Shown here: positions 1 to 64,000 of the stretch, one piece after another
Numbering within the stretch: position 1 is the first letter of the stretch
Layout of the letters: every line of letters begins with the position of its first letter
Assembly: GCA_022842305.1 (NCBI GenBank)
Contig: JALHPY010000011.1
Span: forward strand, 1,227 to 65,226
Source of the DNA: Rubrivivax sp.
Lineage (GTDB): Bacteria > Pseudomonadota > Gammaproteobacteria > Burkholderiales > Burkholderiaceae_C
DNA length: 64,000 nt
Direction of reading: 5' to 3'
Notes under the pieces: model-generated
What the model was told of the DNA's origin: nothing
The model's database searches: none
Seen by the model: the letters and a program-made list of their open reading frames with translations, nothing else
Translations under genes and position numbers: made by a program

Positions 1-371
1 GCGCGCACGTGTGGAACACCTTCGATGCGCACCGCCTGCTGCACTGGGCCGGGCTGCAAGGCCCCCCCGGCAGCCAGCGCGCGCTCAAGCACGCGCTGCT
101 GCAGGCCTATCACGGCCAGGGTCGCAACCCCGGCGCCACCGATGTGCTGCTGGAACTGGCGGCCGGCGTCGGCCTGGATGTCGAGGCCGCGCGCGCGGTG
201 CTGGCCAGCGACGCCTACACCGAAGAAGTGCGCCAGGCCGAGCAGTTCTGGCAGCGCGCCGGCATCCATTCGGTGCCGGCCGTCGTCATCGACCGCAAGC
301 ACCTGATCCAGGGTGGCCAGCCGCCCGAGGTGTTCGAGCAGGCGCTGCGCCGCATCGCTGCCGGCGGCTGA
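1..371 (+). CDS. DsbA/FrnE-family thiol:disulfide oxidoreductase, C-terminal part (5' end lies outside the window)
   Basis: The frame of ORF 9..371 stays open to base 1. The translation (...NTFDAHRLLHWA...GIHSVPAVVIDRKHLIQGGQPPEVFEQAL) resembles the C-terminal half of DsbA-like thioredoxin-fold proteins. Confidence 0.6.
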   Translation, partial: AHVWNTFDAHRLLHWAGLQGPPGSQRALKHALLQAYHGQGRNPGATDVLLELAAGVGLDVEAARAVLASDAYTEEVRQAEQFWQRAGIHSVPAVVIDRKHLIQGGQPPEVFEQALRRIAAGG

Positions 372-463
372 GCAAGGCGGCCGGCAGCGCCCGCCGCGCC
401 CGCCGCAGCAGAATCGTGTCCGATGCGCCCGCGCCCCTGCCTGCCCGCCCCGCCGCGCCCTGC

Positions 464-991
464 ATGAGCGGGAGCACCGTGCCGAGCCCGCCCGGGCCGC
501 CGCGCGCCGTGGCCCGCATCGAGCACTTCACGCGCCAGGTGGCGCTGGCCGGCGTGGCGCTGCTGCTGTTGTGCGCGCTGCTCAGCTGCGCCGACATCGC
601 CACGCGCCGCCTGCTGCAGCTCAACCTGGCCGGCATGGTCGACCTGACGCAGCTGCTGGTGATGGCCAGCGCCTTCCTGTGCATCCCGCTCAGCTTTGCG
701 CGCGAGGCGCAGATCGAGGTCGACTTCGTCACCAGCCGGCTGCCGCCGCGCGCCCACGCGCTGCTGCGCTGCGTTACCGCGCTGGCCGCGGCCGGCTTCA
801 TGGCCGCGGTGACGCTGGCCACGGCCGACGGCGCGCTGCAGGCGTTGCGCAACGGCGACCGCTCGGCCACGCTGGCCCTGCCCCTGCTCTGGTACTGGGC
901 GCCCGTGGTGGCCGGCTGCGCGCTGTCGGTGCTGGCCTGCGCCGCGGTGGCGTTGGCGCAAGGGCTGCGCGCGCTGCCGGGGCGGGCGTGA
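464..991 (+). CDS. TRAP transporter small permease (DctQ family)
   Basis: ATG at 464 inside ORF 11..991. About 175 aa and hydrophobic, with roughly 4 TM segments. Its stop overlaps the GTG start of the following DctM-type gene. Confidence 0.75.
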   Translation: MSGSTVPSPPGPPRAVARIEHFTRQVALAGVALLLLCALLSCADIATRRLLQLNLAGMVDLTQLLVMASAFLCIPLSFAREAQIEVDFVTSRLPPRAHALLRCVTALAAAGFMAAVTLATADGALQALRNGDRSATLALPLLWYWAPVVAGCALSVLACAAVALAQGLRALPGRA

Positions 992-2283
992 CCCTGGGCC
1001 CGCTGGCCGGCGTGCTGGCCTTTGCGCTGGTGCTGCTGCTGATCCTGCTGCAGGTGCCGGTGGCCGTGGCCATGGGCCTGGTGGGGCTGGTGGCCATCAC
1101 GCTGAGCGACGGTTGGGGCACGGCCGGCTTCATGCTCGGGCGCTCGGCCTTCGACGCCGCGTTTCCCTATGCGCTGTCGGTGGTGCCGCTGTTCGTGGCC
1201 ATGGGCGTGGTGGCGGCGCGCGGCGGGCTGGGGCGCTCGCTGTACACGCTGGTGGCCACGCTGCTGGGGCACCGCCGCGGCGGGCTGGCGCACGCCACCA
1301 TTGCCGCCTGCGCCGGCTTCGGCGCCATCTGCGGCTCCAGCATCGCCACCGCCGCCACCATGGGCCGCATCGCCCTGCCCGAGATGCGCGCGCGCGGCTA
1401 CGCCGACTCGCTGGCCGCGGCATCGGTGGTGGCCGGCGGCACGCTGGGGGCGATGATCCCGCCCTCCATCTTCTTCGCGCTGTACGCGGTGTTGACCGGG
1501 CAGTCCATCGGCCAGCTGTTCCTGGCCGGGGTGCTGCCGGGGCTGCTGGGCGCCGGCCTGTACATGCTGGCCGTGGCCTGGACCGTGCACCGCCACCCCG
1601 GGCACGCGCCACCCGGGCCGCGCAGCAGCAAGGTCGAACGCCTGGCCGCGCTGCGCCAGGTGTGGCCGGTGGCGCTGCTGTTCGGCCTGGTGATCGGCGG
1701 CATCGTGCTGGGCTGGTTCGCGCCCACCGAGGCCGCGGCCGTGGGCCTGGTGGGCGCGCTGGTGCTGGGCGCGCGCGGCCTGCGGCGCGAGCAGCGCGCG
1801 CTGGCGCTGACCGAGATCGCGCTGACCACCGGCATGATCTTCACGCTGCTGATCGGCGCCAACCTCTTCAACTACTTCATCGAATCCACCCGGCTCACCG
1901 ACGCGCTGATCGACGCCGTGGCCGCGCTGGGCCTGAACCGCTGGGTGGTGATCGCGCTGCTGATGCTGTTCTACATCGTGCTGGGCGCGCTGATGGACGA
2001 GGTCTCGATGATCCTGCTGACCGTGGCGCCGGCCTACGCGCTGGTCACCGGCCTGGGCTTCGACCCGATCTGGTTCGGCGTGATGCTGGTCACCGTGTGC
2101 GAGATCGGCATGATCGTGCCGCCGGTGGGCATGAACCTGTTCGTGGTGCAGCGCGTGGGGGGCCTGAGCCTGCGCACCGTGGTTTCAGGGGTCACGCCCT
2201 TTGTGCTGGCCGACGTCGCCCGGCTGCTGCTGCTGTGCCTGCTGCCCGGGCTGGCCACCTGGCTGCCCCAGGCCCTGGGCTGA
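988..2283 (+). CDS. TRAP transporter large permease (DctM family)
   Basis: GTG at 988 (GTGA overlap with the upstream stop) inside ORF 313..2283. 431-aa polytopic membrane protein with DctM-like sequence (...GSSIATAATMGRIALPEM...MIVPPVGMNLFV...). Confidence 0.85.
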   Translation: MTLGPLAGVLAFALVLLLILLQVPVAVAMGLVGLVAITLSDGWGTAGFMLGRSAFDAAFPYALSVVPLFVAMGVVAARGGLGRSLYTLVATLLGHRRGGLAHATIAACAGFGAICGSSIATAATMGRIALPEMRARGYADSLAAASVVAGGTLGAMIPPSIFFALYAVLTGQSIGQLFLAGVLPGLLGAGLYMLAVAWTVHRHPGHAPPGPRSSKVERLAALRQVWPVALLFGLVIGGIVLGWFAPTEAAAVGLVGALVLGARGLRREQRALALTEIALTTGMIFTLLIGANLFNYFIESTRLTDALIDAVAALGLNRWVVIALLMLFYIVLGALMDEVSMILLTVAPAYALVTGLGFDPIWFGVMLVTVCEIGMIVPPVGMNLFVVQRVGGLSLRTVVSGVTPFVLADVARLLLLCLLPGLATWLPQALG

Positions 2284-2391
2284 TCGGAGCCCCTATTTCG
2301 AAACACTGAAGGCCGCGGGCCGCAGCAGAATCGGACGCTGCGCCTGGCCGATTCACCGTGCCTTGCCGGGCCTGCCGTATCGAGGTCGAAC

Positions 2392-2733
2392 ATGCATGAG
2401 ATGTCGCTGGCCGAAAGCGTGCGCGAGATCGTCGAAGACACGGCGCGCCAGCACGGCGCGCAACGCGTGTCCGCGGTGCGGCTGGAGATCGGCGCGCTGG
2501 CGCAGGTCGAGGCCGAAGCGCTGCGCTTTGCCTTCGACGTGGTGATGCGCGGCTCGCTGGCCGAGTCGGCGCGACTGGACGTGGTGCACACACTGGGCAC
2601 GGCCTGGTGCCCGCGCTGCTCGACGTCGGTGAGCGTCGCCGCGCGCGGCGAGCCCTGCCCGCACTGCGACAGCTACCAGTTGCAGGTGACCGGCGGCGAC
2701 CGCATGCGTGTCGTGGATATCGAAATCGAGTGA
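2392..2733 (+). CDS. hypA: Hydrogenase nickel-insertion protein HypA
   Basis: 113 aa. N-terminal MHE nickel motif and a Zn site CPRC...CPHC. Confidence 0.92.
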
Positions 2734-2746
2734 GAGGATCAGACCC

Positions 2747-3643
2747 ATGTGCACGACCTGCGGCTGCGGCAGCGGCCAGACCCGCATCGAAGGCCGAACG
2801 CCCGATCACACACCCGGCCACACCCACACCCACGCCGACGGCAGCACCCACAGCCACGTGCACGACGCCGGGCACGACCATGTGCACCACCAGGCCGAAG
2901 GCCTGGTGCACTACGGCACCGGTGCCGCGGGCGCCTCGGCGCCGGGCATGACGCAGGCGCGCATGGTGCAGATCGAGCGCGACATCCTGGCCAAGAACGA
3001 CGGCGCGGCGCAGCGCAACCGTGCCTGGCTGGCCGCGCGCGGCATCTTCGCGCTCAACCTGGTCAGCAGCCCGGGCTCGGGCAAGACCACGCTGCTGGTG
3101 CGCACCATCGAACTGCTGCGCCAGCGCCTGGCCATCAGCGTGATCGAGGGCGACCAGCAGACCAGCTTCGACGCCGACCGCATCCGCGCCACCGGCGCCC
3201 CCGCGCTGCAGATCAACACCGGCAAGGGCTGCCACCTCGATGCCGAGATGGTGGCCAGCGCGCTGCAGCGCCTGGCACCTGCGCCGGGCTCCGTGCTGAT
3301 GATCGAGAACGTCGGCAACCTGGTGTGCCCGGCCGGCTTCGACCTGGGCGAGGCGCACAAGGTGGTGGTGCTGTCGGTGACCGAGGGCGAGGACAAGCCG
3401 CTCAAGTACCCCGACATGTTCCACGCCGCGTCGCTGATGCTGCTGAACAAGGCCGACCTGCTGCCGCACCTGCGCTTCGACGTGGCGCGCTGCCTGGACA
3501 ACGCGCGCCGCGTCAACCCGCGCATAGAGATCGTGCAGCTGTCAGCCACCACCGACGCCGGCATGGACGAGTGGCTGGCGTGGATAGAGCGTGGCGCTGC
3601 GGCCGCGCGTGCTGCCGCGCCCGGCGCCGCCCAGCCGGCCTGA
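2747..3643 (+). CDS. hypB: Hydrogenase nickel-incorporation GTPase HypB with His-rich tract
   Basis: ATG at 2747 gives an N-terminal MCTTCGCG (CXXCGC) motif. There is a His-rich stretch ([28 protein letters not shown]) and a P-loop ([11 protein letters not shown]). Confidence 0.93.
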
Positions 3644-3647
3644 AGCC

Positions 3648-5945
3648 ATGCAGCGCTGCGCCATCCGCGTGCGCGGCGCAGTGCAGGGCGTGGGCTTCAG
3701 GCCCTTCGTCTACCGCGTGGCACTGGAACTGGGGCTCAGCGGTTGGGTGCTGAACGACGCCGAGGGTGTGGCCATCGAGGCCCAGGGCACGGCGGCGCAG
3801 TTGCAGGACTTCGCGCTGCGCCTGCGCCGCGACGCGCCGCCGCGTGCGCGCGTGGATGCGCTGGAGCAGCAGCCTTGCCCGGTACACATCGGTGCCGACG
3901 GCTTTGCCATCCACCCCAGCCGCGGCGGCGCGGTCAAGACCGGCGTGGTGCCCGACACCGCCACCTGCGACGACTGCCTGGCCGAACTGTTCGACCCCGC
4001 CGACCGGCGCCACCGCTACGCCTTCATCAACTGCACGCAGTGCGGCCCGCGCTACACCATCACGCGCGCGCTGCCCTATGACCGCGCGCAGACCAGCATG
4101 GCGGCCTTCGCGCAATGCCCGCGCTGCCTGGCCGAGTACCGCGACCCGCTGCACCGGCGCTTCCACGCCGAGCCCAACGCCTGCCCCGACTGCGGCCCCG
4201 CGCTGCGCCTGGTGGATGCGCACGGCCGGCCGCTGCCGGGTGACCCCCTCTTCGCCACGCTGGCGCTGCTGCGGGGCGGAGCCATCGTCGCCATCAAGGG
4301 CCTGGGCGGCTACCACCTGGCCTGCGACGCGCAGCAGCCCGCCGCAGTGGCCACGCTGCGCCAGCGCAAGCAGCGCGAGGAGAAGCCCTTTGCGGTGATG
4401 GCGGCCGATCTGCCCTCTGCGTTGCATTGGGTGCAGGCCGACGCGCAAGCCCAGGCGCTGCTGGCCGGCCCCGAGCGCCCGGTGCTGCTGCTGCCGCAGC
4501 AGCCCGGGGTCGGCGCGCGGCTGCCAGGCGTGGCGCCGGGGCTCACGCAGCTGGGCATGATGCTGCCCTGCACACCGATCCAGCACTTGCTGTTCCACGA
4601 GGCCGCGGGAATTCATAACGTCAAAACTGCGGACCATTCTTGCCCTGCGCCGAGCCTGCTGCTGGTGATGACCAGCGCCAACCCCGGCGGCGAGCCCATC
4701 GTCTGCGCCGACGACGACGCGCTGGAGCGTCTGCGCGACATCGCCGACGCGCTGCTGCTGCACGACCGCGAGATCGTGGCGCGCTGCGACGACAGCGTGC
4801 TGCGCATCGCTGCCGGCGGTGCGCCGCAGTTCGTGCGTCGCGCACGCGGCTGGACGCCGCGGGCCATACAACTGCCGCGCGCCGGCCCGCCGGTGCTGGC
4901 CACTGGCGCCTGGCTCAAGAACACCGTGTGCGTCACGCGCGACGACCAGGCCTTCCTGTCGCCGCACGTGGGCGATCTGGACAACGTGGCCACCTGCGCC
5001 GCGCTGGAAGAGGCGGTAGAACACCTCTGCCGCGTGCTCGACGTGCAGCCGCGCGCCGTGGCCCACGACCTGCACCCCGATTTCTTCAGCACGCGCTTTG
5101 CGGCCGCCTACGCGCAACAGCACGGCCTGCGCTGCCACGCGGTGCAGCACCACCATGCGCACATCGCCGCCATCGCCGCCGAACATGGCGTGCGTGAGCC
5201 GCTGCTGGGCCTGGCACTCGACGGCGTGGGCCTGGGCGACGACGGCGCGGCCTGGGGCGGCGAGCTGCTGCGCGTGGACGGCGGGGCCTGCCAGCGCCTG
5301 GGCCATCTGCGCCCGCTGGCCCTGCCCGGCGGCGAAGTCGCGGCGCGCGAACCCTGGCGCCTGGCCGCAGCCGTGCTGCACGCGCTGGGCCGCGGCGACG
5401 AGATCGAAGCGCGCTGGCCCGAACGCCCGGCCGCGGCGCCAGTGGCGCAGATGCTGCAGCACGGCCTGCGCTGCCCGCCCAGCAGCAGCCTGGGCCGCTG
5501 CTTCGACGCCGCCGCCGCGCTGCTGGGCGTGCGCGAAGTACAGGCCTTCGAAGGCCAGGCGCCGATGCTGCTGGAGGCGCTGGTGCACGACGCGCCCGCG
5601 CCTGCTATCGGCCTGGTGGAGCTGGGCAGCAGCGGCCAGCTGGACCCGCTGCCGCTGCTGGCGCGCCTGGCCGACGAACCCGACGCGGCGCGCGGCGCCA
5701 CGCTGTTCCACGCGGAGCTGGTGGACGGCCTGGCGCGCTGGGCTGCGCAGGCCGCAGAATCCACCGGCTTGCGCGCCGTGGCGCTGGGCGGCGGCTGCTT
5801 CCTCAACGCGCGGCTGTCGGCGGGGCTGGTGGCGGCGCTGCAGGCGCGGGGCCTGCAGGCGCTGCAGGCGCGCCAGGCCCCGCCCAATGATGGCGGCATC
5901 GCCCTGGGCCAGGCCTGGGTGGCGCTGTGCCGAGAAGGAGACTGA
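3648..5945 (+). CDS. hypF: Carbamoyltransferase HypF
   Basis: ATG at 3648. Acylphosphatase-like N-terminus ([17 protein letters not shown]), two Zn-finger pairs (CDDC...[10 protein letters not shown] and CPRC...CPDCGP), then YrdC-like and Kae1-like regions. Confidence 0.93.
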
Positions 5946-5949
5946 AGCG

Positions 5950-6189
5950 ATGTGTCTGGCGATACCCGTGCGCGTGGTCGAACTGGTGGGCGATGAAGGC
6001 GCCATCGTCGATCTGGAGGGCATACGCAAGACCATCTCGCTGGCACTGGTCGATGGCGTGCAGGTGGGCGATTACGTCATCCTGCACGTGGGCTATGCGC
6101 TGTCGCGCCTGGACCCCGAAGAGGCGGCGCGCACGCTGGCGCTGTTTGCCCAGGCCGGCCTGAGCGTGGGTGGCGCCGCCGCGCCATGA
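5950..6189 (+). CDS. hypC: Hydrogenase assembly chaperone HypC
   Basis: 79 aa starting MCLAIPVRV, with the essential Cys at position 2. It lies between hypF and hypD. Confidence 0.9.
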
Positions 6190-7334
6190 AGTACATAGCC
6201 GAATTCCGCGACGGCGACGTGGCGCAGGGCATGGCGCGCGCCATCGCGGCCGAAGCGCGCAGCGACCGCCGCTACCACTTCATGGAGTTCTGCGGCGGCC
6301 ACACCCACGCCATCTCGCGCTACGGCGTGGCCGACCTGCTGCCGCCGCCGCTGCGCATGATCCACGGCCCCGGCTGCCCGGTGTGCGTGCTGCCCATCGG
6401 CCGCATCGATCTGGCCATTCAACTGGTGCTGCAGCGCGGGGCCATCGTCGCCACCTATGGCGACTGCCTGCGCGTGCCGGCCTCGGGCGGGCTGTCGCTG
6501 ATCAAGGCCAAGGCCCGAGCCCGTGACGGCGGCGACGTGCGCATGGTGTATTCGCCGGCCGACGTGCTGAAGATCGCGCAGGACAACCCGGGGCGCGAGG
6601 TCGTGTTCTTCGCCATCGGCTTCGAGACCACCACGCCGCCCACGGCCCTGGTCATCAAACAGGCGGCGGCGCTGGGCCTGGCCAACTTCAGCGTGCTGTG
6701 CAACCACGTGCTCACACCGGCGGCTATCGGCCACATCCTCGAGTCGCCCGAGGCGCGGCAGTTGGGCACGCTGGCGCTGGACGGCTTCATCGGCCCGGCA
6801 CACGTGTCCACGGTGATCGGCAGCCAGCCCTACGAGCGCTGCGCCGAGGTGTACCGCATGCCGGTGGTCATTGCCGGCTTCGAGCCGCTGGACGTGATGC
6901 TGGCCATCCTGATGCTGGTGCGCCAGGTCAACGAGGGCCGGGCCGAGGTCGAAAACGAGTTCCGCCGCGCCGTCACGCGCCACGGCAACGCCAAGGCGCA
7001 GGCCCTGGTGTCCGAGGTCTTCGAGTTGCGCCCCAGCTTCGAGTGGCGCGGCCTGGGCGCCGTGCCCGACAGCGCGCTGCGCATCCGCGAGGCCTTTGCC
7101 GGCTTCGACGCCGAGCGCCGTTTCGACCTGGTGACGCAAGCCGTGGCCGACAACAAGGCCTGCGAATGCGGCGCCATCCTGCGCGGCGTGAAGCACCCGC
7201 GCGACTGCAAGGTGTTCGGCACGGTGTGCACGCCCGAGAACCCCATCGGCTCGTGCATGGTCTCGTCCGAAGGCGCGTGCGCGGCGCACTACAGCTACGG
7301 CCGCTTCAAGGACGTGCCGGTCGTGGCGGTCTGA
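6186..7334 (+). CDS. hypD: Hydrogenase maturation Fe-S protein HypD
   Basis: 382 aa, with MKYIAEFRD..., FCGGHTHAI and GPGCPVCV motifs. 4-nt overlap with hypC. Confidence 0.93.
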
Positions 7335-7399
7335 TTTCACGCCCCGGGCGGCCCGCCCGTGGTGCCCGCGCTGCAGCGCCGCGCAGGCTTTGCGCTACC

Positions 7400-7413
7400 T
7401 TGTCCAACATCAA
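7400..7413. promoter_or_regulatory. FNR/CRP-family-like box TTGTCcaacATCAA (8/10 to TTGAT-N4-ATCAA)
   Basis: AT-rich dyad about 90 bp upstream of the ATG at 7504, in otherwise very GC-rich DNA. Confidence 0.3.
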
Positions 7414-7503
7414 GAGGCCTGTCGTGGGCCTGACGAGAATGGCGCGGCATAGCCCGTGTGGCCCGGCGTTCGCCGCGCTCACGCGTGCACAGACGGGGTC
7501 ATC

Positions 7504-9624
7504 ATGACGGGGTTCATCGCAAAGTTTTCTGCAGGCGCTGCCACGGCGCGCCTGGCCACGGCTCTGGCGGCCTGCATGCTGCTGGCCTGGCCCGCGGCGC
7601 CGCTGCACGCGCAGGGCAAGGCTGAAGCGGCCGCAGCCATCGCGGCCGCAGCGCCCGCCACGGCGGCTTCTGCGGCGCTCAAGCAGAAGTGCCTGGACTG
7701 CCACGACGACCCCAAGGTCGAGTCCGAGGCCGGCAAGTCCATGACGGTGCTGGCCGACGACTTCCAGCGTTCGGCGCACCGCAAGCTCGACTGCACCGAC
7801 TGCCACGTCACCGGCGTCACCACCAAGCACCCCAAGGAGCCGCTGGGCACCGTCAAGCCCGACGTCTGCCAGGAATGCCACGCCGACGAGTTCAAGGCCA
7901 TCGCCGGCAGCATCCACGGCCGCCGCGCCCAGGGCGACAAGGCGGTGAAGGATTGCATGGGCTGCCACGACAGCCTGCACCTGGTGCGCAAGAGCGGTGA
8001 CCCGGCCTCGACGCTGTCGCCGGTGAACCAGATCAAGACCTGTGGCGCCTGCCACGAGGAGATGATGACCAACTACGAGCGCAGCGAACACGCGCATGCG
8101 CTGCTCAAGGCCGGCCTGACCGAGGGCGCGCCCTCGTGCTCATCGTGCCACGGCAAGCACGACATCCACACCAAGGACGAGGTAGACGCCACCACCCACC
8201 ACACCAAGATCCCCGACACCTGCGGCAAGTGCCACACCGGCATCCTGCGCGAGTGGCAGGAAAGCGTGCACGGCGAACTCTGGAAGAAGAGCGGCAACGG
8301 CGACAAGAAGGCCGACGGGGGCCCGGTGTGCTCGACCTGCCACGAGCCGCACGCCATCCGCAACACCGACTTCGCGCCGGTGCGCGGCCAGGTGGCCGAC
8401 CGCTGCGGCAACTGCCACGAGAAAGTGGCCAGCAGCTTCAAGGACAGTTTCCACGGCAAGGCCACCTCGCTCAACAACCGCAAGGCCGCAGCCTGCGCCG
8501 ACTGCCACACGCCGCACCACAACCTGCCCGCGTCCGACCCGCGCTCCAGCATCCACCCGGACAACCTGGCCAAGACCTGCGGTGCCTGCCACCAGAACGT
8601 CAACGCCTCGTTCCTGACCTTCGACCCGCACGCCGACCCGCGGGATCCCGAGCGCAGCGCCATCCTCTACTGGATGTGGCTGGGCATGACCTCGCTGCTG
8701 ATCGGCGTGTTCGGCTTCTTCGGCCTGCACGGCCTGCTGTGGATGCAGCGCGCGCTGGTGGGCAAGCTGCGCGGCGAGTTCGCCTTCGGCCACACCGGCG
8801 ACGGCCCCTACGTGCGCCGCTTCAGCAAGATGCAGATGGGCGTGCACGTGACCATCGTCACCAGCTTCCTGCTGCTGGCGGCCACCGGCCTGCCGCTGAA
8901 GTTTGCTGCCGCGCCCTGGGCGCCCCATGTGATGTCGCTGTTCGGCGGCGCCGAGACCGCGGCCTCGCTGCACCACCTGGCCGGCCTGGTGACCTTCGGC
9001 TACTTTGCCTGGCACCTGGGCATGCTGGTGCACGGCTGGTTCGTCAAGAAGGAGCGCGACTACTTCTGGGGCCCCAACTCCATGGTGCCGCAGCCCAAGG
9101 ATCTGTTCGACTTCATCGGCATGATCAAGTACTTCTTCTATCTCGGGCCCAAGCCCAAGTTCGACCGCTTCACCTACTGGGAGAAGTTCGACTACCTGGC
9201 GGTGTTCTGGGGGGTGGCGATCATCGGCCTGTCGGGCCTGGTGCTGTGGCAGCCCACGGCGGCCACCATGGTGCTGCCGGGCTGGGCGCTGAACGCGGCC
9301 TACCTGGTGCACAGCGACGAGGCCCTGCTGGCCACCGGCTTCATCTTCCTGTTCCACTTCTTCCACACCCACCTGCGGCCCGAGGCCTTCCCGCTGGACC
9401 CGGTGGTCTTCGTCGGCTGCATGCCGCTCGAGCGCTTCAAGGCCGAGCGCACCATGGAGTACGAACGCCTGGTGGCCAGCGGCAAGCTCGACGACTACCT
9501 GGTGCCCGCGCCCACCGCGGCCGAGATGCGCAAGGCGCACATCTTCGGCTTCACCGCCGTCACCATCGGCGTGGTGCTGGCCTGCTTCATCTTCTGGGCG
9601 CTGCTGACGGGCCTGGTGCACTGA
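7504..9624 (+). CDS. Fusion cytochrome: periplasmic 11-haem c-type domain plus C-terminal 6-TM b-type-cytochrome-like membrane domain (CbcL-like quinol/quinone oxidoreductase candidate)
   Basis: ATG at 7504, followed by a signal peptide. Eleven CXXCH motifs (CLDCH, CTDCH, CQECH, CMGCH, CGACH, CSSCH, CGKCH, CSTCH, CGNCH, CADCH, CGACH). The C-terminal third has about six hydrophobic helices with conserved His residues. Confidence 0.75.
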   Translation: MTGFIAKFSAGAATARLATALAACMLLAWPAAPLHAQGKAEAAAAIAAAAPATAASAALKQKCLDCHDDPKVESEAGKSMTVLADDFQRSAHRKLDCTDCHVTGVTTKHPKEPLGTVKPDVCQECHADEFKAIAGSIHGRRAQGDKAVKDCMGCHDSLHLVRKSGDPASTLSPVNQIKTCGACHEEMMTNYERSEHAHALLKAGLTEGAPSCSSCHGKHDIHTKDEVDATTHHTKIPDTCGKCHTGILREWQESVHGELWKKSGNGDKKADGGPVCSTCHEPHAIRNTDFAPVRGQVADRCGNCHEKVASSFKDSFHGKATSLNNRKAAACADCHTPHHNLPASDPRSSIHPDNLAKTCGACHQNVNASFLTFDPHADPRDPERSAILYWMWLGMTSLLIGVFGFFGLHGLLWMQRALVGKLRGEFAFGHTGDGPYVRRFSKMQMGVHVTIVTSFLLLAATGLPLKFAAAPWAPHVMSLFGGAETAASLHHLAGLVTFGYFAWHLGMLVHGWFVKKERDYFWGPNSMVPQPKDLFDFIGMIKYFFYLGPKPKFDRFTYWEKFDYLAVFWGVAIIGLSGLVLWQPTAATMVLPGWALNAAYLVHSDEALLATGFIFLFHFFHTHLRPEAFPLDPVVFVGCMPLERFKAERTMEYERLVASGKLDDYLVPAPTAAEMRKAHIFGFTAVTIGVVLACFIFWALLTGLVH

Positions 9625-9642
9625 CAGCGGCAGGTCCTCGAG

Positions 9643-9677
9643 GGCCGGGACAGGTGTTCAGCCTGTCCCGGCCTTTT
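9643..9677 (+). terminator. Rho-independent terminator after the CbcL-like gene
   Basis: 12-bp perfect stem GGCCGGGACAGG/CCTGTCCCGGCC with a 7-nt loop, followed by TTTT. Confidence 0.7.
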
Positions 9678-9971
9678 CACGTCCGGTGGCGGAAGGCCGT
9701 GCGCTGCGGCGTGCTGTGCGGCGTCCATCGGTAGCGCAGCGCCGCGTGCAGGGGCTGCAAGCCGATGGCGCCGGGGCTTGCGCAGGATCGTCCGCAACGC
9801 GCCCGGCCTGGCTGCCGGCCTTGCCTGCCACGACGGCCGCAACCGGGCCAAGCGCCCGATCGGCCGCCTGCGCCCCGCAGGCCCCGTGCCACCCAGCGGT
9901 CACCACCACGCGGCAAGCGGCGCTGCGCCCACCCCCCCGGCCGCCTGCGCGCGCCCGGGGTTCTGGCTCCC

Positions 9972-10011
9972 ACCAAAACAGAAGCGCCGCCGGGGTCTCC
10001 CCCGGCGGCGC
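9972..10011 (-). terminator. Rho-independent terminator after the ImcH-like gene
   Basis: 12-bp perfect stem GCGCCGCCGGGG/CCCCGGCGGCGC with a 4-nt loop. On the minus strand it is followed by TTCTGTTTTGG. Confidence 0.65.
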
Positions 10012-10048
10012 CTTGATCGGTGCAGCCGGCCCAGGCGCCGGCGCTGCT

Positions 10049-11449
10049 TCAGCCCTTCTTGGGCAGCTCGATCTTCGGGGCCTCGAGCGTGGTCTTCTGG
10101 GGCGGGTCGGCCAGCAGGTTCAGGCCCGGGAAGTCGCGGCCGTGGCAGGCCGGGTTGGAGCAGAAGCCGCCGCCCGACTTGCCGCGCTTGAGCGGCGCGC
10201 CGTGGCACTCTTCGCAGGACTCTTCCACGTCGTCGGCGTGCGTGCGCATGAAGTTGGGGCGCTGGTGGCCTTCGGGCTGTTGCTCGCCGGCCTTCGCGGG
10301 CAGCAGCGAGGGCACGCTGCCCTTGCCGTTTTCGCGCGTCACCTCGGGCATGCCGTGGCACAACGTGCACTGCAGCCGGATGACCTCGCCCGCTTCATTG
10401 AAGTGCTTGCCGTTGTGGCAGCGGAAGCAGCCGGGCGTGTCGGAGTGGCCGGTGTGGTTGGGGAAGCTCTTCCAGGAGAAGTCTTTCTCGTAGAAGGACG
10501 CGGCCAGCAGGATCTCGCGCATGGCGGTGTTGAACTTCAGCTCCAGCGGCTTGAGTTCGGCCGCGGTGGCGGCCTTGGTCGAGGCCTCGGCGATCAGGGC
10601 GTCGATCTTGGGGGCGCGCACTTCGGGCGGACCGGTGATCTCGGGCAGCTTGTCCACCAGGGCCACGGCGCGCGCCTTGGCGTCGGGCAGCTTGCGGTCG
10701 ATCTTGCCGGTGCGGATGTATTCGTCCACCACCGTGGCCGGGTTGGTGAAGGGGTGGCCCACCGAGTTGTGGCAGTCGTAGCAGGCCATGGCCCGCGCCG
10801 GCATCGCGGCGATCTGCGCGGGCGTGAACTTGGTCTCGGCGTCGGTGTAGGTGACCTTGGTGCCGTCGGGCTTGGTCACCTCGACCCAGGGGATCTCGCG
10901 GCGCTGGATGTCGGGCGAGACGAAGCGCACTTCGTTCTCGATGTGCCAGTGGATGCCCTTGGTGTACCCGGTGCGCACGGCGTCCATGCCGGTGTGCAGG
11001 ATGAGCTTGGTGCGCGACTCGCTGCTCTGGGTGTCGGTACCGTAGTGCACCTTGACGGCGATGCTGTCGTGGTGTTCGGCCGACGGGTGGTGGCAGCTCT
11101 CGCAGGCTTCGCGCGATGGCCGCAGCGTGCCCGATGCCAGCGGCCGGTCGTAGCCGACGATCATGCCCCACAGCTCCTTGGCATGCGTGGGCTTGAGCCC
11201 TATCAGCTTGAGCGTGGAGTTGCGCCCCATGTGGCACTCGACGCAGTTCACGCGGGCGTGCACGCCCTGCGTGTGCGCGGCGATCTCTTCGGGGTGCACG
11301 TTGTGGCACATCGCCGCGCAGAACGCGTTGCTGTTGCTGTACTCCCAGCCGGCGATGCCCCCTGCGCCCAGCAGCACCACGCCGATGAGGGCTGCGGCGA
11401 TGCCGGCCGTGCCGAGGACCAGCGTCTTGCTGCCAATCTGGATTCGCAT
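10049..11449 (-). CDS. Membrane-anchored NapC/NirT-type multihaem cytochrome c (ImcH-like, 7 CXXCH plus one CX4CH)
   Basis: ATG at 11449 lies 9 nt after an AGGAG. One N-terminal TM helix is followed immediately by CAAMCH and CVECH (NapC/NirT signature). Further motifs are CESCH, CYDCH, CFRCH, CTLCH, CEECH and CSNPACH. Confidence 0.75.
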   Translation of the reverse strand: MRIQIGSKTLVLGTAGIAAALIGVVLLGAGGIAGWEYSNSNAFCAAMCHNVHPEEIAAHTQGVHARVNCVECHMGRNSTLKLIGLKPTHAKELWGMIVGYDRPLASGTLRPSREACESCHHPSAEHHDSIAVKVHYGTDTQSSESRTKLILHTGMDAVRTGYTKGIHWHIENEVRFVSPDIQRREIPWVEVTKPDGTKVTYTDAETKFTPAQIAAMPARAMACYDCHNSVGHPFTNPATVVDEYIRTGKIDRKLPDAKARAVALVDKLPEITGPPEVRAPKIDALIAEASTKAATAAELKPLELKFNTAMREILLAASFYEKDFSWKSFPNHTGHSDTPGCFRCHNGKHFNEAGEVIRLQCTLCHGMPEVTRENGKGSVPSLLPAKAGEQQPEGHQRPNFMRTHADDVEESCEECHGAPLKRGKSGGGFCSNPACHGRDFPGLNLLADPPQKTTLEAPKIELPKKG

Positions 11450-11601
11450 GTCTGTCTGCTCCTGCAAGGAATAGCCGCGCGATTGTCCGCCACGGCCGCG
11501 CGGGCTTTCCTTGACGAAGCGCAGGCAAATGCGTCCCGGATCGGTCGCGCGCGGGTTTGCGCCCGGGTCTGGCGCGCGCGCGTTTGTAGGATGATGGCCC
11601 G

Positions 11602-12651
11602 ATGAAAACCGCTCGCAAGGGCTACGTCCGGCCGCTGGACATCAAGCACGGCTGCGTCGATTTGTCGCACGGCAGCGGCGGGCGCGCCATGGCGCAGCTG
11701 ATCGAAGAGCTGTTCTTGCGCGCCTTCGACAACGAATGGCTGCGCCAGGGCGACGACGGCGCGGTGCTGCCGCTGCCACCGGGGCGGCTGGTGATGGCCA
11801 CCGACAGCCACGTGGTGTCGCCGCTGTTCTTTCCGGGCGGCGACATCGGCTGCCTGGCGGTGCACGGCACCCTCAACGACGTGGCCATGAACGGCGCCAC
11901 GCCGCTGTACCTGGCGGCCAGCTTCATATTGGAAGAAGGCCTGGCGCTGGCCGACCTGGCGCGCATCGTCGAATCCATGGCCGCGGCATCGCGCCAGGCC
12001 GGCGTGCCCATCGTCACCGGCGACACCAAGGTGGTGGAGCGCGGCAAGGGCGACGGTGTGTTCATCACCACCACCGGCGTGGGCGTGGTGCCGGCGGGCG
12101 TGCAGGTCAGCGGCCGCGGCGCGCGCCCGGGCGACCGCATCCTGCTCAGCGGCACGCTGGGCGACCACGGCGTGGCCATCATGTCGCTGCGCGAGAACCT
12201 GAGCTTCCAGACCACGCTGCAATCGGACACCGCGGCGCTGCACGGCCTGGTGGCCGACATGCTGGCTGCCGTGCCCGGCATCCATTGCCTGCGCGACCCC
12301 ACGCGCGGCGGCCTGGCCACCACGCTGAACGAGCTGGCGGGCCAGTCGGGCTGCGGCATGCTCATCGACGAGGCCGCGCTGCCGCTGCGGCGCGAGGTCG
12401 AGGCGGCCTGCGAGTTCCTGGGCCTGGACCCGCTGTACGTGGCCAACGAAGGCAAGCTGGTGGCCATTTGCGCGGCCGACGACGCGCCGCGCCTGCTGGC
12501 CGCCATGCGCGCGCACCCGCTGGCGCGCGACGCGGCCGTCATCGGCGAGGTGCTAGCGGATGCGAACCACTTCGTGCAGATGCGCGCGCGCTTCGGCGGG
12601 CGGCGCATCGTCGACTGGCTCACGGGCGACCAGCTACCGCGCATCTGCTGA
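11602..12651 (+). CDS. hypE: Hydrogenase maturation protein HypE
   Basis: 349 aa, AIR-synthase-like fold sequence, with a C-terminal ...LPRIC ending in the conserved Cys. Confidence 0.93.
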   Translation: MKTARKGYVRPLDIKHGCVDLSHGSGGRAMAQLIEELFLRAFDNEWLRQGDDGAVLPLPPGRLVMATDSHVVSPLFFPGGDIGCLAVHGTLNDVAMNGATPLYLAASFILEEGLALADLARIVESMAAASRQAGVPIVTGDTKVVERGKGDGVFITTTGVGVVPAGVQVSGRGARPGDRILLSGTLGDHGVAIMSLRENLSFQTTLQSDTAALHGLVADMLAAVPGIHCLRDPTRGGLATTLNELAGQSGCGMLIDEAALPLRREVEAACEFLGLDPLYVANEGKLVAICAADDAPRLLAAMRAHPLARDAAVIGEVLADANHFVQMRARFGGRRIVDWLTGDQLPRIC

Positions 12652-12689
12652 AACCCTGCGCTTCGGCGGTTCGACAGGCGTGCGCGCGG

Positions 12690-12703
12690 TTGACCAGGAT
12701 CAA
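12690..12703. promoter_or_regulatory. FNR/CRP-family-like box TTGACcaggATCAA (9/10)
   Basis: Near-perfect dyad about 150 bp upstream of the first monohaem cytochrome gene. Confidence 0.4.
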
Positions 12704-12848
12704 GGCAGCGCGCATACGGCACCGAAAGAATCGCCGCAGCCACCAGAAAACCCGCTCTGAGCCTGCGGCGCCGTCAACCGGATGGCCTTGCAGACAGTTC
12801 AACAGGTACGAACCTGGCCCTGTCGCCAGGTCACACCGGAGAAATCAC

Positions 12849-13160
12849 ATGAAGCTCGCCCTTGCCATTGCCGCCGCCTTCGCCACCGTCTCGCTGGCCG
12901 GCCCTGCCCTTGCGGGCCCCGCGGAAGACATCGTCGCCAAGGAAAAGTGCAACAAGTGCCACACCGAGAAGACCACCAAGAAGGGCCCGTCCTGGGCCTC
13001 GATTGCGGTCAAGTACAAGGGCAAGCCCGAAGCCGCCGAGAAGATCTTCCTGCAGCTCAAGAACGGCGGGCAGGTCGGTGACGAGGAAGACCACAAGAAG
13101 GTCAAGGCCAGCGACGAAGACCTGAAGGCCATCGCCGCGCTGGTGCTGTCCGCGAAGTAA
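12849..13160 (+). CDS. Periplasmic monohaem class-I cytochrome c (c551-like fold, MtoD-like, no Met ligand)
   Basis: ATG at 12849 inside ORF 11736..13160. Signal peptide, a single CNKCH, then GPSWASIAVKY as in c551-type cytochromes. The mature protein contains no Met. DEEDH sits where the c551 PMPPN Met loop would align. Confidence 0.8.
   Translation: MKLALAIAAAFATVSLAGPALAGPAEDIVAKEKCNKCHTEKTTKKGPSWASIAVKYKGKPEAAEKIFLQLKNGGQVGDEEDHKKVKASDEDLKAIAALVLSAK
12945..12993 (+). repeat. 49-nt run identical to 13285..13333 (paralogous cytochrome genes)
   Basis: aagtgcaacaagtgccacaccgagaagaccaccaagaagggcccgtcct occurs in both tandem genes. Confidence 0.9.
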
Positions 13161-13188
13161 GCCTTTCCAAACGACTGGAGTGTCGACC

Positions 13189-13500
13189 ATGAAGCGTTCG
13201 TCCCTGATCATCGCCGCGGCATTTGCGCTGGCCTCTTCCACCGTGGCATTCGCCGGCCCTGCGGAGGACCTGATCGCCAAGGAGAAGTGCAACAAGTGCC
13301 ACACCGAGAAGACCACCAAGAAGGGCCCGTCCTACGCCGCGATAGCCAAGAAGTACGCTGGCGATGCAGCCGCGCCGGCCAAGCTGCTCAAGGGCCTCAA
13401 GGAAGGCGGCAAGATGGGTGACGAGGAAGACCACAAGAAGGTTCCCGGCAGCGAAGCCGACCTGAAGGCCGTCGTGGCCCTGATCCTCAGCGCCAAGTAA
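13189..13500 (+). CDS. Periplasmic monohaem class-I cytochrome c, tandem paralogue of 12849..13160
   Basis: ATG at 13189 (MKRSSLII...) after a GGAG. It shares the CNKCHTEKTTKKGPS and GDEEDHKKV blocks with its neighbour. Confidence 0.8.
   Translation: MKRSSLIIAAAFALASSTVAFAGPAEDLIAKEKCNKCHTEKTTKKGPSYAAIAKKYAGDAAAPAKLLKGLKEGGKMGDEEDHKKVPGSEADLKAVVALILSAK
13285..13333 (+). repeat. Second copy of the 49-nt identical run
   Basis: Identical to 12945..12993. Confidence 0.9.
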
Positions 13501-13549
13501 GCGCTCAACTGTTGCGCGGCGTCCCTGCGACGCTGTGTCGCACCCCCTC

Positions 13550-13581
13550 AAGGCCGTGGCTGCAAATGCAGCCACGGCCTT
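13550..13581 (+). terminator. Stem-loop (probable terminator) after the second monohaem cytochrome gene
   Basis: AAGGCCGTGGCTGC...GCAGCCACGGCCTT inverted repeat. The T-tract is weak. Confidence 0.45.
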
Positions 13582-13859
13582 GTTCCATCCAGGAAGGACA
13601 ACTACCCATCTGGGTATTTGCGCGCCGCCGCGGTGCATAAACGCACCGCCGCAGAGAAGCGCCGGACCTGACTTGCATCAATCTTTCAAGGTTTGCGATA
13701 CCTACACTCGGCCGGACCGATCGGTGACCGTGCCCTTCTTTCTGCATGAATGGCTGCGACATGGAATGCCCCTCGGCGTGCCGGTGCCATGGCCTGTGAT
13801 CAGGTCGTGACAGCCAGGCGAGAAAATTGTTTCGGTTCCACCCCTCGAGGAGGACATTG

Positions 13860-16712
13860 ATGGGCATGTTCAAGCATCGCAGCTGGCTGGCACTTCTTGC
13901 CACCGGCGTCATCGCGGCAGCGCTTTCCGGTTGCGGAGGCGACAGCGGCCCCGCAGGGCCAGCGGGCAGCCAGGGTCCGACCGGGCCCGCGGGCCCCCCG
14001 GGCCAGCAGGGTGATCCCGGATCGGCCGGCGGCGCCGGCACCACCAGCGTCGGCAGCAATGCGCTGACCAACACCGCTGCCATCGCCAGCAACGCCGCCG
14101 CCTGGCGAGACCTGCAGCCCACGGTGACGGTCAACAGCGTGACCATCGCCGGCAAGCCGGTCGTCAACTTCACGGTCACCGACGGCTTCGGCAAGCCGGT
14201 GGTCGGCCTGGGCAACACCACGCGCAGCGCCACGGCGCAGCCACAGGTGCCCGCCGCCTACCCCAATCTGGCCTTCTCGCTGGCCAAGCTGGTGCCCGCC
14301 AGCGCCGGCAGCCCCAGCAAGTGGGTCAGCTACATCGTCACCTCCGTGCCCAGCAACACGGCCGCAGCGGCGCCCCAGCGCCCGGGCACCGACAACACCG
14401 GCACGCTGGTCGACAACGGTGACGGCAGCTATCGCTACACCTTCTACCGGGACGTCACCACGATGGCGGCAGACGTCGCCGCGATGACGGTTGCCGCCCC
14501 CGCCAACAAGGCCGACCTGGGTGACCTGAGCTACAACCCCAACCTGACGCACCGCCTGACCATCCAGTTGTCGGGCAACGCCCCGGGCACCGGCACCAAC
14601 ACGCCCACCGCCACGGCTTCGCCCGTGGCCGCGGTGACGATGGCCGTGCCCTTCGATGCCGTGTACGACTTCATCCCCGCCGGCGGGGCGGTGCCGGCCG
14701 ACGCGAAACGCGTCATCGTCAACAACACCAAGTGCGAGGAATGCCACCGCAAGCTCGGCGGCATCCCGGGCGGCGACCCCGAGGCCAATGCCGCCGGCTT
14801 CCACGGCGGTGCGCGCAACAACGTCGACTACTGCGTGGTCTGCCACACCGAGCAGCGCAAGTACGGCCGCACCGAGGCCACCGCCACCACCAGCGGCGCG
14901 GTCAAGACCTTCACCTCCAGCACCAACGTGCTCGACGGCCGCTCCGTCGGCAACCTGCCCAATTTCATCCACAAGCTGCACCTGGGCGGCATGCTGGTCA
15001 ACAAGAACTACAACTACGGCGGCCTGGTGCTGAACGAGCCCACCTACCCGCAGGACATCCGCAACTGCACCAAGTGCCACGACGGCGACCCCGCCGCCAC
15101 GGCGCTGAATTCGCAGTCGGTCGCGGTCCCGGCCAGTTCGCCCCAGGGCGACAACTGGAAGCTCGTGCCCAGCACGCTGGCCTGCGGCTCCTGCCACGAC
15201 GGCATCAACTTCGCCACCGGCGCCGGTGTCACGCTGCGCGACGCCAATGCGGGCCTGACCAGCACGCCCAACGCCCACCCGGCCGGCGCCCAGCCCGATG
15301 ACTCGGCCTGCGCCACCTGCCACAGGCCTTCCGGCCTGCAGGACGTCGACCTGAACCACATCCCGGTGACGCCGCCGAACCCGGGCAATTCGCTGCTCGC
15401 GGGGCAGACCGACAACAACACCAACTCGGCCTGGATCGCGTCCAACACGGCGCGCCTGCCCGTCGGTGCCATCCGCGTCTCGCACGAGGTCAAGAGCGTC
15501 TCGCGCAATGCCGGCAAGAACCCGGTGATGGTGTTCCGCATGCTGCAGAACGGTGTGGTCACGCCGCTGGAAGACTTCGCCACCACGGCGGTCAACCCGG
15601 CCACCGGCCAGAAGGAGATCTGGACCAACTTTGCCGGCGCGCCCAGCGTTTACTTCGTGTACGCCGTGCCGCAGGACGGTATTACCGCCCCGGCCGACTT
15701 CAACGCCTCCGCCTCGAGCTACCTGCGCAGCCTTTGGAACGGCAGCGCCACGGGTAGCGCCACGGGCACGCTGGTGGCCGGCACGGGTGCCGACGCCGGC
15801 TTCTACGTGGCCACGCTGACCAACGTCGTCATCCCCGACAACGCCGTCATGCTGACGGGTGGCCTGGGCTACTCGTACAACGTCAGATCCGCGATGCCGC
15901 TGACGCAGACCAACCTGGCCGCCTTCCCGACGGCCGCGGCCACCAACGCGGGGGTGACCGCCGGCATGCCCAACGTTTCGGGCGGCCTGATCGTGATCAC
16001 GCCCAACGTGCAGCGCGTCGGCACCGGCTACACCGGCCGCCGCGCCATCGTCGAGGACAAGCGCTGCAACGCCTGCCACCAGGAACTGGGCACCTTCACC
16101 GAAGAAGCCTTCCACGGTGGCCAGCGCAACGATGGCACGACCTGCTCGTGGTGCCACACCCCCAACCGTGCCAGCAACGGCTGGTCGGCCGACTCCACCG
16201 CCTTCGTGCACGCGATCCACGCGTCGGCCAAGCGCACCGTGCCGTACAACTGGCATGCCCGCTCGACCACCGAGGGCTACTTCGAGATCACCTACCCGGG
16301 CGTGCTCAACCAGTGCGAAGCCTGCCACTTGCCCGGCACTTTCGACTTCAGCGCCACGGCCTCGGCCAATGCGGTGGAAAACCGCCAGCATCGCCTGGTG
16401 GCCAGCGGCACCGTCGCCGCGTCGATCACGAACTCGCCGTACATCACCACCGGTGTCGCCTACGGCAGCAACTTCAGCGTCGCAGCGGCCACCGGCCTGC
16501 CCACCGACGCTGCCGCGACCACGCTGGTCACGTCGCCGATCGCCACGGCCTGCTTCGCCTGCCATGACTCGAACGACGCGGTCACGCACTTCCGCGTGAA
16601 TGGCGGTTCGATCTACGCACAGCGCAGCGTGGCGCTGGCCAGCAACGAGACCTGTCTCGTGTGCCACGGCCCGGGCCGCATCGCGTCGATCGCTGCCTCG
16701 CACTCGAAGTAG
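13860..16712 (+). CDS. mtrC: MtrC/OmcA-family decahaem c-type cytochrome lipoprotein (extended, about 950 aa)
   Basis: ATG at 13860 after GAGGAGGA. Lipobox LSGC. Ten CXXCH in two pentahaem groups (CEECH, CVVCH, CTKCH, CGSCH, CATCH, then about 260 haem-free aa, then CNACH, CSWCH, CEACH, CFACH, CLVCH). This matches the four-domain MtrC/OmcA layout. Confidence 0.82.
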   Translation: MGMFKHRSWLALLATGVIAAALSGCGGDSGPAGPAGSQGPTGPAGPPGQQGDPGSAGGAGTTSVGSNALTNTAAIASNAAAWRDLQPTVTVNSVTIAGKPVVNFTVTDGFGKPVVGLGNTTRSATAQPQVPAAYPNLAFSLAKLVPASAGSPSKWVSYIVTSVPSNTAAAAPQRPGTDNTGTLVDNGDGSYRYTFYRDVTTMAADVAAMTVAAPANKADLGDLSYNPNLTHRLTIQLSGNAPGTGTNTPTATASPVAAVTMAVPFDAVYDFIPAGGAVPADAKRVIVNNTKCEECHRKLGGIPGGDPEANAAGFHGGARNNVDYCVVCHTEQRKYGRTEATATTSGAVKTFTSSTNVLDGRSVGNLPNFIHKLHLGGMLVNKNYNYGGLVLNEPTYPQDIRNCTKCHDGDPAATALNSQSVAVPASSPQGDNWKLVPSTLACGSCHDGINFATGAGVTLRDANAGLTSTPNAHPAGAQPDDSACATCHRPSGLQDVDLNHIPVTPPNPGNSLLAGQTDNNTNSAWIASNTARLPVGAIRVSHEVKSVSRNAGKNPVMVFRMLQNGVVTPLEDFATTAVNPATGQKEIWTNFAGAPSVYFVYAVPQDGITAPADFNASASSYLRSLWNGSATGSATGTLVAGTGADAGFYVATLTNVVIPDNAVMLTGGLGYSYNVRSAMPLTQTNLAAFPTAAATNAGVTAGMPNVSGGLIVITPNVQRVGTGYTGRRAIVEDKRCNACHQELGTFTEEAFHGGQRNDGTTCSWCHTPNRASNGWSADSTAFVHAIHASAKRTVPYNWHARSTTEGYFEITYPGVLNQCEACHLPGTFDFSATASANAVENRQHRLVASGTVAASITNSPYITTGVAYGSNFSVAAATGLPTDAAATTLVTSPIATACFACHDSNDAVTHFRVNGGSIYAQRSVALASNETCLVCHGPGRIASIAASHSK
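13947..14039 (+). repeat. Collagen-like Gly-X-Y coding repeat (10 triplets) directly after the lipobox Cys of MtrC
   Basis: Translation GPAGPAGSQGPTGPAGPPGQQGDPGSAGGAG. Confidence 0.9.
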
Positions 16713-16765
16713 CGTGAGACGGTGCGCGGGGGGCGGCACGTCCGGCCCCCGCCACACAGACCCAG

Positions 16766-16803
16766 GCAACCCGGACGCATGCTGACGTCCGGGTTGCTTT
16801 TTT
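16766..16803 (+). terminator. Strong rho-independent terminator between mtrC and the comEA-like/mtrA/mtrB genes
   Basis: 12-bp perfect stem GCAACCCGGACG/CGTCCGGGTTGC with an 8-nt loop, followed by TTTTTT. Confidence 0.8.
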
Positions 16804-16909
16804 GCATCAGGGTCCGGGTTTTCTCGGTCCGCCTCGATCGATGCTGTTCACGGCCCCGTGGGTCGGTGGCAGCATCCACAACGATGGGCACTTTCCCTTG
16901 CCACAAGCC

Positions 16910-17299
16910 ATGAACAAGCTCTCCATCGCAACGCTGCGGCTCGGCCGCGCCGCGCTCTTGCTGGCTGCTGCGGTGGCCCTGGGCGCCGCCCAGGCCGCGC
17001 CCGGCGCGTCGATCATGGCGCCCGCGGCCTCTGCGCCTGGCCTGCACGGCATGCCGCCGCCCAGGCAGAAGGCGCCGCCGGTGCCGGTGAAGCGCATCGA
17101 CATCAACAGCGCCAGCAAGGCCGAGCTGAAGAAGCTGCCGCACATCGACGACGCCACCGCCGAGCGCCTGATCAAGGGCCGGCCCTATCTCACCAAGACC
17201 GAACTGGTGAGCAAGAAGGTGCTGCCGCTGGGCCCCTACATCGCCATCAAGGACCGCGTCATCGCGCTGCAGAAGAAGCAGCCCAAGCCCAAGTCCTGA
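16910..17299 (+). CDS. Secreted ComEA-like helix-hairpin-helix protein
   Basis: ATG at 16910. Signal peptide, a Pro/Ala linker, then IDINSASKAELKKLPHIDDATAERLIKGRPY, a typical ComEA HhH DNA-binding motif. Confidence 0.7.
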   Translation: MNKLSIATLRLGRAALLLAAAVALGAAQAAPGASIMAPAASAPGLHGMPPPRQKAPPVPVKRIDINSASKAELKKLPHIDDATAERLIKGRPYLTKTELVSKKVLPLGPYIAIKDRVIALQKKQPKPKS

Positions 17300-17368
17300 G
17301 TGCCGGCACGACGCCTGCGCTCATCCCTTTTTCGATTTCCACGACCCCAGACCCACAGGCAGACATCC

Positions 17369-18298
17369 ATGAACATCACGAGACACCTGCTGCGTGCGCT
17401 GCTGCCGCTGGCCGCACTGGCCTGGCAGCCCCTGGCGCTGGCGCAGACCGGTTACACGACCGAGGGCGCCGACACCTGCCTCGAGTGTCACGACGACGAG
17501 AGCAGTACGTACTCGGCCAAGGCCTTGTTCAAGACGCCGCACGCGCACGCGGGCAACAAGCGCTCGCCTTTCGGTGCCGGCGGCCTGCAGTGCGAGGCCT
17601 GCCACGGCCCGGGTGCGGCCCACGCCAAGAACAAGAAGTCGGCCTCGATCAACACCTTCAAGGCCGACTCCAAGACCTCGCTGGCCGAGCGCAACCAGGT
17701 CTGCATGTCCTGCCACGAAGGCAGCACGCGCAGCGCCTGGCATGCCGGTGCGCACGAACGCGCCAACCTGTCCTGCACCGACTGCCACAAGATGCACCAG
17801 GAACGCGACCCGGTGCTCACCAAGGCGAGCGAGCCGCAGGTGTGCATGAGCTGCCACAAGCAGCAGCGCGCCGACTTCCAGAAGAGTTCGACCCACCCGC
17901 TGCGCCAGGGCAAGATGGCTTGCAGCGACTGCCACAACGCGCACGGCAGCAGTGCCCCGGCGATGCTGGTCAAGACCACCGTCAACCAGACCTGCACCAG
18001 CTGCCACGCCGAGAAGCGCGGCCCGGTGCTGTGGGAGCACGCGCCGGTGGCCGAGGACTGCGGCCTGTGCCACAGCCCGCACGGCTCGGTGCGCGCGGCC
18101 CTGCTCACCAAGAACCCGCCACTGCTGTGCCAGGAATGCCACAGCAGTGCCGGCCACCCCAGCGTGGCGCGCACGGCCGACGGCCTGCCCGGCGGCAGCG
18201 GTGGTGGCGCCATCTACGTCGTGGGCGGCAGTTGCAGCAACTGCCATTCGCAAGTGCACGGATCCAACCACCCCGCGGGGGCGAAGCTGATGCGCTGA
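17369..18298 (+). CDS. mtrA: MtrA/DmsE/MtoA-family periplasmic decahaem cytochrome c
   Basis: ATG at 17369, signal peptide, ten CXXCH in about 310 aa (CLECH, CEACH, CMSCH, CTDCH, CMSCH, CSDCH, CTSCH, CGLCH, CQECH, CSNCH). Confidence 0.9.
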   Translation: MNITRHLLRALLPLAALAWQPLALAQTGYTTEGADTCLECHDDESSTYSAKALFKTPHAHAGNKRSPFGAGGLQCEACHGPGAAHAKNKKSASINTFKADSKTSLAERNQVCMSCHEGSTRSAWHAGAHERANLSCTDCHKMHQERDPVLTKASEPQVCMSCHKQQRADFQKSSTHPLRQGKMACSDCHNAHGSSAPAMLVKTTVNQTCTSCHAEKRGPVLWEHAPVAEDCGLCHSPHGSVRAALLTKNPPLLCQECHSSAGHPSVARTADGLPGGSGGGAIYVVGGSCSNCHSQVHGSNHPAGAKLMR

Positions 18299-18359
18299 AC
18301 GGTGCGGCGCGCGCTCCCTGCCGCGCCGGTTCCCAACCGCCGAACACCACCGAACACGG

Positions 18360-20459
18360 ATGCGAATCATGAGAATCTACAGCTCCCTTCTTCAACTGGC
18401 CGCCCTGGGCGCCCTGTCTGCCGCTGGCGCCGCCGTTGCGGCCGAAGTCGACACCTCGGCCTGGAAATGCAAGACCTGCCCTTACCCCAAGGGCACACAG
18501 GTCAGCGTCGAGGCCGGCATCGGCACCGTCACCGATGAGTCGTCCAGGTTCGGCGACTACACCGGCCTGCAGCGCAAGGAGGCCCACGCCATCCTGGGCG
18601 GCACGGTCAGCCACCGCAGCGGCAGCGGCTACTACGCCGAGCTGAGCGCGGCCGATCTGGGCCTGGACACGCGCAGCCTCTCGGCAGTCAGCGGCCTGGA
18701 AGGCCTCTACTCGCTGCGCCTGGGCTACAGCGAGCTGCCGCGCCACCTGACGGACGGTGCGCAATCGCCCTTCCTGGGCAACGGCGGCGCCGACCTCACG
18801 CTGCCCGCGGGCGCCGGCTTTCCCACCGGCAGCACCGCCACCATGCCCTTGGCCACCACGCTGCAGCCGCTGGACGTGGGCTACAAGCGCCAACGCTTCG
18901 ATCTGGCTGGCAAACTGACGCTGGGCGACAACTGGACCTGGCGCGTGAGCGTGCGCCGCGACGTGCGCGACGGCAGCCAGCCCACCTACGGTTCGTTCTT
19001 TGCCAGCGCCGCGCAACTGGCGGCGCCATTGGACCAGACCACCGACTGGATCGAGGTCTCGGCCTCGTACGTGGCGCGCGGCATGCACGCCACGCTGGCC
19101 TACCAGCTGTCGGAGTTCAAGAACGGCGCCGCCGCGCTGAACTGGGACAACCCCTTCGTGCCCGTGGTGCCCGGTGCCACGCGCGGCCAGCTGGCGCTGG
19201 CCCCCGACAACCAGCTGCAGCAGTTCAGCGGCTCGGCCGGCTACGAGATCACGCCCACCATCAAGGCCAGCGCCGATTTCGCCGTGGGCCGCCTGACGCA
19301 GGACGCCGCACTGCTGCAGCCCACGCTCAACGGCAACCTCACGGTGCCGGCACTGGCCGCACAGACGCTGGACGGCGAGGTCGAGACCTTCAACGGCAGT
19401 GTGCGCCTCACGGCCGCGCCCATGGAAGGCCTGCGCCTGAACGCCAGCTATGCGCGCGACGTGCGCGACAACAACAGCGCCGTGCAAAGCTGGCCGGTGA
19501 TCGACGCCGACCTCTTCGTGCAGGCGCAGCAGCGCAGCAACTCGCCGTTCGGCTTCACGCAAGACCGCTACAAGCTGGTGGCCGACTACCGCGGACCCGA
19601 CACCTGGAAGTTCTCGGGCGGGGCCGAGCAGGACAACAAGAAGCGCACCTATGCCGAGGTGGTGGAGACGCGCGAGACCACCCTGTGGGGCCGCGTGGCC
19701 GTGCAGCCGATGGATGAGCTGACGCTGTCGGCCAGGCTGGCGCACGCCGAGCGCGACCACTCGGGCTACGGCCAGGCGGTGTGGTTCGGCGCGCCCCAGA
19801 ACCCGCTGCTGCGCAAGTTCAACCTGGCCGAGCGCAGCCGCGACAGCCTGGGCCTGCGCGCCGATTGGGCGCTGTCCGAGACGCTGGCCCTGGGCCTGGC
19901 CCTGAACTACGCTGACGACGCCTATGGCGAGTCCCTCATCGGCCTGCAATCGGCGCGCAGCTTCGGGGCTGCGGTCGACCTGTCCTGGGCGCTGAGCGAG
20001 CAGACACGCATCACCGCCTTCGTGCACAACGAGAACCTGCGCTCGCGCCAGCGCGGCAGCGAGGCCTTTGCGGCGCCCGACTGGACGGCCCGCGCCAAGG
20101 ACCAGTTCGACGTGCTGGGCGTGGGCGTCAAGCACGCGGCCATCGTGGACAAGCTGGACATCGGCGCCGACCTGTCGGTGTCGCGTTCGCGCAGCGAGAT
20201 CTCGATGGCCAACGTCGTTGCCGAGACCGGTTTCCCCGTGGCCAAGACGGCGCAGGACACGCTGCGCCTGTACGGCAGCTACAAGCTGCAGGACAACCTG
20301 TGGCTCAACGCCAGCTGGTGGTACGAACGCTACGACGCCCAGGACTGGCGCCTGGACGGGGTGGCCCCGGCCACGGTGCAGAACCTGCTGAGCTTCGGCC
20401 AGCAGGCGCCGCAGTACAGCGTGAACGTGCTGCGCGTCTCGGTGCGCTACCGCTTCTAG
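18360..20459 (+). CDS. mtrB: MtrB/PioB-family decahaem-associated outer-membrane beta-barrel
   Basis: 699 aa with a signal peptide and an N-terminal CKTC (CXXC) motif. Alternating beta-strand pattern, terminal aromatic residues (...VSVRYRF). It lies directly downstream of mtrA. An alternative ATG exists at 18369. Confidence 0.85.
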   Translation: MRIMRIYSSLLQLAALGALSAAGAAVAAEVDTSAWKCKTCPYPKGTQVSVEAGIGTVTDESSRFGDYTGLQRKEAHAILGGTVSHRSGSGYYAELSAADLGLDTRSLSAVSGLEGLYSLRLGYSELPRHLTDGAQSPFLGNGGADLTLPAGAGFPTGSTATMPLATTLQPLDVGYKRQRFDLAGKLTLGDNWTWRVSVRRDVRDGSQPTYGSFFASAAQLAAPLDQTTDWIEVSASYVARGMHATLAYQLSEFKNGAAALNWDNPFVPVVPGATRGQLALAPDNQLQQFSGSAGYEITPTIKASADFAVGRLTQDAALLQPTLNGNLTVPALAAQTLDGEVETFNGSVRLTAAPMEGLRLNASYARDVRDNNSAVQSWPVIDADLFVQAQQRSNSPFGFTQDRYKLVADYRGPDTWKFSGGAEQDNKKRTYAEVVETRETTLWGRVAVQPMDELTLSARLAHAERDHSGYGQAVWFGAPQNPLLRKFNLAERSRDSLGLRADWALSETLALGLALNYADDAYGESLIGLQSARSFGAAVDLSWALSEQTRITAFVHNENLRSRQRGSEAFAAPDWTARAKDQFDVLGVGVKHAAIVDKLDIGADLSVSRSRSEISMANVVAETGFPVAKTAQDTLRLYGSYKLQDNLWLNASWWYERYDAQDWRLDGVAPATVQNLLSFGQQAPQYSVNVLRVSVRYRF

Positions 20460-20479
20460 GCCGTACCTGCCCCCTGCAA

Positions 20480-20502
20480 ACCGCCGGCCTTGCGCCGGCG
20501 GT
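20480..20502 (+). terminator. Stem-loop after mtrB (possible weak terminator)
   Basis: 9-bp stem ACCGCCGGC/GCCGGCGGT with a 5-nt loop. The T-tract is poor. Confidence 0.35.
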
Positions 20503-20561
20503 CCTGCTTGTGCTGGGGCCATTCAGCGCCATTCAGCGTCGTGCAAGCCAAGTGGGACCGC

Positions 20562-20575
20562 TTGATCTGAAGCAA
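20562..20575. promoter_or_regulatory. FNR/CRP-family-like box TTGATctgaAGCAA (9/10)
   Basis: Located about 170 bp upstream of the nuoA ATG, in the 288-bp mtrB-nuoA spacer. Confidence 0.4.
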
Positions 20576-20747
20576 AGGGCAGGGCCCCGTAAACCCTTAG
20601 CCTGCGGGCCACCATGCAGAAGCGCCACAGCCCCATGGATGGCAAACGAACCAACGCAGGGGCAGCCCGACTGCCCCGCCCAGCGGCAGGCCAGCAGGCC
20701 GCCGTGGCGCTGGCGGCACGAACCAGCGCGCGCAAAGGGGCCCCGGC

Positions 20748-21113
20748 ATGAATGCCTACGTCATCTTCCTGATCTACCTGCTCGCCATCCTGGGCTTCGT
20801 GGCCCTGACGCTGGCGCTCAACGCCGCCCTGGGCCCCAAGCCCACGTCCAACGCGATCAAGCTCGAGCCTTTCGAATGCGGTGCCACGCCGGTGGGCAGC
20901 ATCAACGTCAAGGCGGTGCCCATCAAGTACTACGCGGTGGCCATCATCTTCATCCTGTTCGACCTGGAAACCATCTTCCTCATCATCTGGGCCCTGGGCG
21001 CGCAGCCCCTCACCGGCTTCATGCTCTTCACCTTCTTCCTGTTCATGGCGCTGTTGGTGCTGATCGTGCTGTACGTCTACAAGGCACGCATCATCGAGAT
21101 GGTGACGGAGTAA
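20748..21113 (+). CDS. nuoA: NADH:quinone oxidoreductase subunit A
   Basis: 121 aa, 3 TM, PFECG...KYYAVAIIFILFDLE motif. Confidence 0.9.
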   Translation: MNAYVIFLIYLLAILGFVALTLALNAALGPKPTSNAIKLEPFECGATPVGSINVKAVPIKYYAVAIIFILFDLETIFLIIWALGAQPLTGFMLFTFFLFMALLVLIVLYVYKARIIEMVTE

Positions 21114-21119
21114 CCCGCG

Positions 21120-21638
21120 ATGTACGCACGCACCATCCCCATCGTCCCGGCCGACCACACCAAGGACGGCGCCTTCGAGTACATCGCCACGCGCAAGGAT
21201 GAGCTCATCGGCTGGGCGCGCAAGTTCTCGATATTCCCCTACCCCTTCGTCACCGCCTGCTGCGCGATGGAGTTCATGGCCGTCAGCTCCAGCCCCTACG
21301 ACACCGACCGCTTCGGTGCCGCGCTGCCCCGCTTCAGCCCGCGTCAGGCCGATCTGCTGATGGTGGTGGGCACGGTCACGCACAAGCAGGCGCCCATCCT
21401 GCTGAAGGTCTGGGAACAGATGTGCGAACCCAAGTGGGTGATGGCCTTCGGCGTGTGCGCCACCAGCGGCGGCTTCTACCAGAACTATGCCGCGCTGCCA
21501 GGCATAGACCGGGTGATCCCGGTCGACATCTACATCCCCGGCTGCCCGCCGCGGCCCGAGATGGTCATCGACGGGATCATGCAGCTGCAGGAAAAGATCG
21601 CGACCTCGCGCCATCCCATCATCAACAAGGACTTCTGA
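21120..21638 (+). CDS. nuoB: NADH:quinone oxidoreductase subunit B (N2 cluster)
   Basis: CCAMEF...GVCATSGG...PGCPPRPE cysteine pattern. Confidence 0.93.
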   Translation: MYARTIPIVPADHTKDGAFEYIATRKDELIGWARKFSIFPYPFVTACCAMEFMAVSSSPYDTDRFGAALPRFSPRQADLLMVVGTVTHKQAPILLKVWEQMCEPKWVMAFGVCATSGGFYQNYAALPGIDRVIPVDIYIPGCPPRPEMVIDGIMQLQEKIATSRHPIINKDF

Positions 21639-21640
21639 TC

Positions 21641-22114
21641 GTGGCGTCGCGCATCGTCGAACAATTGCAAGAGAAGCTGCTGCCGGCCGCCGGCCCGGGC
21701 GCGCTGGTGCACGGCGCCTTCGTGCTGCAGCTTGATCCGACTGAGCTGCTGGCCACCGTCAAGCGCCTGCGCGACGAGTTCGGCTTCGACATGTTCCTGG
21801 ACGTGACCGCGGTCGACTGGCCCGGCCAGACGCCGCGCTTCGAGGTCGTGTACCACCTGTACTCCAGCGCCGACCACCTGCGCGTGCGCCTGAAGACGCG
21901 CGTGCCCGAGGCCGCGCCCGAGCTCGATTCGCTGGTGCCGTTGTACGGCTCGGCCGGCTACATGGAACGCGAGTGCCACGACATGTACGGCATCCGCTTC
22001 AACGGCAACGGCGACCTGCGCCCCATCCTGCTGTACGAGGGCTTCGTCGGCCATCCGCTGCGCAAGGACTACCCCAAGCAGCAAGAGCAGCCGCTCGTGC
22101 CCTACCGGAACTGA
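21641..22114 (+). CDS. nuoC: NADH:quinone oxidoreductase subunit C (short, about 157 aa)
   Basis: GTG at 21641, 2 nt after the nuoB stop. Contains ...RFEVVYHLYS...ERECHDMYGIRF... Confidence 0.88.
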   Translation: MASRIVEQLQEKLLPAAGPGALVHGAFVLQLDPTELLATVKRLRDEFGFDMFLDVTAVDWPGQTPRFEVVYHLYSSADHLRVRLKTRVPEAAPELDSLVPLYGSAGYMERECHDMYGIRFNGNGDLRPILLYEGFVGHPLRKDYPKQQEQPLVPYRN

Positions 22115-23355
22115 TGGGAAGCCCCGTGGACCGCCCGATCGCCAACCCCGTCCGCTCGATCTTCACCACGCCGCTGCAGCCAGACAGCGTCGTCGTCAAC
22201 ATCGGCCCTTCGCACCCGGCCACGCACGGCACGGTGCAGATCATCGCCGAGCTCGACGGCGAACGCGTGCTGCGCAGCGACGTGCACTGCGGCTACCTGC
22301 ACCGCGGCTTCGAGAAGGAGTGCGAGGACCACACCTGGCACAACCTGATCCCGTATGTGGACCGCCTGAACTACGTGTCGGCGCTGGTGAATGACTTCGC
22401 CTACTGCGACGCGGTCGAGCAGCTGATGGGCGTGGAGATCACGCCGCGCTGCAAGTACCTGCGCACGCTGCTGTCCGAGTATTCGCGCCTGGTCGACCAC
22501 GTCACCTGCATCGCCGCCGGCTTGATGGAGCTGGGCGCGATGACCGCCTTCCTGTACCTGGTGATGGTCCGGGACTACATGTACGAGCACCTGGCGGCGC
22601 TCACCGGTGCGCGCGTCACCTACACCTATGGCCGCATCGGCGGCCTGGCGCGCGACCTGCCCGACGGCTGGCTGCAGCGCCTGGAAGAGATCTTCGTCCA
22701 GTACGAGGACTTCATCTCGCGCGTGCACGCGCTGGTCGACCGCAACCGCATCTTCATCGACCGCATGCGCGGCGTCGGCACCCTCAGCAAGGCCGACGCG
22801 CTGAGCTACGGCTGCACCGGCCCCATGCTGCGCAGCACCGGCCTGGCGCTGGACCTGCGCAAGGACACGCCTTACCTGGCCTACGCCGAGATCGACTTCG
22901 ACGTGCCCGTGGGCATACAGGGCGACAACTACGACCGCTACTTCGTGCGCATGCGCGAGATGGACGAATCGGTCTACATGATGCGCCAGCTGTCCGAGAT
23001 CCTGCGCTCCGACAAGGGCGCGGGCCCACTGAACGTGGCCGACCGGCGCTGCAGCTTCCCCGACAAGCCGTTGGTCTATACCGAGATCGAGTCGCTCATC
23101 AACCACTTCAAGCTCGTCATGGATGGCCCCGTGGTCCCTGCCGGCGACATCTACGTCGCGCACGAGGCGCCCAACGGCGAACTCGGCTTCTACCTGGTGA
23201 GCACCGGCACCGGCACGCCGCACAAGGTGCACGTGCGTTCGCCCAGCTTCGTGCACATGGGCGTGGCCAGCCTGATGATGGACGGCGGCCAGGTGGCCGA
23301 CATCGTCCCCACCTTCGGCTCGATCAACATGATCGGTGGGGAGTGCGATCGATGA
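22114..23355 (+). CDS. nuoD: NADH:quinone oxidoreductase subunit D
   Basis: ATG at 22114 overlaps the nuoC stop. GPSHPATHG, GYLHRGFEK and DRLNYVS motifs; ends ...GGECDR. Confidence 0.93.
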   Translation: MGSPVDRPIANPVRSIFTTPLQPDSVVVNIGPSHPATHGTVQIIAELDGERVLRSDVHCGYLHRGFEKECEDHTWHNLIPYVDRLNYVSALVNDFAYCDAVEQLMGVEITPRCKYLRTLLSEYSRLVDHVTCIAAGLMELGAMTAFLYLVMVRDYMYEHLAALTGARVTYTYGRIGGLARDLPDGWLQRLEEIFVQYEDFISRVHALVDRNRIFIDRMRGVGTLSKADALSYGCTGPMLRSTGLALDLRKDTPYLAYAEIDFDVPVGIQGDNYDRYFVRMREMDESVYMMRQLSEILRSDKGAGPLNVADRRCSFPDKPLVYTEIESLINHFKLVMDGPVVPAGDIYVAHEAPNGELGFYLVSTGTGTPHKVHVRSPSFVHMGVASLMMDGGQVADIVPTFGSINMIGGECDR

Positions 23356-23819
23356 AGCATCTCATTGCCGAATTCGACGCGATGAAGCGTCGCTACCCGC
23401 CGGGCACCGAGTCCTCGCTGGTCACCCCCTGCCTGCACCGCATCCAGGATGACCGCGGCTTCATCGCCGACGAAGACATTGCCGAGCTCACCGCCTACCT
23501 GGGTGTGCAGCGCGTGCAGGTCGAAGAGGTCATCGCCCACTACTCGATGTTCCGGCGCAAGCCCATCGGCGAGAAGCACGTGCAGGTGTGCCGCAACGTC
23601 AGCTGCTCGATGCGCGGTGCCGAGGGCGTGATCGACCACCTGTGCAAGCGCCTGGGCGTGCAGCCCGGGCAGACCACGGCCGACGGCCGTATCACGCTGG
23701 GCACGGTCGAGTGCCTGGGCTCCTGCGGCACTGCGCCGGTGGTGATGGTCAATGAGGCCTATCACGAGAACATGGACGCCGCCCGCCTGGACGCCCTGAT
23801 CGAGGAGTTGCGCAAGTGA
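23352..23819 (+). CDS. nuoE: NADH:quinone oxidoreductase subunit E (2Fe-2S)
   Basis: ATGA overlap with nuoD. CRNVSC...CLGSCGTAP cysteine pattern. Confidence 0.9.
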   Translation: MKHLIAEFDAMKRRYPPGTESSLVTPCLHRIQDDRGFIADEDIAELTAYLGVQRVQVEEVIAHYSMFRRKPIGEKHVQVCRNVSCSMRGAEGVIDHLCKRLGVQPGQTTADGRITLGTVECLGSCGTAPVVMVNEAYHENMDAARLDALIEELRK

Positions 23820-25169
23820 TCCCGCAACCGATCCCGCAAGCCATCACGCAACCCCCCGGCCGCAAGCTCATCATGAGCTTCCCGGTCACCGCCACCTCGC
23901 ACCTGCTGGCCGACTACCGCGCCCGCGGCGGCTACGGCACGCTGACCAAGGTGCTGCGCGAGATGCGCCCGGAGCAGGTGACCAAGGAAGTCGCTGCCTC
24001 GGGCATCCTGGGCCACGGCGGCGCCGCCTTCCCCGCCGGCCGCAAGTGGGGCGTGATCAAGCTCAACGACGGCCAGCCGCACTACCTGTGCGCCAACGCC
24101 GACGAGGGCGAGCCCGGCACCTTCAAGGACCGCTGGATCCTCGAACACGCGCCGCACCTGCTGATCGAGTCGATGCTCATCTCGGGCTACGCGCTGCAGG
24201 TGCGCAACGCCTTCGTCTACATCCGCGGCGAGTTCGACCTGCCCTACCGCCGCCTGGCTGCGGCCGTCGAGGAAGCCTACGCCGCCGGCCTGCTGGGCGA
24301 AAGCGTCATGGGCACCGCGCACGCCATGGACCTGGTGGTCTACCGCGGCGCCGGCAGCTACGTGTGCGGCGAAGCCTCGGCGCTGATCACCTCGATCGAA
24401 GGCCGCAAGGGCTACCCGCGCAACCGCCCGCCGCGTTTGACGGTGAAGGGCCTGTACCAGAAGCCCACGGTCATCAACAACGTCGAGACCCTGTCCAACG
24501 TGACCCCCATCGTGGCCATGGGCGGCGAGGTCTTCAAGCAGATCGGCGCGCCCAAGAGCCCGGGCACGCAGTTGGTGTCGATCTCCGGCCACATCCAGCG
24601 GCCGGGCGTGTACGAACTCGAGTACGGCTACCCGCTGGCCAAGTTCATCTATGAAGACTGCGGCGGCGGCCTGGGCGGCCGTGCCGTCAAGTGCATCGTG
24701 CCCGGCGGCATCTCCACCAAGGTGCTGACGGCAGCCGAACTGCACGGTGTCACCTACGACCACGCCTCGCTCACCAAGGCCGGCTCGGGCGTGGGCTCGG
24801 GCGGCATGATCGTCATCGGCGAAGGCACCTGCATGCCCAGGCTGCTGCAGGTCATGCTGCGCTTTTATCACCACGAAAGCTGCGGCCAGTGCACGCCCTG
24901 CCGCGAAGGCATGGGCTGGATGCACCGCATCATCGACCGCATCGTCGCCGGCCAGGGCCAGCGCGGCGACATCGAGCAGCTGCAGCGCATCTCCATCGCC
25001 AACGACGGCACCACCATCTGCGGCATGGGCGACGCCGCCGGCTACGCCACGCTCGGCATCATCGCCAAGTACCGCGACGAGTTCGAGTACCTCATCGAGC
25101 ACAAGCGTTCGCGCTGCGACGGCGTGCTGGACATCACCGCGCCCACCGTCAGCCCCAAGGTTCCCGCCC

Positions 25170-25177
<8 letters not shown>
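23816..25177 (+). CDS. nuoF: NADH:quinone oxidoreductase subunit F (FMN/NADH site, N3)
   Basis: GTGA overlap with nuoE (alternative ATG at 23873). GHGGAAFPAGRKW and ESCGQCTPCREG motifs. Confidence 0.92.
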
Positions 25178-26626
<1,449 letters not shown>

Positions 26627-26630
<4 letters not shown>

Positions 26631-27775
26631 CCCAAGACCTCGTCATCGCCTTGGTCTACATCGCCTATGCCATCGGCATGCTGATGACCTTCGGCACGCT
26701 GCTGACCTGGGTCGAACGCAAGCAGGCGGCGGTGATGTCCGACCGCATCGGCGCCAACCGCGCCTATGTGCGCCTGCCCTTCACCCAGATCAAGCTGGTC
26801 TGGCTGGGCTTGTTCCACGGCATCGCCGACGGCATCAAGATGCTGGTGAAGGAAGACTTCAAGCCGCGCACCGAAGACTGGTTCGCCTACGCCGTGGCGC
26901 CCTGGGTGGTGTTCGCGCCCGTGCTGCTGGTGTTTGCCGTGGTGCCCTTCGGCGGCATGCTCGACCCCGGGCGCCTGTTCCCCGGCCTGGCCGACTGGTT
27001 CCAGGGCCGCACCTACCCGATGCAGATCGCGCAGCTCGACGCCGGGCTGCTGGTCGTCTTCGCCTTCGGCGGCATCAGCATCATCGGCGCGATGCTCGCC
27101 GGCTGGGCCTCGGCCAACAAGTTCTCGCTGCTGGGCGGCCTGCGCGCCGGCTCGCAGATGATCAGCTACGACGTCGTGCTGGGCCTCACGGTGCTGGGCC
27201 TGATCCTGATCTACGGCACGGTCGACCTGGGCGCCATGGTGCAGCAGCAGTCGGGCACGGTGCTGGGCGTTCTGCCGGCCTGGGGCATCGTGCTGCAGCC
27301 CTTTGCCGCGATCCTGTTCCTGACCGCGGCCATCGCCGAGAACAAGCGCATCCCCTTCGACCTGCCCGAGGCCGAGTCCGAGCTCATCGCCGGCTACTTC
27401 ACCGAGTACAGCGCGATGAAGATGGGCCTGTTCATGTTTGCCGAGTTCATCGAGATCGCCATCGTCGCCGCGCTCTTCACCACGCTGTTCCTGGGCGGCT
27501 ACAACCTGCCCTACATGAACGACCAGGGCTTCGCCTTCCCCGGCGGCACCGTCATCGCCATGAGCCATGGCGCGGTGGTGGTCACGCAGGTGCTGGTGTT
27601 CCTGGCCAAGGTGATGCTGGTCTGCAGCTTCCAGATCCTGATCCGCTGGTCGCTGCCGCGCTTCCGCTACGACCAGGTGCTCAAGTTCGCGTGGAAGTTC
27701 ATGCTGCCGCTGGCGCTGATCAACCTCACCGTCACCGCCGTGTGGGTGTGGGCCGTGCAAGGGGGCGCGCAGTGA
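26627..27775 (+). CDS. nuoH: NADH:quinone oxidoreductase subunit H
   Basis: ATGA overlap with nuoG. 382-aa polytopic protein with ...ENKRIPFDLPEAESELIAGYFTEYS... Confidence 0.93.
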
Positions 27776-28359
27776 GCATCCCCAAGTTCGCGCCCTACAA
27801 GCGCAAGGAATACTGGAACCAGGCCGAGCTGGGCCTGTGGGAGCGGGCCTACCTGCCCGAGATCCTGCGCGGCCTGTTCATCACCAGCCGCGTCTTCCTG
27901 CGCAACATGGGCAAGTGGATGACCGGCCGCAAGGGCGCGCTCACCACCTACTACCCCGAAGAAACGCGCTGGGACTACGCCGAGCGCAACCGCGGCAAGC
28001 ACGTGCTCACGCAGCGCCCCGACGGCAAGCCGCAGTGCATCGCGTGCAACATGTGCGCCACCGTGTGCCCGGCCAAGGTGATCGAGATCGAGGCCGGTTT
28101 CGACCCGGCCGATGCGGCGCATCCCAAGTTCCCCATCCGCTTCGAGATCGACTACTCGCGCTGCGTCTTCTGCGGCCTGTGCGTCGAGGCCTGCCCCGAG
28201 GACGCCATCCGCATGGCCAAGGAAACACCGGGCCTGCCCGCAGAAGACCGCCACCAGATGTGGCTGACGATGGAAGAGATGCTCACCTGGAAGCCGCAGA
28301 GCGACGTGGCCAAGCCCTACCCGGCGGCCCCTGCCCGGCGCGACGGAGGCAGCCAGTGA
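27772..28359 (+). CDS. nuoI: NADH:quinone oxidoreductase subunit I (2x4Fe-4S)
   Basis: GTGA overlap with nuoH. CIACNMCATVCP and CVFCGLCVEACP motifs. Confidence 0.92.
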   Translation: MSIPKFAPYKRKEYWNQAELGLWERAYLPEILRGLFITSRVFLRNMGKWMTGRKGALTTYYPEETRWDYAERNRGKHVLTQRPDGKPQCIACNMCATVCPAKVIEIEAGFDPADAAHPKFPIRFEIDYSRCVFCGLCVEACPEDAIRMAKETPGLPAEDRHQMWLTMEEMLTWKPQSDVAKPYPAAPARRDGGSQ

Positions 28360-28943
28360 TGGAATACCTGCTGCAAAACCTCGAAGCCTTCCTGCTCGTG
28401 TTCTTCGGCCTCAGCGCCGTGCTGGGCGCGGCGGCCATGCTGGTGCTGCGCCAGCCCATGCGCGTGGCCATGGCCCTGATCTTCACCATGGTCTGCCTGG
28501 GCGTGATCTTCGGCCTGCTGGGCGTGCACTTCATCGCCGCCTTCCAGGTGCTGCTGTACGTGGGCGCGGTGATGGTCTTCATGGTCTACGTGATCATGCT
28601 GCTCGAGGCCAAGGAAGCCGGCCAGCCGATGTATTCGCGCTGGCTGGTGCCGGGCATCATCGGCTTCGTCGTGCTGATGGTGGCCATCGTCGGCAGCGTC
28701 TGGAGCAGCCTGCCGCCGGCCGGCGGCAATGTCGGCCAGATCACCTTCGGCATCTCGCGCTTCTCGGTGGCCTTCCTCCAGGAATACTGGCTGCACTTCG
28801 AACTGACCTCGGTGCTGCTGCTGGCGGCGGTGGTCGCGGCCATGGCGGTGATCAAGGTCAATCGCAAGGCAGACGGCAAGCCAGATGGCAAGGCCGGCGG
28901 CAAGACCGCTGGCAAGACCGACACGAAAGCGCGCCATGGATAA
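28359..28943 (+). CDS. nuoJ: NADH:quinone oxidoreductase subunit J (with Lys/Gly-rich C-terminal tail)
   Basis: ATG overlaps the nuoI stop. Hydrophobic NuoJ-like sequence (...FQVLLYVGAVMVFMVYVIML...) with the tail KADGKPDGKAGGKTAGKTDTK. Confidence 0.88.
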   Translation: MEYLLQNLEAFLLVFFGLSAVLGAAAMLVLRQPMRVAMALIFTMVCLGVIFGLLGVHFIAAFQVLLYVGAVMVFMVYVIMLLEAKEAGQPMYSRWLVPGIIGFVVLMVAIVGSVWSSLPPAGGNVGQITFGISRFSVAFLQEYWLHFELTSVLLLAAVVAAMAVIKVNRKADGKPDGKAGGKTAGKTDTKARHG

Positions 28944-29238
28944 GACGCAATTCCTGCTGGCGGTGTCGCTGGCGCTGTTCTCGATGGGCCTGCTGGGCGT
29001 GATCGTGCGCCGCAACGTGCTGGTGATGCTGATGTGCATGGAGTTGATGCTCAACGGCGTCAACCTCAGCCTGGTCACCTTCGCGCAGCAGTCCGATACG
29101 CTGTCGGGCGCGGTGCTGGTGTTCCTGATCTTCGTCGTGGCCACCGCCGAGATCGCGCTGGCCATCCCCATCGTGCTGCTGCTGGTGCGAGCCAAGCAGA
29201 CGCTGGACCTCGACGCCTACAGCGACCTGAAAGGCTGA
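28936..29238 (+). CDS. nuoK: NADH:quinone oxidoreductase subunit K
   Basis: 100 aa, 3 TM, ...MLMCMELMLNGVNL...ATAEIALAIPIVL... Confidence 0.92.
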   Translation: MDKTQFLLAVSLALFSMGLLGVIVRRNVLVMLMCMELMLNGVNLSLVTFAQQSDTLSGAVLVFLIFVVATAEIALAIPIVLLLVRAKQTLDLDAYSDLKG

Positions 29239-29252
29239 GGGCGAGAAGCACC

Positions 29253-32694
<3,442 letters not shown>

Positions 32695-32749
32695 AGCAAC
32701 GCAATGATTCCTGGGTGAGCACCGCAGCGCGCAGCGCAGAGGTTGACCG

Positions 32750-34150
32750 ATGAACGCGCAAGCCATCCTCACCGCCATGCTGCCGGAGCACCTGCTGCTC
32801 ATCGGCATCGTGCTGACGGTGATCCTCGAGATCGCCGGCAAGGCGCGCCACGCGGCGCTGCCCGTGGCCCTGATCAGCGTGGGTGCCGCCACGGTGGCCG
32901 CTGCCTGGCTGGCGCTGTCCGGCTACTCGGCCGCGCCCTTTGCCGGCCAGTTCTCGGTGAGCCCCGGCCCGCTGATGGCCAAGGCCATGGTGCTGGCGCT
33001 GGCCCTGCCGGTGCTGCTGATCGCCGGCAGCGACTTCGGCCCCGAAGGTTCGTACGGCGGTGAGTTCAGCACGCTGCTGCTGTCGTCGCTGTACGGCGTG
33101 TGCCTGATGCAGTCGGCCGACAGCTTCATGACCCTGTTCCTGGGCCTGGAGATCATGTCGCTGCCGGTCTACGTGCTGGTGCTGCTGGCCTGGCGCCGGC
33201 CGCAGGCGGCAGAGGCCGCGCTCAAGTACTTGGTGCTGGGCGGTGCGGCCTCGGCCACGCTGCTGATGGGGGCCTCCCTGCTGTACGGTGCCAGCGGTTC
33301 GCTGGACCTGGCCACCTTCGCGCAGGCGCTGTCGTCCACCGACCCCCTGGTGCGCACCGCCGTCGTGCTGGTGCTGCTGTCCTTCTTCCTCAAGGCCGCC
33401 ATCGTGCCCTTCCACGCCTGGGCGCCCGACGCGTACGAAGGCGCCAGCGTCCCGGTCACGGCCTTCATGGCGGTCATCGTCAAGGCCGCGGTGCTGCTGG
33501 CCGCGGTGCGCCTGTTCGGCGAAGGCCGGCTGGTATCGCCGGTGCTGGAGATCGTGGCCGTGCTGCCGCTGGTGAGCATCGTCTGGGGCAACCTGGCGGC
33601 GATGCGCCAGCCCAATCTGCGCCGCATGATCGCCTACAGCTCGATCGCCCACGCCGGCTACCTGTTCTACGCCTTCCTGGGCGAGCCCGAAGGGCGGCTG
33701 CAGGCCGTGGCCTTCTACCTGCTGGCCTATGGCCTGCTCAACCTGCTGGTCTTCACCGCGTTGCCGCCCGCGGCCGACGATGGCGAGCGCGACAAGCTCG
33801 AGAACCTCAAGGGCCTGTTCCACCGCAACCCCTTTGCCGCGCTGATGATCGGCCTGGCCATGCTTTCGCTGGCCGGCATTCCGCCGCTGCCGGGTTTCAT
33901 CGCCAAGTTCCTGATCTTCAAGAACGTCATTGCCGCCGGCTACGTGAGCTACGCGGTGCTGGGCCTGGTGGGCAGCTTCCTGGGCATCTACTTCTACTTC
34001 CGCGTCATCCAGTTCATGTTCATGAGCCCGGATGCCGCCGCGCCGGTGGACGGCCCGGTGCGCCGCATCGCCGTTACCGCCAGCCTGGCCTGCCTGGGCG
34101 CGGCACTGGTGGTGGCGGTGTTCCCCGGCTGGGTGATGGCGCACTGGTAG
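32750..34150 (+). CDS. nuoN: NADH:quinone oxidoreductase subunit N
   Basis: 466-aa antiporter-like subunit (...FFLKAAIVPFHAWAPDAYEGA...). Confidence 0.92.
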   Translation: MNAQAILTAMLPEHLLLIGIVLTVILEIAGKARHAALPVALISVGAATVAAAWLALSGYSAAPFAGQFSVSPGPLMAKAMVLALALPVLLIAGSDFGPEGSYGGEFSTLLLSSLYGVCLMQSADSFMTLFLGLEIMSLPVYVLVLLAWRRPQAAEAALKYLVLGGAASATLLMGASLLYGASGSLDLATFAQALSSTDPLVRTAVVLVLLSFFLKAAIVPFHAWAPDAYEGASVPVTAFMAVIVKAAVLLAAVRLFGEGRLVSPVLEIVAVLPLVSIVWGNLAAMRQPNLRRMIAYSSIAHAGYLFYAFLGEPEGRLQAVAFYLLAYGLLNLLVFTALPPAADDGERDKLENLKGLFHRNPFAALMIGLAMLSLAGIPPLPGFIAKFLIFKNVIAAGYVSYAVLGLVGSFLGIYFYFRVIQFMFMSPDAAAPVDGPVRRIAVTASLACLGAALVVAVFPGWVMAHW

Positions 34151-34168
34151 CGCGCACGATGATCAGCG

Positions 34169-34483
34169 TCAGTGATAGTCCTCTTCACGCTGGTGGCGCA
34201 GCGCCAGCACGACGACTTTCGACGCACTGACGATCTCGAAGAGCGCCACATAGCCGGTGGCGCCGAACGGGATGATCAATTCCCGCTGGGCCGGGTTGCC
34301 GGCCGCCTTGCGGAAGCTGAAGGGCGTGATCGCCAGCCGGTGCTGCGCCGCCGCCCTGCAGGCGTCGATCGCAGCCTGGGCGCGATCAAGGTCTTCGGTC
34401 GTGTCTGCCTGGTCGAGCAGGAAGTCGAAGAGGCGCTCCAGGTCGGCCTCGGCCGCAGGCGACAGCTCGACGACAAAGCTCAC
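34169..34483 (-). CDS. ParE/RelE-family type II toxin
   Basis: 104 aa. GTGA overlap with the upstream antitoxin gene. ...AEADLERLFDFL...ELIIPFGATGYVALFEI... is typical of ParE-like plasmid-stabilisation toxins. Confidence 0.75.
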   Translation of the reverse strand: MSFVVELSPAAEADLERLFDFLLDQADTTEDLDRAQAAIDACRAAAQHRLAITPFSFRKAAGNPAQRELIIPFGATGYVALFEIVSASKVVVLALRHQREEDYH

Positions 34484-34752
34484 CGGACCAGCTTCTTGCG
34501 CTTGGCGTCCAGCTTGGACTGCAGTCTCTCCAGAACGGTCTCGACCGGTATCGATGCGCCCGTCCGGTGGTACTCCTCGGACGCTGCTTGCGCGCGGGCA
34601 TGGAAGGCGGTCTGGACGCGCCGGAAGGCGATGGCGCTGCGCACGGTCGCCTCGACGAAGTCGGTCAGGGTCTCGCCCTGCCTGAGCACGGACTCGAGTT
34701 CAGCGCGCAGTTCGGGCTCGACGCGGATCTGGGGTATGACGGCGGACTTCAT
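34480..34752 (-). CDS. Ribbon-helix-helix-type antitoxin partner of the ParE-like toxin
   Basis: 90 aa, with an N-terminal beta-strand/helix pattern (IPQIRVEPELRAELESVL). Translationally coupled to the toxin. Confidence 0.6.
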   Translation of the reverse strand: MKSAVIPQIRVEPELRAELESVLRQGETLTDFVEATVRSAIAFRRVQTAFHARAQAASEEYHRTGASIPVETVLERLQSKLDAKRKKLVR

Positions 34753-34953
34753 CGGCGCAGTGTATTGCGTTTGCGTTGCGTTCGCAGATGGGCCGGCAGG
34801 TGTCGCCGTTCGAGATGGATGGGGTAGTCGGTTGTCGGCCGGGAACAGTCCTCGAAGGCGGGCTGCTACGCCGCAGGCCGCATGTCGTTTCGTGGTTCGT
34901 TGCTGGCGCGGCCACTGAATGGCTAAAATGGCCAGTCACTGAAGGAGCCACCG

Positions 34954-35223
34954 ATGCGAGTTACCGCCACCGAAGCCAAGAACCGCTTTGGCAGCCTCTG
35001 CGCCCAGGCCAAGCGCGAACCGGTGTTCGTGGAGAAGGCTGGTCAACTCGACACAGTGATTCTCTCGGCCGAGCAATACCAAGCCCTCCAGGCGCACCAG
35101 GACAAGGCCAGCCGCGCTGCGCGCAAGAAGGCGTTCGAGGCCGACTTTGGCGACTGGATTGCCGCCCAGAACGCCCGCTTTGAAGCGCATGGCGCACCTG
35201 GGGCCGACTTGCGCCCGTGGTGA
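34954..35223 (+). CDS. Antitoxin with Phd/YefM-like N-terminus and CcdA-like C-terminus
   Basis: The N-terminus VTATEAKNRFGSLCAQAKREPVFVEKAGQLDTVILSAEQYQAL is Phd/YefM-like. The C-terminus DWIAAQNARFEAHGAPGADLRPW resembles the CcdA toxin-binding tail. Confidence 0.65.
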   Translation: MRVTATEAKNRFGSLCAQAKREPVFVEKAGQLDTVILSAEQYQALQAHQDKASRAARKKAFEADFGDWIAAQNARFEAHGAPGADLRPW

Positions 35224-35230
35224 GAGCCCG

Positions 35231-35545
35231 ATGGCCCAGTACGACGTCTTCGCCAACCCGAGCAGCAGCGCAACCACCGGGATCCCATACGTGGTCGTGC
35301 TCCAGAGCGATCTGCTCGATGCCCTGGCCACGCGTCTGACCATTCCATTGGCCGTTCTGGATTTCGCGGGCAAGGTTCCGACAGCGCTTTGTCCGGTCGT
35401 CATGGTCAAGGGTAAGCGCCTGCATGCGCTGGCGCACTATGCCGCGCCTCTGCCGGTCAAGGTGTTGCGGCGACCGGTGGACAACGTGGCGGCACAGGCC
35501 AGCGCGCTGGTGGCAGCCATGGACGCGGTGCTGTCGGGTTTCTAG
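35231..35545 (+). CDS. ccdB: CcdB-family toxin (gyrase-poison family)
   Basis: ATG at 35231. The pattern MAQYDVF...YVVVLQSDLLDALATRLTIPL...LCPVV...AMDAVLSGF follows the CcdB family consensus. Confidence 0.8.
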   Translation: MAQYDVFANPSSSATTGIPYVVVLQSDLLDALATRLTIPLAVLDFAGKVPTALCPVVMVKGKRLHALAHYAAPLPVKVLRRPVDNVAAQASALVAAMDAVLSGF

Positions 35546-35758
35546 TTCGTGCGGAGCCGGATGACCGCTTTGCGACAACGGAGCCGGGAAGTCGGCTGTC
35601 GCTTCAGGGTGTGCGCCGACCGCCACCCGCCACCCGCCGCGCGAAGCAGACACACGCCTGCACCGCCCAGGCGATAGTCGACAAGAAAACCAGAGCGCAG
35701 CGGCGCACATTAGGATGGCCCGTCCGGCCCTTCAGGGGCCCATCAACAGGGGAAGCGG

Positions 35759-37240
35759 ATGACGGGCGAAGCGGACAGCGGCAAGCTGCTGGTACTGGGT
35801 GCCAGTGGCTATGTCGGCACGCACCTGGTGCCCTTTCTCACGGCGCGCGGCCACACGGTGCGCGCTGCCGCGCGCCGGCTGGATGCGCTGCAGGCGCGCG
35901 CCTGGCCCGGCGTGGAACTCGTCGCCGCCGACGCGCTGGACCCGGCCAGCCTTGACCGCGCGCTGCAAGGCGTGCGCGTCGCCTACTACCTGGTGCATTC
36001 GATGGCCGCGGGCGCGGACTTCCCGCAGCTCGACCGCGACGCCGCCACCGGCTTTGCCGCCGCCGCGGCGCGCGCCGGCGTGCAACGCATCGTCTACCTG
36101 GGCGGGCTGCTGCCTTCGGGCGGCGCCTCGGCCCACCTGGCTTCGCGCGGCGAGACCGGCGACATCCTGCGCGCGGGCCCGGTGCCGGTGACCGAACTGC
36201 GCGCCGGCGTCATCATCGGCCCGGGCTCGGCCGCGTTCGAAGTCATACGCGACCTGGTCTTCCACCTGCCGGCCATGGTCACGCCCAAGTGGGTGACATC
36301 GCGCTCGCAGCCCATCGCGCTGGCCGACGTGCTGGAGTACCTGGAGCAGCTGCCGCGCATCCAAGCCGCGGCCGGTGGCATCTACGACGTGGGCGGCCCC
36401 GAGGTGCTGACCTACAAGCAGCTGATGCAGCAGTTCGGCGCGCTGGTGGGGCGCAAACCGCTCATCGTGCCGGTGCCGGTGCTCACGCCGCGGCTGTCGT
36501 CGTACTGGCTCAACCTGGTGACGGCCGTGCCCACCAACGTGGCGCGGGCGTTGATCGAAGGGCTGGAGCACGACGTGCTGGCCGACAACGCGGCCATACA
36601 GGCGCTGATCCCGCTGCCGCTGAAGACCTACCGCGAGGCCGCGCGCGCAGCCTTCGAGGCCGAGGGCGCGCCGCCGGATGCCGATGCCGGGCGTGGCCGC
36701 TGGACCGATGGCTCGATGCTCTACCGCCAGAACCGCCCCGACTTCGCCTTCTACGCCAAGCGCATGCAGGCCGAGGCCCAGGCGCAGTGTGGTGCGGACG
36801 CGCTGTGGGCCGAGGTGCAGGCCATCGGCGGGGCCAATGGCTACTACTACCTGGACGCGCTGTGGCAGGTTCGCGGCCAGTTGGACCGGGTGCTCGGCGG
36901 CAGCGGCCTGACGCGCGGCCGCCGCCACCCGCAGGAGCTGGCGCTGGGCGAGGCCATCGACTTCTGGCGCGTGGTGGCGCTGGAGCCCGGCCACCGGCTC
37001 ACGCTGCTGGCCGAGATGAAACTGCCCGGATCGGCCGCGCTGGGCTTCGAGGTGCTGGCCCAGGAAGGCGGGCGCAGCAAGGTCGTGGTCACCGCGTACT
37101 TCCACCCGGCGGGCGTGCGCGGCCTGCTGTACTGGCATGCGCTGACGCCGGCGCATGCCGTGATCTTTCCGGGCCTGGCCCAGGCCATCGTGCGGCGGGC
37201 CGAGGCCCGCGCCCGCACGGTGGCGGACGCAAAGGCTTAG
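35759..37240 (+). CDS. NAD(P)-binding SDR/NmrA-like domain fused to a DUF2867-like C-terminal domain
   Basis: N-terminal LVLGASGYVGTHLV Rossmann motif. The C-terminal half is typical of DUF2867 fusions. Confidence 0.7.
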   Translation: MTGEADSGKLLVLGASGYVGTHLVPFLTARGHTVRAAARRLDALQARAWPGVELVAADALDPASLDRALQGVRVAYYLVHSMAAGADFPQLDRDAATGFAAAAARAGVQRIVYLGGLLPSGGASAHLASRGETGDILRAGPVPVTELRAGVIIGPGSAAFEVIRDLVFHLPAMVTPKWVTSRSQPIALADVLEYLEQLPRIQAAAGGIYDVGGPEVLTYKQLMQQFGALVGRKPLIVPVPVLTPRLSSYWLNLVTAVPTNVARALIEGLEHDVLADNAAIQALIPLPLKTYREAARAAFEAEGAPPDADAGRGRWTDGSMLYRQNRPDFAFYAKRMQAEAQAQCGADALWAEVQAIGGANGYYYLDALWQVRGQLDRVLGGSGLTRGRRHPQELALGEAIDFWRVVALEPGHRLTLLAEMKLPGSAALGFEVLAQEGGRSKVVVTAYFHPAGVRGLLYWHALTPAHAVIFPGLAQAIVRRAEARARTVADAKA

Positions 37241-37713
37241 GTGCCGGCGCGCTTGGCCTCGGGCAGGTACATGTCCAGCAGCTGAACGCGCGTGGCGCGC
37301 AGGCGCTCGGACACCACGCCCATCAGGCGCAGCATGAAGGCCATGCCGAACTCCGGGTCGGCCTTGAAGGCGGCCAGCAGCTGCTCGCCCTCGAAGGCCA
37401 GCGCCGTGACCGGCGCCAGCGCACGCGCCTGGAAGTGCTTGCCGGCGTTCGACAGCACGGCAGACCAGTCGAATTCGTCGCCGGCAAACAGCGTCTGCAC
37501 GCGCATCACGGTGCCGGGCATCTCGAGCTCCAGCGCGACCATGCCTTCGCCCAGCAGGTAGAAGACGGAGTGGGTGTCGCCTTCGTGGAAGATGATCTGG
37601 CCGCTTTCGAAGTGCACCTGCCGGGCCAGCGAGGCCAGCTTCTCGGTGTGCTCGGCGCGGAAGCCAGAGACGAAGGGATGCTTCTGCAGCACAGGCAACA
37701 GGGAATCGGACAT
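37237..37713 (-). CDS. Stand-alone cyclic-nucleotide-binding-domain protein (no DNA-binding domain)
   Basis: 158 aa. FHEGDTHSVFYLLGEGMVALEL...FAGDEFDWSA is a cNMP-binding/Crp-sensor-type beta-roll. The protein ends before any HTH. Confidence 0.7.
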   Translation of the reverse strand: MSDSLLPVLQKHPFVSGFRAEHTEKLASLARQVHFESGQIIFHEGDTHSVFYLLGEGMVALELEMPGTVMRVQTLFAGDEFDWSAVLSNAGKHFQARALAPVTALAFEGEQLLAAFKADPEFGMAFMLRLMGVVSERLRATRVQLLDMYLPEAKRAGT

Positions 37714-37809
37714 GCTTTCTCCTCGGCGGGCCGCTCGAACGGGGGCCCCATCCAGCCGGCGCGTCCGCTGCGTTGAGCCGCGATTCTGCGCCGCCGCCCC
37801 GGGCCACCG

Positions 37810-37823
37810 TTGACCTTGCTCAA
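37810..37823. promoter_or_regulatory. FNR/CRP-family-like box TTGACcttgCTCAA (8/10)
   Basis: First of three spaced boxes in the divergent cNMP-protein/nfnA-like intergenic region. Confidence 0.3.
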
Positions 37824-37842
37824 GCCCCCGGCGCGAGCCGAT

Positions 37843-37856
37843 TTCATCTGGATCAA
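37843..37856. promoter_or_regulatory. FNR/CRP-family-like box TTCATctggATCAA (9/10)
   Basis: Second box; the centre-to-centre distance to the first box is 33 bp. Confidence 0.4.
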
Positions 37857-37892
37857 GTGCAGGCCATGCGCCCAGCCAGCACCGGGGCAGGC

Positions 37893-37906
37893 TTGATCTA
37901 ACGCAA
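37893..37906. promoter_or_regulatory. FNR/CRP-family-like box TTGATctaaCGCAA (8/10)
   Basis: Third box, about 120 bp upstream of the ATG at 38024. Confidence 0.3.
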
Positions 37907-38023
37907 GAACCCGCAGGGGTACGCCGCTACTCTGGCCGCCAACACGGATCGTGCGGCCATGGCCCCGATGTGACCCGAGCCAGAGGCCACGCCGGCGCAG
38001 CGCCGCCACGCAAGGGGACAAGC

Positions 38024-38890
38024 ATGGCCGAGTTCGAGATCGTCGCGCGCGCCGATTTTTCCGACGTCACCTATTTGCTCGAGGTGAAGCATCCGCTGAT
38101 GGCCCGCGCCGCCAGGCCGGGCCAGTTCGTGATCGTCATGGAGCACGAACACGGTGAGCGCATACCGCTGACCATCGCCGACTTCGACCGCGACAAGGGC
38201 ACCATCACCCTGGTCATCCAGGCGGTGGGCAAGACCACGCAGGAGATGCAGCAGAACTGCCGCGTCGGCACCCATCTGCACGCGCTGGTGGGCCCCATGG
38301 GCATCCCCAGCCACATCGGCAAGGCCAGGAAGGTGGTGTGCGTGGGCGGCGGCCTGGGCGTGGCGCCCATCTACCCGCAGGCCCGTGCCTACAAGGAAAG
38401 CGGCGCCTACGTCATCGGCGTGCTGGGCTTCCGCAACAAGGGCCTGATGTTCTGGGAAGACAAGTTCCGCGCCTGCTGCGACGAGCTCATCGTCTGCACC
38501 GACGACGGCTCGGCCGGCATCAAGGGCCTGGTCACCGCGGGCATCCAGCAGGCGATCTCGGCGCACGCCGACATCGACGAGGTCGTGGCCATCGGCCCGC
38601 CCATCATGATGAAGGGCTGCGCCGACACCACGCGCCCCTTCGGCATCAAGACCATGGTCAGCCTGAACCCGGTGATGGTGGACGGCACGGGCATGTGCGG
38701 CGGCTGCCGCGTGAAGATCGGCGACGGCATCAAGTTCGCCTGCGTCGACGGCCCCGACTTCGACGGGCACCAGGTCGACTTCGACGACCTGATGGCACGT
38801 CTGGGCCGCTACAAGCCCACCGAGAAGGCAGCGCTGCAGGCCTGGCAAGACAGCTGCCGCCTGCGCGGCGGTGCCGGGCATAACCACTGA
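38024..38890 (+). CDS. PyrK/NfnA-like FAD/NAD(P)-binding 2Fe-2S oxidoreductase subunit
   Basis: ATG at 38024. ...RIPLTIADFD..., VCVGGGLGVAPI, and a C-terminal MCGGCRV...FACVDGPDF cluster motif. Confidence 0.8.
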   Translation: MAEFEIVARADFSDVTYLLEVKHPLMARAARPGQFVIVMEHEHGERIPLTIADFDRDKGTITLVIQAVGKTTQEMQQNCRVGTHLHALVGPMGIPSHIGKARKVVCVGGGLGVAPIYPQARAYKESGAYVIGVLGFRNKGLMFWEDKFRACCDELIVCTDDGSAGIKGLVTAGIQQAISAHADIDEVVAIGPPIMMKGCADTTRPFGIKTMVSLNPVMVDGTGMCGGCRVKIGDGIKFACVDGPDFDGHQVDFDDLMARLGRYKPTEKAALQAWQDSCRLRGGAGHNH

Positions 38891-38907
38891 GGCGCCGGAA
38901 GACACCC

Positions 38908-40416
38908 ATGGCCAAGAAGAAAACCATCCGCAGCATCCCCCAGGCGCGCACGCCCATGCCCGAGCAGGCACCGGAAGAGCGCATCAAGAACTTCGACGAG
39001 GTCGCCTGCGGCTACCGGCTCGAGGACGCCCTGGTCGAGGCTGAGCGCTGCCTGGACTGCGCCGACCAGCCCTGCGTGCGCGGCTGCCCGGTGGGCATCG
39101 ACATCCCCGGCTTCATCCGCAAGATCAGCGACAAGAACTTCCACGGCGCCTACGACGTCATCACCGACACCAACCTGCTGCCCAGCGTGTGCGGCCGTGT
39201 CTGCCCGCAGGAAAGCCAGTGCGAAGGTGTGTGCACCGTGGGCGAGACGCTGGAGCCGGTGGCCATCGGCCGCCTGGAGCGCTACGTCGGCGACATGGCC
39301 ATCGCCCAGGGCTGGAGCAACATCCCCTACATCGAGAAGCAGCCCTTCAAGGTGGGCATCGTCGGCTCGGGCCCGGCCGGCATGGCCTGCGCCGCCGACA
39401 TGGCCAAGGCCGGCTGCGACGTGACGGTGTACGAGGCGTTTCATGAGCCCGGCGGCGTGCTCAAGTACGGCATCCCCGACTTCCGCCTGCCCAACAGCGT
39501 GGTGGATGTCGAGATCGGCAAGCTGCGCCAGCTGGGCATCAAGTTCGAGAACAACACGCTCGTGGGCCGGCTGTTCACGCTGGAGCAGATGCTGGGCGAA
39601 CTGGGCTTTCACGCGGTCTTCGTGGGCACGGGCGCGGGCTATCCCAGCTTCATGGGCATTCCGGGTGAATCACTCGGTGGCGTGCTCTCGGCCAACGAAT
39701 GGCTGACGCGCTGCAACCTGATGCGCGGGCGCGACTTTCCCAGCTTCGACACTCCGCTGCAGCCGGGCAAGCGCGTGGCCGTGATCGGCGCCGGCAACAC
39801 CGCGATGGACGCCATGCGCGTGTCGCTGCGCGTGGGCGCCGAGAAGGTCTACTGCGTCTACCGCCGCAGCGCCGCCGAGGCCCCGGCGCGGGTCGAGGAA
39901 ATCCACCACGCGCAGCAGGAAGGCATCGAATTCCTCTGGCTCACCAGCCCGCTGGAACTGCTGGGCGACGAGAAGAACAACGTGCGCGGCATGCGCTGCG
40001 AACGCATGGAACTGGGCGAGCCCGACAGCTCGGGCCGGCGCAAGCCGGTGCCGGTGCCCGGCAGCGAATTCGAGCTCGAGACCGACATGGTGGTCTTTGC
40101 CATCGGCACCAACGCCAACCCCATCCTGGGTCAGACCTCGGGCCTGAAGCTCAACAAGCGCGGCTACATCGAGTGCGACGAGAACCTGGCCACCTCGATC
40201 GCCGGGGTCTATGCCGGGGGCGACATCGTCACCGGCGCGGCCACCGTGATCATGGCCATGGGCGCCGGCCGCAAGGCGGCGCGCGGCATGAAGGCCTACC
40301 TGGGCCTGCGCGACACCGAGGCCGTGTACGCACCTGCAGCCGCCGACGACCCGGTGGCGCGACTGTTCGGCATCGACCGCCGCGAGCGCGGCTTCGCGCG
40401 CCTGCATTTGGCTTGA
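38908..40416 (+). CDS. GltD/NfnB-like NAD(P)H-dependent oxidoreductase subunit (2x4Fe-4S plus FAD)
   Basis: CLDCADQPCVRGCP and CGRVCPQESQCEGVC motifs, then VGIVGSGPAGMACA and VIGAGNTAMD dinucleotide-binding motifs. Confidence 0.85.
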   Translation: MAKKKTIRSIPQARTPMPEQAPEERIKNFDEVACGYRLEDALVEAERCLDCADQPCVRGCPVGIDIPGFIRKISDKNFHGAYDVITDTNLLPSVCGRVCPQESQCEGVCTVGETLEPVAIGRLERYVGDMAIAQGWSNIPYIEKQPFKVGIVGSGPAGMACAADMAKAGCDVTVYEAFHEPGGVLKYGIPDFRLPNSVVDVEIGKLRQLGIKFENNTLVGRLFTLEQMLGELGFHAVFVGTGAGYPSFMGIPGESLGGVLSANEWLTRCNLMRGRDFPSFDTPLQPGKRVAVIGAGNTAMDAMRVSLRVGAEKVYCVYRRSAAEAPARVEEIHHAQQEGIEFLWLTSPLELLGDEKNNVRGMRCERMELGEPDSSGRRKPVPVPGSEFELETDMVVFAIGTNANPILGQTSGLKLNKRGYIECDENLATSIAGVYAGGDIVTGAATVIMAMGAGRKAARGMKAYLGLRDTEAVYAPAAADDPVARLFGIDRRERGFARLHLA

Positions 40417-40429
40417 ATCTGGAGACAGC

Positions 40430-42322
40430 ATGAACGACACCGCCACCCTGGTGCGGCCGGCCGCGCCCCGCGCCGCCACCGTGCTTTCCGAGCACATCGT
40501 CGAGGTCATCAGCGACTCGGGCGAAGGCGCGCAGCGCTGCGGCCAGAGCCTGGCGGCCATCGCCGCGCGCATGGGCAACGGCATCTGGACGACCGAGATC
40601 ATCCCGGCCGAGATCCAGCCGCCGGCACGCAGCGTGGCCGGCGCCAGCGGCATCCGCATCCGCATGGGCAGCGAACGCGTCACCAACGGCGGCGACGAGA
40701 CCGACATGGTGGTGGCCTTCAACGAACAGGTGCTGATCGGCCGCGTGCAGGCCAGGGAGCTGAAGCCCGGCGCCACCATCCTGCTGGAAAGCATGTGGGC
40801 CAAGCACCGCGACCCGGCGGTGGTGGCCAGCTACCAGAAGACCGTGGCCGCGCTGCGCGAAGACGGCTTCGACGTGCACGAGGTGCCGCTGGAAGAGCGC
40901 TGCAAGGAGCTGGTGAACGACCCGCGCAAGGGCAAGAACATGTTCGTTCTGGGCCTGCTGTGCAACCTGTACGGGCTGGACGCGCAACTGGCACGCGACC
41001 AGATCGCGCGCATCTTCGGCAAGAAGGACGACAAGGTCATCAAGCAGAACGTGGCGCTGTACGAAGCCGGCGCGGCCTGGGGCGAGGCGAACCTGCCCTT
41101 CAAGTACCGCATCCCGGCCAAGAAGGTGACCGAGCCGCAGCTGGTGATCAACGGCAACACGGCGGTCGCCCTGGGCGTCATGGCCGCCGGCATGGACATC
41201 TGCGCCATGTACCCCATCACCCCGGCCACCTCGGCCTCGCACTACCTGAGCGAGGCCTTCGAGAAGGTGGGTGGCCTGGTGCACCAGGCCGAAGACGAGA
41301 TCGCCGCCTGCGCCTTTGCCGTGGGCGCCAGCTACGCCGGCAAGTGCGCCGTCACCATCACCTCGGGCCCGGGTTACTCGCTCAAGCAAGAGGTCATCGG
41401 CCTGGCGGTGATGGCCGAGATCCCGCTGGTGGTGGTCAACGTGCAGCGCGGCGGCCCCAGCACCGGGCAGCCCACCAAGGTGGAGCAGGGCGACCTGCTC
41501 ACCGCCATCTACGGCAGCCACGGCGACGCGCCCAAGGTGGTGCTGGCGCCCAACGGCATCGAGGACTGCTTCTACTCGATGATCACGGCGCGCAAGATCG
41601 CCGAGACCTTCGGCATGGTGGTGGTGGTGCTGTCCGACGCCAGCCTCTCCACCGCGCAGCAACCCTTCGCGCGGCCGCAGTTCAGCGAAGACTGGCTGGC
41701 CCCGCCGGTCGATCTGACCCCGGTGCCCCCGGGCGCCAAGCCCTACGACTGGGACCCGGTCACCGGCCTGTCGCGGCGCTTCCAGCCCGGCCAGCCTGGC
41801 GGCATGCACACCCTCACCGGACTGGCACACGACCGCAACAGCAAGGTCGCCTACGACCCGGCCATCAATGAAGAAGGCCTGCACATGCGCAGCCTCAAGC
41901 TGGCGGCGCTGCAGAAGACGCTGTCGCCGCCCACGGTCTTCGGCGGCAACGACGGTGAGCTGTTGCTGGTGGGCTGGGGCAGCACCATGGGCGCGATCGA
42001 AGAGGCCGTGTCGCGGCTGCGCGGCGAAGGCCTGGCGGTGTCGTCGATGCACCTGCGCTTCATCCAGCCGCTGCCTTCGGGCATCCGCGAGATCCTGCGC
42101 CGCTTCAACAAGGTGATGACGATCGAGGGCAACTGGTCCGACAAACCCGACGACGAACTCATCGACGAAGACAACCGCCGCTACTCGGCGCTGGCCATGA
42201 TGCTGCGCGCGCGCTTCCTGGTCGACATCGACTGCTGGAGCGAGGCCCGCGGCCGCCCCATCAAGCCCGGCGACATCTGCCGCGTTGCCCGTCAAGCCCT
42301 GCAAGCAAAGGCCAAGTCATGA
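40430..42322 (+). CDS. korA: 2-oxoglutarate (2-oxoacid):ferredoxin oxidoreductase subunit alpha (gamma-alpha fusion type)
   Basis: 630 aa. ...SGEGAQRCGQSLA..., ...MYPITPATSASHYL..., ...VVNVQRGGPSTGQPTK... Confidence 0.85.
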   Translation: MNDTATLVRPAAPRAATVLSEHIVEVISDSGEGAQRCGQSLAAIAARMGNGIWTTEIIPAEIQPPARSVAGASGIRIRMGSERVTNGGDETDMVVAFNEQVLIGRVQARELKPGATILLESMWAKHRDPAVVASYQKTVAALREDGFDVHEVPLEERCKELVNDPRKGKNMFVLGLLCNLYGLDAQLARDQIARIFGKKDDKVIKQNVALYEAGAAWGEANLPFKYRIPAKKVTEPQLVINGNTAVALGVMAAGMDICAMYPITPATSASHYLSEAFEKVGGLVHQAEDEIAACAFAVGASYAGKCAVTITSGPGYSLKQEVIGLAVMAEIPLVVVNVQRGGPSTGQPTKVEQGDLLTAIYGSHGDAPKVVLAPNGIEDCFYSMITARKIAETFGMVVVVLSDASLSTAQQPFARPQFSEDWLAPPVDLTPVPPGAKPYDWDPVTGLSRRFQPGQPGGMHTLTGLAHDRNSKVAYDPAINEEGLHMRSLKLAALQKTLSPPTVFGGNDGELLLVGWGSTMGAIEEAVSRLRGEGLAVSSMHLRFIQPLPSGIREILRRFNKVMTIEGNWSDKPDDELIDEDNRRYSALAMMLRARFLVDIDCWSEARGRPIKPGDICRVARQALQAKAKS

Positions 42323-43311
42323 GCCGCACCCTGAACCAATGCGTCATCAAGCTCCACGAGGAGCACCACGCGCTCGAGGACTACCAGGGCGGCGTGCCGC
42401 GCTGGTGCAACGGCTGCGGCGACAACGCCATCCTGGCCGCGATGCAGCGCCTGTGCAGCGAGGAAAACCTGGCGCCCGAGAACACCGTGTTCGTGTCCGG
42501 CATCGGCTGCAGCAGCCGCCTGCCGCACTACATGAAGACCTACGGCTTCCACAGCCTGCACGGCCGCGCCTTCCCGGTGGCCGAAGGCATCAAGATGGCG
42601 CGGCCCGACCTCAACGTGTTCGTGAGCACCGGCGACGGTGACTGCTGCAGCATCGGTGCGGCGCACTGGATCCACGCGCTGCGCTACAACATGAACATCA
42701 CCGTGGTGCTGCACGACAACCACGTCTACGGCCTGACCAAGAAGCAGGCCTCGCCCACCAGCCCCAAGGGCTTCAAGAGCAACACCACGCCCTACGGCGC
42801 GACGCTGGAGCCCATGAATCCGCTGACGGTGTCGCTGGGCGTGCAGGGCGCGTCTTTCGTGGCCCAGGCGGTGGACTGGGTGCCCGAGGCGCTGTACGAC
42901 ATCATGCAGGCGGCCTTCAGGCACCGCGGCTTCAGCTTCGTGCGCGTGCTGCAGCGCTGCCCCGAGTTCATGCCCAAGGCCTTCGACCCCTGGCTGCACG
43001 ACCCGCAGCGCACGCAGCTGCTCACGCACGCCAACGGCCTGCAGCTCAGCCCCACGCTGGCCAGCGCCTACCGCAACCAGCTGGCGCACGACCCGCGCGA
43101 CATCGACCGCGCGCGCGAGATCGCCTCGATGGACGACCCCATCCCCGTGGGCATCCTCTACCGCAACCCCGACGCGCCCTGCTACGAAGACCTGCGCAAC
43201 GCCGGCCAGCTGCGCAGCCCGGCCGCCATCCGCAGCGGCCTGGACCGCGAGTTCGACAAGTTCACCTTCTGGCCCGAAGGCGCCGAAGGCGACGCGGCAC
43301 GAGCCGCCTGA
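42319..43311 (+). CDS. korB: 2-oxoglutarate (2-oxoacid):ferredoxin oxidoreductase subunit beta (TPP-binding)
   Basis: 330 aa. ...WCNGCGDNAIL..., ...SGIGCSSR..., GDGDCCSIG TPP motif. 4-nt overlap with korA. Confidence 0.88.
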   Translation: MSRTLNQCVIKLHEEHHALEDYQGGVPRWCNGCGDNAILAAMQRLCSEENLAPENTVFVSGIGCSSRLPHYMKTYGFHSLHGRAFPVAEGIKMARPDLNVFVSTGDGDCCSIGAAHWIHALRYNMNITVVLHDNHVYGLTKKQASPTSPKGFKSNTTPYGATLEPMNPLTVSLGVQGASFVAQAVDWVPEALYDIMQAAFRHRGFSFVRVLQRCPEFMPKAFDPWLHDPQRTQLLTHANGLQLSPTLASAYRNQLAHDPRDIDRAREIASMDDPIPVGILYRNPDAPCYEDLRNAGQLRSPAAIRSGLDREFDKFTFWPEGAEGDAARAA

Positions 43312-43321
43312 GAGACCAGCG

Positions 43322-45520
43322 ATGGACATGCAATCCAAGAGCCCCGACAAACACCAGGACCAGCTGGTCTTTCACCTCAGCGGCCGCTGCACCGGCGAAG
43401 GCCTGGCGCCCATAGTCGGCCTGGGCCTGCGCCCGGCGCTGCTGGCGCCTTACCGTGATCTGGGCGCGCTGCGCCACGACTTCCCGCTGGTGCTGGCCGC
43501 CCGGCCCGGCGCTGCGGGCTTTGCCCAGACGCTGTCGGACATGGTCGACGCCGTGCTGCGCGACGTGGCCCCGCGCGGCACCGAAGGCGAGCGCCTGCGC
43601 CGCCAGGTGCTGCAGGTCGAGACCGAGATCCGCCGTGCCGTCGACGCCGGCGCCCAGGGCCTGCTGGCCGAGCTGTGGGAAGCCGCGGCCGAGCGCGTGG
43701 CCGCGCGTCAGGGCACCGCGCCCGATGACGTGATGCAGCAGGTGCTGTCGCTCACCGGCGGCGCACTGCGCGCCGACGGCACGCTGGTCGGCTGCACGGC
43801 CGAGATGCCGGCGCGCGTGCTCACCCACGCCTGGCAGCAGGCGCAGCAGGCCAAGGCGCGGCGCTTCCGCACCGAGCTGGCGCGGCTGGTGCAGCAGCTG
43901 TCGGACATCCTGCGCGCCGCCTACAGCCATTCGCAGGCCGGGCGCGCGCCGCAAAGCCTGCGCGCGGCGCTGGGCGGGCCGCACCGCAACCAGTTCAACT
44001 TCGACGCGCTGTCGCGCATCGTCGGCAAGGGCGTGCCGCGCGACGAACTGCCGCCGGCGCGGCGCGCGCGCCTGGTGCAGTCGCTGGCTGCGCTCGAGGC
44101 GCAGCGCTTCTTTGCGCTGGCCGACGACGAACCCGGCCCCGAGCTGCATGGCTTCGCCTTCGACAACTGCGCTGCCGCGGCGCAGGCCTTCCGCGAGCGC
44201 CTGGGCGAACTGACGCAACTGGTCAAGGCCCTGGGCATCGCGGCGCTGGAAGTGCGCGGCGCCTACGTCGAATCCGAGCACGACCTGTTCTTCGAGGCCT
44301 TCGACGAGCACGCGCTCACCGCCGACGACCTGGCGCGTTTCCCCGATTACCTGGTGTGCATCCCGCCCGATCGCAACGACGCGGCCGAGAATGCCTCGAT
44401 GATGGAGATGCTGTCCAGCGGCCTGCCGGTCAAGGTGCTGGTACAGACGGGCGACCTGCTCGAAACCTCTTCGATAGGCACCGGCCGCTTTGCCTTCGGC
44501 GTGCGCAGCGCGCGCCTGGCGACCACGGCCATGGGCCTGGGCGGCATGTTCGTGCTGCAGACCGCTGCGGCCAGCCTGTACACCCAGCGCGAGCGCATCG
44601 CGCAGGGCCTGGCCGCGGCCGGGCCGGCGCTGTTCAGCGTGTACGCTGCCGCGGGCCCCGAGACGCTGACGCTGCCGCCCTACCTGGCCGGCGCCGTGGC
44701 CACGCATTCGCGCGCCTTCCCCAGCTTCTGCTACGACGCCGCCGCGGGCGGCGACTGGGCCACGCGCTTCACGCTGGCGCACAACCCGCAGCCCGACGAC
44801 GACTGGCCGCTCGAGACGCTGGAATACGCCGACGACAAGCTGCAGCGCGTGCGCGAGCAGCTGCACTTCAGCTTTGTCGACTTCGCGCTGGTCGACCCGC
44901 GCAACGCCCACCACTTTGCCTTGGTGCCGCGTGCGCGCTGGGGCGCCGAGATGCTGCCGGTGGCCGACTGGCTGGCGCTGCCCGAGGCCGAGGCCGCCGC
45001 GCGCGTGCCCTATGTGCTGACAGTGGACGCGCAGGACCAGCTGCAGCGCGTCATCGTCGACGCGCGCCTGATGCAGGCCGCGCGCCGCTGCCTGCTGCTG
45101 TGGCGCCGCCTGCAAGAGCACGGCGGCATCAACGACTCGCACGCCGTGCGCGCACTGGCCCAGGAGCGTGCCGCCCAGGCAGCCCAGCCTGCGGCCGCAG
45201 TGGTTGCCGCCCCGGCCGCGCCGGTGGCTGCAGCGCCCGAGGCCGCCGTGGCCGAGGCACCGGCCCGTTCACGCGACGAGGCCTGGATCGACACGGCGCG
45301 CTGCCCCAGCTGCAACGAATGCCAGCTGATCAACGACCGCATGTTCACGTACGACGAGCGCAAGCAGGCCTACATCAAGGACATCACGGCCGGCACCTAC
45401 CGGCAGCTGGTGGAGGCCGCCGAGAGCTGCCAGGTCGCCATCATTCACCCCGGCAAGCCGCGTGACCCGGGCGAGCCGGGGCTTGAAGAGCTGCTGGCGC
45501 GCGCCGAACCCTTCAGGTGA
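43322..45520 (+). CDS. Large protein of unknown function with a C-terminal single-cluster ferredoxin domain
   Basis: 732 aa, starting 10 nt after korB. An Ala/Pro linker is followed by a C-terminal CPSCNEC...C(QVAII) single [4Fe-4S]/[3Fe-4S]-type ferredoxin motif. I recognise no other motif with confidence. Confidence 0.6.
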   Translation: MDMQSKSPDKHQDQLVFHLSGRCTGEGLAPIVGLGLRPALLAPYRDLGALRHDFPLVLAARPGAAGFAQTLSDMVDAVLRDVAPRGTEGERLRRQVLQVETEIRRAVDAGAQGLLAELWEAAAERVAARQGTAPDDVMQQVLSLTGGALRADGTLVGCTAEMPARVLTHAWQQAQQAKARRFRTELARLVQQLSDILRAAYSHSQAGRAPQSLRAALGGPHRNQFNFDALSRIVGKGVPRDELPPARRARLVQSLAALEAQRFFALADDEPGPELHGFAFDNCAAAAQAFRERLGELTQLVKALGIAALEVRGAYVESEHDLFFEAFDEHALTADDLARFPDYLVCIPPDRNDAAENASMMEMLSSGLPVKVLVQTGDLLETSSIGTGRFAFGVRSARLATTAMGLGGMFVLQTAAASLYTQRERIAQGLAAAGPALFSVYAAAGPETLTLPPYLAGAVATHSRAFPSFCYDAAAGGDWATRFTLAHNPQPDDDWPLETLEYADDKLQRVREQLHFSFVDFALVDPRNAHHFALVPRARWGAEMLPVADWLALPEAEAAARVPYVLTVDAQDQLQRVIVDARLMQAARRCLLLWRRLQEHGGINDSHAVRALAQERAAQAAQPAAAVVAAPAAPVAAAPEAAVAEAPARSRDEAWIDTARCPSCNECQLINDRMFTYDERKQAYIKDITAGTYRQLVEAAESCQVAIIHPGKPRDPGEPGLEELLARAEPFR

Positions 45521-45543
45521 GCTGACTCCTGTGCTGAACGCTG

Positions 45544-45564
45544 GCGGGCCCTTGCAGGGCCCGC
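45544..45564. terminator. GC-rich hairpin between convergent genes (possible bidirectional terminator)
   Basis: GCGGGCCC-ttgca-GGGCCCGC followed by TTTG. Confidence 0.4.
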
Positions 45565-45575
45565 TTTGCCGTGGC

Positions 45576-46019
45576 TCAGTGCAGTACCAGCAGCGGCAGC
45601 CTGGACCCCGCCAGCACCGCCTTGGTGTGCGAGCCGAACAGGAACTCGCCGAAGGCGCCGCGCCCGTGCGTGACCATCACGATCATGTCGCAGCCTTGGG
45701 CCTCGGCCACGGCGATGATGGCCTTGTCGATGCGTGGCACGTGGTCGTGCACGCCGGTGAAGGGCACGCCGGCGGCGCGTGCCGCTTCCTCGAAGCGCCC
45801 CAGCACCTGGCGCGCGTGCGCTTCGGTGCGGGCTTCGTGCTCCTTGACGTCCTCGACCCACAGCGAATGCGGGCGCGTTTCGCTCAGGGCGGGCTGCATG
45901 GGCTCGGCGATGAAGCCGGTGATGGCCGCCCCCAGCTGGCGCGCCAGGGCCACACTTTCGTGCATGGCGCGATCCGACAGGTCGCTGCCATCGACGGGTA
46001 CGAGTAGACGTTTGTACAT
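45576..46019 (-). CDS. Universal stress protein (UspA family)
   Basis: ATG at 46019 (MYKRLLVPVDGS...). C-terminal ...MVTHGRGAFGEFLFGSHT... ATP-binding-type motif. Confidence 0.85.
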   Translation of the reverse strand: MYKRLLVPVDGSDLSDRAMHESVALARQLGAAITGFIAEPMQPALSETRPHSLWVEDVKEHEARTEAHARQVLGRFEEAARAAGVPFTGVHDHVPRIDKAIIAVAEAQGCDMIVMVTHGRGAFGEFLFGSHTKAVLAGSRLPLLVLH

Positions 46020-46252
46020 GGCGCGCTCCGCTTGCACGACCCTTGGTAATGTTTCAAGGTCGGCAAGTCTAGGGAGCGCTCGCTGCACGGAACTTGCGCT
46101 AAGCCAAACTCGGCCCGCATACCCCCCGGCCGAGGGATGAGGGGAAGTACGCAGAGCCGGAACGCGTGGCGTATGCCCGCCGCCACCGATCGCTCCGTTC
46201 GCTGCTGCTCAGGCCGAACAGCGCGCCCTCGCCAGGCTTGTGGCCCGGCGTT

Positions 46253-46696
46253 TCAGCTGCGCGGCGAGCCCGCGCTGCTGAAGCCTTCGCGGCGCAGCGC
46301 TTCGCAGTTGAAGTCTTCCATCTCGGGGTCGAGCACGCTGCGCGCGCTGACGATGCCCACGGCACGCTGGCCATCCACCACGGGCAGGTGGCGCACGCCG
46401 CGCTCCTGCATCAGCTGCAGCGCAAAGCCGAACAGGCGTTCGGGGCCCACGGTACAGGGCGCGGGCGTCATGACTTCGGCCAGTGGTGTGGCCGCGGGGT
46501 CGCGGTCGCAGGCCAGCACGCGGCGCAGCGCATCGCGCGCGGTGAAGATGCCGGCCAGGCGGTCGCTGTCCACCACCAGCAGCGCGCTGGCGGCGGTCTC
46601 GGTCATCAGGCGCGCGGCTTCGCGAACACTGGTCTGCGGCGCAGCGACGACAAGACGCTCTCGCGCCATCACGTGCCGGACCCGTTCATTGAACAT
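46253..46696 (-). CDS. CBS-domain pair protein
   Basis: 147 aa with two CBS repeats (...VREAARLMTETAASALLVVD... and ...ALQLMQERGVRHLPVVD...). Confidence 0.8.
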   Translation of the reverse strand: MFNERVRHVMARERLVVAAPQTSVREAARLMTETAASALLVVDSDRLAGIFTARDALRRVLACDRDPAATPLAEVMTPAPCTVGPERLFGFALQLMQERGVRHLPVVDGQRAVGIVSARSVLDPEMEDFNCEALRREGFSSAGSPRS

Positions 46697-46753
46697 GATT
46701 CAAGCTCCAGAGAACCTCTGGTGCGCAGCCTACCCCGCGTGCGCGGATGCGAT

Positions 46754-46767
46754 TTGATGCTGCACAA
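46754..46767. promoter_or_regulatory. FNR/CRP-family-like box TTGATgctgCACAA (8/10)
   Basis: About 60-70 bp upstream of the CBS gene start on the minus strand. Confidence 0.25.
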
Positions 46768-46908
46768 ACCCGCGTCACCAGGGCCTGCCGGCGATGTCGT
46801 ACGGGGTGTGTTCTGCACCTTTGACCGCTGGCACAAATGACACAGCCCGCGTGTGGACGCGGGCTGTGTGGGGGCAGGGAAAGGGGCCTGTGGCGGCCCG
46901 GTGCGCGG

Positions 46909-48198
46909 CTAGCGGGCGATCATGCCCAGTTGCTGCGGCAGCCACAGCGACAAGGGCGGCCAGTACGTGATGATCATCAAGAACACCAGCATCGTGAGCA
47001 GCCACGGCCACACCGCCACCGACATGTCGGTGAGGCCCAGCTTGCTGATGCCGCTGGCCACGTACAGGTTCAGACCCACTGGCGGCGTGATCATGCCGAT
47101 CTCCATGTTCACCGTGATCAGCACGCCGAAGTGGATGGGGTCGATGCCCAGCTTCATGGCGATGGGGAACAGGATGGGCGCGGTGATCAGGATGATCGAC
47201 GACGGCTCCATGAAGCTGCCCATCACCAGCAGCAATATGTTCACGGCCAGCAGGAAGCCGATCGGGCCCAGGCCGCTGTTGAGCAGGTACTCCGCCACCA
47301 CCTGCGGAACGTTCTCGTGCGTGAGCAAGAAGGAGAACAGCACCGCGTTGGTGATGATGTACAGCAGCATCGCGCTCATGTTGGCCGAAGCCAGCAGCGT
47401 CTTGGGCACGTCCTTCAGGCCCATGTCCTTGTAGACGAAGACGGCCACGAAGAAGGCATAGGCAGCGCTCATGGCGGCGGCCTCGGTGGGCGTGAAGATG
47501 CCCGAATAGATGCCGCCCATGACCACCACGATCAGCGCCAGGCCCCAGAAGGACTCGCGGAACGCGGTGGCGCGCTCGCGCCAGGTGGCGCGCTTTTCCT
47601 TCGGATAGCCGTTGCGCCAGGCGCGGTAGAAGGTGGTGAACATCAGCATCGCGGCCAGCACCAGGCCCGGAATGACACCGGCCATGAACAGCGCACCGAT
47701 GGAACTGTTGGTGGACACCGCGTACATCACCATCACGATGGACGGCGGAATCAGGATGCCCAGGCCGCCCGACGAGGCCACGACGCCGGCACCGAACTTG
47801 ACCGGATAGCCCGCCTTCACCATGGCCGGCAGCAGGATGGCGCCGATGGCCACCACGGTGGCCGGGCTGGAGCCCGAGACCGCGGCAAACAGCGCGCAGG
47901 CCACCACCGCGCCCAGCCCCAGGCCGCCGGGCCAGTGGCCCACCAGCGAGGTGGCAAAGCGGATCATGCGTTTGGCCACCCCGCCGTGGGTGAGGAAGTT
48001 GCCCGCCAGGATGAAGAACGGGATCGCCATGATCTCGAACTTCTCGATGCCGGTGAACAGCTTGAGCGCCACCGACTCGATGGGCACTTCGGTGAAGAAG
48101 AACAGGAAGGACAGCACCGTGAGGCCGAGCGAGATCGACACCGGCATGCCGGTGAGCATGAGCACGGCCAGCAACAGGAAGATGATGGCGCCGTTCAT
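46909..48198 (-). CDS. dctM: TRAP C4-dicarboxylate-type transporter large permease
   Basis: ATG at 48198 (MNGAIIFLLL...). 429-aa DctM-like protein. ATGA overlap with dctQ. Confidence 0.88.
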   Translation of the reverse strand: MNGAIIFLLLAVLMLTGMPVSISLGLTVLSFLFFFTEVPIESVALKLFTGIEKFEIMAIPFFILAGNFLTHGGVAKRMIRFATSLVGHWPGGLGLGAVVACALFAAVSGSSPATVVAIGAILLPAMVKAGYPVKFGAGVVASSGGLGILIPPSIVMVMYAVSTNSSIGALFMAGVIPGLVLAAMLMFTTFYRAWRNGYPKEKRATWRERATAFRESFWGLALIVVVMGGIYSGIFTPTEAAAMSAAYAFFVAVFVYKDMGLKDVPKTLLASANMSAMLLYIITNAVLFSFLLTHENVPQVVAEYLLNSGLGPIGFLLAVNILLLVMGSFMEPSSIILITAPILFPIAMKLGIDPIHFGVLITVNMEIGMITPPVGLNLYVASGISKLGLTDMSVAVWPWLLTMLVFLMIITYWPPLSLWLPQQLGMIAR

Positions 48199-48896
48199 TT
48201 GCGGTCTCCAGAGCGGGGCTTGTCGTTGTCGGAATCCGAGGGCTGAAGCGGGTGCATGTCGTCCTGCATGCGGAACACGCGGTCTTCGGTGCCGGGCGCG
48301 GGGAGTTCTTCCTCGAGGCCATCGACGTGGCCGTGGTCGTGGTGCGGCAATTCGCCGGTGCGCACGAAGGACACGCAGACCTGCAGGAAGCGGAAGCACA
48401 TCAGGTACGAACCGATGGGCACCGCGCAGTAGACGATCCAGGTGGGCATCTCCAGGTCAGGGGTGGTGGGGCCTTCGTAGAGGCTGTCACCGGCCATGCC
48501 CACGGCGTTGAACACCGCGTAGTGCATGCCGTTTTCCCAGACGAAGACCCAGCCGAGCGTGCCGATGATGCTGGTGAACAGGGCGCCCGCCAGCAGGCCG
48601 AAGATGATGAACTTCGAGCGCAGGCTGTCCTTCATGCGGTTGATGAGCACGTCCACGCCGACGTGGATGCCGGTGCGCACGCCGTAGGCGGCGCCGAACT
48701 TGGCCATCCACACGAACATGATGATGCAGAGCTCCTGCGCCCAGCCGAAGTGCAGCGTGAGCAGCCAGTCCTGCACGCCGGGTATCGCCAGGCCCGAGGC
48801 GTAGCGGTGCATCACGGCCACGAAGATGATCGTCGTGGCCGCTCCCATCAGGAACATGACCAGCCATTCCTCGAGGTGGTCCAGTAGCCTGAACAT
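48195..48896 (-). CDS. dctQ: TRAP transporter small permease with a roughly 50-aa His/acidic C-terminal extension
   Basis: 233 aa. A 4-TM DctQ core is followed by GELPHHDHGHVDGLEEELPAPGTEDRVFRMQDDMHPLQPSDSDNDKPRSGDRK. Confidence 0.8.
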   Translation of the reverse strand: MFRLLDHLEEWLVMFLMGAATTIIFVAVMHRYASGLAIPGVQDWLLTLHFGWAQELCIIMFVWMAKFGAAYGVRTGIHVGVDVLINRMKDSLRSKFIIFGLLAGALFTSIIGTLGWVFVWENGMHYAVFNAVGMAGDSLYEGPTTPDLEMPTWIVYCAVPIGSYLMCFRFLQVCVSFVRTGELPHHDHGHVDGLEEELPAPGTEDRVFRMQDDMHPLQPSDSDNDKPRSGDRK

Positions 48897-48971
48897 GTTG
48901 TGGTCTCCTCTGCGCAGCGGTGGCGCCGGTGCTATGCAACCGGGCCGCCACTGGCGGCCCGGAACGGGTCA

Positions 48972-49979
48972 TCAGAGCTTGCTGGGATCGAAGCCCGTGG
49001 CCTTGTAGACCGAATCGATGACTTCCTTGCCGATGCGCGACTCCATCTCCTTGTGGACCTTCACCATCGCCTTCTTCAGGGCCAGCCGTTCGGCCGGTGT
49101 CGGCGTGTAGACCTGCGTCTTGCCCGAGGCCTTGACCTTCTCGAGCGCGGAGTCGTTCTCCTCCTTGGCGATCTTGTTGGCGTAGACCGTGGCCTCGGCC
49201 ATGGCCTTCTCGAGCTGGCCGCGCACGTCGGCCGGCAGCCCGTCCCAGAACTTCTTGTTGGTGATGACGGCATAGCCCAGATAGCCGTGGTCGGTCACCG
49301 TCATGTGCTTCTGCACTTCGTGCATCTTCTGCGTGTACAGGTTGGAGTGCGGGTTCTCGGTGCCGTCCACCACGCCGGTCTGCAGCGCCTGGTAGACCTC
49401 TGAGAAGGCCATCACCTGCGGCAGGGCGCCCACGGCGCGCATCTGCGCTTCAAGCGCCTTGGACGACTGGATGCGCATCTTCATGCCCTTGAAGTCGTCG
49501 GGCGACTTCAGCGGCTTGTTGGCCGAGAACGACTTGAAGCCGTTGTCCCAGTAGGCCAGGCCGGTGATGCCGCGGGTGCCGAGCTTGTCGAAGAGCTGCC
49601 GACCCACCGCGCCGGTGGTCACGGCGTGCAGATCGCTGGCGTTGTCGAAGATGAACGGCAGGTCGAAGAGTTCGAACTCGCGCACGCCCAAGGGGCCGAA
49701 CTTGGCCAGCGAGGGCGCCAGCATCTGCACGGCGCCGATCTGCAGCGCCTCCATCTCTTCCTTGTCCTTGTACAGGGTGCTGTTGGCGTAGACCTCGACC
49801 TTGACCTTGCCACCCGTCAGTGCGGCGGCGCGTTCGGCAAAGAAGTCGCTGGCCTTGCCCTTGGGCGTGTCCTTGGCAACAACGTGGCTGAACTTGATGA
49901 CCAGCGGCTGCTGGGCCGCGGCAAGCATGGTGAAGCCCGCGGCCACGAGGCCGATGGTGAGCTGGCGCAGATTGATCAC
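48972..49979 (-). CDS. dctP: TRAP transporter periplasmic solute-binding protein (DctP family)
   Basis: GTG at 49979 after GAGGAG. Signal peptide, and a sequence typical of DctP C4-dicarboxylate binders (...GAVQMLAPSLAKF...FDLPFIF...). Confidence 0.85.
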   Translation of the reverse strand: MINLRQLTIGLVAAGFTMLAAAQQPLVIKFSHVVAKDTPKGKASDFFAERAAALTGGKVKVEVYANSTLYKDKEEMEALQIGAVQMLAPSLAKFGPLGVREFELFDLPFIFDNASDLHAVTTGAVGRQLFDKLGTRGITGLAYWDNGFKSFSANKPLKSPDDFKGMKMRIQSSKALEAQMRAVGALPQVMAFSEVYQALQTGVVDGTENPHSNLYTQKMHEVQKHMTVTDHGYLGYAVITNKKFWDGLPADVRGQLEKAMAEATVYANKIAKEENDSALEKVKASGKTQVYTPTPAERLALKKAMVKVHKEMESRIGKEVIDSVYKATGFDPSKL

Positions 49980-50097
49980 TTCAGAACTCCTCTGGTGGGT
50001 CGATGAAAACCGCGAAGCCGCGGGCCTGGATGGCCGGGCTGGCACTCACCGCAAGGTGAATGCGCCGAGAATGCCCCCACCACTGGCAGGCCGCCAT

Positions 50098-50150
50098 TGT
50101 GGAAACCCACATTTGCAATGGGTGCTGCGCCCACCCTTGATTTGAGGCAA
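50098..50150. promoter_or_regulatory. Two dyads upstream of dctP: TGTGGaaacCCACA (50098..50111) and FNR-like TTGATttgaGGCAA (50137..50150)
   Basis: Perfect 5-bp arms for the first dyad and an 8/10 match for the second. They lie 120-170 bp upstream of the dctP start. Confidence 0.3.
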
Positions 50151-50209
50151 GGCGTCCCGCCGGCCCGGTTGGCCGGGGCGCTTGCGGGCGGGCGTGGCGG
50201 GGCGGGGCC

Positions 50210-51010
50210 TCAGGCCCAGGCCATCGCCACCATCTTGCGGCGCAGGAAGGCGAGCTGCGTCTGCAGCGGCAGCTGCTTGGGGCAGACGTCGTGGCAGCCC
50301 AGCAGCGACATGCAGCCGAACACGCCGTCGTCGTCACCGACGACCTCGTAGAAGTCTTCGTCAGTGCGGGTGTCGCGCGGGTCCAGGCGGAAGCGCGCCA
50401 GCTTGTTCATGCCCACCGCGCCGACGAAGTCTTCGCGCATGCGCGCCGTGCCGCAGGCGGCCACGCAGCAGCCGCATTCGATGCAGCGGTCGAGCTCGTA
50501 GATGGCTTCGGCCAGCTCGGGCTCCATGCGCTCTTCCAGGCGCGTGAGGTCGCGCTCGGCTTCCTGCTGGTGCACCCAGGTCTGCAGGCGCTCGCTCATG
50601 CCGCGCATCCACTTGCCGGTGTTCACCGACAGGTCGCCGATCAACTCGAACACCGGCAGCGGCGCCAGCGTGAACTCGGCTTCCAGGTCCTGCGTCAGCG
50701 TGCGGCAGGCCAGGGCCGGGCGGCCGTTGACCAGCATGGCGCAGCTGCCGCAGATGCCGGCGCGGCAGACGAAATCGAACTGCAGGCTGGGGTCGAGCTT
50801 TTCCCGGATTTCGGACAGCGCGATGAACAGCGTCATGCCGGCGGCGTCGTCCAGCTCGTAGGTCTGCCAGTGCGGCGCCACCGACGGGTCGGCCGGGTTG
50901 ACGCGCATGACGCGGATCTTGAGGCGGCGCGCCGTGCCGGCGGAGGCCGGTGCAGGGGCGGCCAGCGCGCTGTGCGCATGCAGCGCCGGGAGGATGGGGA
51001 TGGTCTTCAC
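50210..51010 (-). CDS. frdB: Fumarate reductase/succinate dehydrogenase iron-sulfur subunit
   Basis: CRAGICGSCAM (2Fe-2S), CIECGCCVAAC (4Fe-4S) and CHDVCP (3Fe-4S) motifs. Confidence 0.9.
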   Translation of the reverse strand: MKTIPILPALHAHSALAAPAPASAGTARRLKIRVMRVNPADPSVAPHWQTYELDDAAGMTLFIALSEIREKLDPSLQFDFVCRAGICGSCAMLVNGRPALACRTLTQDLEAEFTLAPLPVFELIGDLSVNTGKWMRGMSERLQTWVHQQEAERDLTRLEERMEPELAEAIYELDRCIECGCCVAACGTARMREDFVGAVGMNKLARFRLDPRDTRTDEDFYEVVGDDDGVFGCMSLLGCHDVCPKQLPLQTQLAFLRRKMVAMAWA

Positions 51011-51059
51011 GGGGTGGCTCTCGGGTGCGTCGGTCAGGTGCGTCGTTCAGGCGCGCGGC

Positions 51060-53051
51060 TCAGGCGCTTTTCTTCAGCGGCTCGTCGATGCGTTCATTCA
51101 GCCCGCGCAGGCTGTCGGGCAGCAGTTCGTCGTAGGGCATCAGCGCGCGCTGCAGTTCGTGGCGGCTGGCACTGGCCATGCGCTCGCGCAGGGCCGTCAC
51201 CTCGGCCGCGCGCGCCGCGGTGTCGGGGTGGTCCACGTAGTCCTTGGCGCCGTAGCCGCGCCAGCCCGGGGGCAGTTCCATGCGGCCCACGTCCAGCGGC
51301 TCGTAGTGCAGCGTGGGCAGGCTGTCGCGCGGGTCTTTCCAGGTGGCCAGCGTGCGCTTGAGCCATTGCGAATCGTCGCGCCGCGGGTGGTCTTCGCGGA
51401 AGTGCGCGCCGCGGCTTTCGGTGCGCTGGGCCGCGCCGTAGGCCACGCACAGCGCCAGCTTGAGCATCTTCTGCGTGCGGTAGGCCGTCACCAGCTCGGG
51501 GTTGGCGCCCGGCTGGTGCGAGCGCAGGCCGATGTGGCGGCTGCGTTCCAGCAGCGATTGCAGGCCGTCCACCGCCGCCTGCAGGTCAGCGCCGGTGCGG
51601 AAGATGCCGACCTTGTCGGTCATGATCTGCTGCATGGCGATGCGCAGCGCCGAGGCGTCTTCCTTGCCGCCGCCCTTGACCAGCCAGTCGAGCTTGGCTT
51701 GTTCGGCGGCCACGAACTCGCGCACCAGGCCGGTGGGGATGTTCACGTCGCTGGCCTTGCCGTCGCAGAAGTCGGCCACGAAGTCGCCCACGATCATGCC
51801 GGCCACCACGGTCTCGGCCACCGAATTGCCGCCCAGGCGGTTGAAGCCGTGCATGTCCCAGCAGGCGGCTTCACCGGCGGCAAACAGGCCGCGCAGCGTG
51901 GCGCTCTGGCCGGTGTGGTCGGTGCGCACGCCGCCCATGGTGTAGTGCTGCGCCGGGCGCACGGCGATCATCTTCTCCACCGGGTTGATGCCCAGGAAGC
52001 TCTCGCAGATCTCCTTCACCTCGCGCAGGTTCTTCTCGATGTGCGCCTTGCCCAGCTGGGTGATGTCCAGCCACAGGTGGTCGCCGAAGCGGCTGCTCGC
52101 GCCCTTGCCCTTGCGGATGTGCGTTTCCATGCGGCGCGAGACCACGTCGCGCGAGGCCAGCTCTTTCTTCTCGGGCTCGTAGTCGGGCATGAAGCGGTGC
52201 CCGTCCTTGTCTTTGAGCAGGCCGCCGTCGCCGCGGCAGCCTTCCGTCACCAGGATGCCGGCCGGGAAGATGCCGGTGGGGTGGAACTGCACCGCCTCCA
52301 TGTTGCCCAGCGTGGCCACGCCGGTTTCGAGTGCGATGGCCGTGCCGATGCCTTCGCAGATCACCGCGTTGGTGGTCACGCGGTACAGGCGCCCGGCGCC
52401 CCCGGTGGCGATGACCGTGGCCTTGGCCACCCAGGCGCTGAGCTCGCCGGTCACCAGGTTGCGCACCACCGCGCCGTAGCAGCGGCCGCCTTCGTGGATG
52501 AGGGCGATGGCCTCGATGCGCTCGTGCACCGGGATGCTCTCGGCGATGGCGCGGTCGCTCACCGCAAACAGCATGGCGTGGCCGGTGCCGTCGGATACGT
52601 AGCAGGTGCGCCACTTCTTGGTGCCGCCGAAATCGCGCTGCGCCACCAGGCCGTGGGCCTCGTCGCGCTCGGTCAGCGTGACCTTCTGGCCGTTGATGAT
52701 GACCTGGCGGTCGCCGCGCTGCACGCGGCTCCAGGGCACGCCCCAGGCCGCCAGTTCGCGCACGGCCTTGGGCGCCGTGTTGACGAACATGCGCACCACG
52801 CGCTGGTCGGCGCCCCAGTCGCTGCCGCGCACGGTGTCTTCGAAGTGCACGTCCTCGTTGTCGCCCTGACCCTTGATGACATTGGCCAGGCTGGCCTGCA
52901 TGCCGCCCTGGGCCGCGGCCGAGTGGCTGCGCTTGGGCGGCACCAGCGACAGGATCACGGCCTCATGCCCGCGCCGCTTGGCGCCGATGGCCACGCGCAG
53001 GCCCGCAAGCCCGCCGCCGATGACCAGCACGTCGGTGTAGTTGATCTTCAT
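51060..53051 (-). CDS. frdA: Fumarate reductase/succinate dehydrogenase flavoprotein subunit
   Basis: ATG at 53051. [17 protein letters not shown] motif and SHSAAAQGG (covalent-FAD His region). 663 aa. Confidence 0.92.
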
Positions 53052-53061
53052 GTGCCGGCCC

Positions 53062-53841
53062 TCACTTTGCCGGCGCCGACTGCTCGGCAGCCGGCACATA
53101 GGGTTCACCGGCGCGCGGCGCGTGCTCGATGCCGATCTTCACGTAGGCCACCAGCGTGGCCAGGCCCAGCGCCAGGAAGAAGGCGGTCAGCGCCCACTTC
53201 AGCGTCTTGAGCTTCTTGCGCGTGGCGTTGGGGTCGGCGCCGTCGAACCAGCCCCACTTGACGGCCAGCCGGTACAGGCCGATGCCGCCGTGGATCTCTA
53301 CCGCGAACAGCAGCACCAGGTACAGCGGCCAGAAGTGCTCGCTCCACATCCGGTCGGCGCTGCCGTAGGGGCCGATGGTCTCGGGCCGGGTCATCATGAT
53401 GTACAGGTGCACGCTGGCCAGGAAGAACAGCGCGAAGCCGGTCACCACCTGCCACCACCACAGCGTGGTGTCGCCATGCTTCATGTCCTTGACATGGTCG
53501 CGGATGGCGCGGTATTGAAGGTAGTTGCCGGGGAACTTGCGCAGCGCCAGCATGGCGTGCACGATCAGCAGCGTCAGGATGCCGGCCACCATCAGCGACA
53601 CCAGCCAGGGCAGCGGGCGGCCGAAGATGAAGGTGCCCTCGAAGGCGCGCGCCACCCACCACATCGCGTCCTTGCCCAGCAGGATGGACGAGACGAAGAA
53701 CATGTGCACCCACATGAACAGCGCCAGCACGAGGCCGCTGGCGCTTTGAATCCAGTCCAGCCGGGCCGGCCAGATGCTCTTGCGTACCGCACGGGTACGC
53801 GCAGCCACGTTGGCCGTGGCCGCTGGCAGTTTGCTTTGCAC
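53062..53841 (-). CDS. frdC: Fumarate reductase dihaem cytochrome b membrane subunit (type B, single large anchor)
   Basis: GTG at 53841 after AGGAGA. About 259 aa, 5 TM with conserved His residues. The gene order C-A-B matches Wolinella/Geobacter-type enzymes. Confidence 0.8.
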
Positions 53842-53974
53842 GCCTGATCTCCTGTGCCGGCCCTGTCGACCGGCCCGCGCACTGTGGCGCGGGCCGGGCC
53901 GGGACGCACTGAGCCAAGTCAAGCTCCGGCGTCGCCCGCTGCGCGGGTGGGGGCTTCAGCGCCGCCGAGGAGGC

Positions 53975-54868
53975 TCAGCGCTGGGCTGCGCGCTTGCTTC
54001 TGGCCGCCAACGCGCCCACCAGACCAAGGCCGGCGAGCAGCAGCGTGGTGGGTTCCGGGACGCCGTTCACGACCTGGCCGCCCGACCCACCCGTGCCCCC
54101 TGACCCGATGCTGGCGCCCTGGTCGAAGCCGCCGCTGTTGGCGACAAGACTGCCCGCGCCGGTGTCGTCCGTGGCATCCATTCCCGTCGTACAGCCGAGC
54201 GAGATGTTGTCCTGGATCAAGGTCACTTGCTTGGTCGCCGACAGGAGCCTGCCGCAGCCCATCGTCAGATTGCCGTCACTGCTGATGAGATCGTTTGCGA
54301 GTACGTTGCCTGCGAACGTGATGCCATTCAGCGTTGCCGCGCTTCCGACGTTCCAGTAGAGGCCGACATTCGCGCCGCTGCCCACATTGACGACCGAGAC
54401 GTTGGAGGTCGACGAGGTGATGAGGGTGCTCGCAAACCTGAAGACCCACACGGCGTTGCTGTTGCCGAGGCCGTCGAGGATGAGGTTGCCGGCCAGATTG
54501 GTGACACCGGCGGCAACGTCCCAGACGCCCGGGTTGATCGTGCCGGTCAGATCGGCACCCAATATGCCGCTGCTCGCCATGCCACTGAGCGTGACCATGG
54601 CGGCGTCCAACTGCAGCTGGGCGTTTTGAGCGAGTGCGGTGTTCTGTTGAATCGAACCCGCGGTAAAGACGTACCCGCCGCCGACCGAGGCGTTCGGGGC
54701 AGAACCCAGGTTTCCGCCGATGGTGCTGGTCGGGACGTTGGTCACCCCCGCTGCACCCAGCACCGCAAAGCTCGCCAGATCCGAACCCAGCACGGGTGCC
54801 GCCGAGCTATGGATGGGGGCGAAAGCGAAGGCAATACCTATTGATATCGCCAGTTTGATCATGCGCAT
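53975..54868 (-). CDS. Secreted ice-binding-like (DUF3494) beta-solenoid protein with a PEP-CTERM anchor
   Basis: Signal peptide. LGSDLASFAVLGAAGVTNVPTSTIGGNLGSAP... is typical of DUF3494. The C-terminus is VPEPTTLLLAGLGLVGALAARSKR. GC is visibly lower than in the neighbours. Confidence 0.75.
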   Translation of the reverse strand: MRMIKLAISIGIAFAFAPIHSSAAPVLGSDLASFAVLGAAGVTNVPTSTIGGNLGSAPNASVGGGYVFTAGSIQQNTALAQNAQLQLDAAMVTLSGMASSGILGADLTGTINPGVWDVAAGVTNLAGNLILDGLGNSNAVWVFRFASTLITSSTSNVSVVNVGSGANVGLYWNVGSAATLNGITFAGNVLANDLISSDGNLTMGCGRLLSATKQVTLIQDNISLGCTTGMDATDDTGAGSLVANSGGFDQGASIGSGGTGGSGGQVVNGVPEPTTLLLAGLGLVGALAARSKRAAQR

Positions 54869-55157
54869 GACTTGTCTCCTGATTGCTTGGCACTTGTGAT
54901 CAGGTGTTTGGCCTGAATTGAGATGACCGCCAAGAACAATTGGGTCAACGCAGCATGTTCAAACATGCATAAATCGCTCCACAAATGGAATACTCATTGC
55001 ATTCAACGACTTGCGCGCAAAAGGCGGAAAGGTCGAATGCCGATACGTAAAGAATCCCGACGGAATTGCGCGGCTGGGACCCGGTCACGCCTGCGGGTCT
55101 GCGCCATGCTGGACGCTTGGCCAGGCGGCGGACGCGCGTTGCGGCCGCGGCCCGCGT

Positions 55158-55901
<744 letters not shown>

Positions 55902-55908
55902 GGTGTGT

Positions 55909-57012
55909 TCAGCGGTTCTTGCTGAGTGAAAGGCGCTTCTCGATCCACAGGCTGTAGCGCGACATGGAGAAGCAGAAGGCGAAGTAGATGGCGGCGATGA
56001 ACAGGTAGGCCTCGATCTTGAACGGGCGCCAGTCGCTGTCGGAGTTGAGCGCCAGGCCCATGGCGCCGGTCAGCTCGTACAGGCTCACGATGGTCACCAG
56101 CGAGGTGTCCTTGAAGATGGCGATGAAGTTGTTCATCACGCCCGGCACCACCATTGCCAGCGCCTGCGGCAGGATGATCTTGCGCTGCGCCTGCCAGTAG
56201 CTCAGGCCCAGGGTGTCGGCGGCTTCCTGCTGGCCCTTGGGAATGGCCTGCAGGCCGCCGCGCACGATCTCGGCCATGTAGGCCGCGGCGAACAGCGTGA
56301 TGCCCACCAGCACGCGCAGCAGCACGTCGATGCTGGTGCCCGGCGGCATGAACAGCGGGAACATGAAGCTGGCCATGAACAGCACGCTGATCAGCGGCAC
56401 GCCGCGGATGAGTTCTACATAGACCACGCAGATGGTCCTGATGGCCGGCATGTTGCTGCGCCGTCCCAGGGCCACCGCCACCGACAGCGGGAAGGCGAAG
56501 ACGATGGACAGCGTGGCCAGCATGATGGTCAGCGGCAGGCCGCCCCAGCGGTCGGTTTCCACCGGTGTCAGGCCCAGCACGCCGCCGCGCATCAGCGCGA
56601 AGAACAGCGCCAGCACCGCCACCCACAACAGCAGCAGCCAGGGCCGCCAGAAGGTGCGCACGCAACTGGCCACGAGCAGCGCCACCAGCGCGATGGTGGC
56701 GACCTCGGGGCGCCATTGCTGGTCGAACGGGTAGCGGCCGAAGATGATGAGCCGGTGCTTTTCGGTGATCACGCCCCAGCAGGCGCCCACGCCGCGCGCC
56801 GCCTGGCACCGATCGGCGTCGGCCGCCGTCACGGCGTTGAGCACGGCCCAGCTGAAGAGCTGCGGCAGCAGCCACAGCGCCAGCCCCAGCAGGGCCAGCG
56901 TGACGATGCTGCTGGGCAGGTTGCCGAACAGGTTGCGGCGTATCCAGGGCACCAGCCCCTCGGTCTTGACCGGGGCCGGGCGCGGGGCGATGGGGGTGAA
57001 GGACGCACTCAT
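55909..57012 (-). CDS. aapM: Amino-acid ABC transporter permease
   Basis: 367-aa polytopic protein with the AapM-type long N-terminal domain. Confidence 0.8.
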
Positions 57013-57016
57013 CGGT

Positions 57017-58204
57017 TCACCGCTCTTTGATGGCCGAGCGCTTGTTGTACCAATTCATCAAGCCCGAAGTGCCGAGCGAGGTGGTCAGGTACACGGCCAT
57101 GATGATGGCGATGCACTCGACCGCGCGGCCGGTCTGGTTGATGGCGGTGTTGCTGATCGAGACCACATCCGGGTAGCCGATGGCCACCGCCAGCGACGAG
57201 TTCTTGGTCAGATTGAGGAACTGGTTGGTCATGGGCGGGATGATCACGCGCAGGGCCTGCGGCAGCACCACCAGGCGCATCTGCTGGCCCTGCGACAGGC
57301 CCAGCGCACCCGAGGCCTCGGACTGGCCGCGCGGCACCGAGGCGATGCCCGCGCGCACCACCTCGGCGACGAAGGCCGCGGTGTAGAAGGTCAGGCCCAG
57401 CAGCACCGAGATGAACTCGGGCGTGAACGAACTGCCGCCGTCCACCGAGACCTCGCCCGCCACCGGCACGTTCCAGGCAGTGGGCGCGCCGCCCGCGGCC
57501 CAGCCGACCAGCCCGCCCGCGATGATCAGCCCCAGCGCCGGCAGCATCACCGGGCGCGGCTGGCCGGTGGCCTCGAAGTGCTGGCGCGCCTTGCGTGCCC
57601 ACAGCCAGGCCAGGCCCGCGCCCCCCAGCGCGCCCAGCGCCGACAAGCCCTGGCCCAGGCCCCACACCGGCACCGGGTAGGACAGCCCGCCCTTGCTCAG
57701 GAACACCAGCCCGCCCAGCTGCAGCGGCTCACCCGGGTCGGGCAGCCATTCGGTGAGCAGCAGGTACCACACCAGCAGTTGCAGCAGCACCGGGATGTTG
57801 CGGAACATCTCGACGTAGCCGTAGCACAGTCCGCGGACGATGGCGTTGTTGGAGAAACGGCCCACGCCCAGCAGCGTGCCCAGCACGGTGGTCATCACGA
57901 TGCCCAGCACGGCCACGCGCAGCGTATTGGCCACGCCCGCCAGGAAGGCCATCCAGTAGGGGTCTATCGACTCGTAGGGGATGATCAGCTCGCCGATGTC
58001 GAAGCCGGCCGGGCTGGTGAGGAAGTCGAAGCCGCTCTGGATGCCGCGCACCCGCATGTTCTCCATCGTGTTGTGCGCCAGGAACCACACGCCCAGCACG
58101 ATCAGGCCCAGCGCCAGCACCTGGTAGATCAACCCGCGCACGGCGCGGCTGCGCCAGGACCAGTCGCGGCGTTTGGGTGGCGCGGCGCGCGGGGCCGTGG
58201 TCAT
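57017..58204 (-). CDS. aapQ: Amino-acid ABC transporter permease
   Basis: 395-aa polytopic protein in the AapQ-type position. Confidence 0.8.
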   Translation of the reverse strand: MTTAPRAAPPKRRDWSWRSRAVRGLIYQVLALGLIVLGVWFLAHNTMENMRVRGIQSGFDFLTSPAGFDIGELIIPYESIDPYWMAFLAGVANTLRVAVLGIVMTTVLGTLLGVGRFSNNAIVRGLCYGYVEMFRNIPVLLQLLVWYLLLTEWLPDPGEPLQLGGLVFLSKGGLSYPVPVWGLGQGLSALGALGGAGLAWLWARKARQHFEATGQPRPVMLPALGLIIAGGLVGWAAGGAPTAWNVPVAGEVSVDGGSSFTPEFISVLLGLTFYTAAFVAEVVRAGIASVPRGQSEASGALGLSQGQQMRLVVLPQALRVIIPPMTNQFLNLTKNSSLAVAIGYPDVVSISNTAINQTGRAVECIAIIMAVYLTTSLGTSGLMNWYNKRSAIKER

Positions 58205-58305
58205 GGGCGGGGCTCCTTCAAGCCGGACGATTCATTCGAGCACCACTGCGTGGCCGATCGCTGAGATTCCGTAGCGAGCGCGTCGAGGTTGCGATGAGGA
58301 GCGCA

Positions 58306-58323
58306 GCCGTACACCCGTACGGC
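58306..58323 (-). other. Intercistronic stem-loop between aapJ and aapQ
   Basis: GCCGTAC-accc-GTACGGC inside the 159-bp aapJ-aapQ spacer. It is a possible mRNA-stabilising or attenuating hairpin. Confidence 0.3.
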
Positions 58324-58363
58324 GAGCACCGCAGTCGCAAGATCGGCGCGCGCAGCAGGAAGC

Positions 58364-59407
58364 TCAGCGAATCGGCGGGGCGTACTGGATGCCGCCCTTG
58401 TTCCACAGCGCATTCACCCCGCGCGGCAGACCCAGAGCGCTCTTCGGGCCGACGTTGCGCTCGAAGATCTCGCCGTAGTTGCCCACGGCCTTGACGGCGC
58501 GCGCGGCCCATTCCTTGTCCAGGCCCAGCAGCTTGCCGGTGTCCTCGGTGCCGCCCAGGATGCGGCCCACAGCCGGGTCGTCCGTCTTGGCCTTGAGCTG
58601 GTCGACATTGGCCTGCGTGATGCCGTATTCCTCGGCCTCGAGCAGCGCAAAGAACACCCACTTGGCGATGGCAAAGAACTCGTCGTCGCCGCGGCGCACG
58701 CTGGGGCCCAGCGGCTCCTTGGAGATCAGCTCGGGCAGGATCAGGTGGTCGGCCGGGGTCTTGGCTTCCTTGTTGCGCGTGCTGGCCAGACCCGAGGCGT
58801 CGGTGGTGTAGGCCTGGCAACGGCCGGCGAAGTAGGCACCGGTGGCGGCTTCGAGCTTTTCGAACACCACCGGCTTGATGGCCAGGCCGTTGGCGCGCGA
58901 GAAGTCGGTGAGGTTCTTCTCGGTGGTGGTGCCCGACTGCACGCAGACCGTGGCGCCCTTGAGCTGCTTGGCGTTCTTGATCTTGCCCTTGGACGGCACC
59001 ATGAAGCCCTGGCCGTCGTAGTAGGTGGCGCCGACGAAGTGCATGCCCAGCGACGCGTCGCGCGTCAGCGTCCAGGTGGTGTTGCGCGACAGGATGTCGA
59101 TCTCGCCCGACTGCAGCGCGGTGAAGCGCTGCTGCGCGTTCAGCGGCACCCACTTCACCTTGTTGGCGTCGCCCAGCAGCGAAGCGGCCACGGCCTTGCA
59201 GTAGTCGACGTCCAGGCCGCTCCAGTTGCCCTGGCTGTCGGCCGACGAGAAGCCGGCCAGGCCGGTGTTCACGCCGCACACCAGCTGGCCGCGGGCCTTG
59301 ATGGCGTCCAGCGTCTTGCCGGCGAGGGCGGGCGTGGCGGCCAGTGCGCCGGCGGCGAGCAGGGCGCCCAGGGCCAGGCGGGAAAGCAGGGACTTGTTGC
59401 AGGACAT
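58364..59407 (-). CDS. aapJ: General L-amino-acid ABC transporter substrate-binding protein
   Basis: ATG at 59407 after GGAG. Signal peptide. ...GQLVCGVNTGLAGFS...GLDVDYC... is typical of AapJ/BztA. Confidence 0.82.
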   Translation of the reverse strand: MSCNKSLLSRLALGALLAAGALAATPALAGKTLDAIKARGQLVCGVNTGLAGFSSADSQGNWSGLDVDYCKAVAASLLGDANKVKWVPLNAQQRFTALQSGEIDILSRNTTWTLTRDASLGMHFVGATYYDGQGFMVPSKGKIKNAKQLKGATVCVQSGTTTEKNLTDFSRANGLAIKPVVFEKLEAATGAYFAGRCQAYTTDASGLASTRNKEAKTPADHLILPELISKEPLGPSVRRGDDEFFAIAKWVFFALLEAEEYGITQANVDQLKAKTDDPAVGRILGGTEDTGKLLGLDKEWAARAVKAVGNYGEIFERNVGPKSALGLPRGVNALWNKGGIQYAPPIR

Positions 59408-59580
59408 CGAGTTCACTCCGGGTGTTCGTTGGGCCGCATTGGGCAAAGTGCACAGGGGCGGCGCGACGGTAACTTCAAAGGGCCACAGCAGCAACTGTGC
59501 CAATCCCTGAACCCTGCGCTCTGCCAGGTGCGGCTGTGGCATGCTGTGCCGCCCTCGCAGCCCGCCACCGGAGTACCACC

Positions 59581-60582
59581 ATGAACAGCATGGATGTCGA
59601 AGTGTTGCGCCGTGCCGTGGACTGGATGAACCGCGGCCACCGCGTCGTCATGGGCACGGTGGCGCGCACCTGGGGCAGCAGCCCGCGCCCGCCGGGCAGC
59701 CTGATGATCGTGCGCGACGACGGTCAGGTGGCCGGCTCGCTGTCGGGCGGCTGCATCGAAGACGACCTGGTGGCGCGCGTGCGCAGCGGCGCGCTGGCGC
59801 CGCGCCTGCCGCTGGCCCTGGTCTACGGCGCCAACGCCGAAGAAGCGCAGCGCTTCGGCCTGCCCTGCGGCGGTTCGGTGCAGATCGTGCTGGAACCACT
59901 GGGCGTGCAAAGCCAGCTGCGCGAGCTGCTGGCGGCCATCGAAAGGCACGAGGTGGTGCGCCGGCGCCTGGAAATGGGCACCGGTCTGGTGTCCCTGGCA
60001 CCGTCGCAGGACGGCGACCGCGTGTGTTTCGACGGCAGCGCGCTGCACACCGTGCACGGCCCGCGCCTGCGCCTGGTGATCGTGGGCGCCGGCCAGCTGA
60101 GCCGCTGCCTGGCCAGCCTGGCGGTGATGCTGGACTACCGCGTCACCGTGTGTGACCCGCGCGAGGAGTACCACGAGGGCTGGGAGCACGCGGAAGGCGT
60201 GACCCTGTCGCGCCTGATGCCCGACGACCTGGTGCTGGCCATGGCGCTGGACGCGCACAGCGCGCTGGTGGCCGTGACGCACGACCCCAAGCTCGACGAC
60301 CTGGCGCTGATGGAGGCGCTCAAGACCCCGGCCTTCTACGTCGGCGCGCTCGGCTCGCGCCGCAACAACGACGCGCGCCGCCAGCGCCTGCGCGGCTTCG
60401 AAGTCAGCGCGGCCGAGGTGCAGGCGCTGCGCGGGCCGGTGGGGCTGAACCTGGGCGGGCGCACGCCGCCGGAGATCGCCCTGTCCATCGTGGCCGAGAT
60501 GACGGCGCTGCGCCACGGCGCGGCGCTGCAGGGGCCGCTGGCCGACTGGAGCGCGTCGCAGACGGCCTGCAGCAGCGCCTGA
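59581..60582 (+). CDS. XdhC/CoxI-family molybdoenzyme maturation protein
   Basis: ATG at 59581. N-terminal XdhC_CoxI region (...TWGSSPRPPGSLM...GSLSGGCIE...) plus a Rossmann part (VIVGAGQLS). Confidence 0.8.
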   Translation: MNSMDVEVLRRAVDWMNRGHRVVMGTVARTWGSSPRPPGSLMIVRDDGQVAGSLSGGCIEDDLVARVRSGALAPRLPLALVYGANAEEAQRFGLPCGGSVQIVLEPLGVQSQLRELLAAIERHEVVRRRLEMGTGLVSLAPSQDGDRVCFDGSALHTVHGPRLRLVIVGAGQLSRCLASLAVMLDYRVTVCDPREEYHEGWEHAEGVTLSRLMPDDLVLAMALDAHSALVAVTHDPKLDDLALMEALKTPAFYVGALGSRRNNDARRQRLRGFEVSAAEVQALRGPVGLNLGGRTPPEIALSIVAEMTALRHGAALQGPLADWSASQTACSSA

Positions 60583-60596
60583 TCCGCCAGGGGGCA

Positions 60597-61103
60597 CTAG
60601 CGCAGCTCGGCGCGGTCGGGCAGCTCGTTGGGGTTGGCCGCACCCGCGGCCAGCGGAAAGTGCTCGGCCAGTTCGGCGTCCACCGCGTCCACGGCCTGGG
60701 CCAGGCCTTCCTCGAAGCGGCCGGCGCGGAAGGCCTGGCGCATGCCGTCCAGCACCGCGTCCCAGTGCGCCTGCGGCACGACGCGAGCCACGCCGCGGTC
60801 GGCGACGATCTCGATGGCGTGCTCGGCCAGCAGCAGGTAGATGAGCACGCCGTTGTTGTGCTCGGTGTCCCAGACGCGCAGCTTGCCGAACATCGTCACC
60901 GCGCGCTGGCGCGGCGTGGCGTTGCGCCACAGATAGGACAGCGGCAGCCCGGCCTCGACGCAGACGCGGATCTCGCCGCTGTGGCGGCCTTCGCTGGTGG
61001 CCACGCGCTGCTCCAGCCGCCGCAGCGCCGGCGCGGGCAGCGCGCGCGCGCTGTCGGTCTCGTCGAACCAGCGGTGTTTGAGGATGCGTGCCAGCCTGCC
61101 CAC
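60597..61103 (-). CDS. TPM-domain protein (cytoplasmic-type, no signal peptide)
   Basis: GTG at 61103 overlaps the upstream stop by 1 nt. ...GEIRVCVEAGLP...NNGVLIYLLLAEHAIEIVADRG... Confidence 0.7.
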   Translation of the reverse strand: MGRLARILKHRWFDETDSARALPAPALRRLEQRVATSEGRHSGEIRVCVEAGLPLSYLWRNATPRQRAVTMFGKLRVWDTEHNNGVLIYLLLAEHAIEIVADRGVARVVPQAHWDAVLDGMRQAFRAGRFEEGLAQAVDAVDAELAEHFPLAAGAANPNELPDRAELR

Positions 61104-61999
61104 TACCAGTCTCCCGAAGCGCCGCCGCCGCCGAAATCGCCCCCGCCACCGGACGAGAAGCCGCCGCCGCCACCAAAACCGCCCCCGCCGCCGAAGCCGC
61201 CGCCACCGCCCCAGCCGCCGATGTGCGGCAGCCCGCCCACGCCGCCAGCGCGGCGCAGCGCCGAGCCCACGCCGAACAGCCCCACCACCAGCAGCGCCAC
61301 CACGGCCGCGCCCGCGGCCAGCAGCAGGCTGGCGCTGAGCCACCAGCCCACGCCGCCGGCCGCGCCCGCGGTGAGCATCGAGCCGAAGCGGCGCCCGAAA
61401 ACGCCGGTGAGCACCGTGCCGAGGATGGGCACGGCGACGAAGAAGAACAGGCCCAGCTCTTCCAGCTGCAGCCCCTGCTGCGCGCCATCGCCGCGTGCCT
61501 GCGGCGCGGGCAGGTTCTCACCCTGGATGCGCGCGATCAGCCGGTCGACGCCGGCGTTCAGGCCGCCGGCGTAGTCACCGTCGCGAAAGGCCGGCTTGAG
61601 CGCGCTGTCGATGATCTGGCGCGCGGCCAGGTCGGGGATGGCACCTTCCAGCGCCTTGGCCACCTCGATGCGCAGCTTGCGGTCTTGCTTGGACACCAGC
61701 AGCAGCACACCGTCGCCGACGTCCTTGCGCCCGATCTTCCAGGCATCGGCCACGCGCTGGGCGTAGGCGGCGATGTCCTCGGGCGCGGTGGCGGGCACCA
61801 GCAACACCACGATCTGCGGGCCCGAGGCGGCCTCGAAGCCGGCCAGCTTGGCATCCAGCGCGGCGATCTGCGGTGCGCTCAGCGTGCCGGTCTGGTCGAT
61901 GACGCGGGCGCTCAGCGGCGGCACCGGCTGCACGTCCTGCGCGCCAGCGCCGGCCGCCCACAGCAGCGCCCAGGCCAGCAGCAGGGCGCGCAGGATCAT
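61103..61999 (-). CDS. TPM-domain membrane protein (YgcG-like) with a Gly-rich tail
   Basis: Signal peptide, TPM domain (...RVIDQTGTLS...IVVLLVP...GVLLLVSKQDRKLRIEV...), TM helices, and a GGGGF-repeat tail. Confidence 0.8.
   Translation of the reverse strand: MILRALLLAWALLWAAGAGAQDVQPVPPLSARVIDQTGTLSAPQIAALDAKLAGFEAASGPQIVVLLVPATAPEDIAAYAQRVADAWKIGRKDVGDGVLLLVSKQDRKLRIEVAKALEGAIPDLAARQIIDSALKPAFRDGDYAGGLNAGVDRLIARIQGENLPAPQARGDGAQQGLQLEELGLFFFVAVPILGTVLTGVFGRRFGSMLTAGAAGGVGWWLSASLLLAAGAAVVALLVVGLFGVGSALRRAGGVGGLPHIGGWGGGGGFGGGGGFGGGGGFSSGGGGDFGGGGASGDW
61106..61219 (-). repeat. Gly-rich coding low-complexity repeat
   Basis: Translation GGWGGGGGFGGGGGFGGGGGFSSGGGGDFGGGGASGDW. Confidence 0.85.
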
Positions 62000-62006
62000 G
62001 GCGCGC

Positions 62007-62630
62007 CTACTTCGAGGCGGCCGGCGCCGCCGGCTTGTCGAAGCTCACCGACGGTGGCGCCGAGATGGCGGCCTCGTTCTGCACCGTGAAACTGGGCTTG
62101 ACGTCGTAGCTGAAGATCATGGCCGTCAGGTTGCTGGGGAAGCTGCGCGCCAGCACGTTGTAGTCCTGCACCGTCTTGATGTAGCGGTTGCGCGCCACGG
62201 TGATGCGGTTCTCGGTGCCCTCGAGCTGCACGCGCAGGTCCTGGAAAGCGGCGTTGGCCTTGAGGTTGGGGTATTGCTCGGCCACCACCATCAGGCGGCT
62301 GAGTGCACCGGTCAACTCACCCTGCGCGGCCTGGAACTTGGCGAAGGCCTCGGGGTTGTTCACCAGTTCGGGCGTGGCCTGGATCGAGGTGGCGCGGGAG
62401 CGCGCCTCGATCACCTTGGTCAGCGTTTCCTGCTCGAAGTTGGCCTCGCCCTTGACCGTGGCCACGATGTTGGGGATGAGGTCGGCGCGGCGCTGGTACT
62501 GGTTGAGCACCTCGCTCCAGCCGGCCTTGACCTGTTCGTCCAGGCGCTGGAAGTCGTTGTAGCCGCAGCCGGCCAGCGTGGTGGCCAGCAGCAGCAGGGC
62601 AATCCGGGCGGTGCGGCGGGCAAGCATCAT
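62007..62630 (-). CDS. lemA: LemA-family protein
   Basis: ATG at 62630, 6 nt after GGAG. Lipobox-like LAGC. ...YNDFQRLDEQVKAGWSEVLNQYQRRADLIPN... Confidence 0.88.
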   Translation of the reverse strand: MMLARRTARIALLLLATTLAGCGYNDFQRLDEQVKAGWSEVLNQYQRRADLIPNIVATVKGEANFEQETLTKVIEARSRATSIQATPELVNNPEAFAKFQAAQGELTGALSRLMVVAEQYPNLKANAAFQDLRVQLEGTENRITVARNRYIKTVQDYNVLARSFPSNLTAMIFSYDVKPSFTVQNEAAISAPPSVSFDKPAAPAASK

Positions 62631-62731
62631 CTTCGACTCCATCAGCGTGTGGCGGGTGCATCCTACCCGTGCCGGAAGGTGGGGCTGCCGCGGCCGGATG
62701 CAAGCTGCCCGCCCGGCCATAATCGCGCCCC

Positions 62732-63826
62732 ATGTGGCCCGAACTCCAGAACGACAGCTTCCTGCGCGCATGCCTGCGCCAGCCCACCACGCACACCCCG
62801 GTGTGGCTGATGCGCCAGGCCGGCCGCTACCTGCCCGAGTACAAGGCCACGCGCATGAAGGCCGGCAACAGCTTCATGGGCCTGGCCACCAACGTGCAGT
62901 ACGCCACCGAGGTGACGCTGCAGCCGCTGGACCGCTACGCGCTGGACGCGGCCATCCTGTTCAGCGACATCCTCACCGTGCCCGACGCCATGGGCCTGGG
63001 CCTGAGCTTCGGCGCCGGCGAAGGCCCCAAGTTCGCCCGCCCGGTGCGCGACGAGGCCGCGGTGGCCGCGCTCGACTGTTTTGACCTGGACAAGCTGCGC
63101 TATGTGTTCGACGCCGTCACCAGCATCCGCAAGGCGCTGAAGGGCCGCGTGCCGCTGATCGGCTTCAGCGGCAGCCCCTGGACCCTGGCCTGCTACATGG
63201 TGGAAGGCGGCGGCAGCGACGACTACCGCCTGGTCAAGACCATGCTCTACAGCCGGCCCGACCTGATGCACCGCATCCTGGCCATCAACGCCGAGGCCGT
63301 GACTGCCTACCTCAACGCCCAGGTCGACGCTGGCGCGCAGGCGCTGATGATCTTCGACAGCTGGGGCGGCGTGCTCGCCGACGGCGCCTTTCAGCGCTTC
63401 AGCCTGGACTACACGCGCCGCGTGGTGGCCGGCCTGCAGCGCAGCAAGGACGGCAAGACCCTGCCGGTGATCGTCTTCACCAAGGGCGGCGGGCCCTGGC
63501 TCGAGCAGATCGCCGAATGCGGCGCCGACGTGGTGGGGCTGGACTGGACCGTCAACCTGGGGCGCGCGCGCCAGCAGGTGGGCGCGCGCGTGGCGCTGCA
63601 GGGCAACCTGGACCCCAACGTGCTGTTCGCCCCGCCCGAGGTGGTGGCGCGCGAGGCCGTGGCCGTGCTCGACAGCTTCGGCCGCCCGCAGCGTGCCGAC
63701 GGTGGCTGGGACGGCCACGTCTTCAACCTGGGCCACGGCATCAGCCAGCACACCCCGCCCGAGCACGTGCAGGCCCTGGTCGAGGCCGTGCACCGGCATT
63801 CGCGCGCGCAACGCACCCCCGCCTGA
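62732..63826 (+). CDS. hemE: Uroporphyrinogen decarboxylase
   Basis: 364 aa. ...[15 protein letters not shown]..., ...AILFSDIL..., ...FNLGHGI... Confidence 0.95.
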
Positions 63827-64000
63827 AGGCGGCGCGCGGCAGGCCGCGGCGCGCACGGTAAGTGGGCACTCAGGGCTTGACTTATCCCCACGAACGGTGC
63901 TGCGGTGCAGGATGCGCCGCGCTGTCGGGTCATGACCCGGACAAAGTCGTGAATTCGTGCTAAGTCATTGATTTTTAAGCCTTCGTGCGCCTGCTGCCAA

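Follow-up and report, generated by a model that had tools for sequence, protein, structure and literature searches.

Clusters in which mtrCAB lies beside mtoC and mtoD have been catalogued from Betaproteobacteria by Baker et al. 2022 (PMC8805035), who also report an HhH gene 3' of such an mtrC type. Burkholderiales relatives with mtrCAB include oxidizers or depositors of Mn(II)/Fe(II), and expression of mtrCAB on Mn(II) is known from Ramlibacter lithotrophicus; a surface MtrC is not present in the cited MtoAB/PioAB systems of Fe(II) oxidizers (PMC8805035). In Shewanella, the small cytochrome MtoD can pass electrons received from CymA on to MtrA (PMC13390432). The potential of S. lithotrophicus MtoD is high (+155 mV), and a terminal oxidase is now proposed as its electron acceptor (PMC4412085, PMC13390432). 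At the inner membrane, quinol oxidation is the only role in which ImcH has been implicated so far, and MtoC-type proteins have been found in oxidizers and reducers alike (PMC6295460).

We analyzed a 64,000-nucleotide stretch of a Rubrivivax sp. contig (the window, by which we mean this whole stretch). The mtr locus within it belongs among the clusters of Baker et al. 2022, and that it is an Mtr-type conduit is very nearly certain. Judged by its gene content, it most likely specifies a complete route for electrons, made up of cytochromes only, that links the quinone pool to the cell surface. All five features that the original prediction had named between 12849 and 20459 were found on the + strand (Table 1), including its two small monoheme cytochromes, the 5+5 heme grouping of a lipoprotein MtrC, a 10-heme MtrA, and a barrel of about 700 aa. 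The novelty it had implied for a mixture of reducer and oxidizer genes did not hold up, as the same combination (mtoC, mtoD, and HhH by mtrCAB) is already present in PMC8805035.

Table 1. Features of the mtr locus and its surroundings, with predicted locations of the products.
Feature	Position	Strand	Basis or remarks
hypA, hypB, hypF, (hypC), hypD, hydrogenase maturation	2392..7334	+	Context
FNR/CRP-family-type box TTGTCCAACATCAA, hypD-cbcL intergenic	7400..7413		2 mismatches; counterpart in the same relative position in Rubrivivax sp. A210, L001 3857
CbcL/MtoC/MtrH-type inner-membrane cytochrome; signal peptide, 11 CXXCH, C-terminal cytochrome-b-like domain	7501..9624	+	Pfam multiheme domains
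Terminator-like hairpin just 3' of imcH stop codon	9982..10013	-	14 bp stem, 12 GC pairs
ImcH-type inner-membrane multiheme cytochrome, 467 aa	10049..11452	-	Heme-motif spacing, homologues
hypE; both inner-membrane cytochrome genes lie between it and hypD	11602..12651	+	TIGR02124, 463 bits
FNR-type box TTGACCAGGATCAA, ~150 bp 5' of mtoD1	12690..12703		1 mismatch; identical box, same place, L001 8867
MtoD-like periplasmic monoheme class-I cytochrome c, paralogue 1, 103 aa	12849..13160	+	Pfam; 4XXL, E=5.6e-8
MtoD-like periplasmic monoheme cytochrome c, paralogue 2, 106 aa	13180..13500	+	Pfam; 4XXL, E=2.3e-9
FNR-type box CTGACTTGCATCAA, ~190 bp 5' of mtrC	13668..13681		2 mismatches; mtrC-upstream counterparts L001 9814, L003 9050
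MtrC, OmcA/MtrC-family surface lipoprotein decaheme cytochrome, 950 aa	13860..16712	+	HMMs, motifs, Foldseek
Lipobox Cys25, then collagen-like Gly-X-Y triplets, MtrC residues 24-62	13929..14045	+	Weak collagen-family HMM matches; pLDDT <50
Terminator-like hairpin, 52 bp 3' of mtrC stop	16764..16799	+	14 bp stem and T-run
Secreted ComEA/PsbU-fold HhH protein, 129 aa	16910..17299	+	PF12836, homologues, AF2
MtrA, periplasmic porin-inserted decaheme cytochrome, 309 aa, 10 CXXCH	17369..18298	+	HMM, alignment
MtrB, outer-membrane beta-barrel sheath, 699 aa	18360..20459	+	HMMs, alignment
MtrB N-terminal CXXC (CKTC), residues 37-40	18468..18479	+	Motif scan, alignment
FNR-type box TTGATCTGAAGCAA, mtrB-nuoA intergenic	20562..20575		1 mismatch; counterparts L001 16855, L003 15805
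nuoA-N operon (NADH:quinone oxidoreductase), apparently complete, directly 3' of mtrB	20748..34150	+

The MtrC-MtrA-MtrB module

All three Mtr proteins lie far over the curated family cut-offs: MtrC scored 425 bits against TIGR03507 OmcA/MtrC (cut-off 209), MtrA 300 bits against TIGR03508 (cut-off 192), and MtrB 440 bits against TIGR03509 MtrB/PioB (cut-off 240) and 504 bits against PF11854. Full-length alignments with the solved MtrA and MtrB structures of Shewanella baltica (6R2Q) gave E=6e-85 and 3e-86, respectively. MtrC carries an LSGC lipobox, two PF22113 domains, and two heme groups, with five CXXCH at residues 292-488 and five at 736-936; its cysteines are those of the lipobox and hemes only. 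Its model was moderate (mean pLDDT 60, heme domains poorly modeled), and OmcA, MtrC, UndA, and MtrF were its only significant PDB matches in Foldseek. The Gly-X-Y run behind the anchor Cys is predicted to form a disordered or extended tether, and runs of 5-14 such triplets occur in ~30/35 MtrC homologues.

The original prediction had taken an N-terminal CXXC in MtrB, together with a surface MtrC, as typical of Fe(III) reducers. The motif is present: it holds both of the only two cysteines in MtrB, and its aligned counterpart in the S. baltica protein is CKGC. In a neighbor-joining tree the window MtrB fell together with that of S. baltica and away from the Ramlibacter type, and the CXXC is kept in every MtrB of this clade (L001, L003-L007, L016) but absent from all Ramlibacter-type MtrBs with a readable N terminus, so that it would be better read as a marker of lineage than of function. 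Identity to two Ramlibacter loci (L012, L013) differed among the three proteins, at 51-53% for MtrC, 38-39% for MtrA, and 24-26% for MtrB; Niveibacterium and Aquincola share the HhH-followed MtrC type of the window. On these sequence comparisons, the locus joins that MtrC type with a Shewanella-like, CXXC-bearing MtrAB module.

Between mtrC and mtrA we found an HhH protein that had been overlooked earlier, in which a signal peptide and an Ala/Pro-rich linker precede a single HhH domain with a basic tail. The domain was modeled by AF2 at pLDDT ~90, with ComEA-related 2DUY as the best structural match (TM 0.77), followed by PSII PsbU. Its gene is kept after the same type of mtrC in 12 loci, and the product, secreted and encoded with mtrAB, is a putative accessory. 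The hairpin 3' of mtrC, for which no equivalent was found in L001, may split mtoD-mtoD-mtrC from HhH-mtrA-mtrB.

Periplasmic and inner-membrane cytochromes

Each of the two small cytochromes has a signal peptide and a single CNKCH, matches Pfam Cytochrom_C at 28 bits (cut-off 21.3), and has MtoD (4XXL) as its best single-domain PDB match at ~37% identity. Both contain only two His, and mature paralogue 1 has no Met; the sole His outside CXXCH in either paralogue (DEEDHKKV in paralogue 1) aligns to His95, the distal ligand of bis-His MtoD.

Two inner-membrane multiheme cytochromes encoded upstream had also gone unnoticed in the original prediction. The first, of a family described in PMC6295460, has 6 predicted TM helices in its cytochrome-b-like domain, where a Ni_hydr_CYTB match fell under the cut-off (26.4 bits versus 30.1, E=7e-6). 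The syntenic gene of Rubrivivax sp. A210 shares 84% identity with it, and mtrC-adjoining genes in Ramlibacter and another MAG share 35-45%. The second has one N-terminal TM helix followed directly by CX3CH, then six CXXCH, with a further CX4CH at the C terminus. Its assignment to ImcH rests on this motif architecture, with spacings of 25/47/107/118/20/51 residues against 24/49/106/117/20/38 in G. sulfurreducens ImcH GSU3259 (Table S3, PMC6295460), whereas ImcH has three TM helices. Homologues 76-82% identical occur in the same hyp/cbcL/mtoD context (L023-L025). No CymA/ImoA-type tetraheme cytochrome is present at the locus, whose inner-membrane partners are these CbcL/MtoC-type and ImcH-type proteins.

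The presence of two modules at the inner membrane and of a pair of MtoD paralogues with ~65% mutual identity could also point to use in both directions, with export under anoxia (H2 or organic compounds being the donors) and uptake when conditions are microoxic or illuminated. The duplicated quinol/quinone modules and carriers would then serve different potential windows, as ImcH and CbcL do in Geobacter (PMC6295460), and laboratory work has shown that Mtr can run both ways (PMC8805035, PMC6295460). However, paralogy and redundancy commonly occur without functional partition, and we regard such a division of labor as improbable.

Gene neighborhood and FNR-type boxes

Among 21 related loci, the closest was that of Rubrivivax sp. 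A210, syntenic from hypF to nuoD, and the order hypD-cbcL-imcH-hypE-hypX-mtoD-mtoD-mtrC recurs in three metagenome contigs. In A210 and in a Caldimonas MAG, too, nuo adjoins mtrB; in the window, family matches identified nuo subunits A, B, D, F, G, H, L, M, and N, and ORF position only was the basis for C, E, I, J, and K.

GC3 of the mtr genes (0.91-0.93) equals that of the flanking hyp and nuo genes, which marks them as genuine coding sequence of a GC-rich genome. Codon usage of the conduit genes likewise matches the flanks, and this comparison, proposed in the original prediction, argues against a recent foreign insert. The known mobility of mtrCAB (PMC8805035) and the interruption of the hyp operon by cytochrome genes might suggest a silent or decaying, horizontally acquired island without a current physiological role. 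This is highly improbable given that codon usage, that every reading frame is intact with all heme motifs present, and that gene order and regulatory boxes are kept across genomes at 55-85% protein identity; moreover, a Rubrivivax MAG expressed mtrAB and an mtrF-like gene in sediment (PMC11748539).

FNR-type boxes, scored as consensus matches within AT-richer intergenic DNA, were ~six times commoner than expected and enriched in non-coding DNA. Those 5' of mtoD, mtrC, and nuoA are conserved in position in relatives, and similar boxes accompany hyp, nuo, frd, C4-dicarboxylate TRAP, and kor genes in the window, consistent with control by a regulator of the FNR family at low oxygen. Since the oxidative pio operon of R. 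palustris is likewise under FNR/FixK-type control, the boxes do not discriminate direction.

Direction of electron flow

The original prediction fairly left the direction of flow open; sequence does not decide it, and Baker et al. 2022 likewise call it not inferable (PMC8805035). The best explanation, to which we give a probability of roughly 55%, is a complete, in-principle reversible chain expressed under oxygen limitation and leaning weakly outward, to metal respiration. Electrons from NADH or H2 would pass via quinol to the ImcH-type protein and the CbcL/MtoC-type 11-heme/cytochrome-b fusion, two inner-membrane cytochromes interacting with quinol/quinone, and then by way of the two MtoD-type bis-His periplasmic carriers to MtrA, threaded through the MtrB barrel. 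When oxygen limits growth, MtrC, lipid-anchored on the outer face and held by its tether, would deliver them to Fe(III)/Mn(IV) oxides, humics, or electrodes.

That the chain natively runs mainly outward is a tentative preference. Outward flow is weakly favored because a surface MtrC is present, unlike in MtoAB/PioAB, because ImcH is so far tied to quinol oxidation alone, because MtoD can hand CymA-derived electrons to MtrA in Shewanella, and because Cys42 of the MtrB CXXC is needed for Fe(III) reduction in S. oneidensis (Wee et al., as cited in PMC12175506). The box-bearing neighbors lean the same way.

Conversely, the conduit might run mainly inward, with MtrC taking electrons from a cathode or from Fe(II), Mn(II), or reduced minerals outside the cell. 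MtrA would then pass them to high-potential MtoD and on to a terminal oxidase/bc1 or photosystem, or to the quinone pool through the MtoC-type protein, and the adjoining Nuo would make NADH in reverse. Both small cytochromes are of the bis-His MtoD type, and the potential of MtoD and its proposed role as oxidase feeder fit inward flow better than export via low-potential MtrA. Both mtoC and mtoD are hallmarks of Fe(II)-oxidizer Mto clusters, Mn/Fe oxidation or deposition is found among the Burkholderiales relatives with mtrCAB, three genomes have kept nuo next to mtrB, and the lineage is Rubrivivax-like. The genus Rubrivivax includes phototrophs. Uptake nevertheless seems rather unlikely, given MtrC, the Shewanella-like CXXC type of MtrAB, and the ImcH-type protein; box-bearing frd, dct, kor, and hyp resemble genes of anaerobic respiration or fermentation rather than lithoautotrophy, and no cbb, cyc2, or oxidase genes lie within the window.

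In the literature searched, we found no description of CbcL/MtoC-type and ImcH-type cytochromes between hypD and hypE, of an apparently complete nuo operon after mtrB, of positionally conserved FNR-type boxes 5' of mtoD, mtrC, and nuoA, or of a collagen-like tether after the MtrC lipid-anchor Cys. With these few undescribed accessories, the locus is a fairly ordinary further example of a cluster type already catalogued in Burkholderiales.

Genes of the outer-membrane conduit

Six plus-strand genes were found between positions 12849 and 20459 of the window, with reading frames chosen by third-position GC because the window has ~69% G+C content. Five of these had been recognized in the original prediction, as two small class-I monohaem cytochromes upstream of a lipoprotein decahaem with 5+5 haem grouping (MtrC/OmcA-like), a 10-haem MtrA, and a roughly 700-aa MtrB barrel with an N-terminal CXXC, all in a very GC-rich genome; both the observation and the identification were confirmed. 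The additional gene encodes a helix-hairpin-helix (HhH) protein.

Coordinates and characteristics of the predicted mtr genes, inner-membrane cytochrome genes, and regulatory boxes in the window
Feature	Position in window	Strand	Characteristics
CbcL/MtoC/MtrH-type cytochrome	7501-9624	+	11 CXXCH periplasmic domain and six-helix cytochrome-b-like domain
ImcH-type cytochrome	10049-11452	-	467 aa, one TM helix, CX3CH, six CXXCH, extra CX4CH
MtoD-like paralogue 1 (mtoD1)	12849-13160	+	103 aa, signal peptide, single CNKCH
MtoD-like paralogue 2	13180-13500	+	106 aa, signal peptide, single CNKCH
MtrC	13860-16712	+	950 aa, lipobox LSGC (Cys25), ten CXXCH as 5+5
Secreted HhH protein	16910-17299	+	129 aa, PF12836
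MtrA	17369-18298	+	309 aa, ten CXXCH, TIGR03508
MtrB	18360-20459	+	699 aa, TIGR03509 and PF11854, CKTC at residues 37-40
FNR/CRP-family-type boxes	7400, 12690, 13668, 20562, 37810-37906, 46754, 50137, 54207		consensus match

MtrC scored 425.4 bits against the OmcA/MtrC model TIGR03507 (cut-off 209.3), with residues 94-948 spanning model positions 2-672 of 672, and contained two matches to PF22113 (MtrC/MtrF domain II/IV). Its CXXCH motifs start at residues 292, 325, 403, 442, and 484, and at 736, 762, 819, 898, and 932. A lipoprotein signal peptide predicts that the protein is a surface lipoprotein, and the lipobox was kept in ~31 of 35 homologues. MtrF was the best PDB sequence match (E=6.5e-16), the sequence of MtrC being much more diverged than those of MtrA and MtrB. 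The AlphaFold model, built from the 35 homologues, had a mean pLDDT of 59.8, with good beta-rich domains (~60-275 and ~505-725) and poor haem domains; given the low confidence of the latter, it was employed solely for family-level fold matching. OmcA, MtrC, UndA, and MtrF were the only PDB structures matched by Foldseek with E<=1e-3 (E 2e-20 to 6e-13, target-normalised TM 0.48-0.58), placing the protein in the same four-domain decahaem fold family as Shewanella MtrC (4LM8) and OmcA (4LMH). It differs from the Shewanella proteins in its length (~650-700 aa in Shewanella), its weak sequence similarity, and a putative collagen-like tether. Shewanella OmcA/MtrC-family proteins have a conserved disulfide in domain III, a Shewanella-clade trait that does not define the family. 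The window protein lacks this disulfide, since Cys25 and 20 haem-binding cysteines are all that it has, with no non-haem pair in domain III.

The collagen-like run, which follows the lipid-anchor cysteine, comprises at least 10 consecutive Gly-X-Y triplets (residues 24-62, window 13929-14045) and was matched weakly by collagen-family HMMs. Runs of 5-14 triplets occurred in ~30 of the 35 MtrC homologues of the clade. The segment was modelled as disordered, and we read it as a probable extended tether. A clean DNA tandem repeat was ruled out for this stretch, which held only a weak 9-bp array. No paper linking collagen-like sequence to MtrC was found in the literature searched, and the word "collagen" does not appear in the text of the mtrCAB survey of Baker et al. 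(PMC8805035).

MtrA and MtrB were less diverged. MtrA scored 300.5 bits against TIGR03508 (MtrA/DmsE family; cut-off 192.2) and aligned at full length to S. baltica MtrA (6R2Q chain A; E=6.4e-85 over residues 24-308). The "DmsE family" match prompted a DmsEF (DMSO-reductase-type) reading, which was rejected: the window holds no DmsAB-type genes and MtrC is present. MtrB scored 440.3 bits against TIGR03509 (cut-off 240) and 504 bits against PF11854, and aligned to the S. baltica MtrB barrel (6R2Q chain B; E=2.9e-86 over residues 25-698). Its CKTC motif, which contains the only two cysteines of the protein, aligns to CKGC of S. baltica.

In a neighbor-joining tree of MtrB, the window protein grouped with those of loci L001 (Rubrivivax sp. 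A210), L003-L007, and L016, a clade that S. baltica joined, and a separate Ramlibacter-type clade comprised L009, L010, L012, L013, L015, and L017. The window MtrB was 29% identical to that of S. baltica vs 23-26% to the Ramlibacter type. An N-terminal CXXC was present in every member of the former clade and absent from every Ramlibacter-type MtrB with a readable N-terminus. Compared with the Ramlibacter loci L012 and L013, MtrC was 51-53% identical but MtrA merely 38-39% and MtrB 24-26%. With S. baltica MtrAB as the only solved reference, the MtrAB module thus appears Shewanella-like (leaning to Group 3 of Baker et al.) rather than Ramlibacter-type (Group 4), the group numbers being transferred by way of Niveibacterium and Aquincola; MtrC would be expected to belong to type IV of Group 4. 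MtoAB and PioAB systems are recognized by having no adjacent mtrC; here, mtrC lies directly upstream of HhH-mtrAB.

The HhH protein consists of a signal peptide, an Ala/Pro-rich linker, one HhH domain that was modelled with confidence, and a basic tail. The best structural match of its model was the ComEA-related 2DUY (TM 0.77, rmsd 1.8 Å), followed by PsbU of photosystem II. PsbU is an extrinsic HhH subunit of that complex, does not bind DNA, and forms part of a membrane redox complex. The modelled fold is compatible with two possible roles, DNA-binding or PsbU-like structural. A conserved HhH gene also follows Group-4-type mtrC in Niveibacterium sp. COAC-50 (mtrC-HhH-mtrAB) and Aquincola sp. 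S2 (PMC8805035).

Both small cytochromes had MtoD of Sideroxydans lithotrophicus (4XXL) as their best single-domain PDB match (E=5.6e-8 and 2.3e-9, ~37% identity), and were ~65% identical to one another. In MtoD, the haem is ligated by His47 and His95, a bis-His arrangement unusual for class-I cytochromes, in a non-proline-rich loop (PMC4412085). The EEEH95K segment of MtoD aligns to DEEDHKK in both window paralogues, each of which has only two histidines, and mature paralogue 1 has no methionine; bis-His ligation of both is hence the simplest reading.

Scanning genomes with MtrC recovered 21 loci, nearly all from Burkholderiales or Rhodocyclales. In the 2022 survey of Baker et al., which covered Bacteria at large, mtoC and mtoD homologues neighbored mtrCAB almost only in betaproteobacterial Group 4 and in a single betaproteobacterium of Group 3, and the combination of mtrCAB with mtoC, mtoD, and HhH genes is already described for Betaproteobacteria (PMC8805035). 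Niveibacterium combines a Group-4-type MtrC with Group-3-leaning MtrAB (PMC8805035). The window MtrC was 59-63% identical to the Niveibacterium and Aquincola S2 proteins, and the mtrC-HhH-mtrA-mtrB order is that of Niveibacterium sp. COAC-50, whose mtr cluster, like that of Aquincola sp. S2, is of betaproteobacterial Group 3 with a Group-4-type MtrC. The mixture of reducer and oxidiser hallmarks initially predicted is real as a co-occurrence; its implied novelty did not hold, the mixture thus being the published norm for the class (PMC8805035). Two MAG loci (L005 and L016) carried MtrA 59% and MtrB 47-48% identical to the window proteins, with the MtrB CXXC and an mtoD next to the cluster. The two mtoD genes of the window lie in tandem upstream of the cluster and in its orientation, whereas these loci have one, downstream and on the opposite strand. 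The Mto system of S. lithotrophicus ES-1 is likewise betaproteobacterial and has a bis-His MtoD-type cytochrome beside an MtrA/MtrB-family pair, but it lacks MtrC, uses the tetrahaem NapC/NirT protein ImoA (CymA-ES1) as inner-membrane partner, and has the His/Met cytochrome PmcA as working shuttle. The window has no ImoA-size tetrahaem, nor does the cluster encode a small cytochrome of the His/Met kind.

Inner-membrane cytochromes within the hyp operon

Upstream of the mtoD genes, hypA, hypB, hypF, (hypC), and hypD were followed by two inner-membrane cytochrome genes and then hypE. The hyp operon is thus interrupted within the region 6219-12651, where the CbcL/MtoC-type gene and the oppositely oriented ImcH-type gene part hypD from hypE. 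Rubrivivax sp. A210 (cbcL only) and three metagenome contigs (L023-L025) showed the same interruption. Hydrogenase structural genes were absent from the window; in L023, a gene for a NiFe large subunit precedes hypA. The window contained no further cytochrome c genes.

No curated NCBIfam model for CbcL or ImcH matched either product, and only weak NapC/NrfH/DmsE matches were returned; membership in both families therefore rests on the architectures described in the survey of Zhong and Shi (PMC6295460). Members of the CbcL/MtoC/MtrH family combine a periplasmic multihaem c domain (3-23 CXXCH) with a C-terminal domain of ~6 TM helices that has conserved histidines for b haems, and MtoC and MtrH, which are homologous to CbcL, are often encoded in clusters with mtrAB or mtoAB (PMC6295460). 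The 707-aa product of the first gene has six hydrophobic helices at residues 388-702, with histidines in or near them, a Ni_hydr_CYTB match below the cut-off, and 35-45% identity to genes beside mtrC in L012, L013, and L014 (the last an "uncultured delta proteobacterium" MAG). By architecture and by these homologues, it is assigned as a putative CbcL/MtoC/MtrH-type cytochrome. Geobacter CbcL, which has nine haem motifs, shares its architecture of a multihaem c domain and a 6-TM b-type domain. The betaproteobacterial MtoC/MtrH homologues listed in Table S2 of PMC6295460 have nine haem motifs vs 11 in the window protein.

The second product has its TM helix at residues 11-29, CX3CH at 45, and CXXCH at 70, 117, 224, 342, 362, and 413. 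Its haem-motif spacings (25/47/107/118/20/51) are near-identical to those of Geobacter sulfurreducens ImcH, GSU3259 (24/49/106/117/20/38; PMC6295460 Table S3), in which a CX3CH by the TM helix is likewise followed by six CXXCH. PF03264 matched its NapC/NirT-like N-terminal region with 31.5 bits. It differs from G. sulfurreducens ImcH in the CX4CH and in having one TM helix vs three: a single hydrophobic helix was obtained from any plausible start codon. Single-TM ImcH homologues exist in Anaerolinea and Intrasporangium (PMC6295460). Motif architecture and spacing thus assign this product as a putative ImcH-type cytochrome.

In the window, imcH precedes the mtoD-mtrC genes at a distance of 1.4 kb. 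The 2018 survey reported no mtrAB or mtoAB adjacent to imcH and listed no Betaproteobacteria in its ImcH table (PMC6295460). No link between ImcH and a Burkholderiales Mtr cluster was found in the literature searched, and the text of Baker et al. mentions neither ImcH nor CbcL, nor hydrogenase or NADH dehydrogenase (PMC8805035). The window cluster is wedged between hyp and nuo genes together with CbcL- and ImcH-type genes. Metagenome contigs L023-L025 encoded ImcH homologues 76-82% identical to the window protein in the order hypD-cbcL-imcH-hypE-hypX-mtoD-mtoD, with imcH on the opposite strand and a more divergent mtrC coming next; this recurrence makes the imcH linkage a conserved trait of a small clade and not an accident of one genome. 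Between their hypD and cbcL genes, two of these contigs (L023 14314-16139, L025 14346-16315) also carry a CymA-size NapC/NirT gene (201 aa) and a pair of small cytochromes c, so that CymA-, CbcL-, and ImcH-type genes share one locus; no organism in the 2018 survey was found to have all three families (PMC6295460). In L014 (9860-18394), the MtrC homologue is 54% identical and is followed ~2-4 kb downstream by ImcH-like (28%) and CbcL-like (45%) genes, with no MtrA or MtrB match within the 10 kb examined on the downstream side.

The closest locus, that of Rubrivivax sp. A210 (NZ_CAJGBN010000071.1), was syntenic with the window (hypF-hypD-cbcL-hypE-(HypX-like)-mtoD-mtoD-mtrC-HhH-mtrA-mtrB-nuoA-B-D), with identities of 68% for MtrC, 83% for MtrA, 65% for MtrB, and 91-95% for the Nuo proteins. 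It differs in having a HypX-like gene after hypE, judged from domain content and from Pfam matches on the L025 counterpart, and in lacking imcH at the mtr locus, a 70%-identical, monocistronic copy being located elsewhere (L022). In Rhodoferax (Albidoferax) ferrireducens, an Fe(III) reducer of the Burkholderiales, the CbcL-type MtoC/MtrH is clustered with mtrABC as in the window (PMC6295460); that cluster (two cymA, mtrH, mtrABC) has CymA-type tetrahaems and no reported ImcH. Shewanella pairs its conduit with STC/FccA and CymA, vs the MtoD-, CbcL-, and ImcH-type partners of the window.

Gene neighborhood and candidate regulation

An apparently complete nuoA-N operon lies directly 3' of mtrB; nine of the subunits (A, B, D, F, G, H, L, M, and N) had family matches, the others being placed by ORF position. 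NuoG (25174-26630) appears short at ~485 aa, with the N-terminal Fe-S domains and Molybdop_Fe4S4, and no Pfam match to the large molybdopterin-like C-terminal domain. Downstream of nuo, redox genes at 37237-53955 encode a cNMP-binding (Crp/Fnr-like) regulator at 37237-37926, an Nfn/glutamate-synthase-small-subunit-like pair, the alpha and beta subunits of a 2-oxoacid:ferredoxin oxidoreductase, a TRAP transporter for C4-dicarboxylates (dctPQM), and an sdh/frd CAB operon; hemE also lies downstream of the nuo operon. Near Group 4 mtrCAB clusters, frdABCD has been reported by Baker et al. (PMC8805035). A long open frame with no Pfam match follows the oxidoreductase beta gene at 43311-45520 (stop-to-stop 42827-45520, GC3 0.87).

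The FNR-type box TTGAT-N4-ATCAA, allowing <=2 mismatches, occurred 25 times in the window vs 4.4 expected (~six times), and 10 of the 25 were in the non-coding 16%, a test weakened by the AT-richer composition of intergenic DNA. Boxes preceded cbcL, mtoD1, mtrC, nuoA, the nfn-like and crp-like genes, dctP, and the frd operon. Counterparts were observed in the same places in A210, upstream of cbcL, mtoD1, mtrC, and nuoA (3857, 8867, 9814, and 16855), and upstream of mtrC and nuoA in the Caldimonas MAG locus L003 (9050 and 15805). This enrichment and positional conservation suggest common control by an FNR/CRP-family regulator and hence expression under low oxygen.

Strong terminator-like hairpins were found after imcH and after mtrC. 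The latter, at 16764-16799 between mtrC and the HhH gene, has a T-run and no detected equivalent in A210; an operon boundary at this point was dropped for lack of that counterpart. A sigma-70 promoter scan of 7000-21200 returned no hits and is uninformative at 69% GC. Scanning the whole window against Rfam returned no match, and the tRNA scan detected no tRNA, so no tRNA-associated integration site was found in the window. No compositional signal was found of horizontal transfer, for which the original prediction had proposed comparing codon usage and GC3 with the flanking genes: by per-gene distance, codon usage, GC, and GC3 did not set the mtr, cbcL, and imcH genes apart from hyp, nuo, and frd. 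Recent transfer was rejected on this basis, donors of similar composition being ones that would escape the test.

Direction of electron flow and biological meaning

Judged from their sequences, the families represented by the gene products together span the inner membrane, periplasm, outer membrane, and cell surface. Electrons would pass between the quinone pool and the ImcH-type and/or CbcL/MtoC-type cytochromes, then the MtoD-type cytochromes, MtrA inside MtrB, and MtrC, in either direction. We weakly favor a reversible conduit with export as its main native role, at a probability of about 0.45. Several features argue for export: the surface MtrC, which is missing from the cited MtoAB and PioAB oxidiser systems (PMC8805035); a Shewanella-like MtrAB with the CXXC, whose Cys42 S. 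oneidensis reportedly requires to reduce Fe(III) (PMC12175506); ImcH, so far tied only to quinol oxidation (PMC6295460); and MtoD, which in Shewanella can relay electrons from CymA to MtrA (PMC13390432). The box-bearing neighbors (hyp, nuo, frd, dct, and kor) also resemble an oxygen-limited respiratory set. In R. palustris, on the other hand, the oxidative pio operon is under FNR/FixK-type control as well, and the boxes themselves therefore do not decide the direction.

Electron uptake as the main native role is less probable, and we consider it unlikely while noting several points in its favor. MtoD has a high midpoint potential (~+155 mV) and was proposed in 2026 to feed a terminal oxidase (PMC4412085, PMC13390432), MtoC is found in Fe(II) oxidisers (PMC6295460), and mtrCAB occurs in Mn/Fe-oxidising or -depositing relatives (PMC8805035); the adjacent nuo operon could serve reverse electron flow. 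Truly dual use of the conduit seems improbable, and a silent island would be most improbable of all. Expression of mtrAB and an mtrF-like gene by a Rubrivivax MAG has been recorded in sediment (PMC11748539).

A broader and decidedly speculative reading, which as a whole we would not expect to hold, joins export with the genomic context. The mtr genes would be part of a larger conserved island of the Rubrivivax lineage, hyp-[cbcL, imcH]-hypE-mtoD-mtoD-mtrC-HhH-mtrAB-nuo, controlled by an FNR-family regulator and coupling the oxidation of H2 and/or NADH to the respiration of metals outside the cell. Three features of it would be new: an ImcH-type quinol oxidase genetically linked to MtrCAB for the first time, an MtrC on a collagen-like Gly-X-Y stalk, and an HhH protein of PsbU/ComEA fold that serves the outer-membrane complex either structurally, as an extrinsic subunit, or as its anchor to extracellular DNA.

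As one more genome in a catalogued class (betaproteobacterial mtrCAB with mtoC, mtoD, and HhH neighbors), the core finding matters little alone, because the class is known and the question of direction has already been posed in the literature. The added value is modest and lies in the conserved imcH/cbcL linkage inside the hyp operon, the likewise conserved nuo adjacency with shared FNR-type boxes, the collagen-like MtrC tether, and the fold assignment of the HhH protein. The locus nevertheless offers a test case, with every predicted step from the quinone pool to the cell surface within ~13 kb, and with both Geobacter-type inner-membrane modules beside a Shewanella-type outer-membrane module, between hyp and nuo and under shared candidate FNR-type boxes. 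How the larger MtrC proteins are positioned at the surface could be studied cheaply through two as yet unexplored targets, the conserved collagen-like tether and the HhH protein. Deletions in a Rubrivivax relative that can be cultivated would make both the direction of flow and the choice of partner testable, and could show whether ImcH-type cytochromes feed Mtr conduits.

Follow-up and report, generated by a model that had tools for sequence, protein, structure and literature searches.

A conserved operon of Rubrivivax sp. combining nfnAB-like genes, korAB and the gene for a PFOR-derived protein with a tethered ferredoxin

How does a two-subunit 2-oxoglutarate:ferredoxin oxidoreductase (OGOR) exchange electrons with the redox pools of the cell? 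Genome-based metabolic models usually leave this link open, and korAB is often taken there to indicate a reductive (reverse) TCA cycle. In the domain scheme of the 2-oxoacid:ferredoxin oxidoreductases (OFORs), KorAB-type enzymes carry the cluster of domain VI only and require an external ferredoxin (PMC12337175). A stretch of 64,000 nt of Rubrivivax sp. (contig JALHPY010000011.1; hereafter the window) raises the question in a concrete form: korA and korB are preceded by two genes of the NfnAB type and followed by the gene for a protein of 732 aa, here called E.

The five genes and their products

The cluster lies at 38024-45520 on the + strand and comprises five ORFs with successive gaps of 17, 13, -4 and 10 nt. 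Both the cluster and these spacings, listed in the initial annotation, were recovered when the ORF coordinates were rechecked, and the identities it had given to the five parts all proved correct by Pfam/NCBIfam content and PDB matches. GC3 amounts to 0.91-0.96 across genes A-E, as in real genes, in a window of 68% GC. As the start of gene A, ATG at 38024 is favoured over GTG at 37970 because it is preceded by AAGGGGA and alignments of homologues begin at residue 1-6. Promoter-like sites and intergenic terminator-like sites were looked for inside the cluster and none was found. The upstream box and the five genes are:

37843..37856, + strand: candidate FNR/CRP-type box, TTCATCTGGATCAA, ~170 nt upstream of gene A
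38024..38890, + strand: gene A, NfnA, PyrK-like small Nfn subunit with FAD/NAD and [2Fe-2S] (PRK06222, PF10418)
38908..40416, + strand: gene B, NfnB, GltD-like large Nfn subunit with 2x[4Fe-4S], FAD and NADPH (TIGR01316, 4ylf_B)
40430..42322, + strand: gene C, KorA, gamma-alpha fusion with OFOR domains III + I + II (PF01558, PF01855, PF17147)
42319..43311, + strand: gene D, KorB, OFOR domain VI with ThDP and one [4Fe-4S], overlapping korA by 4 nt (PF02775, PF12367)
43322..45520, + strand: gene E, 732 aa

Gene A encodes an FAD/NAD(H) protein of the PyrK type, whose C-terminal part holds a [2Fe-2S] site (Asp + 3 Cys motif). It matches DHODB_Fe-S_bind (PF10418) and PRK06222 (380 bits), both above cut-off, and its motif VDGTGMCGGCRV...FACVDGP agrees column for column with the small subunit of P. 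furiosus NfnI (5jca_S, 325 bits) and with T. maritima 4ylf_A (251 bits). The product of gene B combines an N-terminal 2x[4Fe-4S] domain with FAD- and NADPH-binding Rossmann domains (Fer4_20, PF14691; Pyr_redox_2, PF07992; TIGR01316 at 580 bits, above cut-off), aligns over residues 13-465 with T. maritima NfnB (4ylf_B, 582 bits), and keeps both NfnB Cys motifs, CLDC..PCVRGCP and CGRVCPQESQCEGVC. Judged by similarity scores, the two appear nearer to bifurcating NfnI than to the non-Nfn paralogue NfnII/Xfn of P. furiosus (5vj7): gene A reaches 325 bits with 5jca_S versus 173 bits with 5vj7_B, and gene B 582 (4ylf_B) and 494 bits (5jca_L) versus 468 bits with 5vj7_A, the latter a small margin. Adjacency, gene order, domains and cluster motifs are those of Thermotoga and Pyrococcus NfnAB, but the enzyme predicted here is encoded together with an OGOR and E in a single operon, mostly in facultative or aerobic Proteobacteria. 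Unlike crystallised NfnB, gene B also carries a conserved C-terminal extension, ~37 residues longer, which is found in 82 of 82 operon homologues.

Genes C and D have the domain set of KorAB, namely an alpha chain with domains III + I + II and a beta chain with domain VI, the ThDP motif GDG..N and four Cys. Gene C contains POR/gamma (PF01558, residues 31-215), POR_N (PF01855, 249-407) and PFOR_II (PF17147, 510-570) and scores 507 bits with TIGR03710; its best solved relative is the alpha subunit of M. marinus OGOR (6n2n_A, 278 bits). Gene D contains TPP_enzyme_C (PF02775) and PFO_beta_C (PF12367), with STGDGD at residues 103-108, and aligns with 6n2n_B (184 bits), keeping WCNGCG, GIGCSS, STGDGD..HDN and RCPEF. 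By Pfam content neither includes a ferredoxin (domain V) module. The substrate is most likely 2-oxoglutarate, judged by family resemblance only, with M. marinus OGOR as the top-scoring solved relative and TIGR03710 and TIGR02177 as generic subfamily models; some two-subunit OFORs are broad-spectrum. The gamma-alpha fusion of KorA, the ThDP motif and one [4Fe-4S] of KorB, and the lack of domain V or a delta subunit are shared with the KorAB enzymes of M. marinus (6n2n), Thauera aromatica, Hydrogenobacter thermophilus and Mycobacterium tuberculosis. To our knowledge, the enzymes of these four genera use free ferredoxins whose genes lie elsewhere or nearby, whereas here korB is followed, in 103 of 103 loci, by the gene for a PFOR-derived protein with a tethered ferredoxin.

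The next gene downstream of E is a convergent Usp gene (45576-46088), and genes for a type-B frdCAB and a TRAP transporter, DctPQM, lie just 3' of the operon. Upstream, TTCATCTGGATCAA differs from TTGAT-N4-ATCAA at one position; the window holds four one-mismatch matches to this pattern versus 0.25 expected, and among 78 related loci, 12 have a box with at most one mismatch in the 350 nt preceding nfnA, the background being ~1%. These figures are suggestive of an FNR/CRP-type control element of the operon, but since only those 12 loci possess such a box, low-oxygen regulation is not general.

Descent of protein E

The family of E comprises about 2,060 clusters at 50% identity, for which there is no Pfam or NCBIfam model except that of the C-terminal ferredoxin domain; the sole Pfam match of E is Fer4_13, at residues 656-709. 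Four parts can be distinguished:

43322..44311, + strand: residues 1-330, N-terminal domain, helical, derived from PFOR domains IV/V with loss of the cluster-binding Cys (AlphaFold, BLASTP)
44312..45142, + strand: residues 331-607, alpha/beta domain, homologue of OFOR domain VI/beta subunit (Foldseek, profile, BLASTP)
45143..45283, + strand: residues 608-654, Ala/Pro-rich flexible linker (low pLDDT, composition)
45284..45520, + strand: residues 655-732, single-cluster [4Fe-4S] ferredoxin domain and C-terminal helix (Cys ligands, Fer4_13)

The N-terminal domain is mainly helical and modelled by AlphaFold with high pLDDT. Pfam and NCBIfam searches gave no match for it; residues 17-107 align with residues 741-844 of a Persicobacter PFOR-ferredoxin fusion (27% identity, E 2e-7). 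An interpretation of this region as PFOR domain V, with two CxxCxxCxxxCP motifs, was rejected, as the first motif stands opposite a gap: the CTACGKCYTACP loop of the Persicobacter protein is a deletion in E. No Fer4 dicluster match was found among 51 diverse members of the family.

For the alpha/beta domain, a Foldseek search with the model returned 21 matches at E<=1e-3, all of them OFORs (TMq 0.30-0.44), and a search with whole E returned the same families. The family profile matches Moorella PFOR in the PDB (6cin_A, residues 978-1118, E 0.001), and residues 271-732 align by BLASTP with the Persicobacter fusion (28% identity, E 1e-57). Residues ~300-620 have the fold of OFOR domain VI, and lack both the GDG-X(25-30)-N motif for ThDP/Mg2+ and the Cys of the proximal [4Fe-4S] cluster. 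GGDGSMYDIG of Persicobacter is aligned to PPD---RNDAAEN of E, a segment that is unconserved in the family; the family alignments contain no invariant Asp/Asn at the former ThDP site, and the proximal-cluster Cys ligands, looked for in the alignments, are absent. E is derived from the OFOR domain VI family without being a functional member of it. As a ThDP enzyme it was ruled out: it has neither domains I-III nor the two clusters of domain V, and the GDG..N motif and the Cys of the proximal cluster are likewise missing.

Exactly one conserved cofactor site is left in E, a CxxCxxC...C ferredoxin domain of ~55 residues, whose ligands C661, C664, C667 and C703 are invariant across all alignments made; in the family as a whole nothing is better conserved than this domain with its four Cys. 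Fer4_13 was found in 51 of 51 diverse members (best E 1e-9), with E of the window itself at 24.0 bits, just under the cut-off of 24.5, and the family profile matches D. africanus ferredoxin I (1dax_A) at E 9e-7. In the linker preceding it, residues 627-645 have pLDDT <50, and in 77 homologues the linker measures 53-112 residues with a median Ala+Pro content of 41%. The lipoyl domains of the E2 component of 2-oxoacid dehydrogenases are swinging-arm carriers on Ala/Pro-rich linkers, and E may be likened to them in that a carrier domain is attached by a variable Ala/Pro-rich linker to a large core within a 2-oxoacid-oxidising system. The sequences are unrelated, however, and the domain of E is an iron-sulfur domain for electrons instead of a covalent acyl/lipoyl carrier.

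The domain VI fold is common to E and the single-chain PFOR/NifJ of Moorella (6cin) and D. africanus (1b0p), and the long PFOR-ferredoxin fusions are colinear with E across domains IV/V-VI, linker and ferredoxin; in contrast to all of these, E is a separate polypeptide encoded after korB and has no domains I-III. Our data show that E descends from PFOR-ferredoxin fusions and has lost their cofactor motifs except for one ferredoxin. The long fusions adjoin rnfCDGEA (Persicobacter psychrovividus pPP1, locus L168), and in Persicobacter and at locus L129 true PFORs, which retain the ThDP motif and end in the same tethered ferredoxin, are encoded directly upstream of rnfCDGEA. A tethered ferredoxin thus recurs as the connection between an OFOR and a ferredoxin:NAD(P) enzyme.

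Conservation of the cluster and exchange of its modules

Among 121 loci with E at >=39% identity, the gene directly upstream of E is korB (103/103), followed further upstream by korA (89/90), nfnB (81/82) and nfnA (74/74), so that the co-conservation on which the initial annotation had staked its reading is borne out. The full order and orientation recur in at least 74 other loci, with median gaps of 15, 39, 2 and 33 nt in ~80-120 other loci; this arrangement is far beyond chance. Because the flanking genes differ among genomes, all five genes must travel together as one unit. For the most part, their hosts are Burkholderiales with a facultative or aerobic way of life.

Where E falls below 39% identity, none of five loci has nfnAB. 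Instead, korA-korB-E is followed by an rnfB-like gene, a giant PFOR-like gene and rnfCDGEA, an architecture seen at ~10 loci in few lineages. We show that korA-korB-E is a conserved core and that the ferredoxin:pyridine-nucleotide module, nfnAB or rnf, is exchangeable by clade. This core, the exchangeable module and the PFOR relatives with a tethered ferredoxin near rnf lend support to the earlier proposal that the operon is wired through its fifth protein; the accompanying claim that such wiring had not been described stands in part. A full-text literature search found no account of the nfnAB-korAB linkage or of E, whereas an NADP-linked OGOR as such is known: the KGOR of Azoarcus evansii is a 2-oxoglutarate:NADP+ oxidoreductase with a subunit of the GltD/NfnB family, as stated in those passages of PMC10134865 (citing Ebenau-Jehle 2003) that concern it. 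As a KorAB-type enzyme linked to NADP through such a flavoprotein it is a functional precedent. According to the same passages, its flavoprotein falls into clade v with NsoC and NfnB into clade iii, and neither an NfnA nor an E-like protein is mentioned there. Gene B, set against the Azoarcus enzyme by description only, groups with true NfnB and has an NfnA partner and E. What appears to be new here is the operon wiring and the E family, not the concept of an NADP-linked OGOR.

A model of electron transfer and its alternatives

We regard it as somewhat probable that the operon encodes one electron-transfer module of KorAB, E with its tethered ferredoxin, and bifurcating NfnAB. KorAB, a two-subunit 2-oxoacid:ferredoxin oxidoreductase with a single [4Fe-4S] and no in-built ferredoxin domain, would have E as its dedicated redox partner, with the cofactor-less PFOR IV/V-VI relic probably serving as a docking scaffold. 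The ferredoxin would swing between partners on its flexible Ala/Pro-rich linker, and NfnAB, as a flavin-based bifurcating transhydrogenase, would tie it to NADH and NADPH, the net reaction being 2-oxoglutarate + CoA + NADH + 2 NADP+ <-> succinyl-CoA + CO2 + NAD+ + 2 NADPH. E thus probably passes electrons between OGOR and NfnAB; in T. maritima and P. furiosus, the ferredoxin that serves Nfn physiologically is likewise a single-cluster [4Fe-4S] protein. We infer the docking of E on KorAB, the electron transfer from E to NfnB, the substrate, the direction and the regulation. With ~600 residues the body of E is large for a mere tether and may have another function, and NfnAB could act on the soluble ferredoxin pool instead.

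As to direction, we weakly favour the oxidative, NADPH-producing one under low oxygen. A reductive operation is possible, if less probable: NfnAB would split the electrons of 2 NADPH between NAD+ and the ferredoxin of E, and KorAB would act as a 2-oxoglutarate synthase (succinyl-CoA + CO2), in anaplerosis, in glutamate supply from C4-dicarboxylates or in CO2 assimilation. The downstream frdCAB and DctPQM, together with a close homologue of FrdA (83-89% identity) that six related genomes encode a few kb 3' of E, would fit a route from fumarate via succinate and succinyl-CoA to 2-oxoglutarate; moreover, the nearest KorAB of solved structure, that of M. marinus, works in the rTCA cycle, and Nfn and Rnf are both reversible. 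On the other hand, inspection of the genes of the window turned up neither ATP-citrate lyase nor succinyl-CoA synthetase nor any further marker of the rTCA cycle, the operon flanks vary widely among genomes, and carboxylation requires a ferredoxin of very low potential as well as a high ratio of NADPH to NADP+. The characterised KorAB enzymes of facultative bacteria (Thauera, Azoarcus, Mycobacterium) operate oxidatively.

Co-expression without channelling is an alternative that we hold to be rather unlikely. E would then be the ferredoxin of KorAB, or one of several, and NfnAB a transhydrogenase for the cell at large, keeping its ferredoxin, NADH and NADPH in equilibrium without any assembly of KorAB, E and Nfn. 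Known NfnAB enzymes indeed use free ferredoxin, and a membrane-bound Rnf replaces the Nfn genes in other lineages; yet in the clade concerned nfnAB is nearly always tied to korAB-E (81/82, 74/74) with very short gaps, the conserved NfnB extension is specific to the operon, and the large, conserved, cofactor-less body of E calls for a binding role. At the other extreme, a stable supercomplex of KorAB, E and NfnAB, with the body of E docked on KorAB and the ferredoxin swinging between the KorB cluster and the distal cluster of NfnB, seems doubtful, and because Nfn is exchanged for membrane-bound Rnf elsewhere, a fixed soluble supercomplex cannot be universal. If it existed, it would represent a new class of 2-oxoacid oxidoreductases coupled to bifurcation, in which the low potential of 2-oxoglutarate oxidation drives NADH-to-NADPH transhydrogenation; in reverse, it would enable oxygen-tolerant Proteobacteria to fix CO2 into 2-oxoglutarate with NADPH alone, and the Rnf-linked operons would be its membrane-coupled counterpart.

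A mainly structural, protective or regulatory role of E as a pseudo-subunit, for instance as an O2 shield for the KorAB cluster or as a redox sensor, is improbable. Its nature as a PFOR-derived pseudoenzyme, the predominance of facultative and aerobic Burkholderiales among its hosts and the protection of clusters by domain VII in D. africanus PFOR (PMC12337175) would agree with such a role; the four-Cys ferredoxin domain is nevertheless the most conserved part of the family, and the presence of the same tethered domain on catalytically intact PFORs beside rnf points to electron delivery. That E is itself an enzyme, binding a substrate in the former ThDP pocket with the tethered ferredoxin as electron source or sink, is very improbable, for although R51, D53, R247, R250, K371, Q413 and R464 are invariant outside the ferredoxin domain, most of them lie in structural motifs common to PFORs (e.g. 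SRAFP vs SRTYP), and searches of 51 diverse members revealed neither a cofactor-binding motif there nor a match to any Pfam/NCBIfam catalytic family.

For the link between two-subunit OGORs and the redox pools, the locus suggests a specific and widespread answer, namely a dedicated tethered-ferredoxin protein together with Nfn, or with Rnf in other phyla. If the proposed module is correct, the unnamed E family (about 2,000 clusters at 50% identity) would gain a role, and E would be a clear case of one half of a ThDP enzyme that was stripped of all cofactors but a swinging ferredoxin. Nfn-type bifurcation would become part of central carbon metabolism in facultative Burkholderiales, a group abundant in soil and activated sludge, and Nfn-linked korAB in metagenomes could indicate NADPH production from 2-oxoglutarate, or NADPH-driven 2-oxoglutarate synthesis, and not a classical rTCA cycle.

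Operon layout and the identities of genes A to D

The operon is found in DNA of about 68% GC whose source is a Rubrivivax-like bacterium of the order Burkholderiales; the closest match to the product of gene E is that of Rubrivivax sp. A210 (79% identity). The genes and their downstream neighbours are:

38024-38890 (+), gene A, NfnA
38908-40416 (+), gene B, NfnB
40430-42322 (+), gene C, KorA
42319-43311 (+), gene D, KorB
43322-45520 (+), gene E, 732-aa protein with a tethered ferredoxin
45576-46088 (-), universal stress protein (Usp), opposite strand, after E
46253-46696 (-), tandem-CBS protein, opposite strand, after E

The ORF coordinates leave intergenic gaps of 17, 13, -4 and 10 nt between five plus-strand ORFs, just as the initial annotation had described. 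GC3 is 0.91-0.96 in all five genes, a scan of the window sequence found neither a promoter-like nor an intergenic terminator-like site inside the cluster, and the convergent Usp gene is the next gene downstream of E.

Database matches, domains and motifs bear out the earlier assignment of A as PyrK/NfnA-like, B as GltD/NfnB-like, C as KorA and D as KorB. Gene A matches the small subunit of Pyrococcus furiosus NfnI (5jca_S, 325 bits) and Thermotoga maritima NfnA (4ylf_A, 251 bits) and keeps the [2Fe-2S] motif, while gene B matches T. maritima NfnB (4ylf_B, 582 bits, residues 13-465), keeps both [4Fe-4S] cysteine motifs and exceeds the cut-off of TIGR01316. Gene C comprises the POR (domain III), POR_N (domain I) and PFOR_II (domain II) modules of 2-oxoacid:ferredoxin oxidoreductases (OFORs), and its closest solved relative is the alpha chain of the M. 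marinus 2-oxoglutarate enzyme (6n2n_A, 278 bits); gene D encodes a ThDP domain with STGDGD...HDN and the four cysteines of a single domain VI cluster (6n2n_B, 184 bits). Because of these scores, domains and motifs we regard A and B as NfnAB and C and D as a KorAB-type OFOR, for which specificity towards 2-oxoglutarate is inferred. Both are textbook families, whose sequence-level defining features genes A to D satisfy. The domain scan found no ferredoxin (domain V) module in either C or D, which matches the one-cluster, (alpha-beta)2 architecture known for KorAB-type enzymes (PMC12337175).

NfnB carries a C-terminal extension of ~37 residues (residues about 466-502; 40303-40416) that the crystallised T. 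maritima and P. furiosus enzymes do not have. All 82 operon homologues share it, at a per-column identity to the window sequence of 53-73%, and it could be a docking element. N-terminal extensions matching DUF6538 were seen on a called NfnA of 370 aa in a marine metagenome-assembled genome (MAG; locus L081, 4441-5553) and on a KorA of 821 aa (locus L131, 6471-8936); they could be real or reflect miscalled starts.

Gene E and its descent from pyruvate:ferredoxin oxidoreductase

The body of E cannot be placed by Pfam or NCBIfam sequence families alone: NCBIfam gave no match, Pfam only Fer4_13 at residues 656-709, and the same scans of 51 diverse relatives returned the ferredoxin domain only. This domain, with C661, C664, C667 and C703 invariant in the family alignments, is the single-cluster ferredoxin that had been noticed at the end of the protein. 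The family is large, with more than 1,400 proteins (90% clustering) at E-values <=0.001 among the 8,000 candidates scored. At 50% identity it falls into 2,060 representative clusters, of which 856 reach E-values <=1e-30; its members are annotated at source as 'hypothetical protein' or 'ferredoxin'.

The AlphaFold model of E (65 sequences; pLDDT 86.6, pTM 0.79) comprises a helical N-terminal region (1-330), an alpha/beta region (about 335-600), a disordered stretch (627-645, pLDDT <50) and, at the C-terminus, a small ferredoxin fold. The best 20 Foldseek matches of the whole protein in the PDB are all OFORs (the Moorella and D. africanus pyruvate enzymes, PFORs, and OFOR beta subunits), at TM scores that are low (0.2) because E is multi-domain. 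When residues 300-625 were excised, modelled separately (pLDDT 86.2) and searched again, all 21 matches at E-values <=1e-3 were OFORs (TMq 0.30-0.44). The family profile, searched against the whole PDB, matched domain VI of Moorella PFOR (6cin_A, residues 978-1118; E-value 0.001); aligned with hhalign to the KorB profile it gave the correct register at a non-significant score (P 0.0076, probability 5%).

The clearest link came from a plasmid collection, in which E had two matches, one of them on Persicobacter psychrovividus pPP1 (L168, 8470-13359). This ORF of 1,629 residues is a complete PFOR by its domains (POR_N, PFOR_II, POR, two Fer4 motifs, and TPP_enzyme_C with GGDGSMYDIG), and has an additional C-terminal linker and single-cluster ferredoxin. 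BLASTP aligned E 271-732 with its residues 1142-1629 (28% identity, E-value 1e-57) and E 17-107 with residues 741-844 (27% identity, 2e-7), so that E is colinear with the C-terminal half (domains IV/V-VI and tethered ferredoxin) of a long PFOR-ferredoxin fusion. In the alignments, the first domain V cysteine motif of the Persicobacter protein lies opposite a gap in E, the GDG motif for ThDP lies opposite non-conserved residues, and the proximal-cluster cysteines are absent; judged by these alignments, E has lost every cofactor site but the tethered [4Fe-4S]. The sequence VQTGD (residues 374-378) was considered as a degenerate GDG motif and rejected, since the KorB and Persicobacter alignments both put the GDG position at 348-357. 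The linker before the ferredoxin (53-112 residues, median Ala+Pro 41% in 77 homologues) resembles the swinging-arm linkers of lipoyl domains, by analogy only.

Long PFOR-ferredoxins of about 1,630-1,700 aa are also encoded at three further loci (L112, minus strand, 16731-21689; L128, 4138-9228; L129, 9683-14644). Like the Persicobacter protein they have an intact GxDG at the ThDP-site position, a C-terminal linker and a single-cluster ferredoxin, and those at these three loci are predicted to be active. The Persicobacter gene immediately precedes rnfC and rnfD, after which come three ORFs of the size of RnfG/E/A; rnfC and rnfD matches likewise follow the gene at L129. We know of no description of this PFOR-tethered-ferredoxin architecture. 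Two long relatives of E, P0226 and P0230, had been candidates for KorA-E fusions; BLASTP against KorA was empty, and both are PFOR-like full-length proteins.

Co-conservation with korAB, nfnAB and rnf

A scan with one genome per species yielded 80 loci encoding E relatives, to which a metagenome scan and contig look-ups added more; a locus was counted only where its upstream DNA sufficed. Among the 121 loci with E at least 39% identical, the genes directly upstream are korB in 103 of 103, korA in 89 of 90, nfnB in 81 of 82 and nfnA in 74 of 74, always in the same order and strand, with median gaps of 15, 39, 2 and 33 nt. The initial annotation had named absence of this co-conservation as a refutation of its proposal, and the linkage holds. 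Flanking genes vary between genomes, and the five genes therefore travel as a unit. The main group of carriers belongs to Burkholderiales (Rubrivivax, Ideonella, Leptothrix, Aquabacterium, Casimicrobiaceae); further ones come from elsewhere in the Betaproteobacteria (Sulfuritalea, Niveibacterium, Uliginosibacterium), from some Lysobacterales and from a marine MAG that bears the label Deltaproteobacteria. Ideonella sp. A 288 and Rubrivivax sp. A210 are carriers in culture.

In the 11 loci with E below 39% identity, nfnAB is found in none of five, korB in eight of nine and korA in six of seven, and E is followed by an rnfB-like gene, a giant PFOR-like gene and rnfC/D/G/E(/A). One such locus (L166) reads korA-korB-E-rnfB-like-PFOR-like-rnfCDGEA-apbE, a layout shared by a complete Ca. 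Latescibacterota genome. nfnAB is thus not a universal partner of E, as rnf takes its place in distant lineages. Because nfnAB is absent there and korAB still present, KorAB is the constant partner and the ferredoxin:pyridine-nucleotide enzyme can be exchanged, one clade having soluble Nfn and another membrane-bound Rnf. Such an exchange is expected if E moves ferredoxin-level electrons out of or into KorAB.

The giant PFOR-like proteins (1,475-1,590 aa), whose genes are flanked by the rnfB-like gene and rnfC, have retained domains I and II as well as two Fer4 motifs; they lack the ThDP motif at the aligned position and the tethered ferredoxin. They occur in korAB-E-rnf operons at:

L131, 13137-17639
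L166, 9559-13986
L165, 13556-18142
L111
L085

Proposed wiring, direction and genomic context

We propose that E would be the dedicated ferredoxin of KorAB, on which its PFOR-derived body would dock, and that its tethered domain may shuttle electrons to NfnB (in other lineages, to Rnf). At the stoichiometry of Nfn, the overall reaction would be 2-oxoglutarate + CoA + NADH + 2 NADP+ <-> succinyl-CoA + CO2 + NAD+ + 2 NADPH. We consider this wiring somewhat probable, and the stronger claim of a stable KorAB-E-Nfn supercomplex unlikely.

The direction is read from context. A reductive branch through KorAB would fit the genes downstream of the operon (46909-53922, -), namely a TRAP dicarboxylate transporter (dctPQM) and, after it, a type-B frdCAB/sdhCAB whose single cytochrome b subunit is 286 aa long. 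In six related genomes (L002, L003, L006, L009, L011, L016) E is likewise followed, at a distance of a few kb, by a close FrdA homologue (83-89% identity). An oxidative role at low oxygen is weakly favoured by the Usp and CBS genes downstream, by an FNR-like box ~170 nt ahead of A and a further one before the adjacent nuo operon, and by the oxidative role that KorAB has in other facultative bacteria. The window has four FNR/CRP-type boxes (TTGAT-N4-ATCAA, one mismatch; 0.25 expected), two of which precede the nuo operon and nfnA, respectively:

12690-12703
20562-20575
37843-37856
46967-46980

Two weaker copies lie in the nfnA promoter region (37810-37823 and 37894-37907). FNR regulation is not a general feature, as a good box is present in only 12 of 78 related loci.

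The nuo-like operon (20748-34150, +), directly upstream of the Nfn-Kor region, is complete. It encodes an unusually short NuoG-like protein (486 aa), and a NuoCD fusion is suggested because the 49-kDa domain is confined to residues 187-460 of a 460-aa protein. Three related loci (L004, L009, L011) have a NuoN homologue (73-75% identity) upstream of the five-gene cluster. The nuo operon is separated from an NmrA/DUF2867 gene (35759-37240) by two putative ORFs (34172-34918, +; 34961-35710, -), which had no Pfam match and failed the GC3 filter. Divergent from nfnA, a gene at 37237-37713 (-) encodes a 158-aa protein with a cyclic-nucleotide-binding domain only; nine related loci have a homologue (56-83% identity) beside the cluster, which in six of them is divergent and upstream and in the other three comes shortly after E. 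A multihaem cytochrome cluster (7456-20459) beside the nuo operon looks like an extracellular electron-transfer conduit, and hydrogenase maturation genes (3591-12651) are interleaved with it:

3591-5945, hypF
6186-7334, hypD
7456-9624 and 10049-11467 (-), two further multihaem/NapC-like proteins
11602-12651, hypE-like, AIR-synthase family
13827-16712, MtrC-like
17300-18298, MtrA-like
18360-20459, MtrB/PioB porin gene

In our full-text literature search, nfnAB and korAB were nowhere linked, and neither the operon nor E was described. The 2-oxoglutarate enzyme of Azoarcus evansii is NADP-linked and has one subunit in the GltD/NfnB family, which falls in the NsoC clade and not the NfnB clade (PMC10134865). 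The word oxoglutarate is absent from a review of Nfn distribution and gene neighbourhoods (PMC6405883), and a 'PFOR-like' gene that is co-regulated with dimeric korAB in a Riftia symbiont (PMC11636981) may or may not be a relative. The parts, genes A to D, are of known kinds. New are a widespread, unnamed, PFOR-derived tethered-ferredoxin protein that is the constant companion of this type of korAB, the near-obligatory operon linkage of E and korAB with nfnAB in Proteobacteria, and the parallel linkage of korAB and E with rnf outside that clade.
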